Origin: Nemertoderma westbladi
Lineage: Eukaryota; Animalia; Xenacoelomorpha
DNA: 64,000 bases
NCBI GenBank assembly: GCA_032718475.1
Contig: JAUCBJ010009037.1
Coordinates: forward strand, 1-64,000
Direction: 5' to 3'
Shown here: positions 1 to 64,000 of the stretch, one piece after another
Layout of the letters: every line of letters begins with the position of its first letter
Numbering within the stretch: position 1 is the stretch's first letter
Notes under the pieces: generated by a model
Told to the model about the DNA's origin: nothing
The model's input: the letters and a program-made list of their open reading frames with translations, nothing else
Databases searched by the model: none
Translations under genes and position numbers: made by a program

Positions 1-422
1 TGGGGGGTTACTCTGGCTTAACGGCACAAGAAGAAACTTTACTTCCTGGTTATAAGTTTCAGTAGATACGGCAGCAGTAGCCCATTAATAATTCCAATTC
101 GCGAAAAAAGTAAATTATCTATAATTATCTTTATTACATTGAGTATAAAATGTGCAGCTGAGAGAATAATATATTCTGAAATTACAATTATTACAAAAAA
201 GATAGTTAATAAATATTACAGCTATCTATTTATAAATATAGTTTAAAATAAAAATATTGAGATTAGTTTATATATTTTAACTTCATGTTGCACTGAGGAT
301 AGGAGATTGAGTTTAATGAGTTAGCGAAAATTAACGTAGACGAAAGCACTTTGAATTTAGTTTCGAAAAGGTCAATCATTAATCACAATCCGTTACATAT
401 AATAAACAAAATATTGCGATAA

Positions 423-856
423 TTATTTCTTCTGACGCAGATCGTTGATTATCCCGTCGTAGTATGGAGCGAAGACGGCTTTGTTGAAGGAGACGACTTT
501 AATGAGAATCTTCGCTATCTCCTTGAGCTCATCCTTGACTGGGGCCAACCCATTCGGCATCGGTACCTCGTACTTGGGAGCCTGTGACGTCAGCGCTCCC
601 AGCAGGAAGTCGCGCCCGCGCTGTCCGATAACCTTCCGGACGGGATGCGCGTCGGAGCCCAGGGTTTCTATCTTTAGTTTGATGTCCCGGAGTTTCTGCT
701 CGGGTAGATGGCCGAACCCGTGCGACTCCAGACAGCTCTGGGTCTCCTTGATGACCTCTTCGGCGACGTTCTTGAGGACCTCCTCGCTCGGGTGGATCTG
801 GTTTTCCAACAGAACGGACATCGAATTCTTGAGTTTCGTTATAAATTCAGGGAAAC
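423..856 (-). CDS. TCP11-like protein (T-complex 11 family), last coding exon
   Basis: Acceptor TTGTTTCAG|G at 857/856. A phase-1 join with the upstream exon gives ...GGAITG-FPEFITKLKNSMSVLL... The C-terminus (LAPVKDEL...VSFNKAVFAPYYDGII) resembles TCP11L1/L2 C-termini. Stop at 423-425. Confidence 0.88.
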
Positions 857-2590
857 CTGAAACAATGGGAGATTATTATTATTAATTATATTATATTGCA
901 GCAACAAAAAGAATATTAAAGAAACGGCTAACAAGTCGGGACATTTGGCACGTTTTTGTCTAAAACGCTCATATCTTCCGATCTGTTTACTCATTTGTTT
1001 AATATGAGTTCTCATTTTGTCCAGAATTTATTGGGCTATGTTTCAGTCATAGTTTTCGTATTGATTTTAAACATATTTCGAATTGTTAGGGTCGATTTTG
1101 TCGACAGAGGTCAAACATGCCAATTCTCCCAAAACGTGGGGACATTTGGCAGAGAGGACAGGGATATTTGGCACCCTACTTTAAACGCTGTTATATATAC
1201 ATTTACAGCCTAATTTGCAAATATTTATCCTATATCCTATAGTAACTATCAGCTGACAAGCCCCATTTACATATTCTGTTAATCTTCTCTAAGTTTAACT
1301 TCAAGATTTACTTTTTGCGTAATTCAAGGAATTCCCCGGGCCGTTGATGGCTCCTTTCCATTGTTGTTTGCTGGAGGGTAGGGGTGGTAGGCATATGCGG
1401 GGAGTGTTCAAGGACTGGTATATGGGGAATGGTCATTGTCAACTGGATTCTGATTAAATTCGTAGCAACAATGATAATAATATTCAAGTAGAACTATAGC
1501 AATTAAACAATGCAGTGCAATACTAAGAAACTCATTGAAATATAAAAATCTTCAGTGCACTAATAAGAGGCTCATTGAAATCTAGCCAATTATCCCACCC
1601 AACATGGTACCCCGGTACCGGTAGATGTAGGCCTACCAGTTTGAGGATTTTTTTAGACAGTTTGAAAGTTAGAAGGTTTTACAGTAATAATTCGTTTGAG
1701 GAAGTACCAGTAGTCTAGGCACAAGAGTGGTGGCACGAAATGAGGCTCTTAAATCAAAGTAATTTTTAGAAAACCGAAAAGTCTGAAAATGTTGGTTAGG
1801 CCTACCACAATAATAAATCAATAATTAACCAGTCTAATGATCAAGCTGTCAGCCAATTACTGAACAGCGAACAGTATCTGTAGAGACTAACTGTAATCAT
1901 TACATTGAAATTCCAAATATCCCTAGCATACAAATGCCAAATGTCCCAAATTGGGGAACTTTGATAAATATAAAAATAAATATAAAACATTATTGTAACG
2001 ACATATTCTGTCAACTTGTACATAATACCAAATAGTCGACGATCATTTTCATATATCCAAAAGTACCAGTGATGCTACTTATGAAAGGGGGTTTCCTGGA
2101 ATACAAAAAATAAAAATTACCGTTTTGATTGGAAATTTACAAAATGTTATCCAGAGAATTGCCAGTTGCATTAAATATCATAATTTTTTCAGTTTCCATA
2201 TTCATATACAGTATTATAAGTTGAGTAAAATAGTTGTTACAATCCACATTCAGGAAATCACTCAAAAGGCAGGCATGCCAAATCTCCCCACGTGCCAAAT
2301 CTCCCTGGTCTCCCCTATTCTATACGATGCGTTTGGGATATTGAGAAGAAAATGATTTTTATAAATTCTTTCTAAATTCCGTAAAGTGGATAAAAAAACA
2401 AGAAGATTTCTTCTTATTGGTTTATTAAAATTAAATTTCTACAAACCTGGCTGGATTGAAACTGGAAAGTAAATTTGAAACTTATGTAGTGCAACTAGAC
2501 TATTGGTGCACCTAGAAGTTTTTGTAGGACTTGTCCGATAGGACAAGTCATGCAGTTTGTACAGCAAAAAGTGGCGGAACTGAAACTAAC

Positions 2591-3704
2591 CAGTAATGGC
2601 TCCACCGACACTGTTGAATGTGATGATAAGAACGCACGCGGTGTGAATAGCGACGGAGAAACGGCAACTGAGTTTCTTCAGCCGCGCCTCGTCCAGAGAC
2701 AGAGTTTCCGGGAAGATGCGGTCAATCTCCCACGAGAAAATCTGTAGGAATCCGGCGTTGAGTACCTGTTCGACGCGGGCAGTTGATCGGTCATCCATCG
2801 CCTCGTAGACGGACCGCAACCACTCGATACTGAACCGCAACGCCGTCGCAGTTGACCCCTCCGAATCCACAACCAGTTTAAACTTCCCGCGCTCGTATTC
2901 AATCGCCTCGTTCTGTAGGTGCGGTTTCAGCTGCTGCAGATGGAAGTTGGCCATATCGACCTTCATAACCTCTAAAACTTCGAACATTTTCTTAAACAGA
3001 TCCACCATGTCTTTAATTCCTTTTAGTTCCTCTACCATTGGGTCCCGTGCCGGCGCGCAGATCTTCGATATAACGCCGATAACGAAATCCGCGCGAGCCC
3101 GGATGTCCAGAGCCCCGTTGGCCGCCTCCTGCTGTATCTGCGACAGATCGAGGTGCGACTCGATCTGTTTGGCCATCGGCGTAGTCTGCGAGACCAGTAG
3201 CTCTAGTAGGAAGGCTTTAATCTCCCCGAGCAGCTGAACTGCGTACTCGTAATCCGGTGGGTTCGCGTTGAGTCGGTCCCGGAATGAGTCCCAAAATGCA
3301 CGATGCAGCGTCTCCTTAACCTGTCGTTCCAACGGGTTGCTTATAGGCGACGCACTCTCTGTGGGTATCTGAAAGTTGTCCTGCATGATCAGTTCGTGAG
3401 CCAGGACGAGGTTGTGTAAACCGTTTTGGGCCGCTATTAGACTCTCTACGTCCACGCTACCAGGGGGAGAAAGTCCGAATGGGGGCGGGGGCGATCTACC
3501 TATGTTGGCGGCCGGGGAATACCTCGCCGGGCGGGCGGGGGACGTTGGAATACCACGGGCCACCTCCGGCTGCAGGGTGCCTTTAACCGCCCCACCGTTC
3601 TTCCTCGGGCTCGCGGTTTTCTTGGATCTATCCGGAGATATTTCTTTATTCTTAGACGATTTACCAGGTGACCCGTTATTTTTTGATGCAGAGTTCGACG
3701 CCAT
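2591..3704 (-). CDS. TCP11-like protein, first coding exon
   Basis: ATG at 3704 (MASNSASK). TCP11-family motifs NLVLAHELIM, VKETLHRAFWD, CAPARD, MKVDMANF, IEYERGKF, FPETLSLD. Donor G|GTTAGT at 2591/2590. Exon is GC-rich against AT-rich flanks. Confidence 0.88.
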
Positions 3705-4229
3705 TATGAATGTGAAAAGTTGAATAATGAAAAGGGGCGAGGCGGTATGATACCACAGTACTGCAGTACCAGGATAATGCAGTACAGCAGTAATCAGTAA
3801 TGGCAATGGATACTGGGATAAGGTAGCTGGATAGGCCTACTGGACCAGTGGACCGCTGGATACTACAGTCAGTAGGTCCCTAGTGGAATCCTTACAAAAA
3901 GCGCGCCGGATAACGCGCCAGATATTATGAAAATCGCGCCGCGCCTAGTAATATTGGAAATCGCGCCGCGCCAACACTCTGAACTCTATAAATTGATGTG
4001 CGCCAGAAAAAATGTAGCATACAAATTAAAATACATTCGGCGCCAGTTAAGAATATATGCACGCCAGGAAATAATTTTGTTTTGAGCTCACTTAACATGC
4101 CACATACTGTATGATACAACAATTAGGCCATCAGCACACAATAATGTTCAGGATTTATTAAGTATTAATGTATTGCCGTCTTGGCACTTGGCATCAGTCG
4201 AAAATGTATCACCGTGATTGGGCCATACT

Positions 4230-4600
4230 AGCAATAAACTTTGTTTGTATATTAATTGGGATTTATGTTCTGGAACCGATCACACAGACCATTGGAGTTA
4301 TTCAAGGTGACATGCTACTGAGCTATACCCTCTCATATTCATCTTGTTTGTTTCCGACCTCCCTGCAGTTATTATAGCAACTGGATGCCTTATATTCATG
4401 TATGCCGACGATCTAGTTATTTGTAGAAATTCCATTGCGCAAGTTCAGATTGGACTCGATGCATTACTTGACTACTGCAGAGACCACGACCTAACAGTCA
4501 ATAGCTCAAAAATAAAAGTTGTTAAATTCAGACGTGGAGGTCGCTTATCACGGGACGATGTTCTGCATTACGATGGACAACTGTTATTTCATTATTTTAT
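4230..4600 (+). pseudogene. LINE reverse transcriptase fragment
   Basis: Frameshifted pieces read TIGVIQGD, LFVSDLP, FMYADDLVI, LTVNSSKIKVVKFRRGGRL, which are non-LTR RT motifs. Confidence 0.75.
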
Positions 4601-4769
4601 AACTCGATGCAATCTATTTACTTATTTATTTTACTTTTATCAGGTCACATTTTAGCGAGCAATTTTAACATAATTTTAGTAATCGCATTAATTCCAATAT
4701 GTTTGGTTAATATAATTAAATTCGAAAGTATTGATGTATTTCTCAAGTAGAGTTCAGAATAACAAAGAA

Positions 4770-5200
4770 TTACACTGCTAGAATGTAGTAAATGCATTAA
4801 ACACATTAAATAAAAAATCAATCCTAAGATAAGATAATTATTGACAATTACATACTGTATTTACACGAATTACAAACCTACCTCTACCCCCCCCCCCCCC
4901 CCTCCCTTAAGTGATAGAAGAATGTAGAAAATGCATTATATAACACATAAAAAAATCAATCCTAAGATAAGAGAATTATTGACAATTATTACATACTGTA
5001 TTTACACGAATTACAAACCTACCTCTATCCCCCCCCCCCCCCCCCCCCCTCCCTTAAGTGATAGAAGAATGTAGAAAATGCATTATAACACATAAAAAAA
5101 TCAATCATAAGATAAGAGAATCATTGACAATTACACTGTATTTTAAAAAATTACAATCCTGACTCTACTACCCCCCCCCCCCCCCCCCCCCCTCCACACC
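4770..5200 (+). repeat. ~3 tandem copies of a ~140-bp unit ending in poly-C
   Basis: AAAAAATCAATCCTAAGATAAGA..ATTGACAATT..ACTGTATTT..TTACAA..CTCTA-C(n) is repeated three times. Confidence 0.85.
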
Positions 5201-5370
5201 CCTTGGCCTTCCATTTATTAAACTGCTAATGGTATAGTGCAAGTAGAGTAGGACTACATCATTCTTAAAGTGAAATAAAAATCGTTATAACAGAAAGCCC
5301 CCCCCCCCCCCCCCCCCCCCCCCCTCAAACCACACAATTTTAAATTTAAAAGCCTCTATAAAATCAACAC

Positions 5371-5536
5371 CAGGGATGGCATAACGAAACGAAACAAAAG
5401 AAAAAAACGAAACTTATATTATTTTGTTTCGTTATTTGCTTGTGTTTTTATTTCGTTTGGCATTTTTACCTTACATTATTTTTTCGTTTCATTATTAGCA
5501 ACTATGCTTTGTTTCGTTTTCGTTATGCCATCCCTG
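5371..5536. mobile_element. hAT-type MITE (166 bp)
   Basis: TIR CAGGGATGGCATAACGAAA / TTTCGTTATGCCATCCCTG. Perfect 8-bp TSD ATCAACAC at 5363-5370 and 5537-5544. Confidence 0.92.
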
Positions 5537-6990
5537 ATCAACACTACACCCCCCCCCCCCCCCCCCCACCCCAATTCAATCCTCTTTCCCTATTACAAAT
5601 AGGCGTAGATTAATAATAGGCAAAATTTGCATAGAATTTAAGTCTAAGTTGATTCAGTATTACTATTCAATGACGAATTTAATCAAATAAATATTTAGTA
5701 CTGCAAACTGCCTACTGCAAACTGCAACTTCATTAAGGCTGTACTGCTGTAGTGTAAGGTCAGATCAGAAGATAACGGTACCGGTACAGTACCATACACA
5801 GCACACATACAGGTACGCGGTACCGGGTAGTTGATTGCAGCTGCAGGCAGACTGGTTGGTCAGCTGGTACCGGTATCTAGGATTTACATAGCGACGGGGT
5901 ATCTATGTAAAATTATAAATGCTGATAGGGTGACTGTATGGGATGTATGTAGGGATAGGTGGAGCGGTGGAGGTGGCCCGGCATGAAATATTTGTAGCGC
6001 GCCAATGAATAATTTTTGCGCGCCAGCGCGCCAATGCATAATTTTTGCGCGCCAGCGCGCCAAAGCTTGGCGCGTTTTATGAAAACGCGCCAAATTTGCG
6101 CGCCAGGCTTTTCAATGCGCGCCGGATAAATCCGGCGCACCCTGTAAGGATTCCAGTGTGACAGTAGGTCAGGTCATGCAGGTGCCAGGAGCAGGAGGGG
6201 TGTTTGAAAGAAGTGGAATGGACAATTTACAGACAGACCTATCACGGGCGAATTGCGTCACACAGCATCTCCACCCTTTTATTTTCAGATTTGTTGTCTA
6301 CCTTTTTCAAATTTGAAAAAGGTGGACAAGGTTGAGAAAAACAGGCAATGAATTGACCAATCAGATTGATTTAGACATTATAGCAGCAGGCATTATAGTT
6401 ATTATTTATTATCCCATAACTTAATGTAACCAACCGAGGTTGTCCAAGTAGTTTAATAATATGGGATGAGCCACGAAGACTGTACTGAGCCTTAGCATCA
6501 ATATTTAAACGTTTATAAACTGTATAACGCATTACAGTATAACGTTAATTATAATAACTACTGTATATATTGTACGGTATGGTAAATACTGTATAATATG
6601 CTTTATTTACCGTTTGTCCCCCCTGATAACAATTGCATGTTATTTTAACGTTTATATCACATTTTTATTGAACATGGCAAACGTTTGAAAAAACGTTTGC
6701 GACACGTCCAGAAATAGGTAATTTTCATGTTATTTTGTCCAAGCGGGTGGCATGTAATAAACGTTTAGAAGTAAACGTGTAAATAGCATGAAACAAACGT
6801 TACCCAATCGCCGGTTCTTTATGACGTTTGAATTAAACGTGTGTCTAGCATGTGTAACTAACGTGAATCATGCGTCGGTTCTTTCGAAATTGCTTGGAAA
6901 TATACGTTTTTTTAATGCAAAGAAAACGTTTGTTTTAAACGTTGTAAATCGTTATTCTCTACACTAATTTGGTCATCCATTGATTCGACC

Positions 6991-7250
6991 ACCGGGGGGT
7001 AACTGGACGCAAATCTCATCTTGGCGAATTAATATCCCGCCTCAATGTTAAATTCTCAATTACGGGAAGGAACAGGTTACAGTGGCACATTATTTTAACC
7101 AAAACAATAAACTAAGCACAATAGATTAGGTTACAGTTTTATTTTTGAGAGAAATCATCTGTTGTTTGCGTCGAATTTCCCCTGGAGAGGGATGAATTTT
7201 TATTGCGTCCAGTTCCCCCCCCCCCCCCCCCCCACCCACCCACCCCGGGG
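6991..7250. mobile_element. MITE of a dispersed family (core GGAAAGGAGCAGGTTACAGTGGC...AACCAAAACAATAAAC)
   Basis: TIR GGGGGTAACTGGACGCAA / TTGCGTCCAGTTCCCCC. Related copies or cores near 31417, 32541-32670, 33050/36615, 41360-41575, 47950 and 52030-52262. Confidence 0.7.
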
Positions 7251-7370
7251 CAATACATTGTAAAATAGACAACAATTAACATTTACGATAAAACAAATTA
7301 CAATTAAAACAACAATGTTGGGACGTCACGGGGAGTTTTCAGTTACATTGATCATTCAGTTTCAGCCGCA

Positions 7371-7868
7371 TCGATATCACTGAATCCGGAGTCCGTTCCG
7401 CCAAGGATCCGTCGATATCACTGAATCCGGAGTCCGTTCCGCCAAGGATCCGTCGATATCACTGAATCCGGAGTCCGTTCCACCAAGGATCCGTCGATAT
7501 CACTGAATCCGGAGTCCGTTCCGTCAAGGATCCGTCGATATCACTGAATCCGGAGTCCGTTCCGCCAAGGATCCGTCGATATCACTGAATCCAGAGTCCG
7601 TTCCGTCAAGGATCCGTCGATATCACTGAATCCGGAGGTCCGTTCCGCCAAGGATCCGTCGATATCACTGAATCCGGAGTCCGTTCCGCCAAGGATCCGT
7701 CGATATCACTGAATCCGGAGTCCGTTCCGCCAAGGATCTGTCGATATCACTGAATCCGGAGTCCGTTCCACCAAGGATCCGTCGATATCACTGAATCCGG
7801 AGTCCGTTCCACCAAGGATCCGTCGATATCACTGAATCCGGAGTCCGTTCCACCAAGGATATCCGTCG
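7371..7868 (+). repeat. 41-bp minisatellite, ~12 copies
   Basis: Unit TCGATATCACTGAATCCGGAGTCCGTTCCGCCAAGGATCCG, head-to-tail with no spacers. Confidence 0.95.
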
Positions 7869-8029
7869 CTAGCAAAGTGGAATAACTTTCCCGTTTCTTG
7901 GATCTGGAAAATTAATTTATTTATGTGTTAAAAAAATATAAGGCTCGGACTACGATTATATTAGACTAAGACTTCATCATCTACAATAAATTATCTACTA
8001 GATGTAAACCTAAATAAAAATAATTGGGG

Positions 8030-8505
8030 AATTGTTGAGTGGCTGTCGCTGTGACATAGCGTTGGGTGGCCAGCGATGGGTGGCCAGCGTTGGGTGACTG
8101 TGACACAGCGTTGAGTGGCTGTGACATAGCGTTGGGTGGCTGTGGCATAGCGTTGAGTGGGTATGACATAGCATTGAGCAGCTGTGACATAGCATTGAGC
8201 GCCTGTGACATAGCATTGAGTGGTTGTGACATTGCATTGAGTGGCTGTGACATGGCATTGAGCGCCTGTGAGATAGTGTTGAGTGGCTGTGACATAGCGT
8301 TGAGTGTCTGTGACATGGCTTTGAGTGGCTGTGACATAGCATTGAGCGGCTGTGACATAGCATTGAGCGGCTGTGACATAGCATTGAGTGGTTGTGACAT
8401 TGCATTGAGTGGCTGTGACATGGCATTGAGCGCCTGTGAGATAGCGTTGAGTGGCTGTGACATAGCATTGAGTGGTTGTAACATAGCTTTGAGTGGCTGT
8501 GACTT
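8030..8505 (+). repeat. 21-bp minisatellite, ~22 copies
   Basis: Unit GAGTGGCTGTGACATAGCATT. It accounts for the overlapping repetitive ORFs at 7981-8603. Confidence 0.95.
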
Positions 8506-11500
8506 CTGTCTCGCCCAACTTGTCTCTGCTTCCAAAAGTATAAAAAAGCGTCTCGATATATAAAACATCGAGACTGGAAAATATTTCGAGAAAATATCGC
8601 CATGGGATATATAGTGGTAGCTTGGTGAAAGGGTTTGGTTAGGTAAGTCTAGAGTTTAGTGTTGTCTTAGAATAGGGTTAGGTTGTAGATAGAGGGAGAG
8701 GCGGTATCACAACTCACCTCTGAGTATCAATGATCAACGTATTGTTAGTTGTCTGGGAATCAGTGTGAGTATCGTATTGGAAACATGATTGGATTCATTG
8801 TCGCTCATATATTCCACCTAAAATGATAATAATATATATACATATAGCATTGGAGCAATTAGATCAACGTGCACAAGTCACCACAACCCATCACAGACTG
8901 TTTCACATTTCCACTGCACTGGGGACTGGTTTATAAAGAGGAAATGAGTAAAAAATAAAGCAAACATTTACTTACCTACCATAGATAGCCAGAGTAAGGC
9001 ATGTTTTATTTTAAATTACAGTTTAAGCATATGCACGATCTGACGATTTATAAACGGCCCAAAGTACCAAGTGGGCCTAACCTAACAGCAAGGCCTAGTA
9101 CAGTAGTAGTAAGTAAAATAATAACCTCATCGCCAGAATCTGATGCGTATCTTTAGCTGGCTGCCTGGGACCGCATGCTGGCATGTCTAATTTACTTCCG
9201 ACCGCCGGCGCTTTTTCCCTCTATTTGATCCAAATAGATTACAGGATTAGGATTTTAATCACTTGAATCACTGAAATAACGATGTGTAAGAAGCCTATTC
9301 AAGTTCAATACAAACCTGTTAAGTGAAGAACCTTCGCATTAAATGTGGGCCAACTTGACAGTTGACAGAAGATCTGGATTCGAAAATTCTTTCCAACGTA
9401 CAGCTGTACCGGTAGTAGGCCGGCATTTCGAGGAGGCCATAATATTTTTCCAGTCAGCCAGTCTGCCAGTGCAGCCCTTGCCGCTTGCCTGTTGTTTCGA
9501 CCAACCAGCGCCAGGAAGACAGAGCCCAATCTAAACTGTCGTCGTCATCGAATTACTGTCAGACTGTCACTGCACTGCCTGACTGCATTACATACAGACA
9601 TATTACTGTATTCTGGTATTACAATACAATTAGGCTAGGCTGCTAGGCCTATATAATGTACATAAATAATATATAATGTATATGACATATATTGTATATT
9701 ACAGTATTACTGTATTATGTATTATATATGTTATGTAGGCCTATATAACATATAATGTATAATATAAAAAGATTTATCAGTTTATATGACAGTCAGGCAG
9801 TATGAAGCTTAATTAAAAATAACTTAAACAGTTAATATAGGCATACGGCAGTAAACAAACATATGGCAGTATCAGAGTATGGTCAACCCTATTGCAGCAC
9901 TTAAACCAGTAAACAGCTGGCCTACACACTGCCTACCTGCAGCACTACTGTCAAGCTCTCAGAATGTGGCTGAGTGGGTGCTGGTAGGCTGGGGCAGGCA
10001 GTGGAGTGTCTACTGACTGACTGATGTACTGCAGTACTGCATGCACTGCTGCATGATTTATAGGCCTATAAACGAATTTGGCGGTAAATTTTAGGCGGTT
10101 TATTCAAACAGCCTTAAGACATATTGGCAATGATGTGCAGGACGTTTGTTCAACACGACAAAGTAGCATTTAACAAACAGCTGGAATAAACATGTATGAT
10201 TTATGTTACACAATAACGTGTAAAACAAATGTTAAATAATTACATGATAAAACATGTTACATTTAGGTATCATAAAAACGTGATCAACAAATGTTTGATT
10301 ATAACATGATTGGATATTATGTTATTTAGATGTTAAAATAACATGTTGATTAAAACAAGTTTAGAAAAAAAACATGTCAACATGATTCAAGCATATAAAC
10401 AAACGTTTGGTATAATAGCGTGTAGCGTGTCTGGTTAGCAGGGCCGTGATCTGTTATTAAACGACCGAGCGTAGCGAGGGAGGTAAATAAGTCAGATCGA
10501 AGCGCGAAAAGGTAAATAAAGTATTTTATTTAATTGTACAATATGCCCCATACAATATGTTAGTTTTATTGTTAAAATCATGATGATTATTATTTTTATA
10601 ATTACTGTACTTTATTAGAAGAAATTGCTTAATAAATAATTTTGTCGATATTGCACCGCAGTTGCTCAGCAACCTGCAGGCCATTTATTCTATTTCATAC
10701 ATACAGTACTGTACTGAACACACAAAATTTTTAGACATTATTATTCATTTATTTGTTTGACGAGTATTAATAGTTTGATGTTATTTTACTATTGCGTAGC
10801 TACTCATTAAATAAACAACATATTCCAGAATATTATATTACAGTAGGCTTACAGCAGTAGTTGACTAATTGAAGAGTGAAGACCATTACTTTCTTGATAC
10901 TTAAAAGACACTGATCTATAAAGCGAGACGTGTTCTTTCATCGAGGATAGTCGTCACAACATATAATCAATATTAATAATTATCAACAAATAATATGAAT
11001 AACACGTACAGTAGCGGTGAAATATTAGACCCTTAATTTAAAGGGGTTGACAAGTTTGAAATAATGTATGAAGCGTACTACGTCACACTACGTTGTACTA
11101 CGCTACGTAGACTGGGTTGAGATAGAACAGGCAATGAATTGACCAATCAGATTGATTTGCACATTATAGCAGCTCTGTCCACGTTTTTCAAAAAATTTCA
11201 GAAGGTTTTTATGGATTATTATTGTTATTATTATCCCATACTTACTGTGACCAACCGAAGTTGTCGAAATAGGTCTAGTTCAATAAAATGGGGCGAGTCC
11301 CGGGCGAGTCACGAAGTCTGTGAGCTGAGCCTTAGCATCAATATTGGAACGTCAATATTCTAACTCATTACAGTATAAAGTTAATTATAATAACTACCTA
11401 TTGTACTGAGAGGGAAATTTAATATGCTTTATTTAACGTTCATCCCGAGATCTGTTATTAAACGACCGAGCGCAGCGAGGGAGGTAAATAAGTCCCTGTA

Positions 11501-11525
11501 TTTTGGGAGTGGCGGTCCGAAACCC

Positions 11526-12819
11526 GGGTAACAGACGTTTCGGTCTAAGACGTTTTGGCCTAGGACGTTTCGGCCTAATGAGTTAAATATAAGATTTGCT
11601 TGTCGGACGTTTTGGCCCAAAGATTCACTTTACAAATATAAAGTTTAGTCTACACAATGTAATATGTAGAAGATTATATGCATATAATTTTAATACTTTT
11701 AACTGTTAATTATATGCATATAATTTTAATACTTTTAACTGTTAATTATATGCATATAATTTTAATACATTTAACTGTTAATTATAATACCCATTAATTA
11801 TTTTAAATAGGACTACTGTTTAACCTCCAATCGCTATTATTCATAGATTATCACCTGTCCCTGAATGGGATATACGGTTATACAAGTAGAACCTGACGCA
11901 GATAAATTGGCATCAGTAGTTAAGTTATACAAGGTTTATTTGCAGAAGCTTCTGTATACTGTACATACTCAACTCATACATACTGTAGTATAAAAAAATA
12001 TAACTTGCAACATACAGTAGTAAATTAATGCGGGATATTGTTAGTTTTACTGTTAATTTTGTGCTATTCTTCCTTCGCGTTCAAGAGCAAGACGTTCCGA
12101 CGTTCGAACATATGGATAAACAAGATATCAGATATCGAGATATCACCTGTTCTAGAATTGCTACCGGTATGCGAAATTCCAGTGCTAGTTTACAGTCCTG
12201 CAATCGTTAACATTTTCTTATTGTTACAAAATTAAATCAATTACTTTATTCAGTTATTTTCCTTCGATTTATAAGCTATTCAACTAGTTTTAAATATATG
12301 CCATCCTCATCATCACTTCTTACAAAGCAAATATAAACCAATCATTTTAAGAATAAGTTGTTCAATATATTTGTTTTGATTTTGAAGTTTTTACGTTACT
12401 AGAGCAATTGTTACATAGTAGGAACTCTGATCCACCTATTCTAAAGTAGTCAAGATAGAAGTTCTACGATTATATTTATAAATATTAACTAATGTAATAA
12501 ACATAATTGATGGCGAATTGTCTATGGAACCAGAGTACCACCATACATATTGTTTATTTAATTTTGTAATAAGGGTAAATTAAATAGCCTTTTCATAAAA
12601 GATATTTCATTAAGACTTAACAACACTTAGTGTTGTTTGTATGTTATTGTGAAATAAGTCGAATTTTAATGAATAATTATTATCATATAATAAAACGACT
12701 TGGCCTTTTCTTTCAGTTTCAGTCATGGGCCGAAACGTCCGGACCGAATCGTCCGGGCCGAATCGTCCGGGCCGAAACGTCCTGGACCGAAACGTCCTAG
12801 GCCGAAACGTCTGTATACC
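11526..12819. mobile_element. Mutator (MULE)-like non-autonomous element
   Basis: TIRs GGGTAACAGACGTTTCGG / CCGAAACGTCTGTATACC with GACGTTTCGGCC subrepeats. 9-bp TSD CCGAAACCC at 11517-11525 and 12820-12828. Confidence 0.85.
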
Positions 12820-13489
12820 CCGAAACCCTAATTCAAAGTGGAAATGGAGGCCCAAAACCTTAATTAAACTGTCATGTAACCCCAACCTTAAATATTTTGG
12901 ATCCTAAATTACACAAAATTTCTTAGATTAGGCCTAGAGCATCGGGACTTTAAGGTTATAGGGTTACTAATGACAGTTTTAATTAGGGTTTGGGCCTGAC
13001 CAATTAACCCTAACGCTACCACAAAAATTTTGATTGATAGATTGTAGATTAAAGATTGTAGATACGCCTAGGACACCGACAGCATTCTTAATGCAGCTGC
13101 TTCCAGGTCCAGCATGCCCATTATAGATAGATAATTGAAACCTGAAAAAGGTGGACAGTCCAATCACTAATAAATAGCATTGCTTTAATACGTTTCTGAT
13201 TGGTCAGACTATTATCTATGTTTTTGTGCATGTGTCCAGGTCCAGTCCGTCTTTTTCAAACACACATCTTATTCCCAATTATGTAACTAAGAAAGCGAAA
13301 ACTTGAAAAAGGTGGACAGACCAATTGCTACAAACTGCTTTGCATAATACGTTTCTGATTGGTCTGTCCGTTGTCCATGTTTTCTGTGTCCAGTCCACCT
13401 TTTTCAAACACCGGCTAGGCTCCTGCAGCAGCAGTACTGGGACTGGGAGTGTACATACACTGTGCACTGTCAACCTGTCAACCGTATAA

Positions 13490-13655
13490 AGTCCTGGTCG
13501 CTCATGGCGGCACACGCAAAGGTTGAGTCAATCCGCGCCAAACTTAATCCACAGCAGCACCAGCTGAATGAGTTAGTGCTGTCAAGCTGTAGTCTGGGGG
13601 AGAAGGGCAGAAGGGGGCGTCGACGTGGTTAAACACGCGTCCAATCACCCTCCAT
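13490..13655 (+). pseudogene. Possible short CRE-like non-LTR retrotransposon fragment
   Basis: Translates to ..KGASTWLNTRPI.., which resembles the EKGASSWL..LP motif downstream of RT in CRE-type elements. Short and degenerate. Confidence 0.35.
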
Positions 13656-14985
13656 GCTCCGGTACCGGTACCCAGGGTTCCCTATCCCGATCGGGATATA
13701 CCCTTATAAGGTAATATGTCCCGATCGGGATATGTCAATGTACATAACTGTCATTTACTACTGTCAGACTGTATATTCTACTCTACTATGTAAAACACTA
13801 CAGTATATTTGGAAATCTAGAATGTCAATAAATATTATTAGAATATGTGAAGTGAAGTCTGCACCGCTAACCAACTAAATCCACCTAAAAAAAACGGTGA
13901 AGAAAATGAAACCAGGATTAGCAGATTAGGAGCTAGGAGGGTCCCCTATTTGACACAATTGCCACTGTTTTATTTTACTTTTTTTACTGGGAGAAAAAGT
14001 AAAATCAATGCAAAATTATGGCTCTATGCATCTATGGTACATTATTATGTGGCAATATTATTCAATATTATTGCAGGTTGCTGTGTTGCCGACTTTGCAA
14101 AAGCTGTGCCCAACAAAAAGTTACAATACCGGTATTCAGATATTATGGGGACAACTTTTTCCTTACCAGTCTGCCAGTAGGGAAAAAAAGTAGCCTACTG
14201 CTTTTTCTCCCGATTTTAGGGCATATTCAAACAAAAAAGTAACAATATAAAAATATACGTTCTTTAAGCTCTGTACTTCGTTTTATATGTCTACCATCTG
14301 ATCATACCACCCCACTGCTGCACTGCACCCTTACCAGTAGCCTTTTTAAGTATAAGCCTTTTTAAACTAATACTGAATATGTTTTAAATATTAGCCTATA
14401 TTTCACAACACTCAGACACTAGGCCTACATCAGTTTATTTTTTTACCTTTGCAATACAGTAACAAGCTAATAACTATTGAACTAGGCCAACTATGACTTC
14501 TGTCTGTCTCTGACAGTCTGACTATGCTGCTATGAAATTCAAATTTGGGGTAAAACTCAAATTTAGAGAATTAACCTACTACTACTACTAGGTCGAGCGA
14601 ACTCGGACAGTGGAAATGAGATCCTTCCAGGCTTCCCGATACTCCATAGTTGTCGCATTTTCGTTTCTCCCAAGTTCAGTACTGCAGTATCCCTTTTAAG
14701 TTGATCTATTTTTTTTTTTTTTTTTTTTTTTTTTTATTATTCTATTCGTACATTATAACGTGGGCAAACACATATAAGTACAGCAATACCAAGTAAATAG
14801 CACAGGTACAGTAGAGCGTACATACAAAGTGATAATAGTGCATAATATATAAATTTAGCTACATTTAAATTTCACGTGAACGAAAGATAGGCACAATAAT
14901 TACAGCAAGACTTAATATAAACCGAACAGAACGTAACAAAACAGAAAAAAAAAAAAAAAATATAACAAATAAGCTATATAGTCCT

Positions 14986-17900
14986 TTAAGTGGAAGAAAT
15001 ATAATTCAAAATATCTCTAAGCTCATCATGCGTAAAACCAGGTATATTAGTTACACCTACAATTGAGTTTACGATTTCTCTGCAGCTATTAACTCTCCAC
15101 TCCTCACCCGGCGTGAGTGCGTACATATGATAGTTTATTGTCTACAGTACGGGTGGACAACAAAGATAAATCCGACACCCCGCACTCATTACCAATCTGA
15201 CGTAAATTACTTCCGCTAGTACTCCTACAATCAAATAACATTAAGTTAGCTAGGAATCTAATACACATCCTATCAGCATTAAAAATAGACCTACAATAAC
15301 CAACAAAATTTTTGCATAAAATAACCCATGGATGTATAAATCCTACAATTTCTTGTACAATATACCTATGAGCATTAAAAGGCAACTGCCATATAATCCT
15401 AACATTAATGTTCCAGCTGGTTAAGATTCTAGAACATTCATCGGACCATAAATTCCATGTATTGCTACCATAAAAACACATAGTGTATAACTTTTGTAGA
15501 TATGTTAGATTACCAGGGTGCGAGAAGCCAAACTCTTGCCTAATGTTATTGAGTTTCCCAATAAACTGGCCGCGTTTACGTAAAATGTCCTTGGCTAAAG
15601 TGCATTTAAAGTCAAGTGTAATACCTAGGTGAACAGCTTCTCTTGCCCACGGGAGAAGAATTGTACCTACTCTAATCCTAGCACCGGGTGGACTCCACTT
15701 AAAATTAAATGGTATACACTTACATTTGCATTTATCCTGATCAACATTTGTACTTAATCGCAAGTTATATTTAGCACAAAAAAATTTGACATAAATCGAC
15801 CATATATTGCAATCCAACCACAGATGGGCACAATAACAGTACATCATCGGCGTATGCCAAAACACCAAAATAATAATTCCCTATAAAACAACCTACTTTG
15901 GAGTCACGTAGAGATTTAATTAGAATATTTAACACCAGAGCAAACAATGTCGGCGAGCAAACAGAACCCTGTCTGACCCCATTAGAAATTAAAAAATTAA
16001 AAGAGCTGCAATTCAACCATTTTACTGCACAAACTTGGTTTCTGTATATAAAAATGAGGCACCTTAAATATAAAACTGAAAAACCCTTTTTTAATAGTTC
16101 AAGGAACAGCTTTGGCCATTCAACAAGGTCGAACGCTTTTGTAAAATCTAACAAACAACCAAATACGGGCGATGAGTGTCTCATATAGTAATTGATTACT
16201 TCCGAAGCCGACCAGCTGCACATTACAGTACTAGAATTTGGACGGAACCCAAATTGTAAGTCATCAAAACATAACTTATCGCCTTCACTTAATAATAATA
16301 CCCATTCAAAAATTTTCAGAATCAAAGAAGATATTGCAATTGCACGGTAATTCTTATCATCAGATATATCGCCTAATTTATTTTTAATGATCGGAATAAT
16401 AGAAACCAATAAAAGACACTTTGACACCAATCCATGCGAAAGAAAAGAGTTAAATAATATAGATAAATGATGTTCTAGAATATGGCCACCATTAATTAAA
16501 GACCCTGAGTCAAAACTATAACTGACATCTGATTTGGCGTTTTTTAAACGCAACAATGCCTCGTGTATTATACGAGGCGACAATATCTCTCGATAACCTG
16601 CACAATTTGTACCCGATACATTATTGTTACCAATTAGGTTTCTAATTCTACAATTTATATCATTTTCGATATCATCAACACTTGTGTCACCGCTATAATT
16701 CTGATTGTACAATTCCTTGTAAATTTTGGCGAAGTTATTCGCAATGTCACTTGGGTTATTAACACCATTTATTGATTCGCTAAGTACCTGTTGGTTACCG
16801 CGAAATTTTTTGATTTCATCAAAAAAGTTATTATTTCCGTTTAAGCACGCCTGTAAAATTCTATCGCGTTTGATGATATCTTGAGATTTCTTCAACCTAC
16901 GAACTGCAAAATGATATTGTGCACGAGAAGTGCGACGCATATGAAATAAATAACTACCTGCACCAGTAGGTTTACCTGCAGCGCTCCACATATCGTGCCA
17001 AAACATCGAATTCGATTTAAAATCTTTTACTTGTTCATTCCAACCAGGTATTATACCTTTATTACCTTGACGTTGATTTGTACCTTTCGTATTTGGCAGG
17101 CTAGACGCCGCATTATCAATTGCTTCTAAAATTTCCAAAACGTATTTTTCAATCATTAAACGATGTTCAGGCTTAGTACATAATAAATCATTACACATAT
17201 AGCACTGATTTTCCAATAAAATATCATTTAGGGATCTTTCCAACTCGGAATGAAAAATATTTTTTTGCTACTAGCTTTGCCATAGCAATGCTTAATGGGT
17301 GGTTGAACTGCGGTCCCAACTGCATTAATACTATCAATGTTAAACTTCAAATAAATGGGACTGTGGTTGGAGAGATTTTCCCCTGAATGTATTACATCGG
17401 CCTCTATACAAGCACTTACAATAGAATGACTGGCTATAAAGTGATCGATAGTGGAGCGTTGAATTATATTATCAGACAAAAATTCGTAAGTATAGTCAAT
17501 CGGAAATATATTCCATAAACAATGTAATAACATATCATCTAGAAATTCCTTCATATTACGCACATGTAATGAGTTTCGAAAAAAGTCTGCATTTAAATCA
17601 CCAACCAATAGAACATTACTGCACTGAGACATCTGTATAATGTCTTTAATATCATTCAACAAAGTTAAATATTCGTCTGAGAGTGTAGCACTGTGCTGAT
17701 TGTCCACCGGAAAATACGAATTAATTAATAACAGTTTCCTACCTGGCAAATTTAAAGAAATTGCCTGCAACCTTCTATTATTAGTTTTTATTACAGATAC
17801 ATATTTAGTAATTGATTTCTTCCATAATATGCAAAGTCCACCGCTAGGTCTCCCGCGGGTGACTTCATCATTAATGTAAGTCGCTGGTACAACACTATTA

Positions 17901-18094
17901 TCGCAGTTCGGAAATATTTTTTTAAATTTATAACAATTACCAGATAATAGAAAATGCTCCTGTAGGCACACAACATTAGAGCCCAATAATAGGGTATTTA
18001 TAAAATCAACCTTAGCCAATCCCAAACCGGTTGGGTTATACGAGGCTACACAAAAAAGTTCAGTACTGTTAGGTAAGTTACTTTGTGACGCCAT
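14986..18094 (-). pseudogene. LINE ORF2 (APE endonuclease + RT), broken by frameshifts
   Basis: APE motifs SYNPTG, CLQEH, GRPSGG, VGDLNAD, IDHF, SNHSPI. RT motifs NYRAIA, QFGFR, DFTKAFD, GVRQG, YADD. Split across ORFs 17228-18094, 15771-17243 and 15104-15868, with a C-terminal piece ..ILNYISST* ending at 14986. Confidence 0.9.
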
Positions 18095-18131
18095 TGTTAT
18101 TTATTATTGTCCGTATATTAACCTGATGTAC

Positions 18132-19028
18132 TTATTGCATAGATTGTCCCATAGTGGAGTTGTTTCGAACCTGCCCGGAACCACCCCGACCGAAACTTCC
18201 AGTCTGCCTGGGTCGGTAGTCCCACTCGCGTACATAAACTCCGGTAGGCCATGTGGACGCACTGAAAGCAACGTCCAACTGGTTGGTATTGACCGAAACC
18301 CGGAAGCTCGCTGCTCTCGAATCTTGAACCGATACTTTTTTAACACCTGAGATTGGAACTTTAACATTCTGTTTGGATAGACACTTGACAATATCGGCTT
18401 CTGTTGTCATTGGATGACACCGAAACACGAACATCTCCGTTGGGGCCGCACATAACCCACCCTCGGTTTCTCCCTCAGTCTTTCCGTTTGAACCGACAAC
18501 CATACGGCCACGATTTCGATTATTACGCTGACGGCGCGACCTGGGTTCCTCCCAACGACCACCACCATCGTTATCCAACTCCTCCACCTCCTGTATATTC
18601 TCAGAATCAGAATTTCGTCGCGGACGTTTCACACTGCCTCGGAACACCACTGCGGGTGAGGGAGAGCCAGACGGTGTCCCCCTCAACGGTGAGTAGTAGT
18701 TATTACTCTTCTGACCCAGATACCGATTACCGTATCTCCCCGACTGTCCGTAGTTTACCGGCGGGTTATACCCTCTACCAGGAGCAGGCTGAACAGTAGA
18801 TGGCTGCTGTGGCGGCCTATAGCTGACACCAGGTGGTTGCGGCACCACAGACTGGCGCTGTCGTGATATAACAGCATTTCTGAACGAACGCTCCGTTGAT
18901 GGCGGTGGCTGTAACAGTGGTAAGATATCGGTCCCGGAGGCAGTGCCGGTACCGGCACCAGCCTGTTCAGTACCGCTACCATTACTGTTGTTACTAGCGT
19001 TATGAATTGACTCACGCACCTTCACCAA
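18132..19028 (-). CDS. LINE ORF1 (C-terminal RRM-like domain), N-terminus missing
   Basis: MFVFRCHPMTTEADI...SFRVSV...WPTGVYVREW is the pattern typical of CR1/L2 ORF1 proteins. It lies directly upstream of ORF2. Confidence 0.75.
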   Translation of the reverse strand: MVKVRESIHNASNNSNGSGTEQAGAGTGTASGTDILPLLQPPPSTERSFRNAVISRQRQSVVPQPPGVSYRPPQQPSTVQPAPGRGYNPPVNYGQSGRYGNRYLGQKSNNYYSPLRGTPSGSPSPAVVFRGSVKRPRRNSDSENIQEVEELDNDGGGRWEEPRSRRQRNNRNRGRMVVGSNGKTEGETEGGLCAAPTEMFVFRCHPMTTEADIVKCLSKQNVKVPISGVKKVSVQDSRAASFRVSVNTNQLDVAFSASTWPTGVYVREWDYRPRQTGSFGRGGSGQVRNNSTMGQSMQ

Positions 19029-20100
19029 CTCGGCTACGAACGTGTTATTACGAACGAACTATGTTATTGTTGTAACTTAATGATAAAAACTATTTCAGTT
19101 GGAGTTTTACACGCCCATATAATGCAGTATAATCAAAAATATGTTAAATCAAAAAACCAAAGGTGTACATACATTTAAATCACTAGAGTATGTAGGAAAA
19201 ATCAGATGGACATTCATATTGTACAGTAGGGGGCATTTATTACAGCTACAGTAGCAATTCGTTAAGCAATTTCAACTATATATGTTATGGCAGGTCGTCC
19301 ACGACTACGCTTTCCATGAGTTGGTTGCCAGAGAAGTAGATCTGGTATGACCTCGTCTTTACTTCGCCAGCAGTGCCCACTGAATCTTAATCTGCGTTCA
19401 CAGAGGGTGGTTGATACAGGTGGTATTGTACCATAAAGCTCGGCGTTTGTCATGTGTTGTCTCCAGCTGATGTTTAGGGCTGCCCTTAGTAGTCTTGTGT
19501 AGCAACCATTAATTCGTTGTTCAAGTGATTTAGTCAGTGTCCAGGTCTCACCCCCGTATAAAAATACACTTTCCACTGTGGCTCGAAAGAACGTAGTCTT
19601 CAGGTGCCTGGAGAGATCTGATTTCCAGATGGTATCCATTTTTGATAGAGCTACCCAAGCCTTTGCTTTCCTAACTTCTATGTCCTTTTTGCTACTCTCT
19701 ATCCATGATCCAAGGTACTGGAAGTCATCGACCTTCCTTAGTTGATTATTACCAATCATTGGTTGTCAAGTTTCCATCAACATTAAAGGTCATGAATTCG
19801 GTCTTGGTAGCATTTATATGCAATCCAACCTCCTTAGCAGCCCTCTCACACTTTATTTAGTAGAAGCTGTGCATCTGCTAGCGTATTAGAGAGCAGGGCG
19901 ATGTCATCCGCAAAGTCGGTGTCTGTGACTGTAGTTGCCGGATATCTACTACTTCTGCATTCTTGAAGTGTGAATCCCAGATCTTCACCCTTTGTGGCCG
20001 TCCTCATTGCGTAATCCAGCACAATTACAAATAGTAATGGTGCTAATGTGTCACCTTGCAGTACACCAGCCAGGATTGAGAAAAAGTCAGTTTCACCATC

Positions 20101-21344
20101 TGTAAAAGCTTTTGCGGATATAACAAGCCATTTTTCTCCGCAATATACTGTGTAGGTGTTTTAGCGGACATAACAAGCCATTTTTACCCACTATGTCTGC
20201 ATGTGTGCTTTAGCGAACATAACAAGCCATTTTCTCCACAATGCGCTTAATACTCTAAAAGATGACTCAGATGACGCAATCTGTCAGCTGATTTACTGCC
20301 AACGCGGAACCTGAATCTCTCTTTGTTCTTTGTTCGGATCAGCCAATCAGAGCGATTTTCACTTTGTGTTGGACAGTGCCTACAGAAACCCACGCAATTC
20401 AGTCAGTGTGTATCTTTTCTAAGCCCAGAACACCGGCTTAGGATTCTTCTGTACTTCTGTGGAAGTTTCAGACTTTTACCTAAACATCAGAAACATCAGA
20501 TGGCTTTGATTACAAGAACGTAAAACTATTAACAATTCAACTGCTGAATCATTGCTGAATCATACTTCATATCTGAATCACTGAAACAACGCGGCACTAC
20601 GCAACGCGATTCAACTACCGCATCACACCGCAATTCATGCATTGCTGCACATGGAACACTGCATAAGTGACACATACTGACTGTTCACCGCATTATTTGA
20701 TTCTGTTATTAATTGGTGTTATGTTGGTATATATTGCTGATATATTTGGAGAATACCGATGAATAATCATAAAACCCTCAATCTTCTTGATTACTAAAGG
20801 TTAGAGGAACAGGTTTACCGGTAGCAACTGCGACTTACATTATAGTGGTTTTTGTGTGAATTGAATGCTATTTCATAATCCCTACATGTGTCAGTTGCGA
20901 TCCTCCTTATATATGATCAAATTCAGTGACGGTCGGCAGATCAGTGCGCAGTAGTGTGAACTAGTGTGAAGTAGTGTGAAGGTTAATAAAGCATCTCCTA
21001 AAGAATGCGCTTTTTACGAAACTCAGTAGCCATCCAGTTGTGATTAGTATAAGTCATAACTCTGTTTTATACTTAAAGCGCCACGTCCTAAAGGAACTGT
21101 TAATATTCCCCCTGAAAGTAAATATATTGTCAGAGATTATATATTAACGATCAATCGAATAATACAGTAGGTCTACACTGCAATCACTATCAAAGCATCC
21201 GAATCCAGTCTCCCTTAACTGTGGGTGAATGGTCGCGCACAGGCTGGCTTCGGCTGATGTAACTTCAGTACATTAAATAATTGATATACAAAAAGACAAT
21301 TAAAATTGGCAGGTTAAACTGCTAAAGGTCTAAAAGCGCGAACA
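20101..21344 (+). mobile_element. Solo LTR (BEL/Pao family), 1244 bp
   Basis: TGTAAAAGCTTT...GCGCGAACA (TG..CA). 5-bp TSD CCATC at 20096-20100 and 21345-21349. Homologous to the LTR at 53174-54446. Confidence 0.92.
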
Positions 21345-21826
21345 CCATCTGGTGAGAGTACCTGCGCTTCTGTGTCACAATATAACAATCCAATGCTAGC
21401 AACAATTACTTCTGGTATTCCATAAGCTCTTAGGATTTCAAGCATTTTACTTCTATGGATGGAGTCGAATGCCTTCTTGAAGTCCACAAAAGTCATGACT
21501 GCGGGGAGATTCTTTGACTTAATTCCTTCAATCAGTCTCCGTAGTGCAAGTATCTTTTGAGCTATTGTTGATCTACTTGGTCGAAATCCGTTTTGGCTCT
21601 TACGCAGTAGTTTCTCTATGTGAGGCCTAATCCTATATAGAATCATTTTATTGTATATTTTGGCAGCTACCACAAGCAGACAGATCCCACGATAGTTTGT
21701 TGGTATGCCGAGGTCTCCTTTCTTGGGGAGAGGCTTTAGTTGACCTTTAGTCCAAATTGGTGGTGGCTTTTCCCCTTTTAACATCCAGTTGCAAACATTC
21801 AATAATGGTCTATTTAGCACTCCGGT

Positions 21827-23009
21827 TGTTCGCGCTTTCAGACCTTTAGCAGTTTAACCTGCCAATTTTAGGTGTCCTCTTGTTTATAAATCGACTTTAG
21901 CCTATAACAATTATTTAATGCACATGAAGTAACATTAGCCGAAGCCAGTCTATGCGCGATCATTCACCCACAGTTAAGGGAGACTGGATTCGGATGCTTT
22001 GACCTTATTGCGGTGTAGACCTACTGTATTATTCGATTGATCACTACTATATAATCTCTGACAATATTATTCACTTTCGGGGAAATATTAACAGTTCCTT
22101 TAGGACGTGGCACTTTAAGTATAAAACAGAGTTATGACTTATACTAAACACAATGGGATGGCTACTGATTTTCGTAAATAGCGCATTCTTTAGGAGATGC
22201 TTTATTATCTGTCACACTGCTGCATACGATTTCACACTGCTGCACACTGATCTGCCAACCGTCACTGAATTTGATCATATATAAGGAGGATAGCAACTGA
22301 CACATGTAGGGATTATGAAATAGCATTTAATGCACACTAAAACCACTGTAATATAAGTCGCAATTGCTACCGGCAACCGGTCCCTCTAACCTTTAGTAAT
22401 CAAGAAGATTGGGGGTTTTATGATTATTTATCGATATTCTCCCAATATAACAACATATCCATCAACATATAACATTAATAACAGACAGTAAACAGAAGTA
22501 CAATAATGCGGTGATATTCAGCCAGTATCGGTAGTACCGGTACCGCAGTTACAGGTGCAGTATCAAAGTTGTTCAGTCAGTGCAGACTGCAGATAATAGA
22601 TTTACGTTCTTATAATCAAGGCCGTCTAATGTTGGCCAAAGTCTGAAACTTATACCGAAGTACAGAAGAATCCTAAGCCGGTGTTCTGGGCTGTTTGGTG
22701 TTTGATACACACTAACTGAATTGCGTGGGTTTCTGTAGGCACTGTCCAACACAAGTGAAAATCGCTCTGATTGGCCGATCAGAACAAAGAACAAAGAAAA
22801 GCTCCACGCTGGCAGCAAATCAGCTGACAGATTTCTGAAACTACACTCTATTTAGAGTATTTGGCGTATTGCGGCATAAAATGGCTTGTTATGTCCGCTA
22901 AAACACCTACAGGGTACATTGCGGAGAAAATAGCTTGTTATGTCCGCTAAAACAACTAAACAGTTAATTGCGGAGAAAATGACTGGTTATATCCGCAAAA
23001 GCTTTTACA
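21827..23009 (-). mobile_element. Solo LTR (BEL/Pao family), 1183 bp, inverted relative to 20101-21344
   Basis: TGTTCGCGC...AAAGCTTTTACA on +. 5-bp TSD CCGGT at 21822-21826 and 23010-23014. Confidence 0.92.
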
Positions 23010-23639
23010 CCGGTTTTCCATACCTCCGCTGGGATTTCATCTAATCCACTCGCTTTATTATTGGACATGCTTTTAATGCTTCTTTGGAGTTCGGCAGGTG
23101 TGAAGTCCCCTGTTTCTATAGGTATTGTCTTGTCATATATTTTCCTTGTAGGGCTGACCTCGATGTTTGGTGGCTGCCCAAGCAAGTTGCTGAAGTGATT
23201 TTTCCACTTCCCAACACGTTCTTCAGGACTATCGGCTTTGAGGCGCCCTTTTGCACAACTTTCCCGACCAGATACCTCATTTACAGTTTGCCAGGTAAGT
23301 CTTGATTGTTGCTGTATGTGAGCAGTTGTAATTGCTTCAGTTTTTCAGAATTAACTTCAGAATTAACCTAACTTTGTATTAAATTTGAGGTAATTCCAAA
23401 ATTGGGTCTATAATTTGAAATTTGAGGTATTCTCAAATTTGATGATCTCCCTGACTGCCCGGACCAGGTATGGCATGAACAGATGAAGGAGGTGTTTACT
23501 TGCGTAGCACGCACCCCAACTGTCAGCCAACCTGCATGAATACTAACTCAACCAGTCAACTGACTGAACTAACTTCTATAAAAACAATAAAAGATCGAGT
23601 TAGTACGGAGGTGATTTCCGCCATTTACTACTTTATCGA

Positions 23640-23885
23640 GTATTTTTTTTCATTTTGTTTTCGAAAGTAAGTATTTTTTTCATTTTTTTCAGTGAGTATT
23701 TTTCATTTTTTTGAAAGTATTTTTTTCATTATTTTCAATAGGAAGTATTTTTTTCATTTTTTGAAAGTATTTTTATAATTTTTCTCAAGAGTAAGTACCG
23801 GTATTTTTTTTATTTTTTTTGAAAGTATTTTTTTCATTTTTTTACAGTATTTTTTCATTTTTTTTTCGAAAGTATCTGTTTCATT
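23640..23885 (+). repeat. AAGTATTTTTTTCATTTTT repeat cluster, possibly the subterminal array of an old element whose other end is at 37425-37480
   Basis: TGTTTTCGAAAGTA (23656-23669) is inverted at 37467-37480, with similar A-rich units nearby. Confidence 0.45.
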
Positions 23886-25483
23886 CTTTATGTGTAGTGA
23901 TTTCAGGCTTTTAGTTTTATTTCCTATTCATATGCACATGCAGTAGGCCTATAGTAATGTGGTAATGTACAGTACAGCAGTGGGACCAGGGCTGGCAAAG
24001 TAGGTTTTCTAGTTTTGTAAACGTAGGTTTTTGTCGATTTTTGTCAAAAACCTAAAATTTGAAAAATGCCTAAAACTAGGTTTTTAGGTTTTTGATCACA
24101 ATAAACAAAAAAGAGCCAAATCAGTAGGGAACACATGCCCGAAATGGCAGCACAGGCGCACTGCCATTTTTGAAAATTGCACTGCCATATTAGGCAGTTT
24201 TACCCTAAATTTTGTATAAAATTTCAATTTTTATACACTTCCTGCAGGAAGGGCCCCACTTTTATTTCATTGGATGAAAATATGATATATATTGGAGGTA
24301 AATTCAAAATTCGGTAGAGTTTCATGGTTGGGTTTCAGAGATATTTTACATTAAAAATTGTTAGTCCAAAACATGCACTGCCTAAAATGGCAGTGCAAAA
24401 CAGCCCTCCATATTTTCTGTTAACTTTATTAGGATGACCTTACGTTTTCAGCCAATAGGAGGCCAATTACTCAGGTTACCTTCAGATCATGTGGTATGGC
24501 TGCTGCTTCCACTACAGCACTAGTATTTACATATAATATTTACACATAATAATTTACACATAATAATTTAGTAGGTAATATATAATATATAAGTCAGTAA
24601 GTAATACATAAGTACAGTATATTATTGCAAGAAGTGCTATATTTTGATTTACCGGTCAGTCGGTAGTATCATGAATGTCAGTGTGTTACTATTTTTGTGA
24701 TTAACATATTGGTAATTTTTTTATTCTGTTCCATTTAATTATTTGTTTGCCTATTATTTTAATATACTTTTAGTTGCATTTGATTTACAGTATAGCATAT
24801 TTACAATTTCCTTTAGAGGCTGTGAGCGTGGGAAGTGATAGATTCATAATAAATTGTTTAGGGATATGTTTGTATCTGACATATAATAAACTAAATAAAG
24901 GAATAATACATTGCCGATATCTTACATGTATAACTACTGACTACTGTACTGTAGTAAACTCAGTATTTTAATCTAATAGGCCTTCAATTATATTATATTG
25001 TATTACTATATCTTATTTTTTTATTTATTATATTCTTACGATGGAAGATGATGAAGAAGCACTTCTAATTTTTAATGATATCCAATGTGAACAGTACGAA
25101 ATACAAAATAGCATTACCAATACTACAGTTGAAAATGAATTTAATGATTCGGAGGAGGGTGAGGAAGCTGTTATGCAAACTATATCAGACAATGCTCTAC
25201 AGTTGGTACTTGAAAGCGAATATGTAATGACTCGCGGCAAGAACCAGACGATGACTGGCAGCCAGAGGTAGAAGGCTCAAGTGAAAGTAGCAATGATACA
25301 TTGGTGTTGGGGAATCATGGCCGCCTGTGGACATTCTCCGAACTGTATAGAGGATGTGAAGGAATTGAGGAGGGGAATGCTGATGCTGGTGTTGGAGGGA
25401 TTGTGGTGGGTGGTAGTGGAGCTGAAGGGATTGTGGCAAGTAATGGTCCAGGGGACAGGATTGTGGTGGGTAATGCTGGAGGT

Positions 25484-27130
25484 GAGGTAGAATAAAACGT
25501 CTGTCCTTATCTGATCTGATCTGATCTGACGGTATCTGATCCTACAACCAATCAGGAGAAAGATATATAATATTTACCTAACTGTCTGTTAGGTAAATAG
25601 CCAATAGCTGAATAGGGGATCACGTTTCACGTTGCCTGTTTATTTATCAGTATTATCATATGACGTGGCAGTACAGGCATACCGGTATGCATCTAATGCA
25701 CAAAGGCATATTATTATATATTAAAAATGCGATATAGGATGAAAGATGGCAGGATTGTCCCAGCAAAGATGGATAGTTTCAGATGTAAACAACTTTCGTA
25801 GATTTAGTTGGTGTTGAAACATTAAACATTTATTAAAAACAATACAGCCTTTGCTGCAATATTTTCGTAAATCTTTCTTGTTAACCCTATTACCTTACCA
25901 CTGGGGTGTTTTGACCATTAGCACCACTGGGGGGGGGGGGGGGGATTCGGCCCACCCACTTTATTTTTGTAATCGTCCAATGAAATCCTACAAAATTTGG
26001 GCTGTTGGTGAAACAACTATAGATGAACACTCCCTACCAAACCTTAAAAAGTTAAAATTTCATAAGTAGGGACTCATAATTTTGATGAAAAATAAAGGTA
26101 ATCGAATGTGATTATATTCCATTTCCAAAAATTGAAGTGGATGCTATTTTTCGTGCACCTAAGAAGTGGGTGTGGCACTTCAAATTTTGAAAAATTAGAT
26201 ATTCAGAAAATGCCCCTAATTTTTTACTTCAACGCATCTTTATAGGTTTTCTGGGCCGCTGAATCGATTGAAAGTAATATAGAAGCCTGAAGACTTAGAG
26301 GTTAGCCATTTTTTGAAATCAAAACTTTTTGAAAAAAGATAAATTTAATAAAAAATCGACCGAAAAGTGAAATCCTGGTATTCTTTACATGGGCGAAGAA
26401 TACCAGACTTTATGCCGTTATATTTCACTTTGCAGTTACCCCCATGTGAAGAATACCAGGTTTTCACCAAAAACACAGGTTACAGAACGGCTGAATATAA
26501 CCAAAACAATAAACGAATTAGTATATTTACAGGTTATAAGACATAAATAAGCTCTATAATACACTCAATAAAGATAAATTAAAAAATAATTAAAATCTTC
26601 AAATATAAAATTCCAGTAAAAGTCGACTGAAAAGTGAAGTCCTGGTATTCTTCACATGGGCGGTATTCTTCACATGGACCGACACCAAAATTTGGCACCA
26701 GCCGCTAAAAACAAATTTAAGATTTCTAGCTTATTTTATTTGAATTCCTTTTAGTTCGTTTCAGTTAGTCTTTTAGTTAGTATCGTTAGTTTCAGAGCGA
26801 GAGGTGTTATATTGACCCCCCCCCCGGATTTAAGGGGAATACCGGGGAAACTTCACATACTGGTCGACAAGGGCAGAAAATCCAGTACTCATTTAGCTAC
26901 CATTTAAGGGTGCAAGGCAGAGATGCCTCGCTAAACCCTTCAAAACATTCGTGCCGAAACGAAAACTACCTTGGCCCCCACGCCGGGGTTGAACCCACAA
27001 CCTCCGAGATATGTGAATTCAATATAACCACTACACCAAGGTGCGCTCTGAACCAAGGTGGAACAAGTGTCAGATACCGTCAGATCAGATCAGATCAGAT
27101 CAGATAAGGACAGACGTTTTAGCCATCCTA
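25484..27130. mobile_element. MULE-like element with GATCA subterminal repeats
   Basis: TAAAACGTCTGTCCTTATCTGATCTG.. is inverted at 27070-27121. 9-bp TSD GCTGGAGGT at 25475-25483 and 27131-27139. Confidence 0.85.
26860..27046 (-). mobile_element. tRNA-derived SINE (5' part)
   Basis: The minus strand has an A-box TGGTGTAGTGG and B-box GGTTCAACCCC, followed by a non-tRNA body containing TAAATGAGTACTGG. Confidence 0.6.
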
Positions 27131-27199
27131 GCTGGAGGTTATGGTATTGTGTCTGGTTGTAGTGGAGTTGAAGTGATTGTGGTGGGTTATAATGGAGGT

Positions 27200-27615
27200 G
27201 AAGGGATTGTGACGGGTGGTAGTGATGGGATTGTGGCAGGTGGTAGTGATGGGATTGTGGCAGGTGGTAATGATGGGATTGTGGCAGGTGGTAGTGATGG
27301 GATTATGGCGGGTGGTAGTGATGGAATTGTGGCAGGTGGTAGTGATGGGATTGTGGCAGGTGGTAGTGATGGGATTATGGCGGGTGGTAGTGATGGGATT
27401 GTGGCAGGTGGTAGTGATGGGATTGTGGCAGGTGGTAGTGATGGGATTGTGGCAGGTGGAAGTGATGGGATTGTGGCAGGTGGTATTGATGGGATTATGG
27501 CGGGTGGTAGTGATGGGATTGTGGCAGGTGGTAGTGATGGGATTGTGGCAGGTGGTAGTGATAGGATTGTGGCAGGTGGTAGTGGATGTGATAGGATTGT
27601 GGCGAGTGGTAGTGG
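27200..27615 (+). repeat. 24-bp tandem repeat (GGGATTGTGGCAGGTGGTAGTGAT), ~16 copies
   Basis: Direct inspection. It encodes GIVAGGSD in the frame of the transposon-borne gene. Confidence 0.9.
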
Positions 27616-27955
27616 GGGGGAATATGGTTGATAGGAGTGGAGGTGGAAGAAAAATACGTCAGAAAATAACAGACCTCAAATATATAGAAAAACCGAATTC
27701 ACGTTCTAGCACTAATCATAAACGAAAGGGCACGTTAGTTGAGAAGGCAAATGAGTTAGATAGATTAACTCACACTGGAACTGATTTGCTTTTTTTTATC
27801 GTACCTGGAAAATAAAAAAAAATATAAGCTAACTGTCAAATCATCTACTCCAACAATTGATTCTAACAAAGAACCCCGCTCAATTCTAGGTGCGATTAAC
27901 ATGGATGTTATTAATAACACTATGTTTGAGACGCAAGCAGATGCACTGAAGACCT

Positions 27956-28450
27956 TTATGGAAGCTGGAAGCACAATGGTCCAATAAAATTGCTATTATG
28001 TAGGTAACATAACTGCTCCACTGATTTTATAATATTAAATTTTTTAGAGTTTGAAATATCAGGAAAGCACGAAAACGAAATGCCTGATAAATTGCAACAA
28101 AATTCGATTACAAATTCGTCAACCATTTTAATAATTTCATCTAGGGGAGGAAAATATCGGTACAATCCATTTAAAGATGTGACAGTTTTATCTAAGGAGT
28201 CAATGATCTTATTACTAAAGCTGTCCATAGAATATGTGGCTGCTGAAAGTGATAATTTCCCATCCTGGTAACATCCTTTACAAATATAACTCGCCCGCGA
28301 TTTTAGAGTCTTACTTTCTATTAAATGGCTAATTATCTTTTTATTAAATTTTCCATAAGTTTTTTCTGTTAATCGTATAAGTGATGCATTTGCGTCATCT
28401 TCGGCCTTACCACATGATCCACAAGATTTCTTATATAATGCCATCAGCAT
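27956..28450 (-). pseudogene. Possible N-terminal fragment of a DNA transposase (paired CxxC motifs)
   Basis: MALYKKSCGSCGK...YICKGCY resembles N-terminal Zn-binding modules of Chapaev/RAG1-like or Academ transposases. It starts just inside the right TIR and shows no catalytic core. Confidence 0.45.
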
Positions 28451-30254
28451 TAATGAACAAAGTATAAATAAATAAATTAATAAAATTAATAAATTGCTCT
28501 TAAAAGGATATAGAGATAGGCTGAGTTGAGTAGCGAATGCTAAAACTGCATAGGATCTACGGGGTCCCTCTCTACCTGCCTACAGTACAGCAGAGTACAT
28601 ATAGTGATACTGTAGATAAAAATTGTAATTTCCTATCAAAACTTACAGACTGAATACCGATGATAGTGATGTAGTGATTAAGTTTTACACATTTACAAAG
28701 AGACAGAGCTGATGTAGCTGTATGGCTACTAGTAATTGTGTTTTCACACTGTTGTTTGCATACAGCTTCCAATGTGGACTTAGGTAATCCGTAATCGTAG
28801 TCAATTCGTAGTCAATAACACTGCTATTTTAGGCAGTGCATGTTTCGGACTAGCAATTTATAATGTCCAATATCTCGAAAACCCAACCATGAAACTCTAC
28901 CGAATTTTGAATTTACCTCCAATATGTATCATATTTTCATCCAATGAAATAAAAATGGGGCCCTTCCTGCAGGAAGTGTATAAAAATTGAAATTTTATAC
29001 AAAATTTAGGGTAAAACTGCCTAATATGGCAGTGCAATTTTCAAAGATGGCAGTGCGCCTGTGCTGCCATTTCGGGCATGTGTTCCCTACTGCAAATTGC
29101 TTGTTTTTTTGAAAATTTCTGATGACAAAAATATTTTGGTTCCATGTATGAATAGGGCCTATGAAACCCTCAGACTTAAGACTTTTTGAGTTTCTGCCTT
29201 TAACTAAGCCGACAATAAAACTTCACTGCTGTCAGCTGTACTGACTAATAAGTTATAGTTCATATCCGTCAGTCGGTGAGAAGTCAAAAATTGGACTTGA
29301 GTCCAAAATTGGACTTCGACTCCAGTTCAAGTCCAAAATTGGACTTCTGTGAGTCCAATATTGGACTTCAAATCAGCCAATTGTTCCAGGGCCTTGGGTA
29401 ATAGGATCGGGCGGGATTTTTTTTCTTTAATCGAAAATATATCAAAAAATAAGAGTTTTAAACAGGCTGACAGGGGGACCTGAAATTCACCAGGCAGTCA
29501 CTGATCTATGCCAAAATTGGCATTTTTCAAAATTGGAAGTTTTCATGCCAAAATTGGAATTTTTGATATATTTTCTGTCCAGGGTCAGCCAATATTGGCT
29601 GGGGTTAACTAAATTTTGCAAAAATTATATTTTAATGCATTTAGAAACTTTTGACCGAGATAAAATAAAATTCACCATGCTTTTGGTTGTTTATGATAGA
29701 AATTTTGATACTGTAACCTCTAGTTCCAAAATTTGAAGTTTTTGACCTGCCGTTTTTGGCATTTTTTATTCTGATAGAGGAAGAGCAGCTGCAGACTAGC
29801 AGCACTAGCTGCAGAGAGTGGTTGTAGTTGCTGATTTGCAGGAATACATTGGTATATTACCGAACTTTTTTTGTAAATGTGTCACTGTCATGCTGTGAGG
29901 TGACATTCTCTGATTCTAGTGAGTTGCATGCGCTTAGTGCTGTTATTGTTATGTGTGTAGTGTACGGTAGGTACGGTGTACGGTCCCTACACATTATCAC
30001 ATTATCCATTTCAATACATTGTCTCTGTGTTTCTATACATTCTGACATTTTTTAACAATTCGCTATCAGCATCACCTGCTTAGCTTGAAGAAGACTCAGT
30101 TCCAGTTGTTGTGTTAGTGTTAATGGTAGGCCTAGTGTTAGTACTTCCAGACAGCCAGAGGTGGTCATTCATTACCAGTGCCTTTTGATTTATTAAATGC
30201 CGACTTTGTGCCACACATCTACCTGTCTACTGCATAAGTCCTACCTAAGTAACC

Positions 30255-30430
30255 ACTTTAGATCCTAGAGCACCTTAGATCCTGAACGAACTTAGATCTT
30301 GGGTGAACTTAGATCCTTCCCATTCGAACTTAGATCCTTCCCAGGCAGCCAGGCGAACTTAGATCCTTCCCATACGAACTTAGATCCTTCCCATATGAAC
30401 TTCGATCCTCAACATACAAACTTAGATTCC
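30255..30430 (+). repeat. Degenerate tandem repeat with core GAACTTAGATCCT
   Basis: About 9 copies spaced 14-26 bp apart. Confidence 0.75.
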
Positions 30431-31589
30431 ACCTTGCATATATCAGTATATCTGTATATTGCTGTACCATAGCCTGATAGCTGTGAAATAATTGTGAACT
30501 TGATGTGAAAACGTCATCCATACTGCCATAAAGCCAGCCGACCTTGCTGTAAATATTATCACACCTGGCAGCTTGAAGGGAAGCGAACTTTAGATCCTAC
30601 CACCATCTGACCATAATAATAATAAATAATACATTGCAACGAATTAGCTATTAATTTGCAAATTATAGTTTGTTGGTGAGTAACTAATCGCAACTACTCT
30701 GAGCAGCTGAGTGTATGACTTATTTGCATTAGATCATTATAAAGTACTTTTATATGCTTAATGTAATTTTGGACGTGACATTGAGAATCGAACTTAAAGG
30801 TACCTACATGAAATTGAAGCATGACAGATGAGAGACAGCCAGACAGCTGTTAAGTTATGGAAAGTTACCTTTGCAGCTCTGTATGTATCTTCAGTGTACT
30901 AGTACTGTAGTACTGTACTGACTGTACTGTACTTAGAATATAATGGTACATTCTAGCATTCTAGGTACTTTGTACTTTACTTTTAGCATATTCAGATATT
31001 GTTTAGTTCACAATTTACATTCATGTTATGTCTAACCTTACAGCCTTTATGTACCCAGGACTTTATAGTGTCTTTAGGACTAGATTAGATTATGCTCCAA
31101 CAAATATTTAATTACAAATTATATTTGGTGGATACTGATAGCAATGCCAGGTTAGCCAACTACAGCTGCTGCTAAGGCTAACTACAGTACAAGCTACGAT
31201 TTCGTCTAAGGCTATGGGAGCCCTATCAGAAAGAAATACTACAAGTTGATGCTACCACCATCTCTTCTAATTTTTCCATACAACAGGAAGGGTATTATAA
31301 AACAGCTGGATAACAGGATAATGAAATGGGATTAGTAACTGATTAACGCGTTGGGGTCTCCACATAATAAGTACAGAAGTAACAAGTAACACACATCATA
31401 ATCATAAACCAATTAAGGGAAAGGAACAGGTTACAGAGGCAGGCTTTTCTAACTAAAACAATAAACGGCCACTTTTGACTTTACCAATTGAAGGAGCCCT
31501 ATAACCTCACCACATACTACTACTACAATCAGCATGATTCATTGCAGCTGCAATATATATATCTGTATATAGCAGTATAGGCCCTATTA

Positions 31590-31940
31590 TGTATTAAGAA
31601 TGCTGTGCCGGCTTGTTGACAAAAGTGCGCCTCCACAACTCCCTTACACTCTTACAGCCTTATCACCCATGACATTTGCTAGATCATCCGCATCTTCAAG
31701 GCCAGTGTCCTTTAAGACAGTAAGAAAGATGCGTCTCAAGAAAGTTATGGGCTGTCCACCATGCTTATTCACTCCATGAGGTGCACTGGCTGGTCCTCAC
31801 GGCTTAAAGCGATGTCCTGCAAAGCGGAGGCGGCTTTGTTCTAGTGTCAAGCTTGGGGGAACCAATGACTGAATGAGACACCTCCAACTCCAATGTTATA
31901 TAGTGTCTGGTTGGAGATGCAGAGATGTGTGCATTGTACT
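31590..31940 (-). pseudogene. RTE LINE 3' fragment
   Basis: The minus strand reads RRLRFAGHRF...GGQPITF...DTGLEDAD, similar to the C-terminus of the RTE at 19262. Confidence 0.65.
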
Positions 31941-33679
31941 TGACTTGACACGGTGAACCTAATCAAAACAATTAGTCAATAAACATTAACTCAATAACAT
32001 AATAGGTTACAGTTTACAGTAGTCTTATTTTTGCCATACGAAAATACCACAGGTATGGCAGTATGGGTATGAATGAACTATACAGCTATAACTCAACTAC
32101 GCTACCACGGTATACACCGCTAAGGCAGTAAGGCTACCGCAAAGCTATACCACTAGCGCAAAAAGTAACTACTAATGTCAGACTGTACGTGTGCGATCCC
32201 TGTTTATTTATAATACATATAATACCGTAATTAATTTGATCATTAAAATAATGTTGCATTGTAATTGTGTAATATATATGTACTGATACGGGATGCAGTT
32301 TTGATTTAAATACCGATATACAGTATGGCAGCATGGGTACACTTGGAGTTGTACTAAAGTCCAATATTAGACTTTGGAGTCCAAAATTGGACTTGAAGTC
32401 TAAAATTGGACTTGAAGTCCAATTTTTGACTTCTCACTGACTGTCCGTACCTGTCTGCCTGTCAGCCTGTGCTGCTGTGGTATTTTCGTATTGCAAAAAT
32501 AAGACTATAAGTATGAAATACCCTATGTTATTGAGATATTGTTTATTGTTTTGGTTAGAAAAGCCCACCACTGTAACCTCAGAACCTGCTCCTTTCCGTT
32601 AATTAAGTAATGGAGATTAGTTTATTGTTTTGGTTAGAAAACACCACCACTGTAACCTGCTTCTTTTGCCACAGGTACCGGTACGCATATGAATGATAAC
32701 CGACTAATATTACCCTATCCCTTTTTAAAACAAAATTCAAATTGATTATTTTAATATATTGTAGGATTACCGGTATCTACTGATCTAACTGTCTAACCAG
32801 TGGTGTATAAAATACGGTCCTACGAATTACCAAAAAAAACACAAAATTACCCAAAAATACACAAAAAAATATAAAAAAAACACAAAAATTTACCCAAAAA
32901 ACACAATAAAACACAAAAAAACACAATATTACCCAAAAAAACTTACCCAAAAAGACAAAAAAAAATGTATATCCTATAACAGGCAGACAGGGGTATAGCT
33001 ATAGCAGTATAGGGTTGGAAAAATAAGACTGTAACCTGTGTTCTTTGGTTATCGTTTATTGTTTTGGTTATAAAAGCCTGCTACTGTCAGTTAGGGAACA
33101 TACCTTTAAATAAGCTCCAAAAGTAGGTTTTTATTTAAGGAAAATGGTTCTTATTTAGTGGTTTTTGGGCCTTTTTTGGATATTTTTTCGACATAATACA
33201 GTAATATGCAAGAACTTGTTTCAGGTAAAAATACTGCATAATTTTATTTCACAATATAAAAGTTGGGTCTTTCTTGAACATAATGCAAAAAACCAGGAAA
33301 CATTTCACCGTCCGGTTTTTTTTCTACAAGCGTTTTAAAATTGCATTAAAAATACGACCAGTTCCTAAATAAGAGGGATTTTTTAAATTTACCTTATTTA
33401 AGACATCGAAATTGTACACATAAATACTAAAAGTCCTTAAATAAGAACTTTCATATTTAGGTGTACAATTTCATTCCAAAATCTTCATACTCCTTAAATA
33501 AATTAAATATTTCTCATTTCTCATAATATATTAAATTAAATAAATTAAATTAAATATCCTTATATAATGTCTCTTATAACCTCGTCTCCCAGTCCCGTCC
33601 TCCTTCTGCCCTTAACTGCTTATGACAGTTATGACCTCCTAACTGCCTAACCTTGACAGGACATTGCAAGATGCAGAGA

Positions 33680-34102
33680 TAACAACGAGCAATAATGAGC
33701 AACAACGACTGAACGAGCAACAACGAGTTATATTGAGCAACAATGAGCAATAATAAAGTACAACAACGAGCAACAATGAGCAACAAGGACTGAACGAGCA
33801 ACAACGATTAATATTGAGCAACAACGAGCAACAATGAGCAATAATAAAGTACAACAACGAGTAACAATGAGGAACAACGATTGAACGAGCAATAATAAAG
33901 TACAACAACGAGCAACAATGAGCAATAATGAGCAACAACAAGCAATAATAGAGTACAACGAGCAATAATAAAGTACAACTAACGAGCAACAATGAGCACC
34001 AACAAGCAACAATGAACAACAACGAGCAACAATGAGCAACAATGACCAACAACGAGAAATAATAAAGCGCAATGAGCAGCAATGAGCAACAACGAGCAAC
34101 AA
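33680..34102 (+). repeat. AACAACGAGC/AACAATGAGC low-complexity array
   Basis: ~10-bp periodic degenerate repeat that produces the Leu/Cys-rich minus-strand ORFs. Confidence 0.85.
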
Positions 34103-34752
34103 ACTGCGTCGAACCGGATTGAATGTGGGGGAGAGCCACGTTCAAGTGAGCGATCTTTAGCATATGGGTGCTATTAACGAGTTGTCTGTCATCCTTATAA
34201 ATTTTTTATCGCTAATAACTCGGTCATTCCTTGATGAAATTAAACGAAACTTGGTATGTATGTAGTATGTCAAAAGATTAGAAATAATCTGAAGTTTGGT
34301 AAAAAACAAACGAACGCAATGAGGCAAATTAAGGAGACAAGTATTGTGTTGAACGACCTCTGAATAATGAAAGACAACATGTTAATGGGGTGGGGCCCCT
34401 ATCAGCTAGGGCTAACTAAGGCTTTGCTCACTTCATGCTGCGCAAAGGTCCCACGAATGTGTCCCACTTCTGCCTGAGCCAGTTGAGCCAAAACGTCATC
34501 CAGTCATCATCCTTAACCTTCATAACGTCTATCAGCTGCCCGACCGAACCATCTTTCATTATCATTTTACACATAATTATTATTAAAGGGATAACAATAC
34601 AGAACTATGATGCTATTTATGAATTATATGATTTTATCGATAACATTTATTTAGAAAATTTTAGAACACGATTGCATTTTATGCATTTTATATTCGATAT
34701 ATTTTTAATTTATGGCCAAACACTGTACAGTATTACAACTTTGCTATTTATG

Positions 34753-35459
34753 CGGTCAGCCTAAACACCCAACTACACCCAACTTTCACCCAACTACACC
34801 CAACTTTCACCCAACTACACCCAACTTTCACCCAACTACACCCAACTTTCAGCCAACTACACCCACACAGTTCCACCCCACTACACCCAACTTCCACTGC
34901 ACTTCCACTTCCACTCTGGATCCAACTTACACCAAACTATACCTACTGTATGGCACCAAATATTTAACAAATTATTATTAAATCAACATCCCAAAATTAC
35001 AGCATCCATAATGAAACGCCACATCGCCAAGTGATCCACATTAAAGCCCGATGGGAAACCCCACTTGGGATCCGACTATGTAGCAACACACCTAAAGGGT
35101 GTGACATATTCCCATTTATTTTCATAATTGCAGGGCAGTGATGGCAAAATACAGTACGAGTACATGCAACTGTTAAAAGTTCATATATCAGCAATTCCTC
35201 AAAGAAGTTCAGAGTTTGTTACTTTAGGCTACATATTGTAATTTGTGGAATTTTGGTGCCATGCAGTATAGTTTGGTGTAAGTTGGATGCTGTTGGGTTG
35301 AAGTTGGGTGTAGTTGCATAGTTGGGTGGAAGTTTGGTGTAGTTGGGTGTACAGTAGTTGGTGAAAGTTGGGTGTAGTTGGGTGAAAGTTGGGTGTAGTT
35401 GGGTGTGGTTGGGTGTAGTTGAGTGAAAGTTGGGTGTAGTTGTGTGTTTAGGCTGAACC
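34753..35459. mobile_element. MULE-like MITE with ACCCAACTACACCCAACTTTC subterminal arrays
   Basis: CGGTCAGCCTAAACAC / GTGTTTAGGCTGAACC. 9-bp TSD CTATTTATG at 34744-34752 and 35460-35468. Confidence 0.88.
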
Positions 35460-37663
35460 CTATTTATGGAATCGGTTATTATTGCAAATTTGTAATGGAA
35501 GAACTTATATTTTTGAAATTAGTACTGTTTGTTTTTTAAATAATCGTAAATTATTTTGTGATAACTTGATGTAATAATTTTAAATCCCTTGTATTTTTAA
35601 TGTGTGTTGTAAATATAAGTTTGTAATAATTAATTATTATTTGTATTTAAATAATGTGCAGAACTATACATTTGATTACGGTGCCCTCTGCATGACTAAT
35701 GTTAGAAGGGGGCACGTTAATAAGCCATTATTATTATTATTATTATTATTATATTATCTTTGTGCCTATTGACATGACATTGACATTGGTTTTTTTCACA
35801 CCTTTCAAGTACAACATTGTGGACAATCCATCTAAGTGGGGCGTAAAGCGGAGCAGAAGAGGAAATGCAGGACACAAGTTAGTTTTTCGAAACTGTGCGG
35901 CGATGTCCAGTTACTTGAGTCATGTCTCATCGAAATACGTGACAATGTATGTGCGCTCAGATGGGCGATGGTCTATTCTTTTGAATATCAATGGGCTATT
36001 CTATACTATCATGTGAGGTAAGAATGCCAGTGCTAGCAACTTCATTATGATACGATATTCTATAGAGGATTTATAGAGTGCAGTGCAACCATTGTCCTTA
36101 TCCTTAACCCAACAATTAGCAATATACAGACTGACATAAATCAAAGAATTATGAAAGAAGTGTAACACATACTGTAAGGAATAAGGAATATTTATTTTAT
36201 TTAAGGATTGTGCAGATTTTGGAATACAATTGTATTCCTAAATAAGAAACCCAGGTCAAAAAGTTCTTATTTAGGGACTTTCAGTATTTATGTGTACAAT
36301 TTCGATATCTTAAATAAGGTAAATTTAAAAAATCCCCCTTATTTAGGAACTAGTCGTATTTTTTATGCAATTTTAAAACGTTTGTAGAAAAAAAACCGGA
36401 CGGTGAAATGTTTTCTGGTTTTTTGCTTTATGTTCAAGAAAGACCCAACTTTTACATTGTGAAATAAAATTATGCGGTATTTTTTCCTGAAACAAGTTAT
36501 TGCATATTATATCGAAAAAATATCCAAAAAAGGCCCAAAAACCCCTAAATAAGAGCCATTTTCCTTAAATAAGAACCCACTTTTGGAGCTTATTTAAGGG
36601 TATGTTCCCTACTGACTGTAACCTGCTCCTTTCCATTAATTAAGAAATCTGATTTTGTATGCTGTCTGGCAGTCTGGGTGGGTAGGCTTACCGGTAAACC
36701 GGTAGCAGTAGGTCATTAAAGGAATCTTCAAATGAACAAAATGTAATATTTTGAAAAAAGTGAAAATTGACTGATTGAAAACTGAAAAGTGAAACTCTTC
36801 TTACAATTAATCTAAATCTTATTGTAGATACATTGTTTATGAAAAACATTTTTTTTTGTCTTTTTGGGTAGTTTTTTTGGGTAATACTGTAATATTGTGT
36901 TTTTTGTGTTTTTTGTGTCATTTTTTGTATTTTTTTGTGTTTTTTTTGTGTATTTTTTTTTTTTTTTGTGTAATATTGTTTTTTTTTTGGGTAATTCGTA
37001 GGTCCCTATAAAATATAATCTTGAACAAATGCAGCCCCATATCATTCTGTCATTTATCTAACCATCATATCAAATGAAATGAACTGATGAACCAATCAAG
37101 CTAAGGCAGTCAGGTCAATCTAATCAATCATTATACAAATACAGCCTGACATAAATAAATACTACAAAAATCTAGAAATAACATTCGAAAACCTGCAAAC
37201 ACTTTCAAAAACCTACAAAAACCTAACAAAAACCCAAAAACCTAATTTTTGTTTTGAAAAACCGAAGGTTTTTGCCAGCCCTGAGTGGGACTAGGCCCTT
37301 TTCACTGTGCCAGCGCTGTGTTCCGGTCTGGCAGTCTGGTAGTAGGCATAGGCCCTAATTGTTTTGTTTACGTCCCTGTTGCCTGTCACTGCTGTCAGTA
37401 ACGAATATGTAAAAGCAAAGCAAAGCAAAAAAATGAAAAGATTCCTTTCGAGATAAATGAAAAAACTACTTTCGAAAACAGTACGTAGGCCTACATACTA
37501 CGTAACGTATTATATGCTGAATACTGATGTAACTTGGCAGTTTCTTTTTACAGTTATAAAGTGCTTTAAGTCTTTAGGCCCCTATTTACCGCTATTAATT
37601 TATTCATTAATCTTCACTCTGTTACTGAGTAACCAATAACCATAGACTGATTGCTGGTAGATA

Positions 37664-39427
37664 ATGGCGGTTCAGAAGGTTCGAGTCTTGTTCGATTTCG
37701 ATGAGGGACAACCCGGTGAGCTCTCTATCCACACTGACGACATACTAACTATCATCAACCAGGACGTAGGCGATGGCTGGTACCAGGCAGAGAACAGCTC
37801 CGGGGATGTTGGTCTTGTGCCCGAGGTTTATGTCGAGATGTTGCCCCCTAGTCTACCACCCCCGCCACTGCCGCAAATGGAGTCAGCTACTACGGGCCAA
37901 GACAGCAGCTGGGGTCAACCCGATACAGGATACTCAAGTCAACCCGCCGCTGGATACTCAAGTCAACCGGCTGCTGGGTATTCCGGTCAACCGGCCGCTG
38001 GGTACTCCACTCAGAATCCCCCCAGCGACTGGGATTGGGACTCGCAGCCACCCGCAGCGCCGCCTAACGCCGGGCTCAACCTCGCCACAGTGGGAGCTGC
38101 GGCGGGGGCCGGCGAGGAGGAATGGTCGGATGACGAATGGGGCGACGACACCGGCGGCCAAAACGAGACAGAGAAACGCGAACGCGGCGATTCGTCGAGC
38201 ATCACCTCCGGTAAAGGAACCGTTAAGGGATCCTCGAAGGGGTTTATGGGACGATTCTCTGTGTTCGTGAAGTCCGGAGGGGAATCATTCCTCTTGGGGA
38301 CCACTAAAGTTCACTCGCAAACTCTCGATAAAGCGACGATATTTCTCACGGAAGATGGGCCCACATGGGAAGCAAACACCGCGGAGAACTTCACGTGCAC
38401 CGTGAGCGAACCCTCGAAAGCGAAGAAGTTCCACGGGATGAAGAGTTTCATCGCGTATCAACTGACTCCCTCGAACACTTCCTACCCGGTCAGCCGTCGC
38501 TACAAACATTTCGACTGGTTGTACGAGCGGTTGGCCATTAAGTTCGCCTTGATGTGCGTGCCCCCTTTGCCGGAGAAACAGGTTAGCGGGCGCTTCGACG
38601 GCGAGTTTATCAACTTCCGGATGACGCAGTTGCAGTTGTGGATCGCGCGGATATGCCGACACCCGGTGATCTCGCGGTGCGACGCCTTCCTTCACTTCCT
38701 TACCTGCGTCGACGAGAAGCAATGGAAGCAAGGGAAGCGTCGCTCCGAGAAGGACGAATACGTCGCCGGGGCCTACTTCCTCGCGGTGAACAAACCCAAC
38801 GAGATGCTGCCCAAGGAACAAGTCGAGAACGAGACGGAACAGTTTAGTCGCTTCACTAAAAGTTTCGACGCCTCTTTAAAACTCATCGGGAACACTTTCC
38901 ACGACAATGTTAAGCGACACAAAGGCCCGTTCAACAAGGAGTTCATGCGGATCAGCCAGGGGTTCCAGGCGGTTGCCAATAGTTTCGATTTGGATAACCG
39001 GGTTTATTCGAACGGCCTAACGGAAGCGATTAAAGCCACGGCGGAGACCTACAAGTCTATAAGCGAACTGTACGCGGGCCAGCCGGACGTTGACTCCACG
39101 CCGTTGCTGCATCGTCTACACGAGTACTCCGGGATTGTATCGACATTCCCCGATATATTAGCCATCCATAAAGGTTCGCTCAGCAAAGTTCGCGAGTATC
39201 AGAAGAATCTAGACGAGGGTAAAATCGACGGGGATGAGATGGTTCTGGTAGAAAACCGTTGCGATACGGTTTCATACGTTCTCGAATCTGAGATCAACCA
39301 TTTCCACAGGGAGAGGGTTGTGGACTTTAAGGAGATGATGCAGAATTATCTTCGATGCCAAATTGATTTCTTTCAGAATATTACCTCTAAATTGCAGTCC
39401 AATCTCGATTGTTACGCCAATCTCTAG
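37664..39427 (+). CDS. SH3PX1: Sorting nexin of the SNX9/SNX18/SNX33 (SH3PX1) family, 587 aa, intronless CDS
   Basis: N-terminal SH3 (VLFDF..GELSI...GDGWY...GLVPEVYV), acidic Trp motifs (DWDWD, EEWSDDEW), PX (KFHGMKSFIAY, SRRYKHFDWL, PPLPEKQVSGRF) and BAR (WKQGKRRSEKD...EINHFH). Confidence 0.93.
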   Translation: MAVQKVRVLFDFDEGQPGELSIHTDDILTIINQDVGDGWYQAENSSGDVGLVPEVYVEMLPPSLPPPPLPQMESATTGQDSSWGQPDTGYSSQPAAGYSSQPAAGYSGQPAAGYSTQNPPSDWDWDSQPPAAPPNAGLNLATVGAAAGAGEEEWSDDEWGDDTGGQNETEKRERGDSSSITSGKGTVKGSSKGFMGRFSVFVKSGGESFLLGTTKVHSQTLDKATIFLTEDGPTWEANTAENFTCTVSEPSKAKKFHGMKSFIAYQLTPSNTSYPVSRRYKHFDWLYERLAIKFALMCVPPLPEKQVSGRFDGEFINFRMTQLQLWIARICRHPVISRCDAFLHFLTCVDEKQWKQGKRRSEKDEYVAGAYFLAVNKPNEMLPKEQVENETEQFSRFTKSFDASLKLIGNTFHDNVKRHKGPFNKEFMRISQGFQAVANSFDLDNRVYSNGLTEAIKATAETYKSISELYAGQPDVDSTPLLHRLHEYSGIVSTFPDILAIHKGSLSKVREYQKNLDEGKIDGDEMVLVENRCDTVSYVLESEINHFHRERVVDFKEMMQNYLRCQIDFFQNITSKLQSNLDCYANL

Positions 39428-41653
39428 ATTAACTTTATTTTACTGATTACATTTTTTTTATTATATTATATTATAATGGCTAGCCAAGTCTGTTGGACAA
39501 TTTTTTAACCGCGTACAGTACCGGTGCTCTAAACCCATCTGTATTAATATTCGAATATTATCGTATTATATCTTTAAACTGCCGTACCTCCGTAGCTCCT
39601 TTATTAAAACATTAGGTATTTTATTTAACAAACATTTTCCAATATTTATCGGATATTTTTATTCATATTAATAATGTTGTATATATTATTGTGAAAGAGA
39701 ATGTAGTTCATATACTACAGATTGGTTCAGTAATTTATAAGTCTAAACATCTGGTACGTTATAGATTTATTATTTTATTAAGTAATAAATAACACTGTGT
39801 GGCGGTAACACTTGGAACGGACCAATGGGGGGGGGGGGGGGGGGGGGGGGGTAACCTACACTGTTTGTCTGTCTGCATCCCATTTTTGCTCCCAATAATA
39901 ATAGTACATCCAGTATTTCTCAATCACTTCCAAAATATTACGATTGAAATCAACTCAGTGTCCCAGAAAACTTTATATATTTAAAATTTTGGCTCATTAG
40001 GTGGTTATTTTATTTCGGATATTGGAAAATTGAAATTTGGTGTTGATTGTTGCAGGACGAAAAATAGCTGTAAAGATACCTCAGTTACGTTCAAAATACG
40101 ACTGAATTCAGCATCTTATGAACTCATATAAATTGGAAGTCTGAACTTTGGAGCGCATGTTTGAAAGAAATTTAAAATTGTTGTGCTGCAACCACTTTTA
40201 GGTTACACTAATAGTACCTGATACATTTCTTATTCATGAAAACTAATATAGAGATATTAATAAGCCTCTCGCAATGTTGAAATCTCCATATAAATTTGGG
40301 ACATTATGAGATAATAAAGCGAGAATCTATTCTTATAAACTGATTCCAACACTAAATACTAACAAAACCTCTTCCCTAGATATACGAGGCTTCGGTTCTA
40401 GTAAGTGTTACTGCCACAATTCCAAATACAATTATTGATACATTGTGAGATTGTGAATAGCTGAAACTTCGTATTGCGTTCAAGACATTAGCAAAAATTC
40501 ATATTTAAAAAAACCCAAATAATAATCAACTTCTCTGTGGATCCATATCCTTCCGCTCTATTCTTATAAATATTAATTAATAACTTATTCATACATATTA
40601 GGCTAGCGTTATTGAATTGGGGCCGATTTGGATTTAATGTTCTAGATAATTTGTGTATATATATAATAACCATTAGGTATCAGAATGTTCGCTATTTGTT
40701 CTAGAGCAAACACTATCTGTATTAGTTCAATATGTTTACTCAATTAGGTTTGGATATATAATGGATGGCCAGTATTATTTCATTATCCCGGTAATAGCCA
40801 AATAAATCCAACAGGACTTTATTATCTCTTCACTTTCTATGTCTAGCCCAGTTTGTAGACCCGAGAGCTATTGGTGAATCCCTTATTATCTTCTAGGATT
40901 CAATCACTGTATATGCTGCCTAGGCCAGTAACATCATCATAGTAAATAGATAAGTTAATTATGTGCCTTTAGTGGCTACGGTTGTGTTATTTATTACGTG
41001 TTTTACAATATAATGATAATAGAATAATTAATAATGATAATAGAATAATTAATAATGATAATAGAATATAATAATTTTTATCTGGATTAAATATTTTGCC
41101 AATGGATATGTTTAATGTTTAGTTTATTTTGTGTGCCATCATTCCATCCAGTAGCCAGAATAATTGTGTATAAAATCTCTTTGGTAATTTGTATATCGCA
41201 CTTTTTGGATAATAAACATTTTTTTAATTATTTTACTGTAATTCGTTGGAGACGGTTATTTATCTGACAACTTTACTAATTTGATTCTCAACTTTTAGTA
41301 TAATGGGAAAGGCCCTATCTTCTGTATAAAATATTTTGTACATAAACATAATACCTCTCCGCAGGGGGGGGGGGGGGGGGGGGGTGGCTGTTGACGCTTA
41401 CGTAATTCAACCCTCTCCAGGGGAGGAGCTACGCAAGCAATATTTATGATTTCAACTGAAAAAGATAGTTATCCTGTGCTATTGACTTTTGTTTGTTGTT
41501 TTGGTTGAAAACTGTGCCACTGATACATGTTCCTTTCCCTTATTGGATATTTAACATAAAATTATTAATTCGCCGTTCGTTAATAGCCCTTCCTGTATAG
41601 TTATTTATATAATGTTAAAAATAATATAATGGAATAATAATTATTAGAGTACA

Positions 41654-44600
41654 GTTATGTGTGATTTAGCTGTTATTACTGCCGTTATTGTGTGTGATTT
41701 AGCTGTTATTACTACCGTTATTGTGTGTGATTTAGCTGTTATTACTACCGTTATTGTGTGTGATTTAGCTGTTATTACTACCGTTATTGTGTGTGATTTA
41801 GCTGTTATTACTACCGTTATTGTGTGTGATTTAGCTGTTATTACTGCCGTTATTGTGTGTGATTTAGCTGTTATTACTACCGTTATTGTGTGTGATTTAG
41901 CTGTTATTACTACCGTTATTGTGTGTGATTTAGCTGTTATTACTGCCGTTATTGTGTGTGATTTAGCTGTTATTACTACCGTTATTGTGTGTGATTTAGC
42001 TGTTATTACTACCGTTATTGTGTGTGATTTAGCTGTTATTACTACCGTTATTGTGTGTGATTTAGCTGTTATTACTACCGTTATTGTGTGTGATTTAGCT
42101 GTTATTACTACCGTTATTGTGTGTGATTTAGCTGTTATTACTGCCGTTATTGTGTGTGATTTAGCTGTTATTACTACCGTTATTGTGTGTGATTTAGCTG
42201 TTATTACTGCCGTTATTGTGTGTGATTTAGCTGTTATTACTACCGTTATTGTGTGTGATTTAGCTGTTATTACTACCGTTATTGTGTGTGATTTAGCTGT
42301 TATTACTACCGTTATTGTGTGTGATTTAGCTGTTATTACTACCGTTATTGTGTGTGATTTAGCTGTTATTACTGCCGTTATTGTGTGTGATTTAGCTGTT
42401 ATTACTACCGTTATTGTGTGTGATTTAGCTGTTATTACTACCGTTATTGTGTGTGATTTAGCTGTTATTACTGCCGTTATTGTGTGTGATTTAGCTGTTA
42501 TTACTGCCGTTATTGTGTGTGATTTAGCTGTTATTACTACCGTTATTGTGTGTGATTTAGCTGTTATTACTACCGTTATTGTGTGTGATTTAGCTGTTAT
42601 TACTACCGTTATTGTGTGTGATTTAGCTGTTATTACTACCGTTATTGTGTGTGATTTAGCTGTTATTACTGCCGTTATTGTGTATGATTTAGCTGTTATT
42701 ACTACCGTTATTGTGTGTGATTTATCTGTTATTACTACCGTTATTGTGTATGATTTAGCTGTTATTACTACCGTTATTGTGTGTGATTTAGCTGTTATTA
42801 CTACCGTTATTGTGTGTGATTTAGCTGTTATTACTACCGTTATTGTGTGTGATTTAGCTGTTATTACTACCGTTATTGTGTTTGATTTAGATGTTATTAC
42901 TGCCGTTATTGTGTGTGATTTAGCTGTTATTACTGCCGTTATTGTGTGTGATTTAGCTGTTATTACTACCGTTATTGTGTGTGATTTAGCTGTTATTACT
43001 ACCGTTATTGTGTATGATTTAGATGTTATTACTGCCGTTATTGTGTGTGATTAAGCTGTTATTACTACCGTTATTGTGTGTGATTTAGCTGTTATTACTA
43101 CCGTTATTGTGTGTGATTTAGCTGTTATTACTACCGTTATTGTGTGGGATTTAGCTGTTATTACTACCGTTATTGTGTGTGATTTAGCTGTTATTACTAC
43201 CGTTATTGTGTGTGATTTAGCTGTTATTACTACCGTTATTGTGTGTGATTTAGCTGTTATTACTAACGTTATTGTGTGTGATTTAGCTGTTATTACTACC
43301 GTTATTGTGTTTGATTTAGCTGTTATTACTGCCGTTATTGTGTGTGATTTAGCTGTTATTACTACCGTTATTGTGTGTGATTTAGCTGTTATTACTGCCG
43401 TTATTGTGTGTGATTTAGCTGTTATAACTGCCGTTATTGTGTGTGATTTAGCTGTTATAACTGCCGTTATTGTGTGTGATTTAGCTGTTATTACTACCGT
43501 TATTGTTTGTGATTTAGCTGTTATTACTACCGTTATTGTGTGTGATTTAGCTGTTATTACTACCGTTATTGTGTGTGATTTAGCTGTTATTACTAACGTT
43601 ATTGTGTGTGATTTAGCTGTTATTACTACCGTTATTGTGTTTGATTTAGCTGTTATTACTGCCGTTATTGTGTGTGATTTAGCTGTTATTACTACCGTTA
43701 TTGTGTGTGATTTAGCTGTTATTACTGCCGTTATTGTGTGTGATTTAGCTGTTATAACTGCCGTTATTGTGTGTGATTTAGCTGTTATAACTGCCGTTAT
43801 TGTGTGTGATTTAGCTGTTATTACTACCGTTATTGTGTGTGATTTAGCTGTTATTACTACCGTTATTGTGTGTGATTTAGCTGTTATTACTACCGTTATT
43901 GTGTTTGATTTAGCTGTTATTACTACCGTTATTGTGTGCGATTTAGCTGTTATTACTACCGTTATTGTGTGTGATTTAGCTGTTATTACTACCGTTATTG
44001 TGTGTGATTTAGCTGTTATTACTAACGTTATTGTGTGTGATTTAGCTGTTATTACTACCGTTATTGTGTTTGATTTAGCTGTTATTACTGCCGTTATTGT
44101 GTGTGATTTAGCTGTTATTACTACCGTTATTGTGTGTGATTTAGCTGTTATTACTACCGTTATTGTGTGTGATTTAGCTGTTATTACTACCGTTATTGTG
44201 TTTGATTTAGATGTTATTACTGCCGTTATTGTGTGTGATTTAGCTGTTATTACTGCCGTTATTGTGTGTGATTTATCTGTTATTACTACCGTTATTGTGT
44301 ATGATTTAGCTGTTATTACTACCGTTATTGTGTGCGATTTAGCTGTTATTACTACCGTTATTGTGTGTGATTTAGCTGTTATTACTACCGTTATTGTGTG
44401 TGATTTAGCTGTTATTACTAACGTTATTGTGTGTGATTTAGCTGTTATTACTACCGTTATTGTGTGTGATTTAGCTGTTATTACTACCGTTATTGTGTGT
44501 GATTTAGCTGTTATTACTACCGTTATTGTGTGTGATTTAGCTGTTATTACTGCCGTTATTGTGTATGATTTAGATGTTATTACTACCGTTATTGTGTGTG

Positions 44601-45640
44601 AATTAGCTGTTATTACTACCGTTATTGTGTATGATTTAGCTGTTATTACTGCCGTTATTGTGTATGATTTAGATGTTATTACTGCCGTTATTGTGTGTGA
44701 TTTAGCTGTTATTACTACAGTTATTGTGTGTGATTTAGCTGTTATTACTACCGTTATTATGTGTGATTTAGCTGTTATTACTACCGTTATTGTGTGTGAT
44801 TTAGCTGTTATTACTGCCGTTATTGTGTATGATTTAGATGTTATTACTGCCGTTATTGTGTGTGATTTAGCTGTTATTACTACCGTTATTGTGTTTGATT
44901 TAGCTGTTATTACTACCGTTATTGTGTATGATTTAGATGTTATTACTGCCGTTATTGTGTGTGATTTAGCTGTTATTACTACCGTTATTGTGTTTGATTT
45001 AGCTGTTATTACTACCGTTATTGTGTGTGATTTAGCTGTTATTACTACCGTTATTGTGTTTGATTTAGCTGTTATTACTACCGTTATTGTGTATGATTTA
45101 GATGTTATTACTGCCGTTATTGTGTGTGATTTAGCTGTTATTACTACCGTTATTGTGTTTGATTTAGCTGTTATTACTACCGTTATTGTGTGTGATTTAG
45201 CTGTTATTACTACCGTTATTGTGTGTGATTTAGCTGTTATTACTGCCGTTATTGTGTATGATTTAGATGTTATTACTGCCGTTATTGTGTGTGATTTAGC
45301 TGTTATTACTACCGTTATTGTGTTTGATTTAGCTGTTATTACTACCGTTATTGTGTATGATTTAGATGTTATTACTGCCGTTATTGTGTGTGATTTAGCT
45401 GTTATTACTACCGTTATTGTGTGTGATTTAGCTGTTATTACTGCCGTTATTGTGTATGATTTAGATGTTATTACTGCCGTTATTGTGTGTGATTTAGCTG
45501 TTATTACTACCGTTATTGTGTATGATATAGCTGTTATTACTACCGTTATTGTGTGTGATTTAGCTGTTATTACTACCGTTATTGTGTTTGATTTAGCTGT
45601 TATTACTACCGTTATTGTGTGTGATTTCGCTGTTATTATT
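41654..45640 (+). repeat. 33-bp satellite, ~120 copies
   Basis: Unit GTTATTGTGTGTGATTTAGCTGTTATTACTACC with point variants. It is the source of the 465-880 aa repetitive ORFs. Confidence 0.97.
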
Positions 45641-48271
45641 TTTTCATTTGAATCAAATCCACATTCCATATACAACCGTAAGCTAAGTGACGATCAAGAA
45701 CTAAAACTCATTTTTTAAATAACTTCATTTGGCGACCTTCTTAATTTTGGTTCTAATTTTTAAAGTCTTCGATAACAATCTTGTACACTTTGAAATTGAT
45801 ATATTATTCTCACTGTGCTTACGATTCCTGCGTAGTTTTATAGTTAGAATTATTATTTACTGTAGTTGTTTTTATTACGAAAGTTCACTAATTCATTGAA
45901 AATGGTGTTAATTATTTATTACTGTAGTTCAAGTTCAGCTATGTGTATAAAGGGTAAAACCAAAATGTTGAAGCGAAAATTAATAACTAGTACGTTTTGG
46001 AACCCTTTATAAACTATTTCTCTGATTATTTATTCCGAAATTCCTCTAAATTATGTTGTTTGCAATTTTAATGATGAATTCGAAATGTACCTATCCCAGA
46101 TAGTAAATCTAAACGGTTTTATCAAAAATAGTTTCATTTCCCATCACCTCATTATTACCGGACCGGTACTTACACCTAAGCACCTGTAACCTGCATGCAG
46201 CACTTCAACCTGTTTGATTATGGTTCCATTTTTTATAAATCTATTGCTATTATTTATATGCTAGCTAAAAAAATACCCACCAGCAGTTATATTTACTTAT
46301 AATTTTATATGCAATTTTTTGTTCTATAATTTCTATCACTAAACGACATTAACGTCAGTTGAGTGATTATCATCAATAAACCGATAGATCAGGTGTAGCC
46401 ATCTGTTATAGGATTGTTGGGTAATTTATGTGCTGTTTTACAACGCGCAGTCAATAATTAAAATATTAAATGTGACAATTTTGGAATTATATATAGTTAC
46501 ATCATCGTGTGACTTTTCAGCCTTATGACCTGAGTGTATTTGTGTGCCGAGCGAGCGTAGTGAGTGAGTGATGTTCACGAAAATAAACGAGGGTCATTTA
46601 ATGCTGGATAGTTGTCCCCTTTTCATCCTTCGATGTACGTAATTTTCTTACATTATGCCAACTTATTGTGGTTCCGAATGCTTTATTAAACATTTTCATA
46701 TTGTAATTAATGAAATGAATGTCCATTTATCCAACTAATTCCTATCACTGTACGGTAAACAATCTTACACTTAGCATACAGATACAGCATGGCTATCATT
46801 CTCGCTAAGCTGATTGAGAATAATCACGACTTGTTCTAAAAGTTCGCTTTCCAACCTATTGGCCTCGACTTTGTAGCCTTAAGAGGATATCGCCAGAGCA
46901 TTGATAAGTTAACATTATGTAACAAAGTTTTTAATAATAATAATATTTATTAATTATAATATTAATTAATTAATCTATATAATATGTAATAACCAATCTG
47001 CAAATATTTTCATAGAATTTATAGTGCTTTTTATTGGCTGTGCTTTATGCTACGTGATTCCACTTGGGTTTCTGTGAATTTTAAATATATATTTTAAATT
47101 ACTTTTCAACCGCTTGCTTACTATATATATACATGGAAAATACAATTGACATCGAATATAGTTGACATTCATATTTTTTGTATCCTCATTCCTCCTTGTA
47201 GACTTCTTGTCTTTTTTCGTAGTTTTTTATATTTTTATGGTATTCCTTTCTATTTAGTATACATATCAGCATATATTTTCATATCAAAGTGTTCGCCGGT
47301 TACGCCAGAAAATATATGAATTAAAAATTTATTAAAATATATGTTAAAACCGATCACATAAACACCTATATCTGATCTTTATGATATCAATCAATCACAA
47401 TAATAGATGATAGGCCTACACAATTATAGATAAAATTTAATTGAAGAATAAGAAAAACTATATCATGATATCAAATATGATATCTATGTCCAGTCCATAA
47501 TAAATGTTTAGGTGATACCTACCCTAATCTATGTCAATAAAATGTAGGCCTACAAAGTTTATCTACTCGTATTCCCTTGTGCGCTTTAGTTAACTACTAA
47601 AGGACAGGTGGCGGGATTGGAAGCCGTTCTCAATGAAGTTCCATTAAACCGTATCCTTCAGTAGGTTGCCTCCATAGTCGGGAATATTCCTTGAGGAATT
47701 TTTTGAAGAACTGAGAGGTTAGGAAATAGCATGGAGATCGACAATGGTCGATGTTCATAGATCTTTAATCATTAAGGCTTTGAATTTCTATGTAACTAAT
47801 TAATTAATTATTTATGCCGGCAGACCCAGAAACAAAACCGCCCCAAAAAAGTTCAATCCACGTGGTTGCAATTACACAAGTTTATAAACAGGGTGATGCA
47901 GTCCTAGACATGGGGAACTTGACGCAAATCACATGTCTGCGAATTAACTTAGGGGAAGGAATTACAGTGGCGCGTTATTCTAAGCAAAACAATAAATGAA
48001 AGTCACTACCAAATTTTTTAGAGTAATCAACATGTTATTATTATATTAGCATATTATATGAACATATTATATTGCGTGTAGAGTACCCCACACTACCTTA
48101 TGCGCTAGGAGATTTATGGAAAGGGGGGGGGGGGGGGGGGGGGACTCGTCTTGCACACCGGGAACAGCACTAATGTATCAGTCCAGTTTTATTGATTTAT
48201 TGACATTTATTAATAATAATCAGTTGCAGTACAATGAATTTATTTGATTTTTAGGCCAATTTTATTGTCAT

Positions 48272-49771
48272 TTAGTTTCTGGGATGAAACTTAACCCTGA
48301 AGTCTGCAGGCCTTATGAACATGGTTCCTTGGACCTCTTTTATCGATGGTAATTTCCCATCGCTAGGGGGCGCTATTACGAAATTCTGAAGAAGATGACG
48401 GATAATAATCCTCATCTCGACTTTAGCCAACTGTTCCCCAAAGCAGATTCTTGGACCAAGGCCAAAGGGAATGAAACAATCTTTCTTGACAAATTGACCA
48501 TCTTTATCCAGAAAGTGTTTCGGGTAAAATGTTTCTGGTTTTTCCCATACCGTTGGGTTATGGAGAATCGACCATATGTTTCCCATTATCGTTGCATTTT
48601 CCGGTAGGTTGTAGGTTTGAAACGTGGTAGACGACACCAGCCTATGTGGTGCTGCGACCGGTCCGACACAACCGTACCTTAGCACTTCGTGCAATACCGC
48701 GTTCAAATAAGGTATCTTTCGGAACACCTCCGTGGATGGCTCTCCATCGCGGCCTATATACTCATCTAGAAGATCTTGACATCGCTTCTGAATGAAAGGG
48801 TTCTGTGCCATAACCAATACGAACCAACATATAGCGGACGTTGTGGTCTCTAAACCTCCGGAAAAGATATCTCGAATAACTGTTATCAGATTATCATTAG
48901 ATAGATGTTCTATATTTACCGGGGTGTTCGATTGTTCGACTCTCGCAACTTCTTTCAGATATCCATCTATCAAATCCTCGTCTTCTTCGTCGTAGTTAAT
49001 AGCAACGCGGTGTGCGTTAATTTGGAGTTGCAAAAGTTTGACTAACTTAACTTGGTTCATATAGACAATATATTGACTAGTTCCCGGAATATATCTACCG
49101 AAAGGAAACCTCCTGGCCCCGGGACCGCCGTTGTTGAGAACTGCTTGATTACAATCGCTGACCTCCCGAAAATACGGATCGTTTGAAGTAAAATGATGTC
49201 CGAAAACTATATGACATATAATGTTTGAAATGGTCAAAAATATCGGACGGAATGGGTCTAAACCCTCCCCGTCTAGTTTCTTTATTTCGTCGCCGAGGAT
49301 ATTAGCCTCAATTACAACGCGTTGTTCGAAATACGATTTACCCACTCCGATATTTCGAAGGATTTTCGAGGCCAGCTTTCTAGTAACTGTCCAACAGCTT
49401 CCATCATTAAAAATGATTCCTGTCATTTTCTTTTTGTCAGTTGCGTTTATTTTCGGTCTTCCAGAAAATATATTTGAATTGTCGACAAACGCCTTTTTGT
49501 AAACCTCGAATGAATTTAACACGAAGAGGCGTGTGGGTCCTAATTTAAGGGTTATGACGTCACTACGAAGTTGGTTAGACCAGCGAACCATCACCGAGCC
49601 AAAAATTAGTGGAGTCACATTCCAAAGAGAAATTACATTGCCTAGGAAAGGCAGACCTTTTTTGGAGGGTGGGTAATTAGTATCCTCTTTCTTCCGATGT
49701 TGTTTTGAGTAGAAGAATGCATAACTGAATGCAATTATTATAAAGATAATTACAGGTAATATAGCAACCAT
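48272..49771 (-). CDS. Cytochrome P450, clan 2-like, 499 aa, intronless CDS
   Basis: ATG 49771 starts an N-terminal TM anchor, followed by a PPxxxGLPFLGN hinge, WxxxR (WTVTR), I-helix GGLETT, ExxR (EVLR), PETFYPKHF and heme motif FGLGPRICFG. Confidence 0.93.
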   Translation of the reverse strand: MVAILPVIIFIIIAFSYAFFYSKQHRKKEDTNYPPSKKGLPFLGNVISLWNVTPLIFGSVMVRWSNQLRSDVITLKLGPTRLFVLNSFEVYKKAFVDNSNIFSGRPKINATDKKKMTGIIFNDGSCWTVTRKLASKILRNIGVGKSYFEQRVVIEANILGDEIKKLDGEGLDPFRPIFLTISNIICHIVFGHHFTSNDPYFREVSDCNQAVLNNGGPGARRFPFGRYIPGTSQYIVYMNQVKLVKLLQLQINAHRVAINYDEEDEDLIDGYLKEVARVEQSNTPVNIEHLSNDNLITVIRDIFSGGLETTTSAICWFVLVMAQNPFIQKRCQDLLDEYIGRDGEPSTEVFRKIPYLNAVLHEVLRYGCVGPVAAPHRLVSSTTFQTYNLPENATIMGNIWSILHNPTVWEKPETFYPKHFLDKDGQFVKKDCFIPFGLGPRICFGEQLAKVEMRIIIRHLLQNFVIAPPSDGKLPSIKEVQGTMFIRPADFRVKFHPRN

Positions 49772-49900
49772 GTTTCCAGAATTCCAGTGTTTCTTTTGAG
49801 CAGAAGGCCAAAAACAGGAAATCATAGAGTTCCACCTAGAATGCTGTAACACTTTTTGTGGCTGATATGAACCCAAATACGCAGAACTGCATTATGTCTC

Positions 49901-51609
49901 GAAATATAGTGTCGTTATTCAGGTACCTGCCCCCGGATGTAGGACAATTCTGTCCCGGACAATTCGATCCGGACAATTCGGGCCCGGACAATTCGGTCCC
50001 AAAACACTAAATAAATGGGACCGAATTGTCCGGGACCGAATTGTCCGGGACCGAATTGTCCGGGACCGAATTGTCCTAGGACCGAATTGTCCGGGACCGA
50101 ATTGTCCTGTCCCTGATAGCAACTATTTAGTGCTTTTTTTTATATTGGTGAATGTTCTAGAACATTACTGTAGTAGAGATATTTTTTTATGTTAGCTAGT
50201 GTTTTTTACTAGCTAGAATTTTTTGAAATTTTAAAAATACTGTATTTTTTTTATTTTTGTTATTGGTAAGTGTTCGAGAACATTATTATATATTATTTAT
50301 TAAGGCGTAGCTAGTGTTTTCTTTTACTAGCTATCATTTTCTTGAAATTATAAAAAAACTTGTGAAAACATCGATATTTCAGAATTAGGCCTAAACTGTT
50401 GCTGATTACATTAATTCCCAAAAATATTGATGATATTATAACAGTCCCTGAATGGGCATTACTGTGATAGCTATCTCCATTTTTTGTAATTCTTAAAATA
50501 TGTTTAATAACTATGGTTTTTATTCTAGAAAATTTTAATAAACGTGTTCGTTATTATTTTCATAATGACTGACCCTAACATTTCGAAATTGCATCTTTAT
50601 TGGCAACAGAAGAGAGCGCTATTCGGCTATTATATATTTATTACTTTTGCTCAATCGGTTGGATTACTACCTACTGGTAGTGACATTATTTTAATTTTCG
50701 CCATCATTTTTTTAGCTACAAGTGTTTAAAAAAGTTGTCTCCATCGATATTGCACCACTTACACCGCAGTTACATGTATTCTTCCTTATAGTGATGCTGA
50801 ATGTCGTGAAAAATAGCTGATATATATATGGGCGTTCGAAAATTGCTTGGTTTTTCATCTGCGCGAGGCTATTTTAGAATATTTAAAAAATACACAATTT
50901 CTGAACATTATACAGTATTTATCTCAAAATAAAAGTAGCTGGGCAACACATTGTAAATCGCATCATATATTGGTTCTGAAAATTGATATGAGAAGCAATA
51001 ATTTACTTTTTTCAAAATTGGCACTGCGGTTGACATTTGCGTGGAATGAGCCTGCGATATCTACTGTAAATACCATCTCCCTTTAATACAACAACCATTT
51101 TGAGAGGGTCGGAGCTACCCGGCAGTTTTTTTCAAATTTCAATCATAATCCTCGAAATTTGGTTGATGATAGTTCGAAATTTTTTCTTACTGCTGCAGAG
51201 CCGGATTTTTTAATTTATGAGCTACAGTATTTCGATACAACAAGCCGATAATAAACGCCTTTTTAGGAATATTTAACCATCTCTGTTGGCTTAATTTTTC
51301 GTCTTTTTAATGTAATCTAGATATTATGAGAACTGCCTTTAACTGCAGATTCCAAATCTGAAAACCGTTTTAAATTTCATCAACAATAATTGTCAAAGAT
51401 ACAGTATTATCAACATAATAAGGTGTACAATTTGAGACGTAAATCGCTATAATTCTAATGTTTTATTTACTCAATTCTAGAATATTAATTACACCTAAAT
51501 AAAGAAACATGATGGAGAGTTTTAAAGGCTCAAATAAATAATAATTTATATTCTAGAATAAAGATAAAAAACAGGGGGGCAGGTACCTGAAATAAAGACA
51601 CAATATTTC
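49901..51609. mobile_element. TIR element immediately upstream of the P450
   Basis: GAAATATAGTGTCGTTATTCAGGTACCTGCCCCC is inverted at 51575-51609. TSD not resolved. Confidence 0.6.
49935..50113. mobile_element. Fold-back MITE of GGACAATTCGGTCCC repeats (MULE-like TIR type)
   Basis: Four repeats face six inverted repeats. Similar architecture to the ends of 11526-12819. Confidence 0.7.
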
Positions 51610-53173
51610 ATGTAATGTAATACAGTAGCATACTTTAAATAATTCCTCACTAGGCCTACATATTACAGTGGTCACAAGAGCTGGTTGATTACAATTTAGC
51701 CAAAATTGTGCCTTGCATTTAATTACCCGATAATGATAATACTGTAGGCCTATGTACTGTACTGTCTGTACAATTGTCTTCCTACATACCTTTTATTGTT
51801 ATACATTAGAAGGCGAAACCTTCGCGACTCTTATAATTTGGCATCGGCTTACCATTAATTAAATAATCAAACGTAAAGGGATAAATAATACAGTTTAGTA
51901 GAATGGTCACAAAAAGGGGGTGCGGGTATCGTATGTCTTAACATTGTGGGGAGTAGGAGCGAGGAAGATTTTGCAGGTTTTCTTTCATCTTTAATGGCTT
52001 AATGCCAAACAAATACAATGAGGTGGGGAGGGGGGGGGGACTTGTCGCAAATCCCTCCTTGGCGAATTAATATCTCCTCGCTTCAATGTTAAATTAAAAT
52101 TATCAATTTAGGGAAAGGAGCAGGTTACATTGGCATTGGCACGTTATTCTAACAAAAACAATAAACTAAAGTTAATAGAACAGGTTACAACTTTTTTGGG
52201 GAGTAATCAGCTGTTATTTGCGTCGAATTTCCCTAGTGGAGCTGGAGTGGGGTGAATTTTTACTAATCATGTTTCTGTACAGGGCTGGATTAAGCCAAAT
52301 TGGCGCCCGGGTTTAAGCGCGACAATAAAAAATTGTAGGTCCTACATAGTAGTGATCGGAATACACCATGTCCTGGAATTATAGTGTTGTAATTCAGTGA
52401 CACGGCCACCCCCAATATCTTTCTCTAATCTTGATCAGATTGTATGAAATTTGAAACAGAAATACTGTACTGTAGTTGCACCCCCCTCGTTGCTCGACCT
52501 TAGTGGGTGCGCAACAATTTTTATTTTTGCTTTCAATCTTTAGTTACAAGAGTTTGATATTGCACCAGACATATTGCAGAGCTATTCCTTAACCTATCCA
52601 CGTCGCCCTTTCATTGGAAAACTCAGTATTCCCATCGCTTTTCATTTTGAGAAAAACGCCAAAGACTTTGGAAGTTCTGCGATTGATGACCAAAGCAATG
52701 AATTCAACCAAAGATTTGTCAGAACCAAGCAGGTTGTTTTTCTAAATTTGTTAGTGAAATTTATAGGGCCTAGATTTCTAAATTTTTTAAACTTGTTTAG
52801 AAATATTTCTAAAACTAAATATTGAAAATAACAAATTTAAAATTAATATATTACTTTACAGAGTTTTAAATAGAAACACATGAATCAGAATTTAACATTA
52901 ACTCCTGTAATATCAAATACACTCATTTGTGGTATTGTTTTTACGTAGATTGACATAGACTGTATACAATCATCACAGTCTAGGGGTGTTTCACTGACAT
53001 TCCCGTAATTTAAAGTCTTTTTAGAGCATTTTTCAAGGAAACATGAAAAATAATAGCTGAGGGTTGATTAGGTACAGTTAGCCTAGGCTGAGTGTGAGTC
53101 GGTCATGTGGAAAGGGACCAAGTCTGACCGGGTGGTAATCCTACCGTGAACCTTAGGCATTCAGCGCGACCTG

Positions 53174-54446
53174 TGTACGCGCTTTTGAAGACCTTTAGCA
53201 GTTTAACCTGCCAAAATTTATATGTCTTTTGGTTTATAGATATACTTTAGAAGATGACAAATATTTAATACCAATAAACACAACATTAGCAGAAGCCAGC
53301 CTAGTGCGCGTCCATTCACCCGCTGGATAATCCCGGGAGACTGGATTCTGAGGGCTTAAATTATTATTGCAGTGAAGCTTACTGTATTGTATTATTCGAT
53401 TGATCGTTAATAATTAATTTCTGACTAATATTATTTACTTTCGGGAAATATTAACAGTTCCTTTAGGACGTGGCGCTCTATTTAAATAGACAGAGATATG
53501 ACTTATACTAATCACAACGGTAAGTCAGTAAGGCTTAAGATTCACGTATGAGGCGCATTCTTTAGGAAATGCTTAGTTATCAATCACAATCATGCACACT
53601 ACCGGTAACACACAATACTGCTCACTAATTTGCCGACCGTCAATGAATTTTATCATATATAAAGCGAACAGCAATTGACTCATGTAGGGCTTATCAAATA
53701 GCATTAAATTCACTACAAACCACAACAATATAAGTCGCAATCGCTATATATAACCCGTCTCTCTAACCTGTAGTGTATCAAGAAAATTGGGAAATTTGGG
53801 TTCTTTATATATGTTCTCCAAATAATATTCAACCAAACACAAAAGTAAATGGCAGTATAATAATGTATATTGAACCGATAATACAAGAATAGAAACAAGT
53901 TGATATAAATTGATATATGATGTATTATGAATTGATAACAGTCATACGCTCTATAATTTAAGCCTACTAATGTTTCTTCTAAAAGTATGAAACGAATTGA
54001 TTCTAGAGCCGTTGTTCCTGGCCTAGACAGCAATAACAACAAAGTATCAAGAAAAAACAGTAAGACTGAACACTCTCCTTATGATCGACCGAAAAGCTAC
54101 ACGTCGACAGGAAAAATTGCTCTGATTGGTTCAAGCCAAACAAAGAACCATGCGTCCAATGGCTGTTTCCATGTCAGCAACCAGCTGTTAGATGTCGTAA
54201 TATGAATCATCACGGCTAAGCTATGAAAGGTATTTGTCGCATTGCAGGTTTTTTGCCTTACCATGTCCGCTAAAACATGTATATAGCAGAATGACTTTTA
54301 TGTCCGTTAAAACACCTGTAAAGGTACCTTGCGGGCGAGGGGAATATATATACAGTTAGAGAACCCTTTTTAGAGTATTCCAGCGCCTGGGGGGAAACTG
54401 GATTGCGAAGCAAAAGGGCCAGTTATATCCCACAGAAGCTTTTACA
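53174..54446 (-). repeat. 3' LTR of the BEL/Pao element (1273 bp)
   Basis: Minus strand TGTAAAAGCTT...GCGCGTACA, preceded by purine-rich GGGAGCGG (PPT-like, 54447-54454). Homologous to both solo LTRs. Predicted TSD ACCTG at 53169-53173. Confidence 0.88.
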
Positions 54447-54524
54447 CCGCTCCCAGAAAATGGGATTTGAGTCTATACAATATACAAAATCACAGTTTCT
54501 AATATACGTAAATACTCTAAACAG

Positions 54525-57500
54525 TTAGTCTTTCTTGCGCGGACGGCGTTTACGCAGTTTTTTAAAGCTAGCCAGAGTCCTTTTCTCTTTGGGGCGAGCC
54601 ACTTTACAAGGAGGGCTATAACTCCTGGGTGAAGGGTACAATATGATTGCATCAGAGGGTGTAGGATTATGGTCGGTGTATCCGCCAGTCGAAGTACCGG
54701 GTTGATTGACATCAACGTCAGGTGAGAGGGGTCTAACGGCTTTGAGAGCTCGTTTCAAGACAGCCGCTCTTACGGGTCCTTTACGAGTGGTCTGAACGAG
54801 GGCCGTGGGTGGACCATAGGCAGTTAGAAACTTCCGGGGTTTAATGGTCCTTTCCAACTCGCGTTCGCGGGCTCGGTATTCGTAAGGCCGTCGATGTACT
54901 TCCTGCAACTCGGGGTGTGAGTTAACAAACAAGTCTCCATAGTCCGGATCCTGACGGATATAATTGATTAAGTTATAGGAATGAAGGTCGCTATGATTAA
55001 CACTCCTGAGAAATTTGCGTACGAATTTAGTTGAAATACATTCTCCGACGCGCTTCAGTAGCTCGTAACTTGATATGCGTGATTTCTGTTCAACAGAAGC
55101 GAATAGATAAGGATGGAACGCATAAACTCCTTCGTAAGCGCGTCCGGGATAATAGCGATGGCGCGAATCACAATGTAAATCAGCGTTCGCTTCCCAAGCT
55201 CTGATGTAACGCAGTGTGATCATTTCATCTACGCTTTCCAAATCGTGATTAAAAGGGCAGTCGAAACTAGCATGTCCCTTTAGTTGACAATGGTGACATT
55301 GAGTCATAAATTGAGGGCAAACCGCAAAGATATGCAGGTTATTGAGTCTGCAATATGCGCAATAAATTTCCATAGTCGGTTGTTCTTGGAAATAGGAACA
55401 GCGGACGTTGGTGTCCATGGGCGTATCGTGGTCTCTCGATGCGCATAACCGACAACGTTGCCTAGAAACATAGTTGGCATGGCGATAATCGTACGCAGTG
55501 AGACACTGTGGGCCTTGATACCATTCTATGATGTAATCGTTGTCGCTGGTCCGGGGCGCGATAGGCTGAATCTCTTCAGATTCTAGACATATTGGTTCGT
55601 CTTCCAAGTGCATAGCTGAAGTGGGCGTGTCTGTCTCTTCAGGTGGACCTATCGTCTGAATTTCCACGACAGAATAACCTGTGGGAATTCGAGGTCTTTG
55701 TATAACTGAGGAGTGCAAGTTCGATATACAAATCTCTTGGAAAATGGCGAATCCAGCGCTATCCAACTTCTCTGCAGCTGAGTTTCTTAGGCTGAGTTTG
55801 GTCAAAGCGCGGTCTTTAAATTGGCTATCCACGTTGCGGAACGGGGTTAAAAATCTCCGGAAACATTCGAAATGGATGAATTTATTATGTTCATCTAGCT
55901 TAGCGAGTTTGGTCCCAAGTATTAATGGATGGGCGCGTATAGTACGACTGCACACATCAGCTAGCCAACCGGCAAGTGCGGTGTTTTCAAAGATCGTGTA
56001 TATAGCTAACGAGGGACGGAGTGGAACACTCATGAAGCTATACACGGCGCCAGGTGCGGTCAATGGTCCATCAAAGTATAATCGAGAATAATGGTCTCCG
56101 TATACCTGTTGATAGTTAATGGGATTTCCGACTTTGAAATTCCATCCGTATTCCTGAAAGGCAAGATGTCCGATGGAAGTTCGTTGCACCTTGGTAATGT
56201 TGCTAGACGTATTAGCATACATGGTGCGGAAGAAACCTCGACCTTCTGCCCAAGGAGCAATCAGCTGAGTATCAACGAAAGGGTATGGAATGTCCTCCAT
56301 ATTCCGAAAGTTGTTTTGTAGATCTCCATAAACAGCTGAGCCGATTTTAAGGATTCTTTCATTGAACAACATCTCGAGTACGGGCTGGGGTAACATCGAT
56401 CCATCGATGCCCATGGCCGGTTTGCGTTCGGTGTCAATGACGTAACGCTGCGCGAGTTCGAATTGTCCATGTCGGAGATTCTTTTGTGTTTCGGTAAGAG
56501 TTTCAAAAGAATAATCAATCAAGTCGGAACACGCTCGAGTAAACACGTGGGTAGAACCAGCTAATCCGCGGATGTGGATCATGCGCGTAGTTCCTAGCTC
56601 TCCGACCGGAACGCTACCTTCATTATCGTAGGTGACAACTCCATACATCTCAATAACATTAAGAGTTTCATTCCACTCCTTGGTGGCGTTTTCTAGGGTC
56701 ATCCCTACTGGATGCCACAAAGTGGCGCATTGGTTAGCGTCAGGGAGATCACTATACTTCATATGCCGAGTGGTATATGTCTCCACATTTCCATATCTTT
56801 GTATTTTCTCTTCTTCAAATAATACATCTAGATTCCAATGGACTAATCGAGTTTTAATAAATCCATCGAGGTTATAAGGAGGTTCTATATCTTTCTCGAT
56901 TCGAGAAATGTTATATGGTTTTCTAAATGAGTTAATGTCTAGAGGATTTATTAGTGGTAGAAACTTTAAATCATGTGTCGGGTCTTCTGGTTTTACCATA
57001 TAATATTGAGTCAGATTAACGTAATAAGGGTGGTCTTTAATCCCGTAAAACGAGTTCTGTAAGGGTCTAGCGCGTATGTTGACATCGTGTACCATACGAC
57101 GGACAAGATCCGCTCGATTGTCCGGAGGTTCAACGAGTATACCGTCAACACGAGCGGCCTCGATCGGCGGACGCTGTAACATAGGGGCGTCAGCGATAAG
57201 GTTTTGCGATCCTGTACTGATATCAACCGGTTGAGGTTGTATCGTCGCGAAGAGTTTGTCTCCGAAATGTGGAATCATAGAGGGATGACGAACGGTTTTA
57301 GAGTAGAGGTCCGTCATGAGGATTTGAGCTTCAGGTTGGGCTAAAGCGGCTTCTTCTCTTTCTTCCAGTTTCGTGTGTTTCTCTTCGATTAGATTTTCTT
57401 CCGCTTGTCTCTGTAAGCATTCATCTAAAAATTCTTGTAGAGAATACGTGCGTCCAAGCTCGATGTCTTCCTCGAGGTTTTGAATTTCTCTATCGAACTG

Positions 57501-58730
57501 TGGCAAGGCTAACTCCTTCACCGATTGGACTTGTTGTTGTAATTTACGTTTCTCTAAACAATCTTGTGTTCCCTTTCCGATTTTCTGTCGAATGGCGTCT
57601 AAAGCGTTTCTTATAACGCTCTCCTCGACTTCCGTGGCGGGTTGTATCGGGTTTAATCCTGGACGATTGTAAGGATCAAAGGGTAATATTAGCTGCCCGC
57701 GTCCCAATCCGGCTAAGTAGGATGGGCGGATGTCTAACGAACCCACTACCGGAGCACCACCGATTAATTGTTCGGGTAACACTAAGTCTTTGAACAGGGA
57801 ATATAGTTCGGGAGGATCAGTGATACTGTTAGGATCAAGAGTTTGAGGTCTCACGAGGGAATGAGGAGGCCTGACCGAGTATTCCGGAACTCTGATCATG
57901 GGTTTATTCAGTGATCGTTTAAGACGAGCGATCGTGGGTGGTACGTCGAACAGGTTTCGCTCGAAACTCCCGTAAGTGTAACGCGTAAAACTATGTTTAG
58001 CGCAACGTCTCCGCGGATGTTTATGTCTTTCAATTTGTTGGTTGGGTCTAGGGCATTCGTCGCAATAATACCAAAGACGCACGTCCTGTAGAGGAAACGC
58101 GGGTGATCGTTCTCCAGTTTTGCAGTATTCTTCCATTTGTTCAAAACTATCCGGGATAACAGGTAGTGGACGATCGGCAGTAAGATACATCATAGTGAAA
58201 TAGAGCCGTTTGAGTTCTACTACAGGGTCGTGATGGATACCTTGAGGATATCGAGTCTCTAAGTTCTGCTGACTAGCGACGTTGAGATAGGTTTCTCTCA
58301 AAAACTCTAAGTATTCGTTGAAGTCGATGCGTTTATCCGGTTCTTCAACGTTTTCTCTTTCCAGTCTATTACGAATAGAATTTTCGTGATCTATTCTCGG
58401 TTTATCGTTACGACTCCGCTGGGTATGATATTTAAATAGAACCATTTCCCTTTCTGTATCTACATCGTCCGTATCATGTAAATCGATAGGATGGCCGGTC
58501 ATTAGGAAGTCCATATACGTACCATTACGATTCGTATAGCGAGTGGTGAATTTTCGATAGTCCAATTCACGCGCAAGTTGCTCTTGGGACATCGGCGGTT
58601 CGATATAACGACCATCGTCCTCCGTAATGGTTGGATCGGCTTCACCGCGTATTAAGCTATCCACAAATGCTTGTAAAGGTAGAGTATATCGCTCCCTAAT
58701 ACCAAGATCATCTTCTATTAACTCCGTCAT
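54525..58730 (-). CDS. BEL/Pao extra ORF (1401 aa): DEDDy-like 3'-5' exonuclease domain plus CCHC zinc knuckles
   Basis: Uninterrupted 4.2-kb ORF between pol and the PPT. ExoI VVTYDNEG (D702/E704), ExoII LFNERILKIGSAVYGD (D803), FVDTQL, ExoIII PLRPSLAIYTIFE (Y911/E915). Three CCHC-type motifs at aa 1093-1158. Basic C-terminus. Confidence 0.8.
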   Translation of the reverse strand: MTELIEDDLGIRERYTLPLQAFVDSLIRGEADPTITEDDGRYIEPPMSQEQLARELDYRKFTTRYTNRNGTYMDFLMTGHPIDLHDTDDVDTEREMVLFKYHTQRSRNDKPRIDHENSIRNRLERENVEEPDKRIDFNEYLEFLRETYLNVASQQNLETRYPQGIHHDPVVELKRLYFTMMYLTADRPLPVIPDSFEQMEEYCKTGERSPAFPLQDVRLWYYCDECPRPNQQIERHKHPRRRCAKHSFTRYTYGSFERNLFDVPPTIARLKRSLNKPMIRVPEYSVRPPHSLVRPQTLDPNSITDPPELYSLFKDLVLPEQLIGGAPVVGSLDIRPSYLAGLGRGQLILPFDPYNRPGLNPIQPATEVEESVIRNALDAIRQKIGKGTQDCLEKRKLQQQVQSVKELALPQFDREIQNLEEDIELGRTYSLQEFLDECLQRQAEENLIEEKHTKLEEREEAALAQPEAQILMTDLYSKTVRHPSMIPHFGDKLFATIQPQPVDISTGSQNLIADAPMLQRPPIEAARVDGILVEPPDNRADLVRRMVHDVNIRARPLQNSFYGIKDHPYYVNLTQYYMVKPEDPTHDLKFLPLINPLDINSFRKPYNISRIEKDIEPPYNLDGFIKTRLVHWNLDVLFEEEKIQRYGNVETYTTRHMKYSDLPDANQCATLWHPVGMTLENATKEWNETLNVIEMYGVVTYDNEGSVPVGELGTTRMIHIRGLAGSTHVFTRACSDLIDYSFETLTETQKNLRHGQFELAQRYVIDTERKPAMGIDGSMLPQPVLEMLFNERILKIGSAVYGDLQNNFRNMEDIPYPFVDTQLIAPWAEGRGFFRTMYANTSSNITKVQRTSIGHLAFQEYGWNFKVGNPINYQQVYGDHYSRLYFDGPLTAPGAVYSFMSVPLRPSLAIYTIFENTALAGWLADVCSRTIRAHPLILGTKLAKLDEHNKFIHFECFRRFLTPFRNVDSQFKDRALTKLSLRNSAAEKLDSAGFAIFQEICISNLHSSVIQRPRIPTGYSVVEIQTIGPPEETDTPTSAMHLEDEPICLESEEIQPIAPRTSDNDYIIEWYQGPQCLTAYDYRHANYVSRQRCRLCASRDHDTPMDTNVRCSYFQEQPTMEIYCAYCRLNNLHIFAVCPQFMTQCHHCQLKGHASFDCPFNHDLESVDEMITLRYIRAWEANADLHCDSRHRYYPGRAYEGVYAFHPYLFASVEQKSRISSYELLKRVGECISTKFVRKFLRSVNHSDLHSYNLINYIRQDPDYGDLFVNSHPELQEVHRRPYEYRARERELERTIKPRKFLTAYGPPTALVQTTRKGPVRAAVLKRALKAVRPLSPDVDVNQPGTSTGGYTDHNPTPSDAIILYPSPRSYSPPCKVARPKEKRTLASFKKLRKRRPRKKD

Positions 58731-60348
58731 ATCTGCTATCTGAGTTTATTAATATCAAATAAGTTTGTATTTAGGCGAGCGGGCGTCGCTGCCTACTTTC
58801 TTTGCCCCCGGACAGTGGGATTCTCAGCGCCGATGTACCGTCGTCGCGGTGTTTACGCCAACATGTAGCAACAGCACGACAACGATAACCGGCACAAGTC
58901 ACTCCACTGTCCGTCCCAAAGGCTTGGATCCACTTAGGTTCTTTCTATAGGAGAGTTGGGCTATTTTTACAATTGCGACTAGCTACTGTAAACATACTTT
59001 AGCAGTAACATTCACCTATAAACGCACAAATTCCACACAACTGTCAACAACTGCACACACACAGGCCATTTGTCCGTTAGTCAGTGCCTTCCAGAATGTC
59101 ACTTTATTACTGTGTATCCTTGGATACTAACAGTGTGCTATATTCTATGCTATGCAATGGGACAAGCTTTCTATTGTTCTTTTAACTTGCTTCTAATTCT
59201 AGCGTGGGTGTTGCTATGGTGACATTATGGAATGCTAGCGGTAGAATTAGAGTAATTCTCATGCATACAGATCTGGGATGCTATTTAATAATAATTCTTT
59301 AATTGTCAATATCCTCTTTATGCATGATTTTGTTAATTTTATCGGCTATTGACTATATGTTGGAGATTCTCGCACTCTAATACACTCAATAGGATGAATC
59401 TCCGCTCCCATGATCTATTAATTAATGGAATTTTGGGAATGTTATAAATTGTACAAAATGACAATTTATGAAATTCATTTAAAATATGAATTTAAATTTA
59501 TTCCCGTGAATTTTATTATTTGATGTTAAAATTGACACAATTTGATTCCAGAGCAGGTCTGGGGACATAGGATCTTTAATTCTATAAAATTGTCTTTTAA
59601 GAGTATCGGTAAGTGCTGCGATATCTTAATTGACTAGAAATTTTAAAGGATCTGAATTTTACAGAATTTAATAAATATTAAATTAATATTTAAGATGGGC
59701 ACCGATTTATTCCAGAACTTGTCTGGGGACGTTAACCACTGATTCTAGAATTGGTCTTTCAAGTATATCGGTGGGTGCCGCGATATCTTAATCGACTAGA
59801 ATTACAGATGGTCAAAAGGTTTAACAGATTTATTTGCGTTTTACGCTACTGTTATAGGGACATCACGCTACTATATGTATTATTATATATGGTATGAGAG
59901 CAATATCGCACGAAGCAATGTCAGTGTGAAGAGGCAAGTCGTTTCCAAGGTCTACCCAGAGCTTGGCTTAGCCGAGACACGAGGATCTGAACTTTGCATT
60001 CCTAATACTCTGCCTACCAATAATACTTGAATATAGTAGTGGCTTTATTGTACTTTAAGAAGTACGGACATTTCATCTTACTGTAGTCACGTATTTATAA
60101 TATGATACGGACAGTAAGGAAAGAGAAAATAATTATTTTCTCGCCGTCGCACTAAATATATATTATAAGTAATTACGTACGTAATAAACACTAATATATT
60201 GCACTAATCTACTAAATAATCACTAAAATAACATTCTACTAAATAAAATTGAATAAAAACGATTATAATAAAGTACATAATAAAGTTCACATATAAAAAT
60301 ATAACAAAATAGATAAAATAATATAGTCATACACCCACTCCAGACGTA

Positions 60349-63300
60349 TCACGTTAGGGAGTCCCTAGATGTTTGAGGAATTAGGGAGGTGGTCGTGGGA
60401 AGAGTGTCTTGCCTTCCATAGTTTCCAGAGAGTTCCCTGTCTCTTTCCAGTAAACATAAACGACCAACTGGGCGATTGAGTTGTTGCGTCTCAAAGATGA
60501 TGCCTGGTTTCTTGAAGTTACGCCGCATGACGATGAGTTCTACTGAGCGTACTAAACCATCATCTGAAATGTGTGTCTCGATGATACGACCTGTCTGCCA
60601 CCGTTTACGTGGGAGGTCTGGATCTACAATAAGCACCATATCTCCGGTGCTGACGTTTTCTTGCTGCGCAAACCACTTAGTTCGAAGTTGTAGCGTGGAC
60701 AGATAATGTTTCTCGAAATGGTCAGCGAAACGACGGGATAGCAACTGCATAAGTTGCCAAGTTCGACGGCAGTATTCGTCTCCGTCGGCAATCTCCGATC
60801 GTGGGAGCATGGCTACGGGTTTCTTCAGTAGGAAGTGCGCGGGTGTTAGCGCTTCCAGGGAATCGGGACTCGATGAGACTGGCATAAGCGGTCTCTCGTT
60901 GAGATAGGCAGCGATTTCCTCCATTAACGTCCGCAAAAGTTCGTCGGTGAGATACGCGCGGCATGGCACTATAAAGTGAAATGCGGTTTTGACACTTCGA
61001 ATTAATCTCTCCCAACTTCCTCCCCACCAAGGGGCGTCGGCAGCGTTGAAGGTCCAGCTAGACGCTGTTATCCTTAGCTGGTCGTCCACCTGTCTTTGGT
61101 TCCAGTCCTTCACGTAAGCCTGTATCTCGTTGTTGGCACCTATGAAGTTCGTTCCTTTATCCGATCTCATGGTATTACTCGTCCCGAAGCGAGCGATCTG
61201 TCGTCGTAAACTTAAGACGAAGCTGTTAGTAGATAGATCGTTCACCATATCGAGATGGATGGCTCTACAAGTCATGTACACGAAGATGACACACCATCTC
61301 TTGACTATAGTCCTCGCACGATATACTTCAATAGGGCCAAATAAATCTACACCAGTATTAGTAAAAGGTGGTTCATAGAAGCTTACTCGTTCCCTAGGTA
61401 ATTCTGCCTCTCGCTGTGTTAAAGGCCTACTGAATGCTTTCCTACAGGGTATGCAGTTCCTAAGAACTTGGTTCAGAGCTCTACGGGGTTTATCAAAATA
61501 ATAGCGAGTTCGAATTTCGCTAAGAATTCGTTCTCTACCAGCATGGTAAAGTTTACCGTGAACGTCTACAATCATCTTGATTTGTACTTCAAGATTTCTA
61601 ATAAGTATGGGGAATTTGGTGTCAAAGGATAAGGGCGCGTTGGTGAGTCTTCCTCCAACACGTATTAACCCATCTATCATTGTGCTCGAGAATCGATCCC
61701 TTAAGCGCATCTGTGGATTTCTCAACAACAGGAAGTACTTTTCGGAATCCTCATAGCATTGCAGGAGTCTCAGTATCTGTTTATTTGTTTCTTCATACTC
61801 CTGGTGACTAATTTTCTCTTTTAGAAAACGATCAGATATCTTATATTTGGGTAAATTCTTAATAACATGAACTTGTGCAGATGTCAATGGAGCGTGATCA
61901 CTAGTGGTCTTCGTCCTGGAGTAGTGATGATGAAAACATCGTCTTAAAAATGTGACGGCTTTACAGAGCCGATTCCAGGAACTGTAATGATGCATTGCTC
62001 TCTGCAGCATGGGTGAGATTCCTTGCGAGACGTCTGGTATTCCAGATTTCCAATCTCTATCTCGAATTTCCACAACAGACTTATTTGTGTTGAGGGATTG
62101 TGGATCCGAAACATCATTCCCGGAAGTGTGTAATACGGATAGATCGATAGTCGGTTTAAATAACTTTGATTTACTCGCCCGGGTTTTAGGTTTGACGGTC
62201 TCCGCTCCCTTGGCTTGTCTAATCTCTGCCGTAGTAAGGTGAGGAGGCCATTCATCCTCTTCCTTGCTCAGGAAGTCGGGTCCACCCAACCAATCTGGAG
62301 TATCTATCAGTTCCTGTGGAGTTGCTCCCCTGGAGGCGATATCGGCTGGATTAATCGTACCAGGGCAATGTCTCCATTGATCTATCTTTGTGCGACTAAG
62401 AATAATAGCTACTCGGTTAGTAACAAAAACGCTAAACTGACAGACTTCATTGGTGAGATACTCCAACACGAGTAAAGCGTCGGTCCAATAAACCGTTTTC
62501 TCCAGTGGATAGTCGATTTGTTCCGTTACGTTCCGGCCGATGGCTGTAGCGTATAAAGCCGCCTTTAACTCCGCTCGAGGAACCTTTAACTTGTTGTTAA
62601 TCAATGCCTTAGAGGTAACCAAGGCGACCTTGATTCCATCCGGAGTTTCGACTCGCAGATATGCTACTATACCTATTCCCATATCGCTGGCGTCTCCAAA
62701 CACATGGAGTTGATAGGAATACGTAGGAAGAACATGGCCAAAATATGCACGGGAAATTATAAAGTTCTCGATGGCAGGTAGAGAATCTTCCCATTTCATC
62801 CATTTCTTCAACAATTCTCCCTTAAGCGGATCGTCCCATGAGTGGTTTTCAAGCCACATCTGTTGTACTAAACTCCGAGCAATCAATATAACTGGGCTAA
62901 TAAATCCCAATGGGTCGAAATAAGTGCTCAGGATACTTAAACAAATCCGCTTGGTCCGAACTGGATTATCTCGCTGTTTTAACTGAAAAAACAGGATGTC
63001 TCTTTCAGTGTCCCACTTCAAGCCTAGCGTTTTGGTTTCAGGAAGATCGTCCTTTATTAAGTCTAGGTCTTTCGCTCCGCGATCTTCTACCGGTATGGCT
63101 ACCAGAAACTCACGGGAGTTGCTAGTGAATTTCGTCAGTCGAAATCCACCTCTTTTCAATCACTCTACCGTTCCTTTCGCGACAGCTATGGCTTCTTCTA
63201 CTGATGAAAGGGACCTTAAATTGTCGTCCATGTATATATTGCGTTTTATGTTGTCCATCACTTCTTTGGAGAAGGAGTCTCGGTTATCATTCGCAGTGGT

Positions 63301-64000
63301 TCGCACCACGGAGCAGGCGTTGGAAGGGCTTGATATGATCCCAAAAGCCTGGATGGTCATCCAGTACTCTACCGGTTTCTGGTTGAGGTCTCCTTCAGGC
63401 CACCACAGAAATCTCAGGCTGTCTCTATCTCTATCCAGCGCCTTGACTTGTAAGAACATTCCTTCGATATCAGAGGCGAACGCGATGGAATATTGTCTTA
63501 ATCTTAATAGTATTCCCAACAAAGATTGGAGTAAGTTGGGTCCTGGTAACAACTCGGAATTGAGGGATTGGCCCATATATAGCGCAGAGCCATTAAATAC
63601 GACTCGTACTTCATGGGGTTTACCGGGTTTGGGAACGTAATGATGTGTTAAATAATACGTTCTCTCAGTCACTGGTGTTCCTTCCGGTACTCGCTCCGCG
63701 TATCCCTTTGTTATAAATTTCTTCAGCTGAGTTTGGTACATTTCTTTCGCTGAAGCATTAGCTGTAAGTCGTCGATATAATTGAGCGATTCTTTTCTCTG
63801 CCAAGGGTCTGTTATTTATAAATCTAGGTTCTCGTTTTCGAAATGGTAGGCCGATTTCATACCTACCTTGGTCCTTTAAAAAACGTGTAGTTGTTTCCTG
63901 GATTTGCTTGGCTCTTTCTTCTTCTATCGATAGAGCCTTATCATATGAATTGGGCTCTACCAGTTCCTGAGTAAAGAATCGTACAGCTAGTTCGTCCCGA
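60349..64000 (-). pseudogene. BEL/Pao pol (RT, RNase H, integrase) with one in-frame stop
   Basis: GRYEIGLPF, RVVFNGS, DIEGMFLQV, YMDD; LHVFGDAS, PRAELKAA, YWTD; HGKLYHAG..CIPC, GVDLFGP, SDKGTNF, WWGGSWERL. TGA at 63160-63162 separates two same-frame ORFs. Confidence 0.92.

What the first reader, a model, noticed from the sequence alone, without database searches (positions are those of the whole stretch)
54525..58730. BEL/Pao retrotransposon carrying a large intact exonuclease/zinc-knuckle gene in the env slot
Seen: a stop-free 1401-aa ORF in the same orientation as pol, ending ~70 bp before the PPT/3' LTR, so it lies inside the element. It has no obvious signal peptide or TM helix, so it is not an envelope. 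Residues ~695-920 match the DnaQ-like DEDDy (RNase D/WRN/EXD/Mut-7/Egalitarian) motifs in the correct order: VVTYDNEG; MIHIRG..THVF; LPQPVLEMLFNERILKIGSAVYGD; FVDTQL; SIGHLAFQEYG..K; PL..LAIYTIFE. Established: relatives of this family (Mut-7, Nibbler, EXD1) act in small-RNA/piRNA pathways. From memory, smaller DEDDy extra ORFs are reported in a few LTR elements (bdelloid rotifers, a nematode BEL-type element), so the idea has precedent, but this 1400-aa multi-domain architecture looks unusual. Inference: an element-encoded RNA-processing or anti-silencing factor, or a proofreading/RNP helper.
Basis: partly seen in the sequence, partly recalled or inferred. Interest (0 to 1): 0.88.

Follow-up and report, generated by a model that had tools for sequence, protein, structure and literature searches.

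The report
BEL/Pao retrotransposon with RNase D-like gene
An intact 1,401-residue gene with an RNase D-type RNA-trimming domain and three zinc knuckles lies between a BEL/Pao retrotransposon's polymerase gene and a long terminal repeat; it probably belongs to that jumping gene and may help it blunt the host's small-RNA defence, which is untested.

Summary
Observation confirmed. A stop-free 1401-aa ORF (54525-58730, minus) lies between a BEL/Pao pol and a purine tract plus a 1273-bp LTR. Two solo relatives in the window, each with a 5-bp target duplication, show that this repeat is an LTR. The family is multi-copy, and 16 of 21 classed differences in the ORF are synonymous (0.29 expected). Residues ~680-935 are a DEDDy domain of RNase D type: a profile of the ORF and its only homologue (P0001) hit one stretch in 27 of 28 bacterial matches, and 15 of 15 fetched were RNase D. 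D702, E704 and D803 are conserved; the fourth acid is probably E915 (DEDE). Three CCHC knuckles follow, as in trypanosome RNase D. It is not an envelope gene. Open points: the 5' LTR lies outside the window, and an LTR-like stretch right after pol leaves about 20-25% for a composite of two elements. Activity and target are untested. DEDDy third genes are published for rotifer gypsy-like and Penelope-like elements; I found none for BEL/Pao. Verdict: new variant of a known kind.

The parts
53174..54446 (-). 3' LTR, 1273 bp, TGT...ACA
   Evidence: About 80% identical over aligned columns to two solo copies that have 5-bp target duplications; shuffled control far lower
53169..53173 (-). Candidate 3' target-site duplication (CAGGT)
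   Evidence: Five bases after the LTR end; its partner would lie beyond the window
54447..54454 (-). Purine tract (GGGAGCGG) abutting the LTR
   Evidence: Sequence
54525..58730 (-). Third gene, 1401 aa, intact
   Evidence: 16 of 21 classed differences synonymous
55926..56693 (-). DEDDy 3'-5' exonuclease domain of RNase D type (aa ~680-935): D702, E704, D803, probably Y911 and E915
55257..55454 (-). Three CCHC-type zinc knuckles (aa 1093-1158); the third is canonical CX2CX4HX4C
   Evidence: Pattern; alignment to P0001 knuckles beats 1000 of 1000 shuffles; P0001 knuckles match HIV nucleocapsid and Air2
56781..58730 (-). N-terminal 650 aa of unknown fold; a Cys/His cluster at aa 223-246 and a charged, possibly coiled-coil stretch at aa ~373-465
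   Evidence: No Pfam match; pattern and heptad scan only
54528..54593 (-). Basic C-terminal tail (KKLRKRR at aa 1390), possible nuclear signal
   Evidence: Sequence; function inferred
58731..60348 (-). 1618-bp non-coding spacer (35% GC) with an internal ~163-bp duplication
   Evidence: covered in all bins in runs X3, X4, X5
60028..60341 (-). LTR-like stretch after pol: purine tract + TGT (60341-60331), TATA (60099), AATAAA (60049), ending TTCA; probable internal promoter or relic LTR
   Evidence: Sequence; no likeness to the 3' LTR above shuffles; no loose end listed at 60028
60349..63159 (-). BEL/Pao pol: end of RT, RNase H (Peptidase_A17), integrase, DUF5641
63160..64000 (-). RT part of pol (YMDD at 63234), same frame, ending in a premature stop; runs off the window
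20101..21344 (+). Solo LTR of a related subfamily, flanked by CCATC on both sides, inside a LINE
21827..23009 (-). Second solo LTR, flanked by CCGGT on both sides, inside the same LINE

Best explanation
The ORF is an intact gene for an RNase D-type exonuclease domain followed by three zinc knuckles, lying between a BEL/Pao pol and an LTR; it is likely the element's own third gene, likely read from a promoter in the spacer, and its protein would bind RNA through the knuckles and trim 3' ends, most likely of host small RNAs or their precursors, so weakening silencing of the element. Shown: the ORF, the LTR, the multi-copy family, the synonymous excess, the domain homology. Inferred: one pair of LTRs around pol and ORF (about 0.75-0.8), own promoter, retained activity with a DEDE site (about 0.65), and a host-facing target.
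For: Domain: the two-sequence profile hit 28 of 201 proteobacterial genomes at E<=0.05; 27 of 28 hits cover one stretch (about aa 782-830), and the 15 best, all fetched, are RNase D. NCBIfam RNase D E 0.014; Atlas feature hits to DNA_pol_A_exo1 clusters at 0.92 and 0.91. D702, E704, D803 are invariant in alignments of 27 and 25 sequences. P0001 has the same two parts in the same order. Trypanosome RNase D joins this domain to four CCHC fingers that hold the RNA while it trims guide RNAs (PMC7797062, passages). Inside the element: contigs bridge pol stop to spacer (X4 record 16, X5 record 24) and spacer to ORF start (X5 record 17, X6 records 25, 26); no loose end at 60028 among those listed, whereas X4 did show the boundary of the true LTR. 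Host-facing role: DEDDy ORFs are shared by LTR elements and Penelope-like Terminons, which replicate differently (PMC5408684); arenavirus DEDD nuclease is described as suppressing innate signalling (PMC7968707). The gene is separate from gag-pol and has a basic tail.
Against: No activity, expression or target data. The fourth acid binds a catalytic ion directly in trypanosome RNase D and is not Asp here; a multiple alignment with bacterial RNase D puts the last motif 14 residues earlier, with Ser in that place, and the bacterial set does not discriminate between registers. Pfam finds no exonuclease in the ORF. A profile of stand-alone bacterial DEDDy proteins did not score the ORF (hhalign probability 2%). 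Contigs of three runs end at 60027-60028, exactly at the end of the LTR-like stretch. In rotifers DEDDy ORF3s showed no clear link to copy number and no significant departure from neutrality (PMC5408684, section 4). Mature piRNAs are 2'-O-methylated and resist 3' trimming (recalled).
Confidence: 0.4

Rival explanations
1. Replication helper: the protein would be packaged through its nucleocapsid-like knuckles and trim the element's own primer, RNA or cDNA 3' ends.
For: Knuckles of the homologue match retroviral nucleocapsid best. Dada DNA transposons carry a DEDDy domain proposed to process transposon 3' ends (PMC3706591). Four contigs of run X4 continue past the LTR end with a shared sequence that, read by eye, has no tRNA-type start and is complementary to a stretch inside the LTR, as in self-primed BEL/Pao elements noted by earlier, unchecked scan findings.
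Against: Far larger LTR elements (Ogre 16-25 kb, Burro over 30 kb) are described without mention of such a domain in the passages read (PMC6431247), so size does not call for proofreading. Most BEL/Pao elements have only gag and pol. The same ORF type occurs in elements with different replication.
Confidence: 0.2
2. Catalytically dead or weak RNA adaptor, like Egalitarian or EXD1: the fold would only bind the element's RNA and carry or shield it.
For: Fourth catalytic Asp is replaced (Glu or Ser, by register). Long N-terminal part with a possible coiled coil. Egalitarian structures, one bound to I-factor transposon RNA, are among the fold matches, though that model was guided by an RNase D alignment. 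PMC5408684 calls EXD1 and Maelstrom inactive DEDD derivatives.
Against: D702, E704, D803 and an acid at the fourth place are kept in both the ORF and P0001 at only 28% identity, which is expected of a metal site.
Confidence: 0.2
3. Composite locus: an ordinary BEL/Pao element ends at its own ~306-bp LTR (60333-60028) and sits in or next to a second LTR element that carries the ORF.
For: Purine tract + TGT 15 bases after the pol stop, then TATA, AATAAA and a CA end. Contigs of X4, X5 and X6 end at 60027-60028; no listed piece bridges 60028 with 31 letters on both sides (32 of 5524 pieces shown). Three contigs of diverged relatives keep the purine motif after pol while leaving the alignment there (read by eye). 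The 1273-bp LTR and the size exceed the family's stated range.
Against: No loose end at 60028 among the 21 listed (264 not shown), although X4's list holds trivial entries and X4 flagged the true LTR end. No step in depth in X5 over 60072-60327 against pol and spacer. X3 holds ORF and pol contigs at like divergence (about 85-88%) and like depth (5,700-14,000). No solo copy of the stretch in the window.
Confidence: 0.2

Closest known systems
DEDDy ORF3 of bdelloid rotifer LTR retrotransposons Juno and Vesta, and of Terminons (PMC5408684)
   Same: RNase D-like DEDDy gene after pol, in the env position, no membrane helix, altered catalytic tetrad
   Different: Those hosts are Juno/Vesta LTR lineages (gypsy-like, recalled) and Penelope-like elements, not BEL/Pao; their tetrad is DEED, here probably DEDE; here 1401 aa with three knuckles and 650 unknown N-terminal residues; low copy there, apparently high copy here. 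Direct sequence comparison was not possible.
Trypanosoma brucei RNase D (TbRND; PDB 7c42; PMC7797062)
   Same: RNase D exonuclease domain followed by an array of CCHC fingers in place of HRDC domains
   Different: Cellular mitochondrial enzyme of under 400 aa with four fingers and a full DEDD site; likeness here is of architecture, common descent of the fusion not shown
Bacterial RNase D (TIGR01388; PDB 1yt3)
   Same: Best sequence match, over the Exo II region; Exo I and Exo II acids align
   Different: Two insertions of about 20-30 aa, no HRDC domains, fourth Asp replaced
Belpaoviridae (BEL/Pao) with env-like third genes, such as Tas and Cer7
   Same: Pol domain order, Pao-type RNase H region, LTR, purine tract, third gene after pol
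   Different: Third gene is a nuclease-type protein, not a glycoprotein; over 10.8 kb in the window alone against 4.2-10 kb stated; LTR 1.27 kb against 0.2-1.2 kb
P0001 (unnamed 648-aa protein, one ENA contig of 9449 bases)
   Same: DEDDy domain with the same motifs and final Glu-Asn, then three knuckles
   Different: No long N-terminal part; genomic context unknown, so it is not shown to be in a retrotransposon

Membership tests
Belpaoviridae (BEL/Pao) | Pol order RT, RNase H, integrase with BEL/Pao signature domains | tested here: met
   YMDD, Peptidase_A17 E 3e-36, Integrase_H2C2, DUF5641 in that order
Belpaoviridae (BEL/Pao) | LTR with TG...CA ends, target duplication, purine tract before the 3' LTR | tested here: met
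Belpaoviridae (BEL/Pao) | The same LTR at both ends of gag-pol and the third gene | not testable with these tools
   5' end outside the window; no genome held; contigs too short
Belpaoviridae (BEL/Pao) | tRNA primer-binding site after the 5' LTR | tested here: inconclusive
   Outside the window; four X4 contigs beyond the LTR end suggest, by eye, no tRNA site
Belpaoviridae (BEL/Pao) | Gag with nucleocapsid and capsid domains | not testable with these tools
   Beyond the window end
Env-like third gene | Signal peptide and membrane helix | tested here: not met
   Highest 19-residue hydropathy 1.2, none at the N-terminus
DEDDy 3'-5' exonucleases (RNase D group) | Sequence homology to the DnaQ-like domain | tested here: met
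   27 of 28 unbiased hits on one stretch, 15 of 15 fetched are RNase D; TIGR01388 E 0.014; hhalign 94.7% against a set chosen by those hits
DEDDy 3'-5' exonucleases (RNase D group) | Exo I D-x-E and Exo II D | tested here: met
   D702, E704, D803 invariant
DEDDy 3'-5' exonucleases (RNase D group) | Exo III Y-x3-D | tested here: inconclusive
   Y911-x3-E915 by the P0001 register (score 25 against 0 for the next); Y897-x3-S901 by MAFFT. Asp in neither.
DEDDy 3'-5' exonucleases (RNase D group) | RNase H-like fold | tested here: inconclusive
   Single-sequence model failed (pLDDT 30.5). The model with an RNase D alignment (pLDDT 59) matches DEDDy structures at Z 11.5-12.5, rmsd about 4, but is circular.
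DEDDy 3'-5' exonucleases (RNase D group) | Metal-dependent 3'-5' nuclease activity | not testable with these tools
   Needs an assay
Rotifer retroelement DEDDy ORF pool | Groups with Juno/Vesta/Athena ORFs in a tree | not tested
   Those sequences were not returned by any search

The most novel reading that the evidence does not exclude
A large, successful BEL/Pao family carries its own RNA-decay enzyme, an RNase D core fused to RNA-gripping knuckles, as a nuclease-type suppressor of piRNA/siRNA silencing. It would be one member of a pool of exonuclease-knuckle accessory genes that unrelated animal retroelements have taken up again and again.
Probability: 0.25. Interest if true: 0.85.

Novelty: new variant of a known kind. 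Interest (0 to 1): 0.58.

Why it matters
Third genes of BEL/Pao elements are described as env-like and of unknown function (PMC8742986). A nuclease-type gene there extends the rotifer finding to another retrotransposon group and, unlike the rotifer case, shows signs of purifying selection in an abundant family. If it acts on small RNAs, it is a testable transposon-encoded counter to small-RNA silencing in an animal. The 650 N-terminal residues match nothing in the libraries searched.

Tried and rejected
No whole genome held. Word-index homology searches: whole ORF, 0 of 3772 candidates; P0001, only itself of 7996; two-sequence alignment, 0 of 4136; all limited in length range. The full HMMER search used aa 81-1280 only and gave 1 hit. 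PDB sequence searches found nothing for the ORF, the profile or pol. The one metagenome locus, L001, is a histidine kinase, a false hit. Viral contigs, phages and plasmids gave nothing useful. PHROGs: only weak unnamed hits. Single-sequence fold failed. The part after the knuckles is not significantly like P0001 (947 of 1000 shuffles score as well). Rfam: no match in 53000-60500. The 3' end of the post-pol stretch folds no better than shuffles (z -0.43) and shows no pairing with either LTR-like sequence. No convincing terminal repeats around the ORF, so an independent DNA-transposon insertion was set aside. The idea that 53174-54446 is a foldback arm was rejected: the two inverted copies are separate insertions with their own target duplications. 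No RNA holder listed; run X4 is only guessed to be RNA, so expression was not tested. Two papers on nematode Cer elements were not held. No complex was predicted.
Full report
1. Observation. The minus strand holds a stop-free ORF at 54525-58730, 1401 aa from its ATG, on the same strand as a pol gene at 60349-64000. Chance would give such a frame at about 1e-33. Pol carries Peptidase_A17 (E 3e-36), Integrase_H2C2 and DUF5641, so it is BEL/Pao type. This copy's pol has one in-frame stop at 63160-63162, after YMDD.

2. The downstream repeat is an LTR. Seventy bases after the stop come a purine tract and a 1273-bp unit, TGT...ACA (54446-53174). Two relatives lie at 20101-21344 and 23009-21827, about 80% identical to it over aligned columns. 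Each interrupts a LINE and each is flanked by its own 5-bp duplication, CCATC and CCGGT. No convincing terminal repeats surround the ORF itself.

3. Multi-copy and selected. Six public runs hold the stretch or part of it; one may be the window's source. In the 4 runs laid first, all 30 bins of 52500-64000 are covered, with tens of thousands of variant contigs in X1-X3. Run X3 holds ORF and pol contigs at about 85-88% identity with depths of 5,700-14,000, against 25 for a flank contig. That suggests a sister subfamily of hundreds of copies, but depth is not a copy count. The tool showed 40 of 1450 differences; 18 fall in the ORF and 13 are synonymous, against 0.29 expected from the observed mutation spectrum (P 2e-4). 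Three further ones are all synonymous, giving 16 of 21. In pol, 8 of 12 were synonymous. This is a small sample chosen by support, not a dN/dS.

4. One element or two? Fifteen bases after the pol stop stand another purine tract and TGT, then a TATA box (60099), AATAAA (60049) and a CA end (60028): the outline of a ~306-bp LTR, unrelated to the 1273-bp one. For a boundary: contigs of X4, X5 and X6 end at 60027-60028, and none of the 32 pieces shown (of 5524) bridges that place with 31 letters on both sides. Against: none of the 21 loose ends listed (264 not shown) lies there, though X4's list includes trivial entries and X4 did flag the true LTR end at 53174 with 4 contigs; depth in X5 shows no step over most of the stretch; contigs bridge pol into the spacer and the spacer into the ORF. 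I put one element at 0.75-0.8, with the stretch serving as a relic LTR or internal promoter. An earlier unchecked finding (e1-9949686) reads a similar post-pol stretch in another genome that way. The 5' LTR is outside the window and no genome is held.

5. The protein. Pfam and PDB sequence searches miss the domain. A HMMER search of 1.84 billion representatives with aa 81-1280 returned one protein, P0001 (648 aa, E 1.3e-5). It aligns at 28% over the domain and also has three knuckles (alignment beats 1000 of 1000 shuffles). Its context is unknown. A profile of the two, run over 201 proteobacterial genomes in six frames, matched 28 at E<=0.05; 27 cover one stretch in frames of 372-461 aa. The 15 best were fetched and all are RNase D (E 1e-37 to 4e-71); 9 of the 10 hits in genomes shared lie inside listed PF01612 matches. 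NCBIfam RNase D scores E 0.014 at aa 782-827. Atlas features give DNA_pol_A_exo1 clusters at 0.92 and 0.91, behind an unnamed cluster at 0.93, with shared-feature counts on the low side; for P0001 the top lead (0.86) is a euglenozoan exonuclease + CCHC cluster. A profile of the 16 RNase D domains scores the ORF 24.4 bits against at most 0.6 among 200 shuffles, but that set was chosen by the ORF's own hits; 20 stand-alone DEDDy proteins did not score it.

6. Active site. D702, E704 and D803 are invariant with RNase D. For the last motif, P0001 matches the RNase D spacing with Glu in place of the final Asp, and the ORF aligns to it at Y911 and E915 (score 25, next 0). MAFFT with bacterial sequences prefers Y897 and S901, and the bacterial set alone does not decide. 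I favour DEDE. In trypanosome RNase D the fourth Asp binds a catalytic ion (PMC7797062, passages), so activity is open. Folding from the single sequence failed. With an RNase D alignment the model reached pLDDT 59 and matched DEDDy structures (Z 11.5-12.5), which shows compatibility only, as the alignment imposed the fold. The first 650 aa and the last 325 aa match no Pfam family at E<=0.1.

7. Mechanism. The nearest working model is trypanosome RNase D, whose CCHC fingers hold RNA while the exonuclease trims it. I infer a separately expressed RNA-binding 3'-5' exoribonuclease. Its target is most likely host-facing, because DEDDy ORFs are shared between LTR elements and Penelope-like Terminons that replicate differently (PMC5408684), and viral DEDD nucleases include one that suppresses innate signalling (PMC7968707, passages). 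Counter-silencing gets 0.4 overall; replication helper, dead RNA adaptor and composite locus get 0.2 each. None is tested.

8. What is known. PMC5408684 (passages, sections 3.1 and 4) reports DEDDy ORF3s with a DEED tetrad in rotifer Juno and Vesta elements and in Terminons, without shown activity or selection. PMC3706591 (passages) reports a DEDDy domain in Dada transposases. PMC8742986 (whole text) gives BEL/Pao as 4.2-10 kb with gag, pol and sometimes an env-like gene; the part in this window is already 10.8 kb. PMC3118150 has no occurrence of 'exonuclease'. Passages of PMC6431247, PMC5718144, PMC6338049 and PMC554778 were also read. Searches listed no BEL/Pao element with an exonuclease gene; I judged most listings by title and abstract start only. 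The library lacks most subscription papers, Repbase and GyDB, and no supplements were read. A nematode Cer precedent is recalled only. Earlier unchecked scan findings describe Rrp6-like, knuckle-bearing third genes in gypsy-type elements of other genomes (e1-7470659, e1-7470661), so the theme recurs.

9. Verdict. A real, selected, RNase D-type accessory gene most likely inside a large BEL/Pao element: a new variant of a known kind. Interest 0.58.

Noticed in passing
window 20101-21344 and 21827-23009: Two solo LTRs, 90% alike, inserted in opposite directions 482 bases apart in one LINE; they mimic a foldback element. Their target sites (CCATC, CCGGT) and that of the full element (CAGGT) look alike, which may hint at a target preference.
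   Followed up: partly
window 53174 (LTR end) and 53365-53385: Four contigs of run X4 continue past the LTR end with a shared sequence that by eye pairs with a stretch inside the LTR: a possible self-primed BEL/Pao element.
   Followed up: no
window 55604-58361 and 60486-62199: Internal deletions of 2756 bases in the ORF (runs X1, X2, X4) and 1712 bases in pol (runs X1, X2, X3) occur in other copies.
   Followed up: no
window 41640-45720: Array of about 122 copies of a 33-base unit, open on both strands in one frame.
   Followed up: no
window 48272-49891 (-) and 37661-39424 (+): Uninterrupted host-type ORFs: a cytochrome P450 and an SH3-PX-BAR sorting nexin.
   Followed up: no
window 15774-19058 (-): A second LINE with endonuclease and RT frames and an unmatched 308-aa frame upstream.
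   Followed up: no
window 2589-3836 (-): Tcp11-family ORF.
   Followed up: no
window 24122-29092 and 33092-36611: Further long inverted-repeat pairs, 94-96% complementary; not examined.
   Followed up: no
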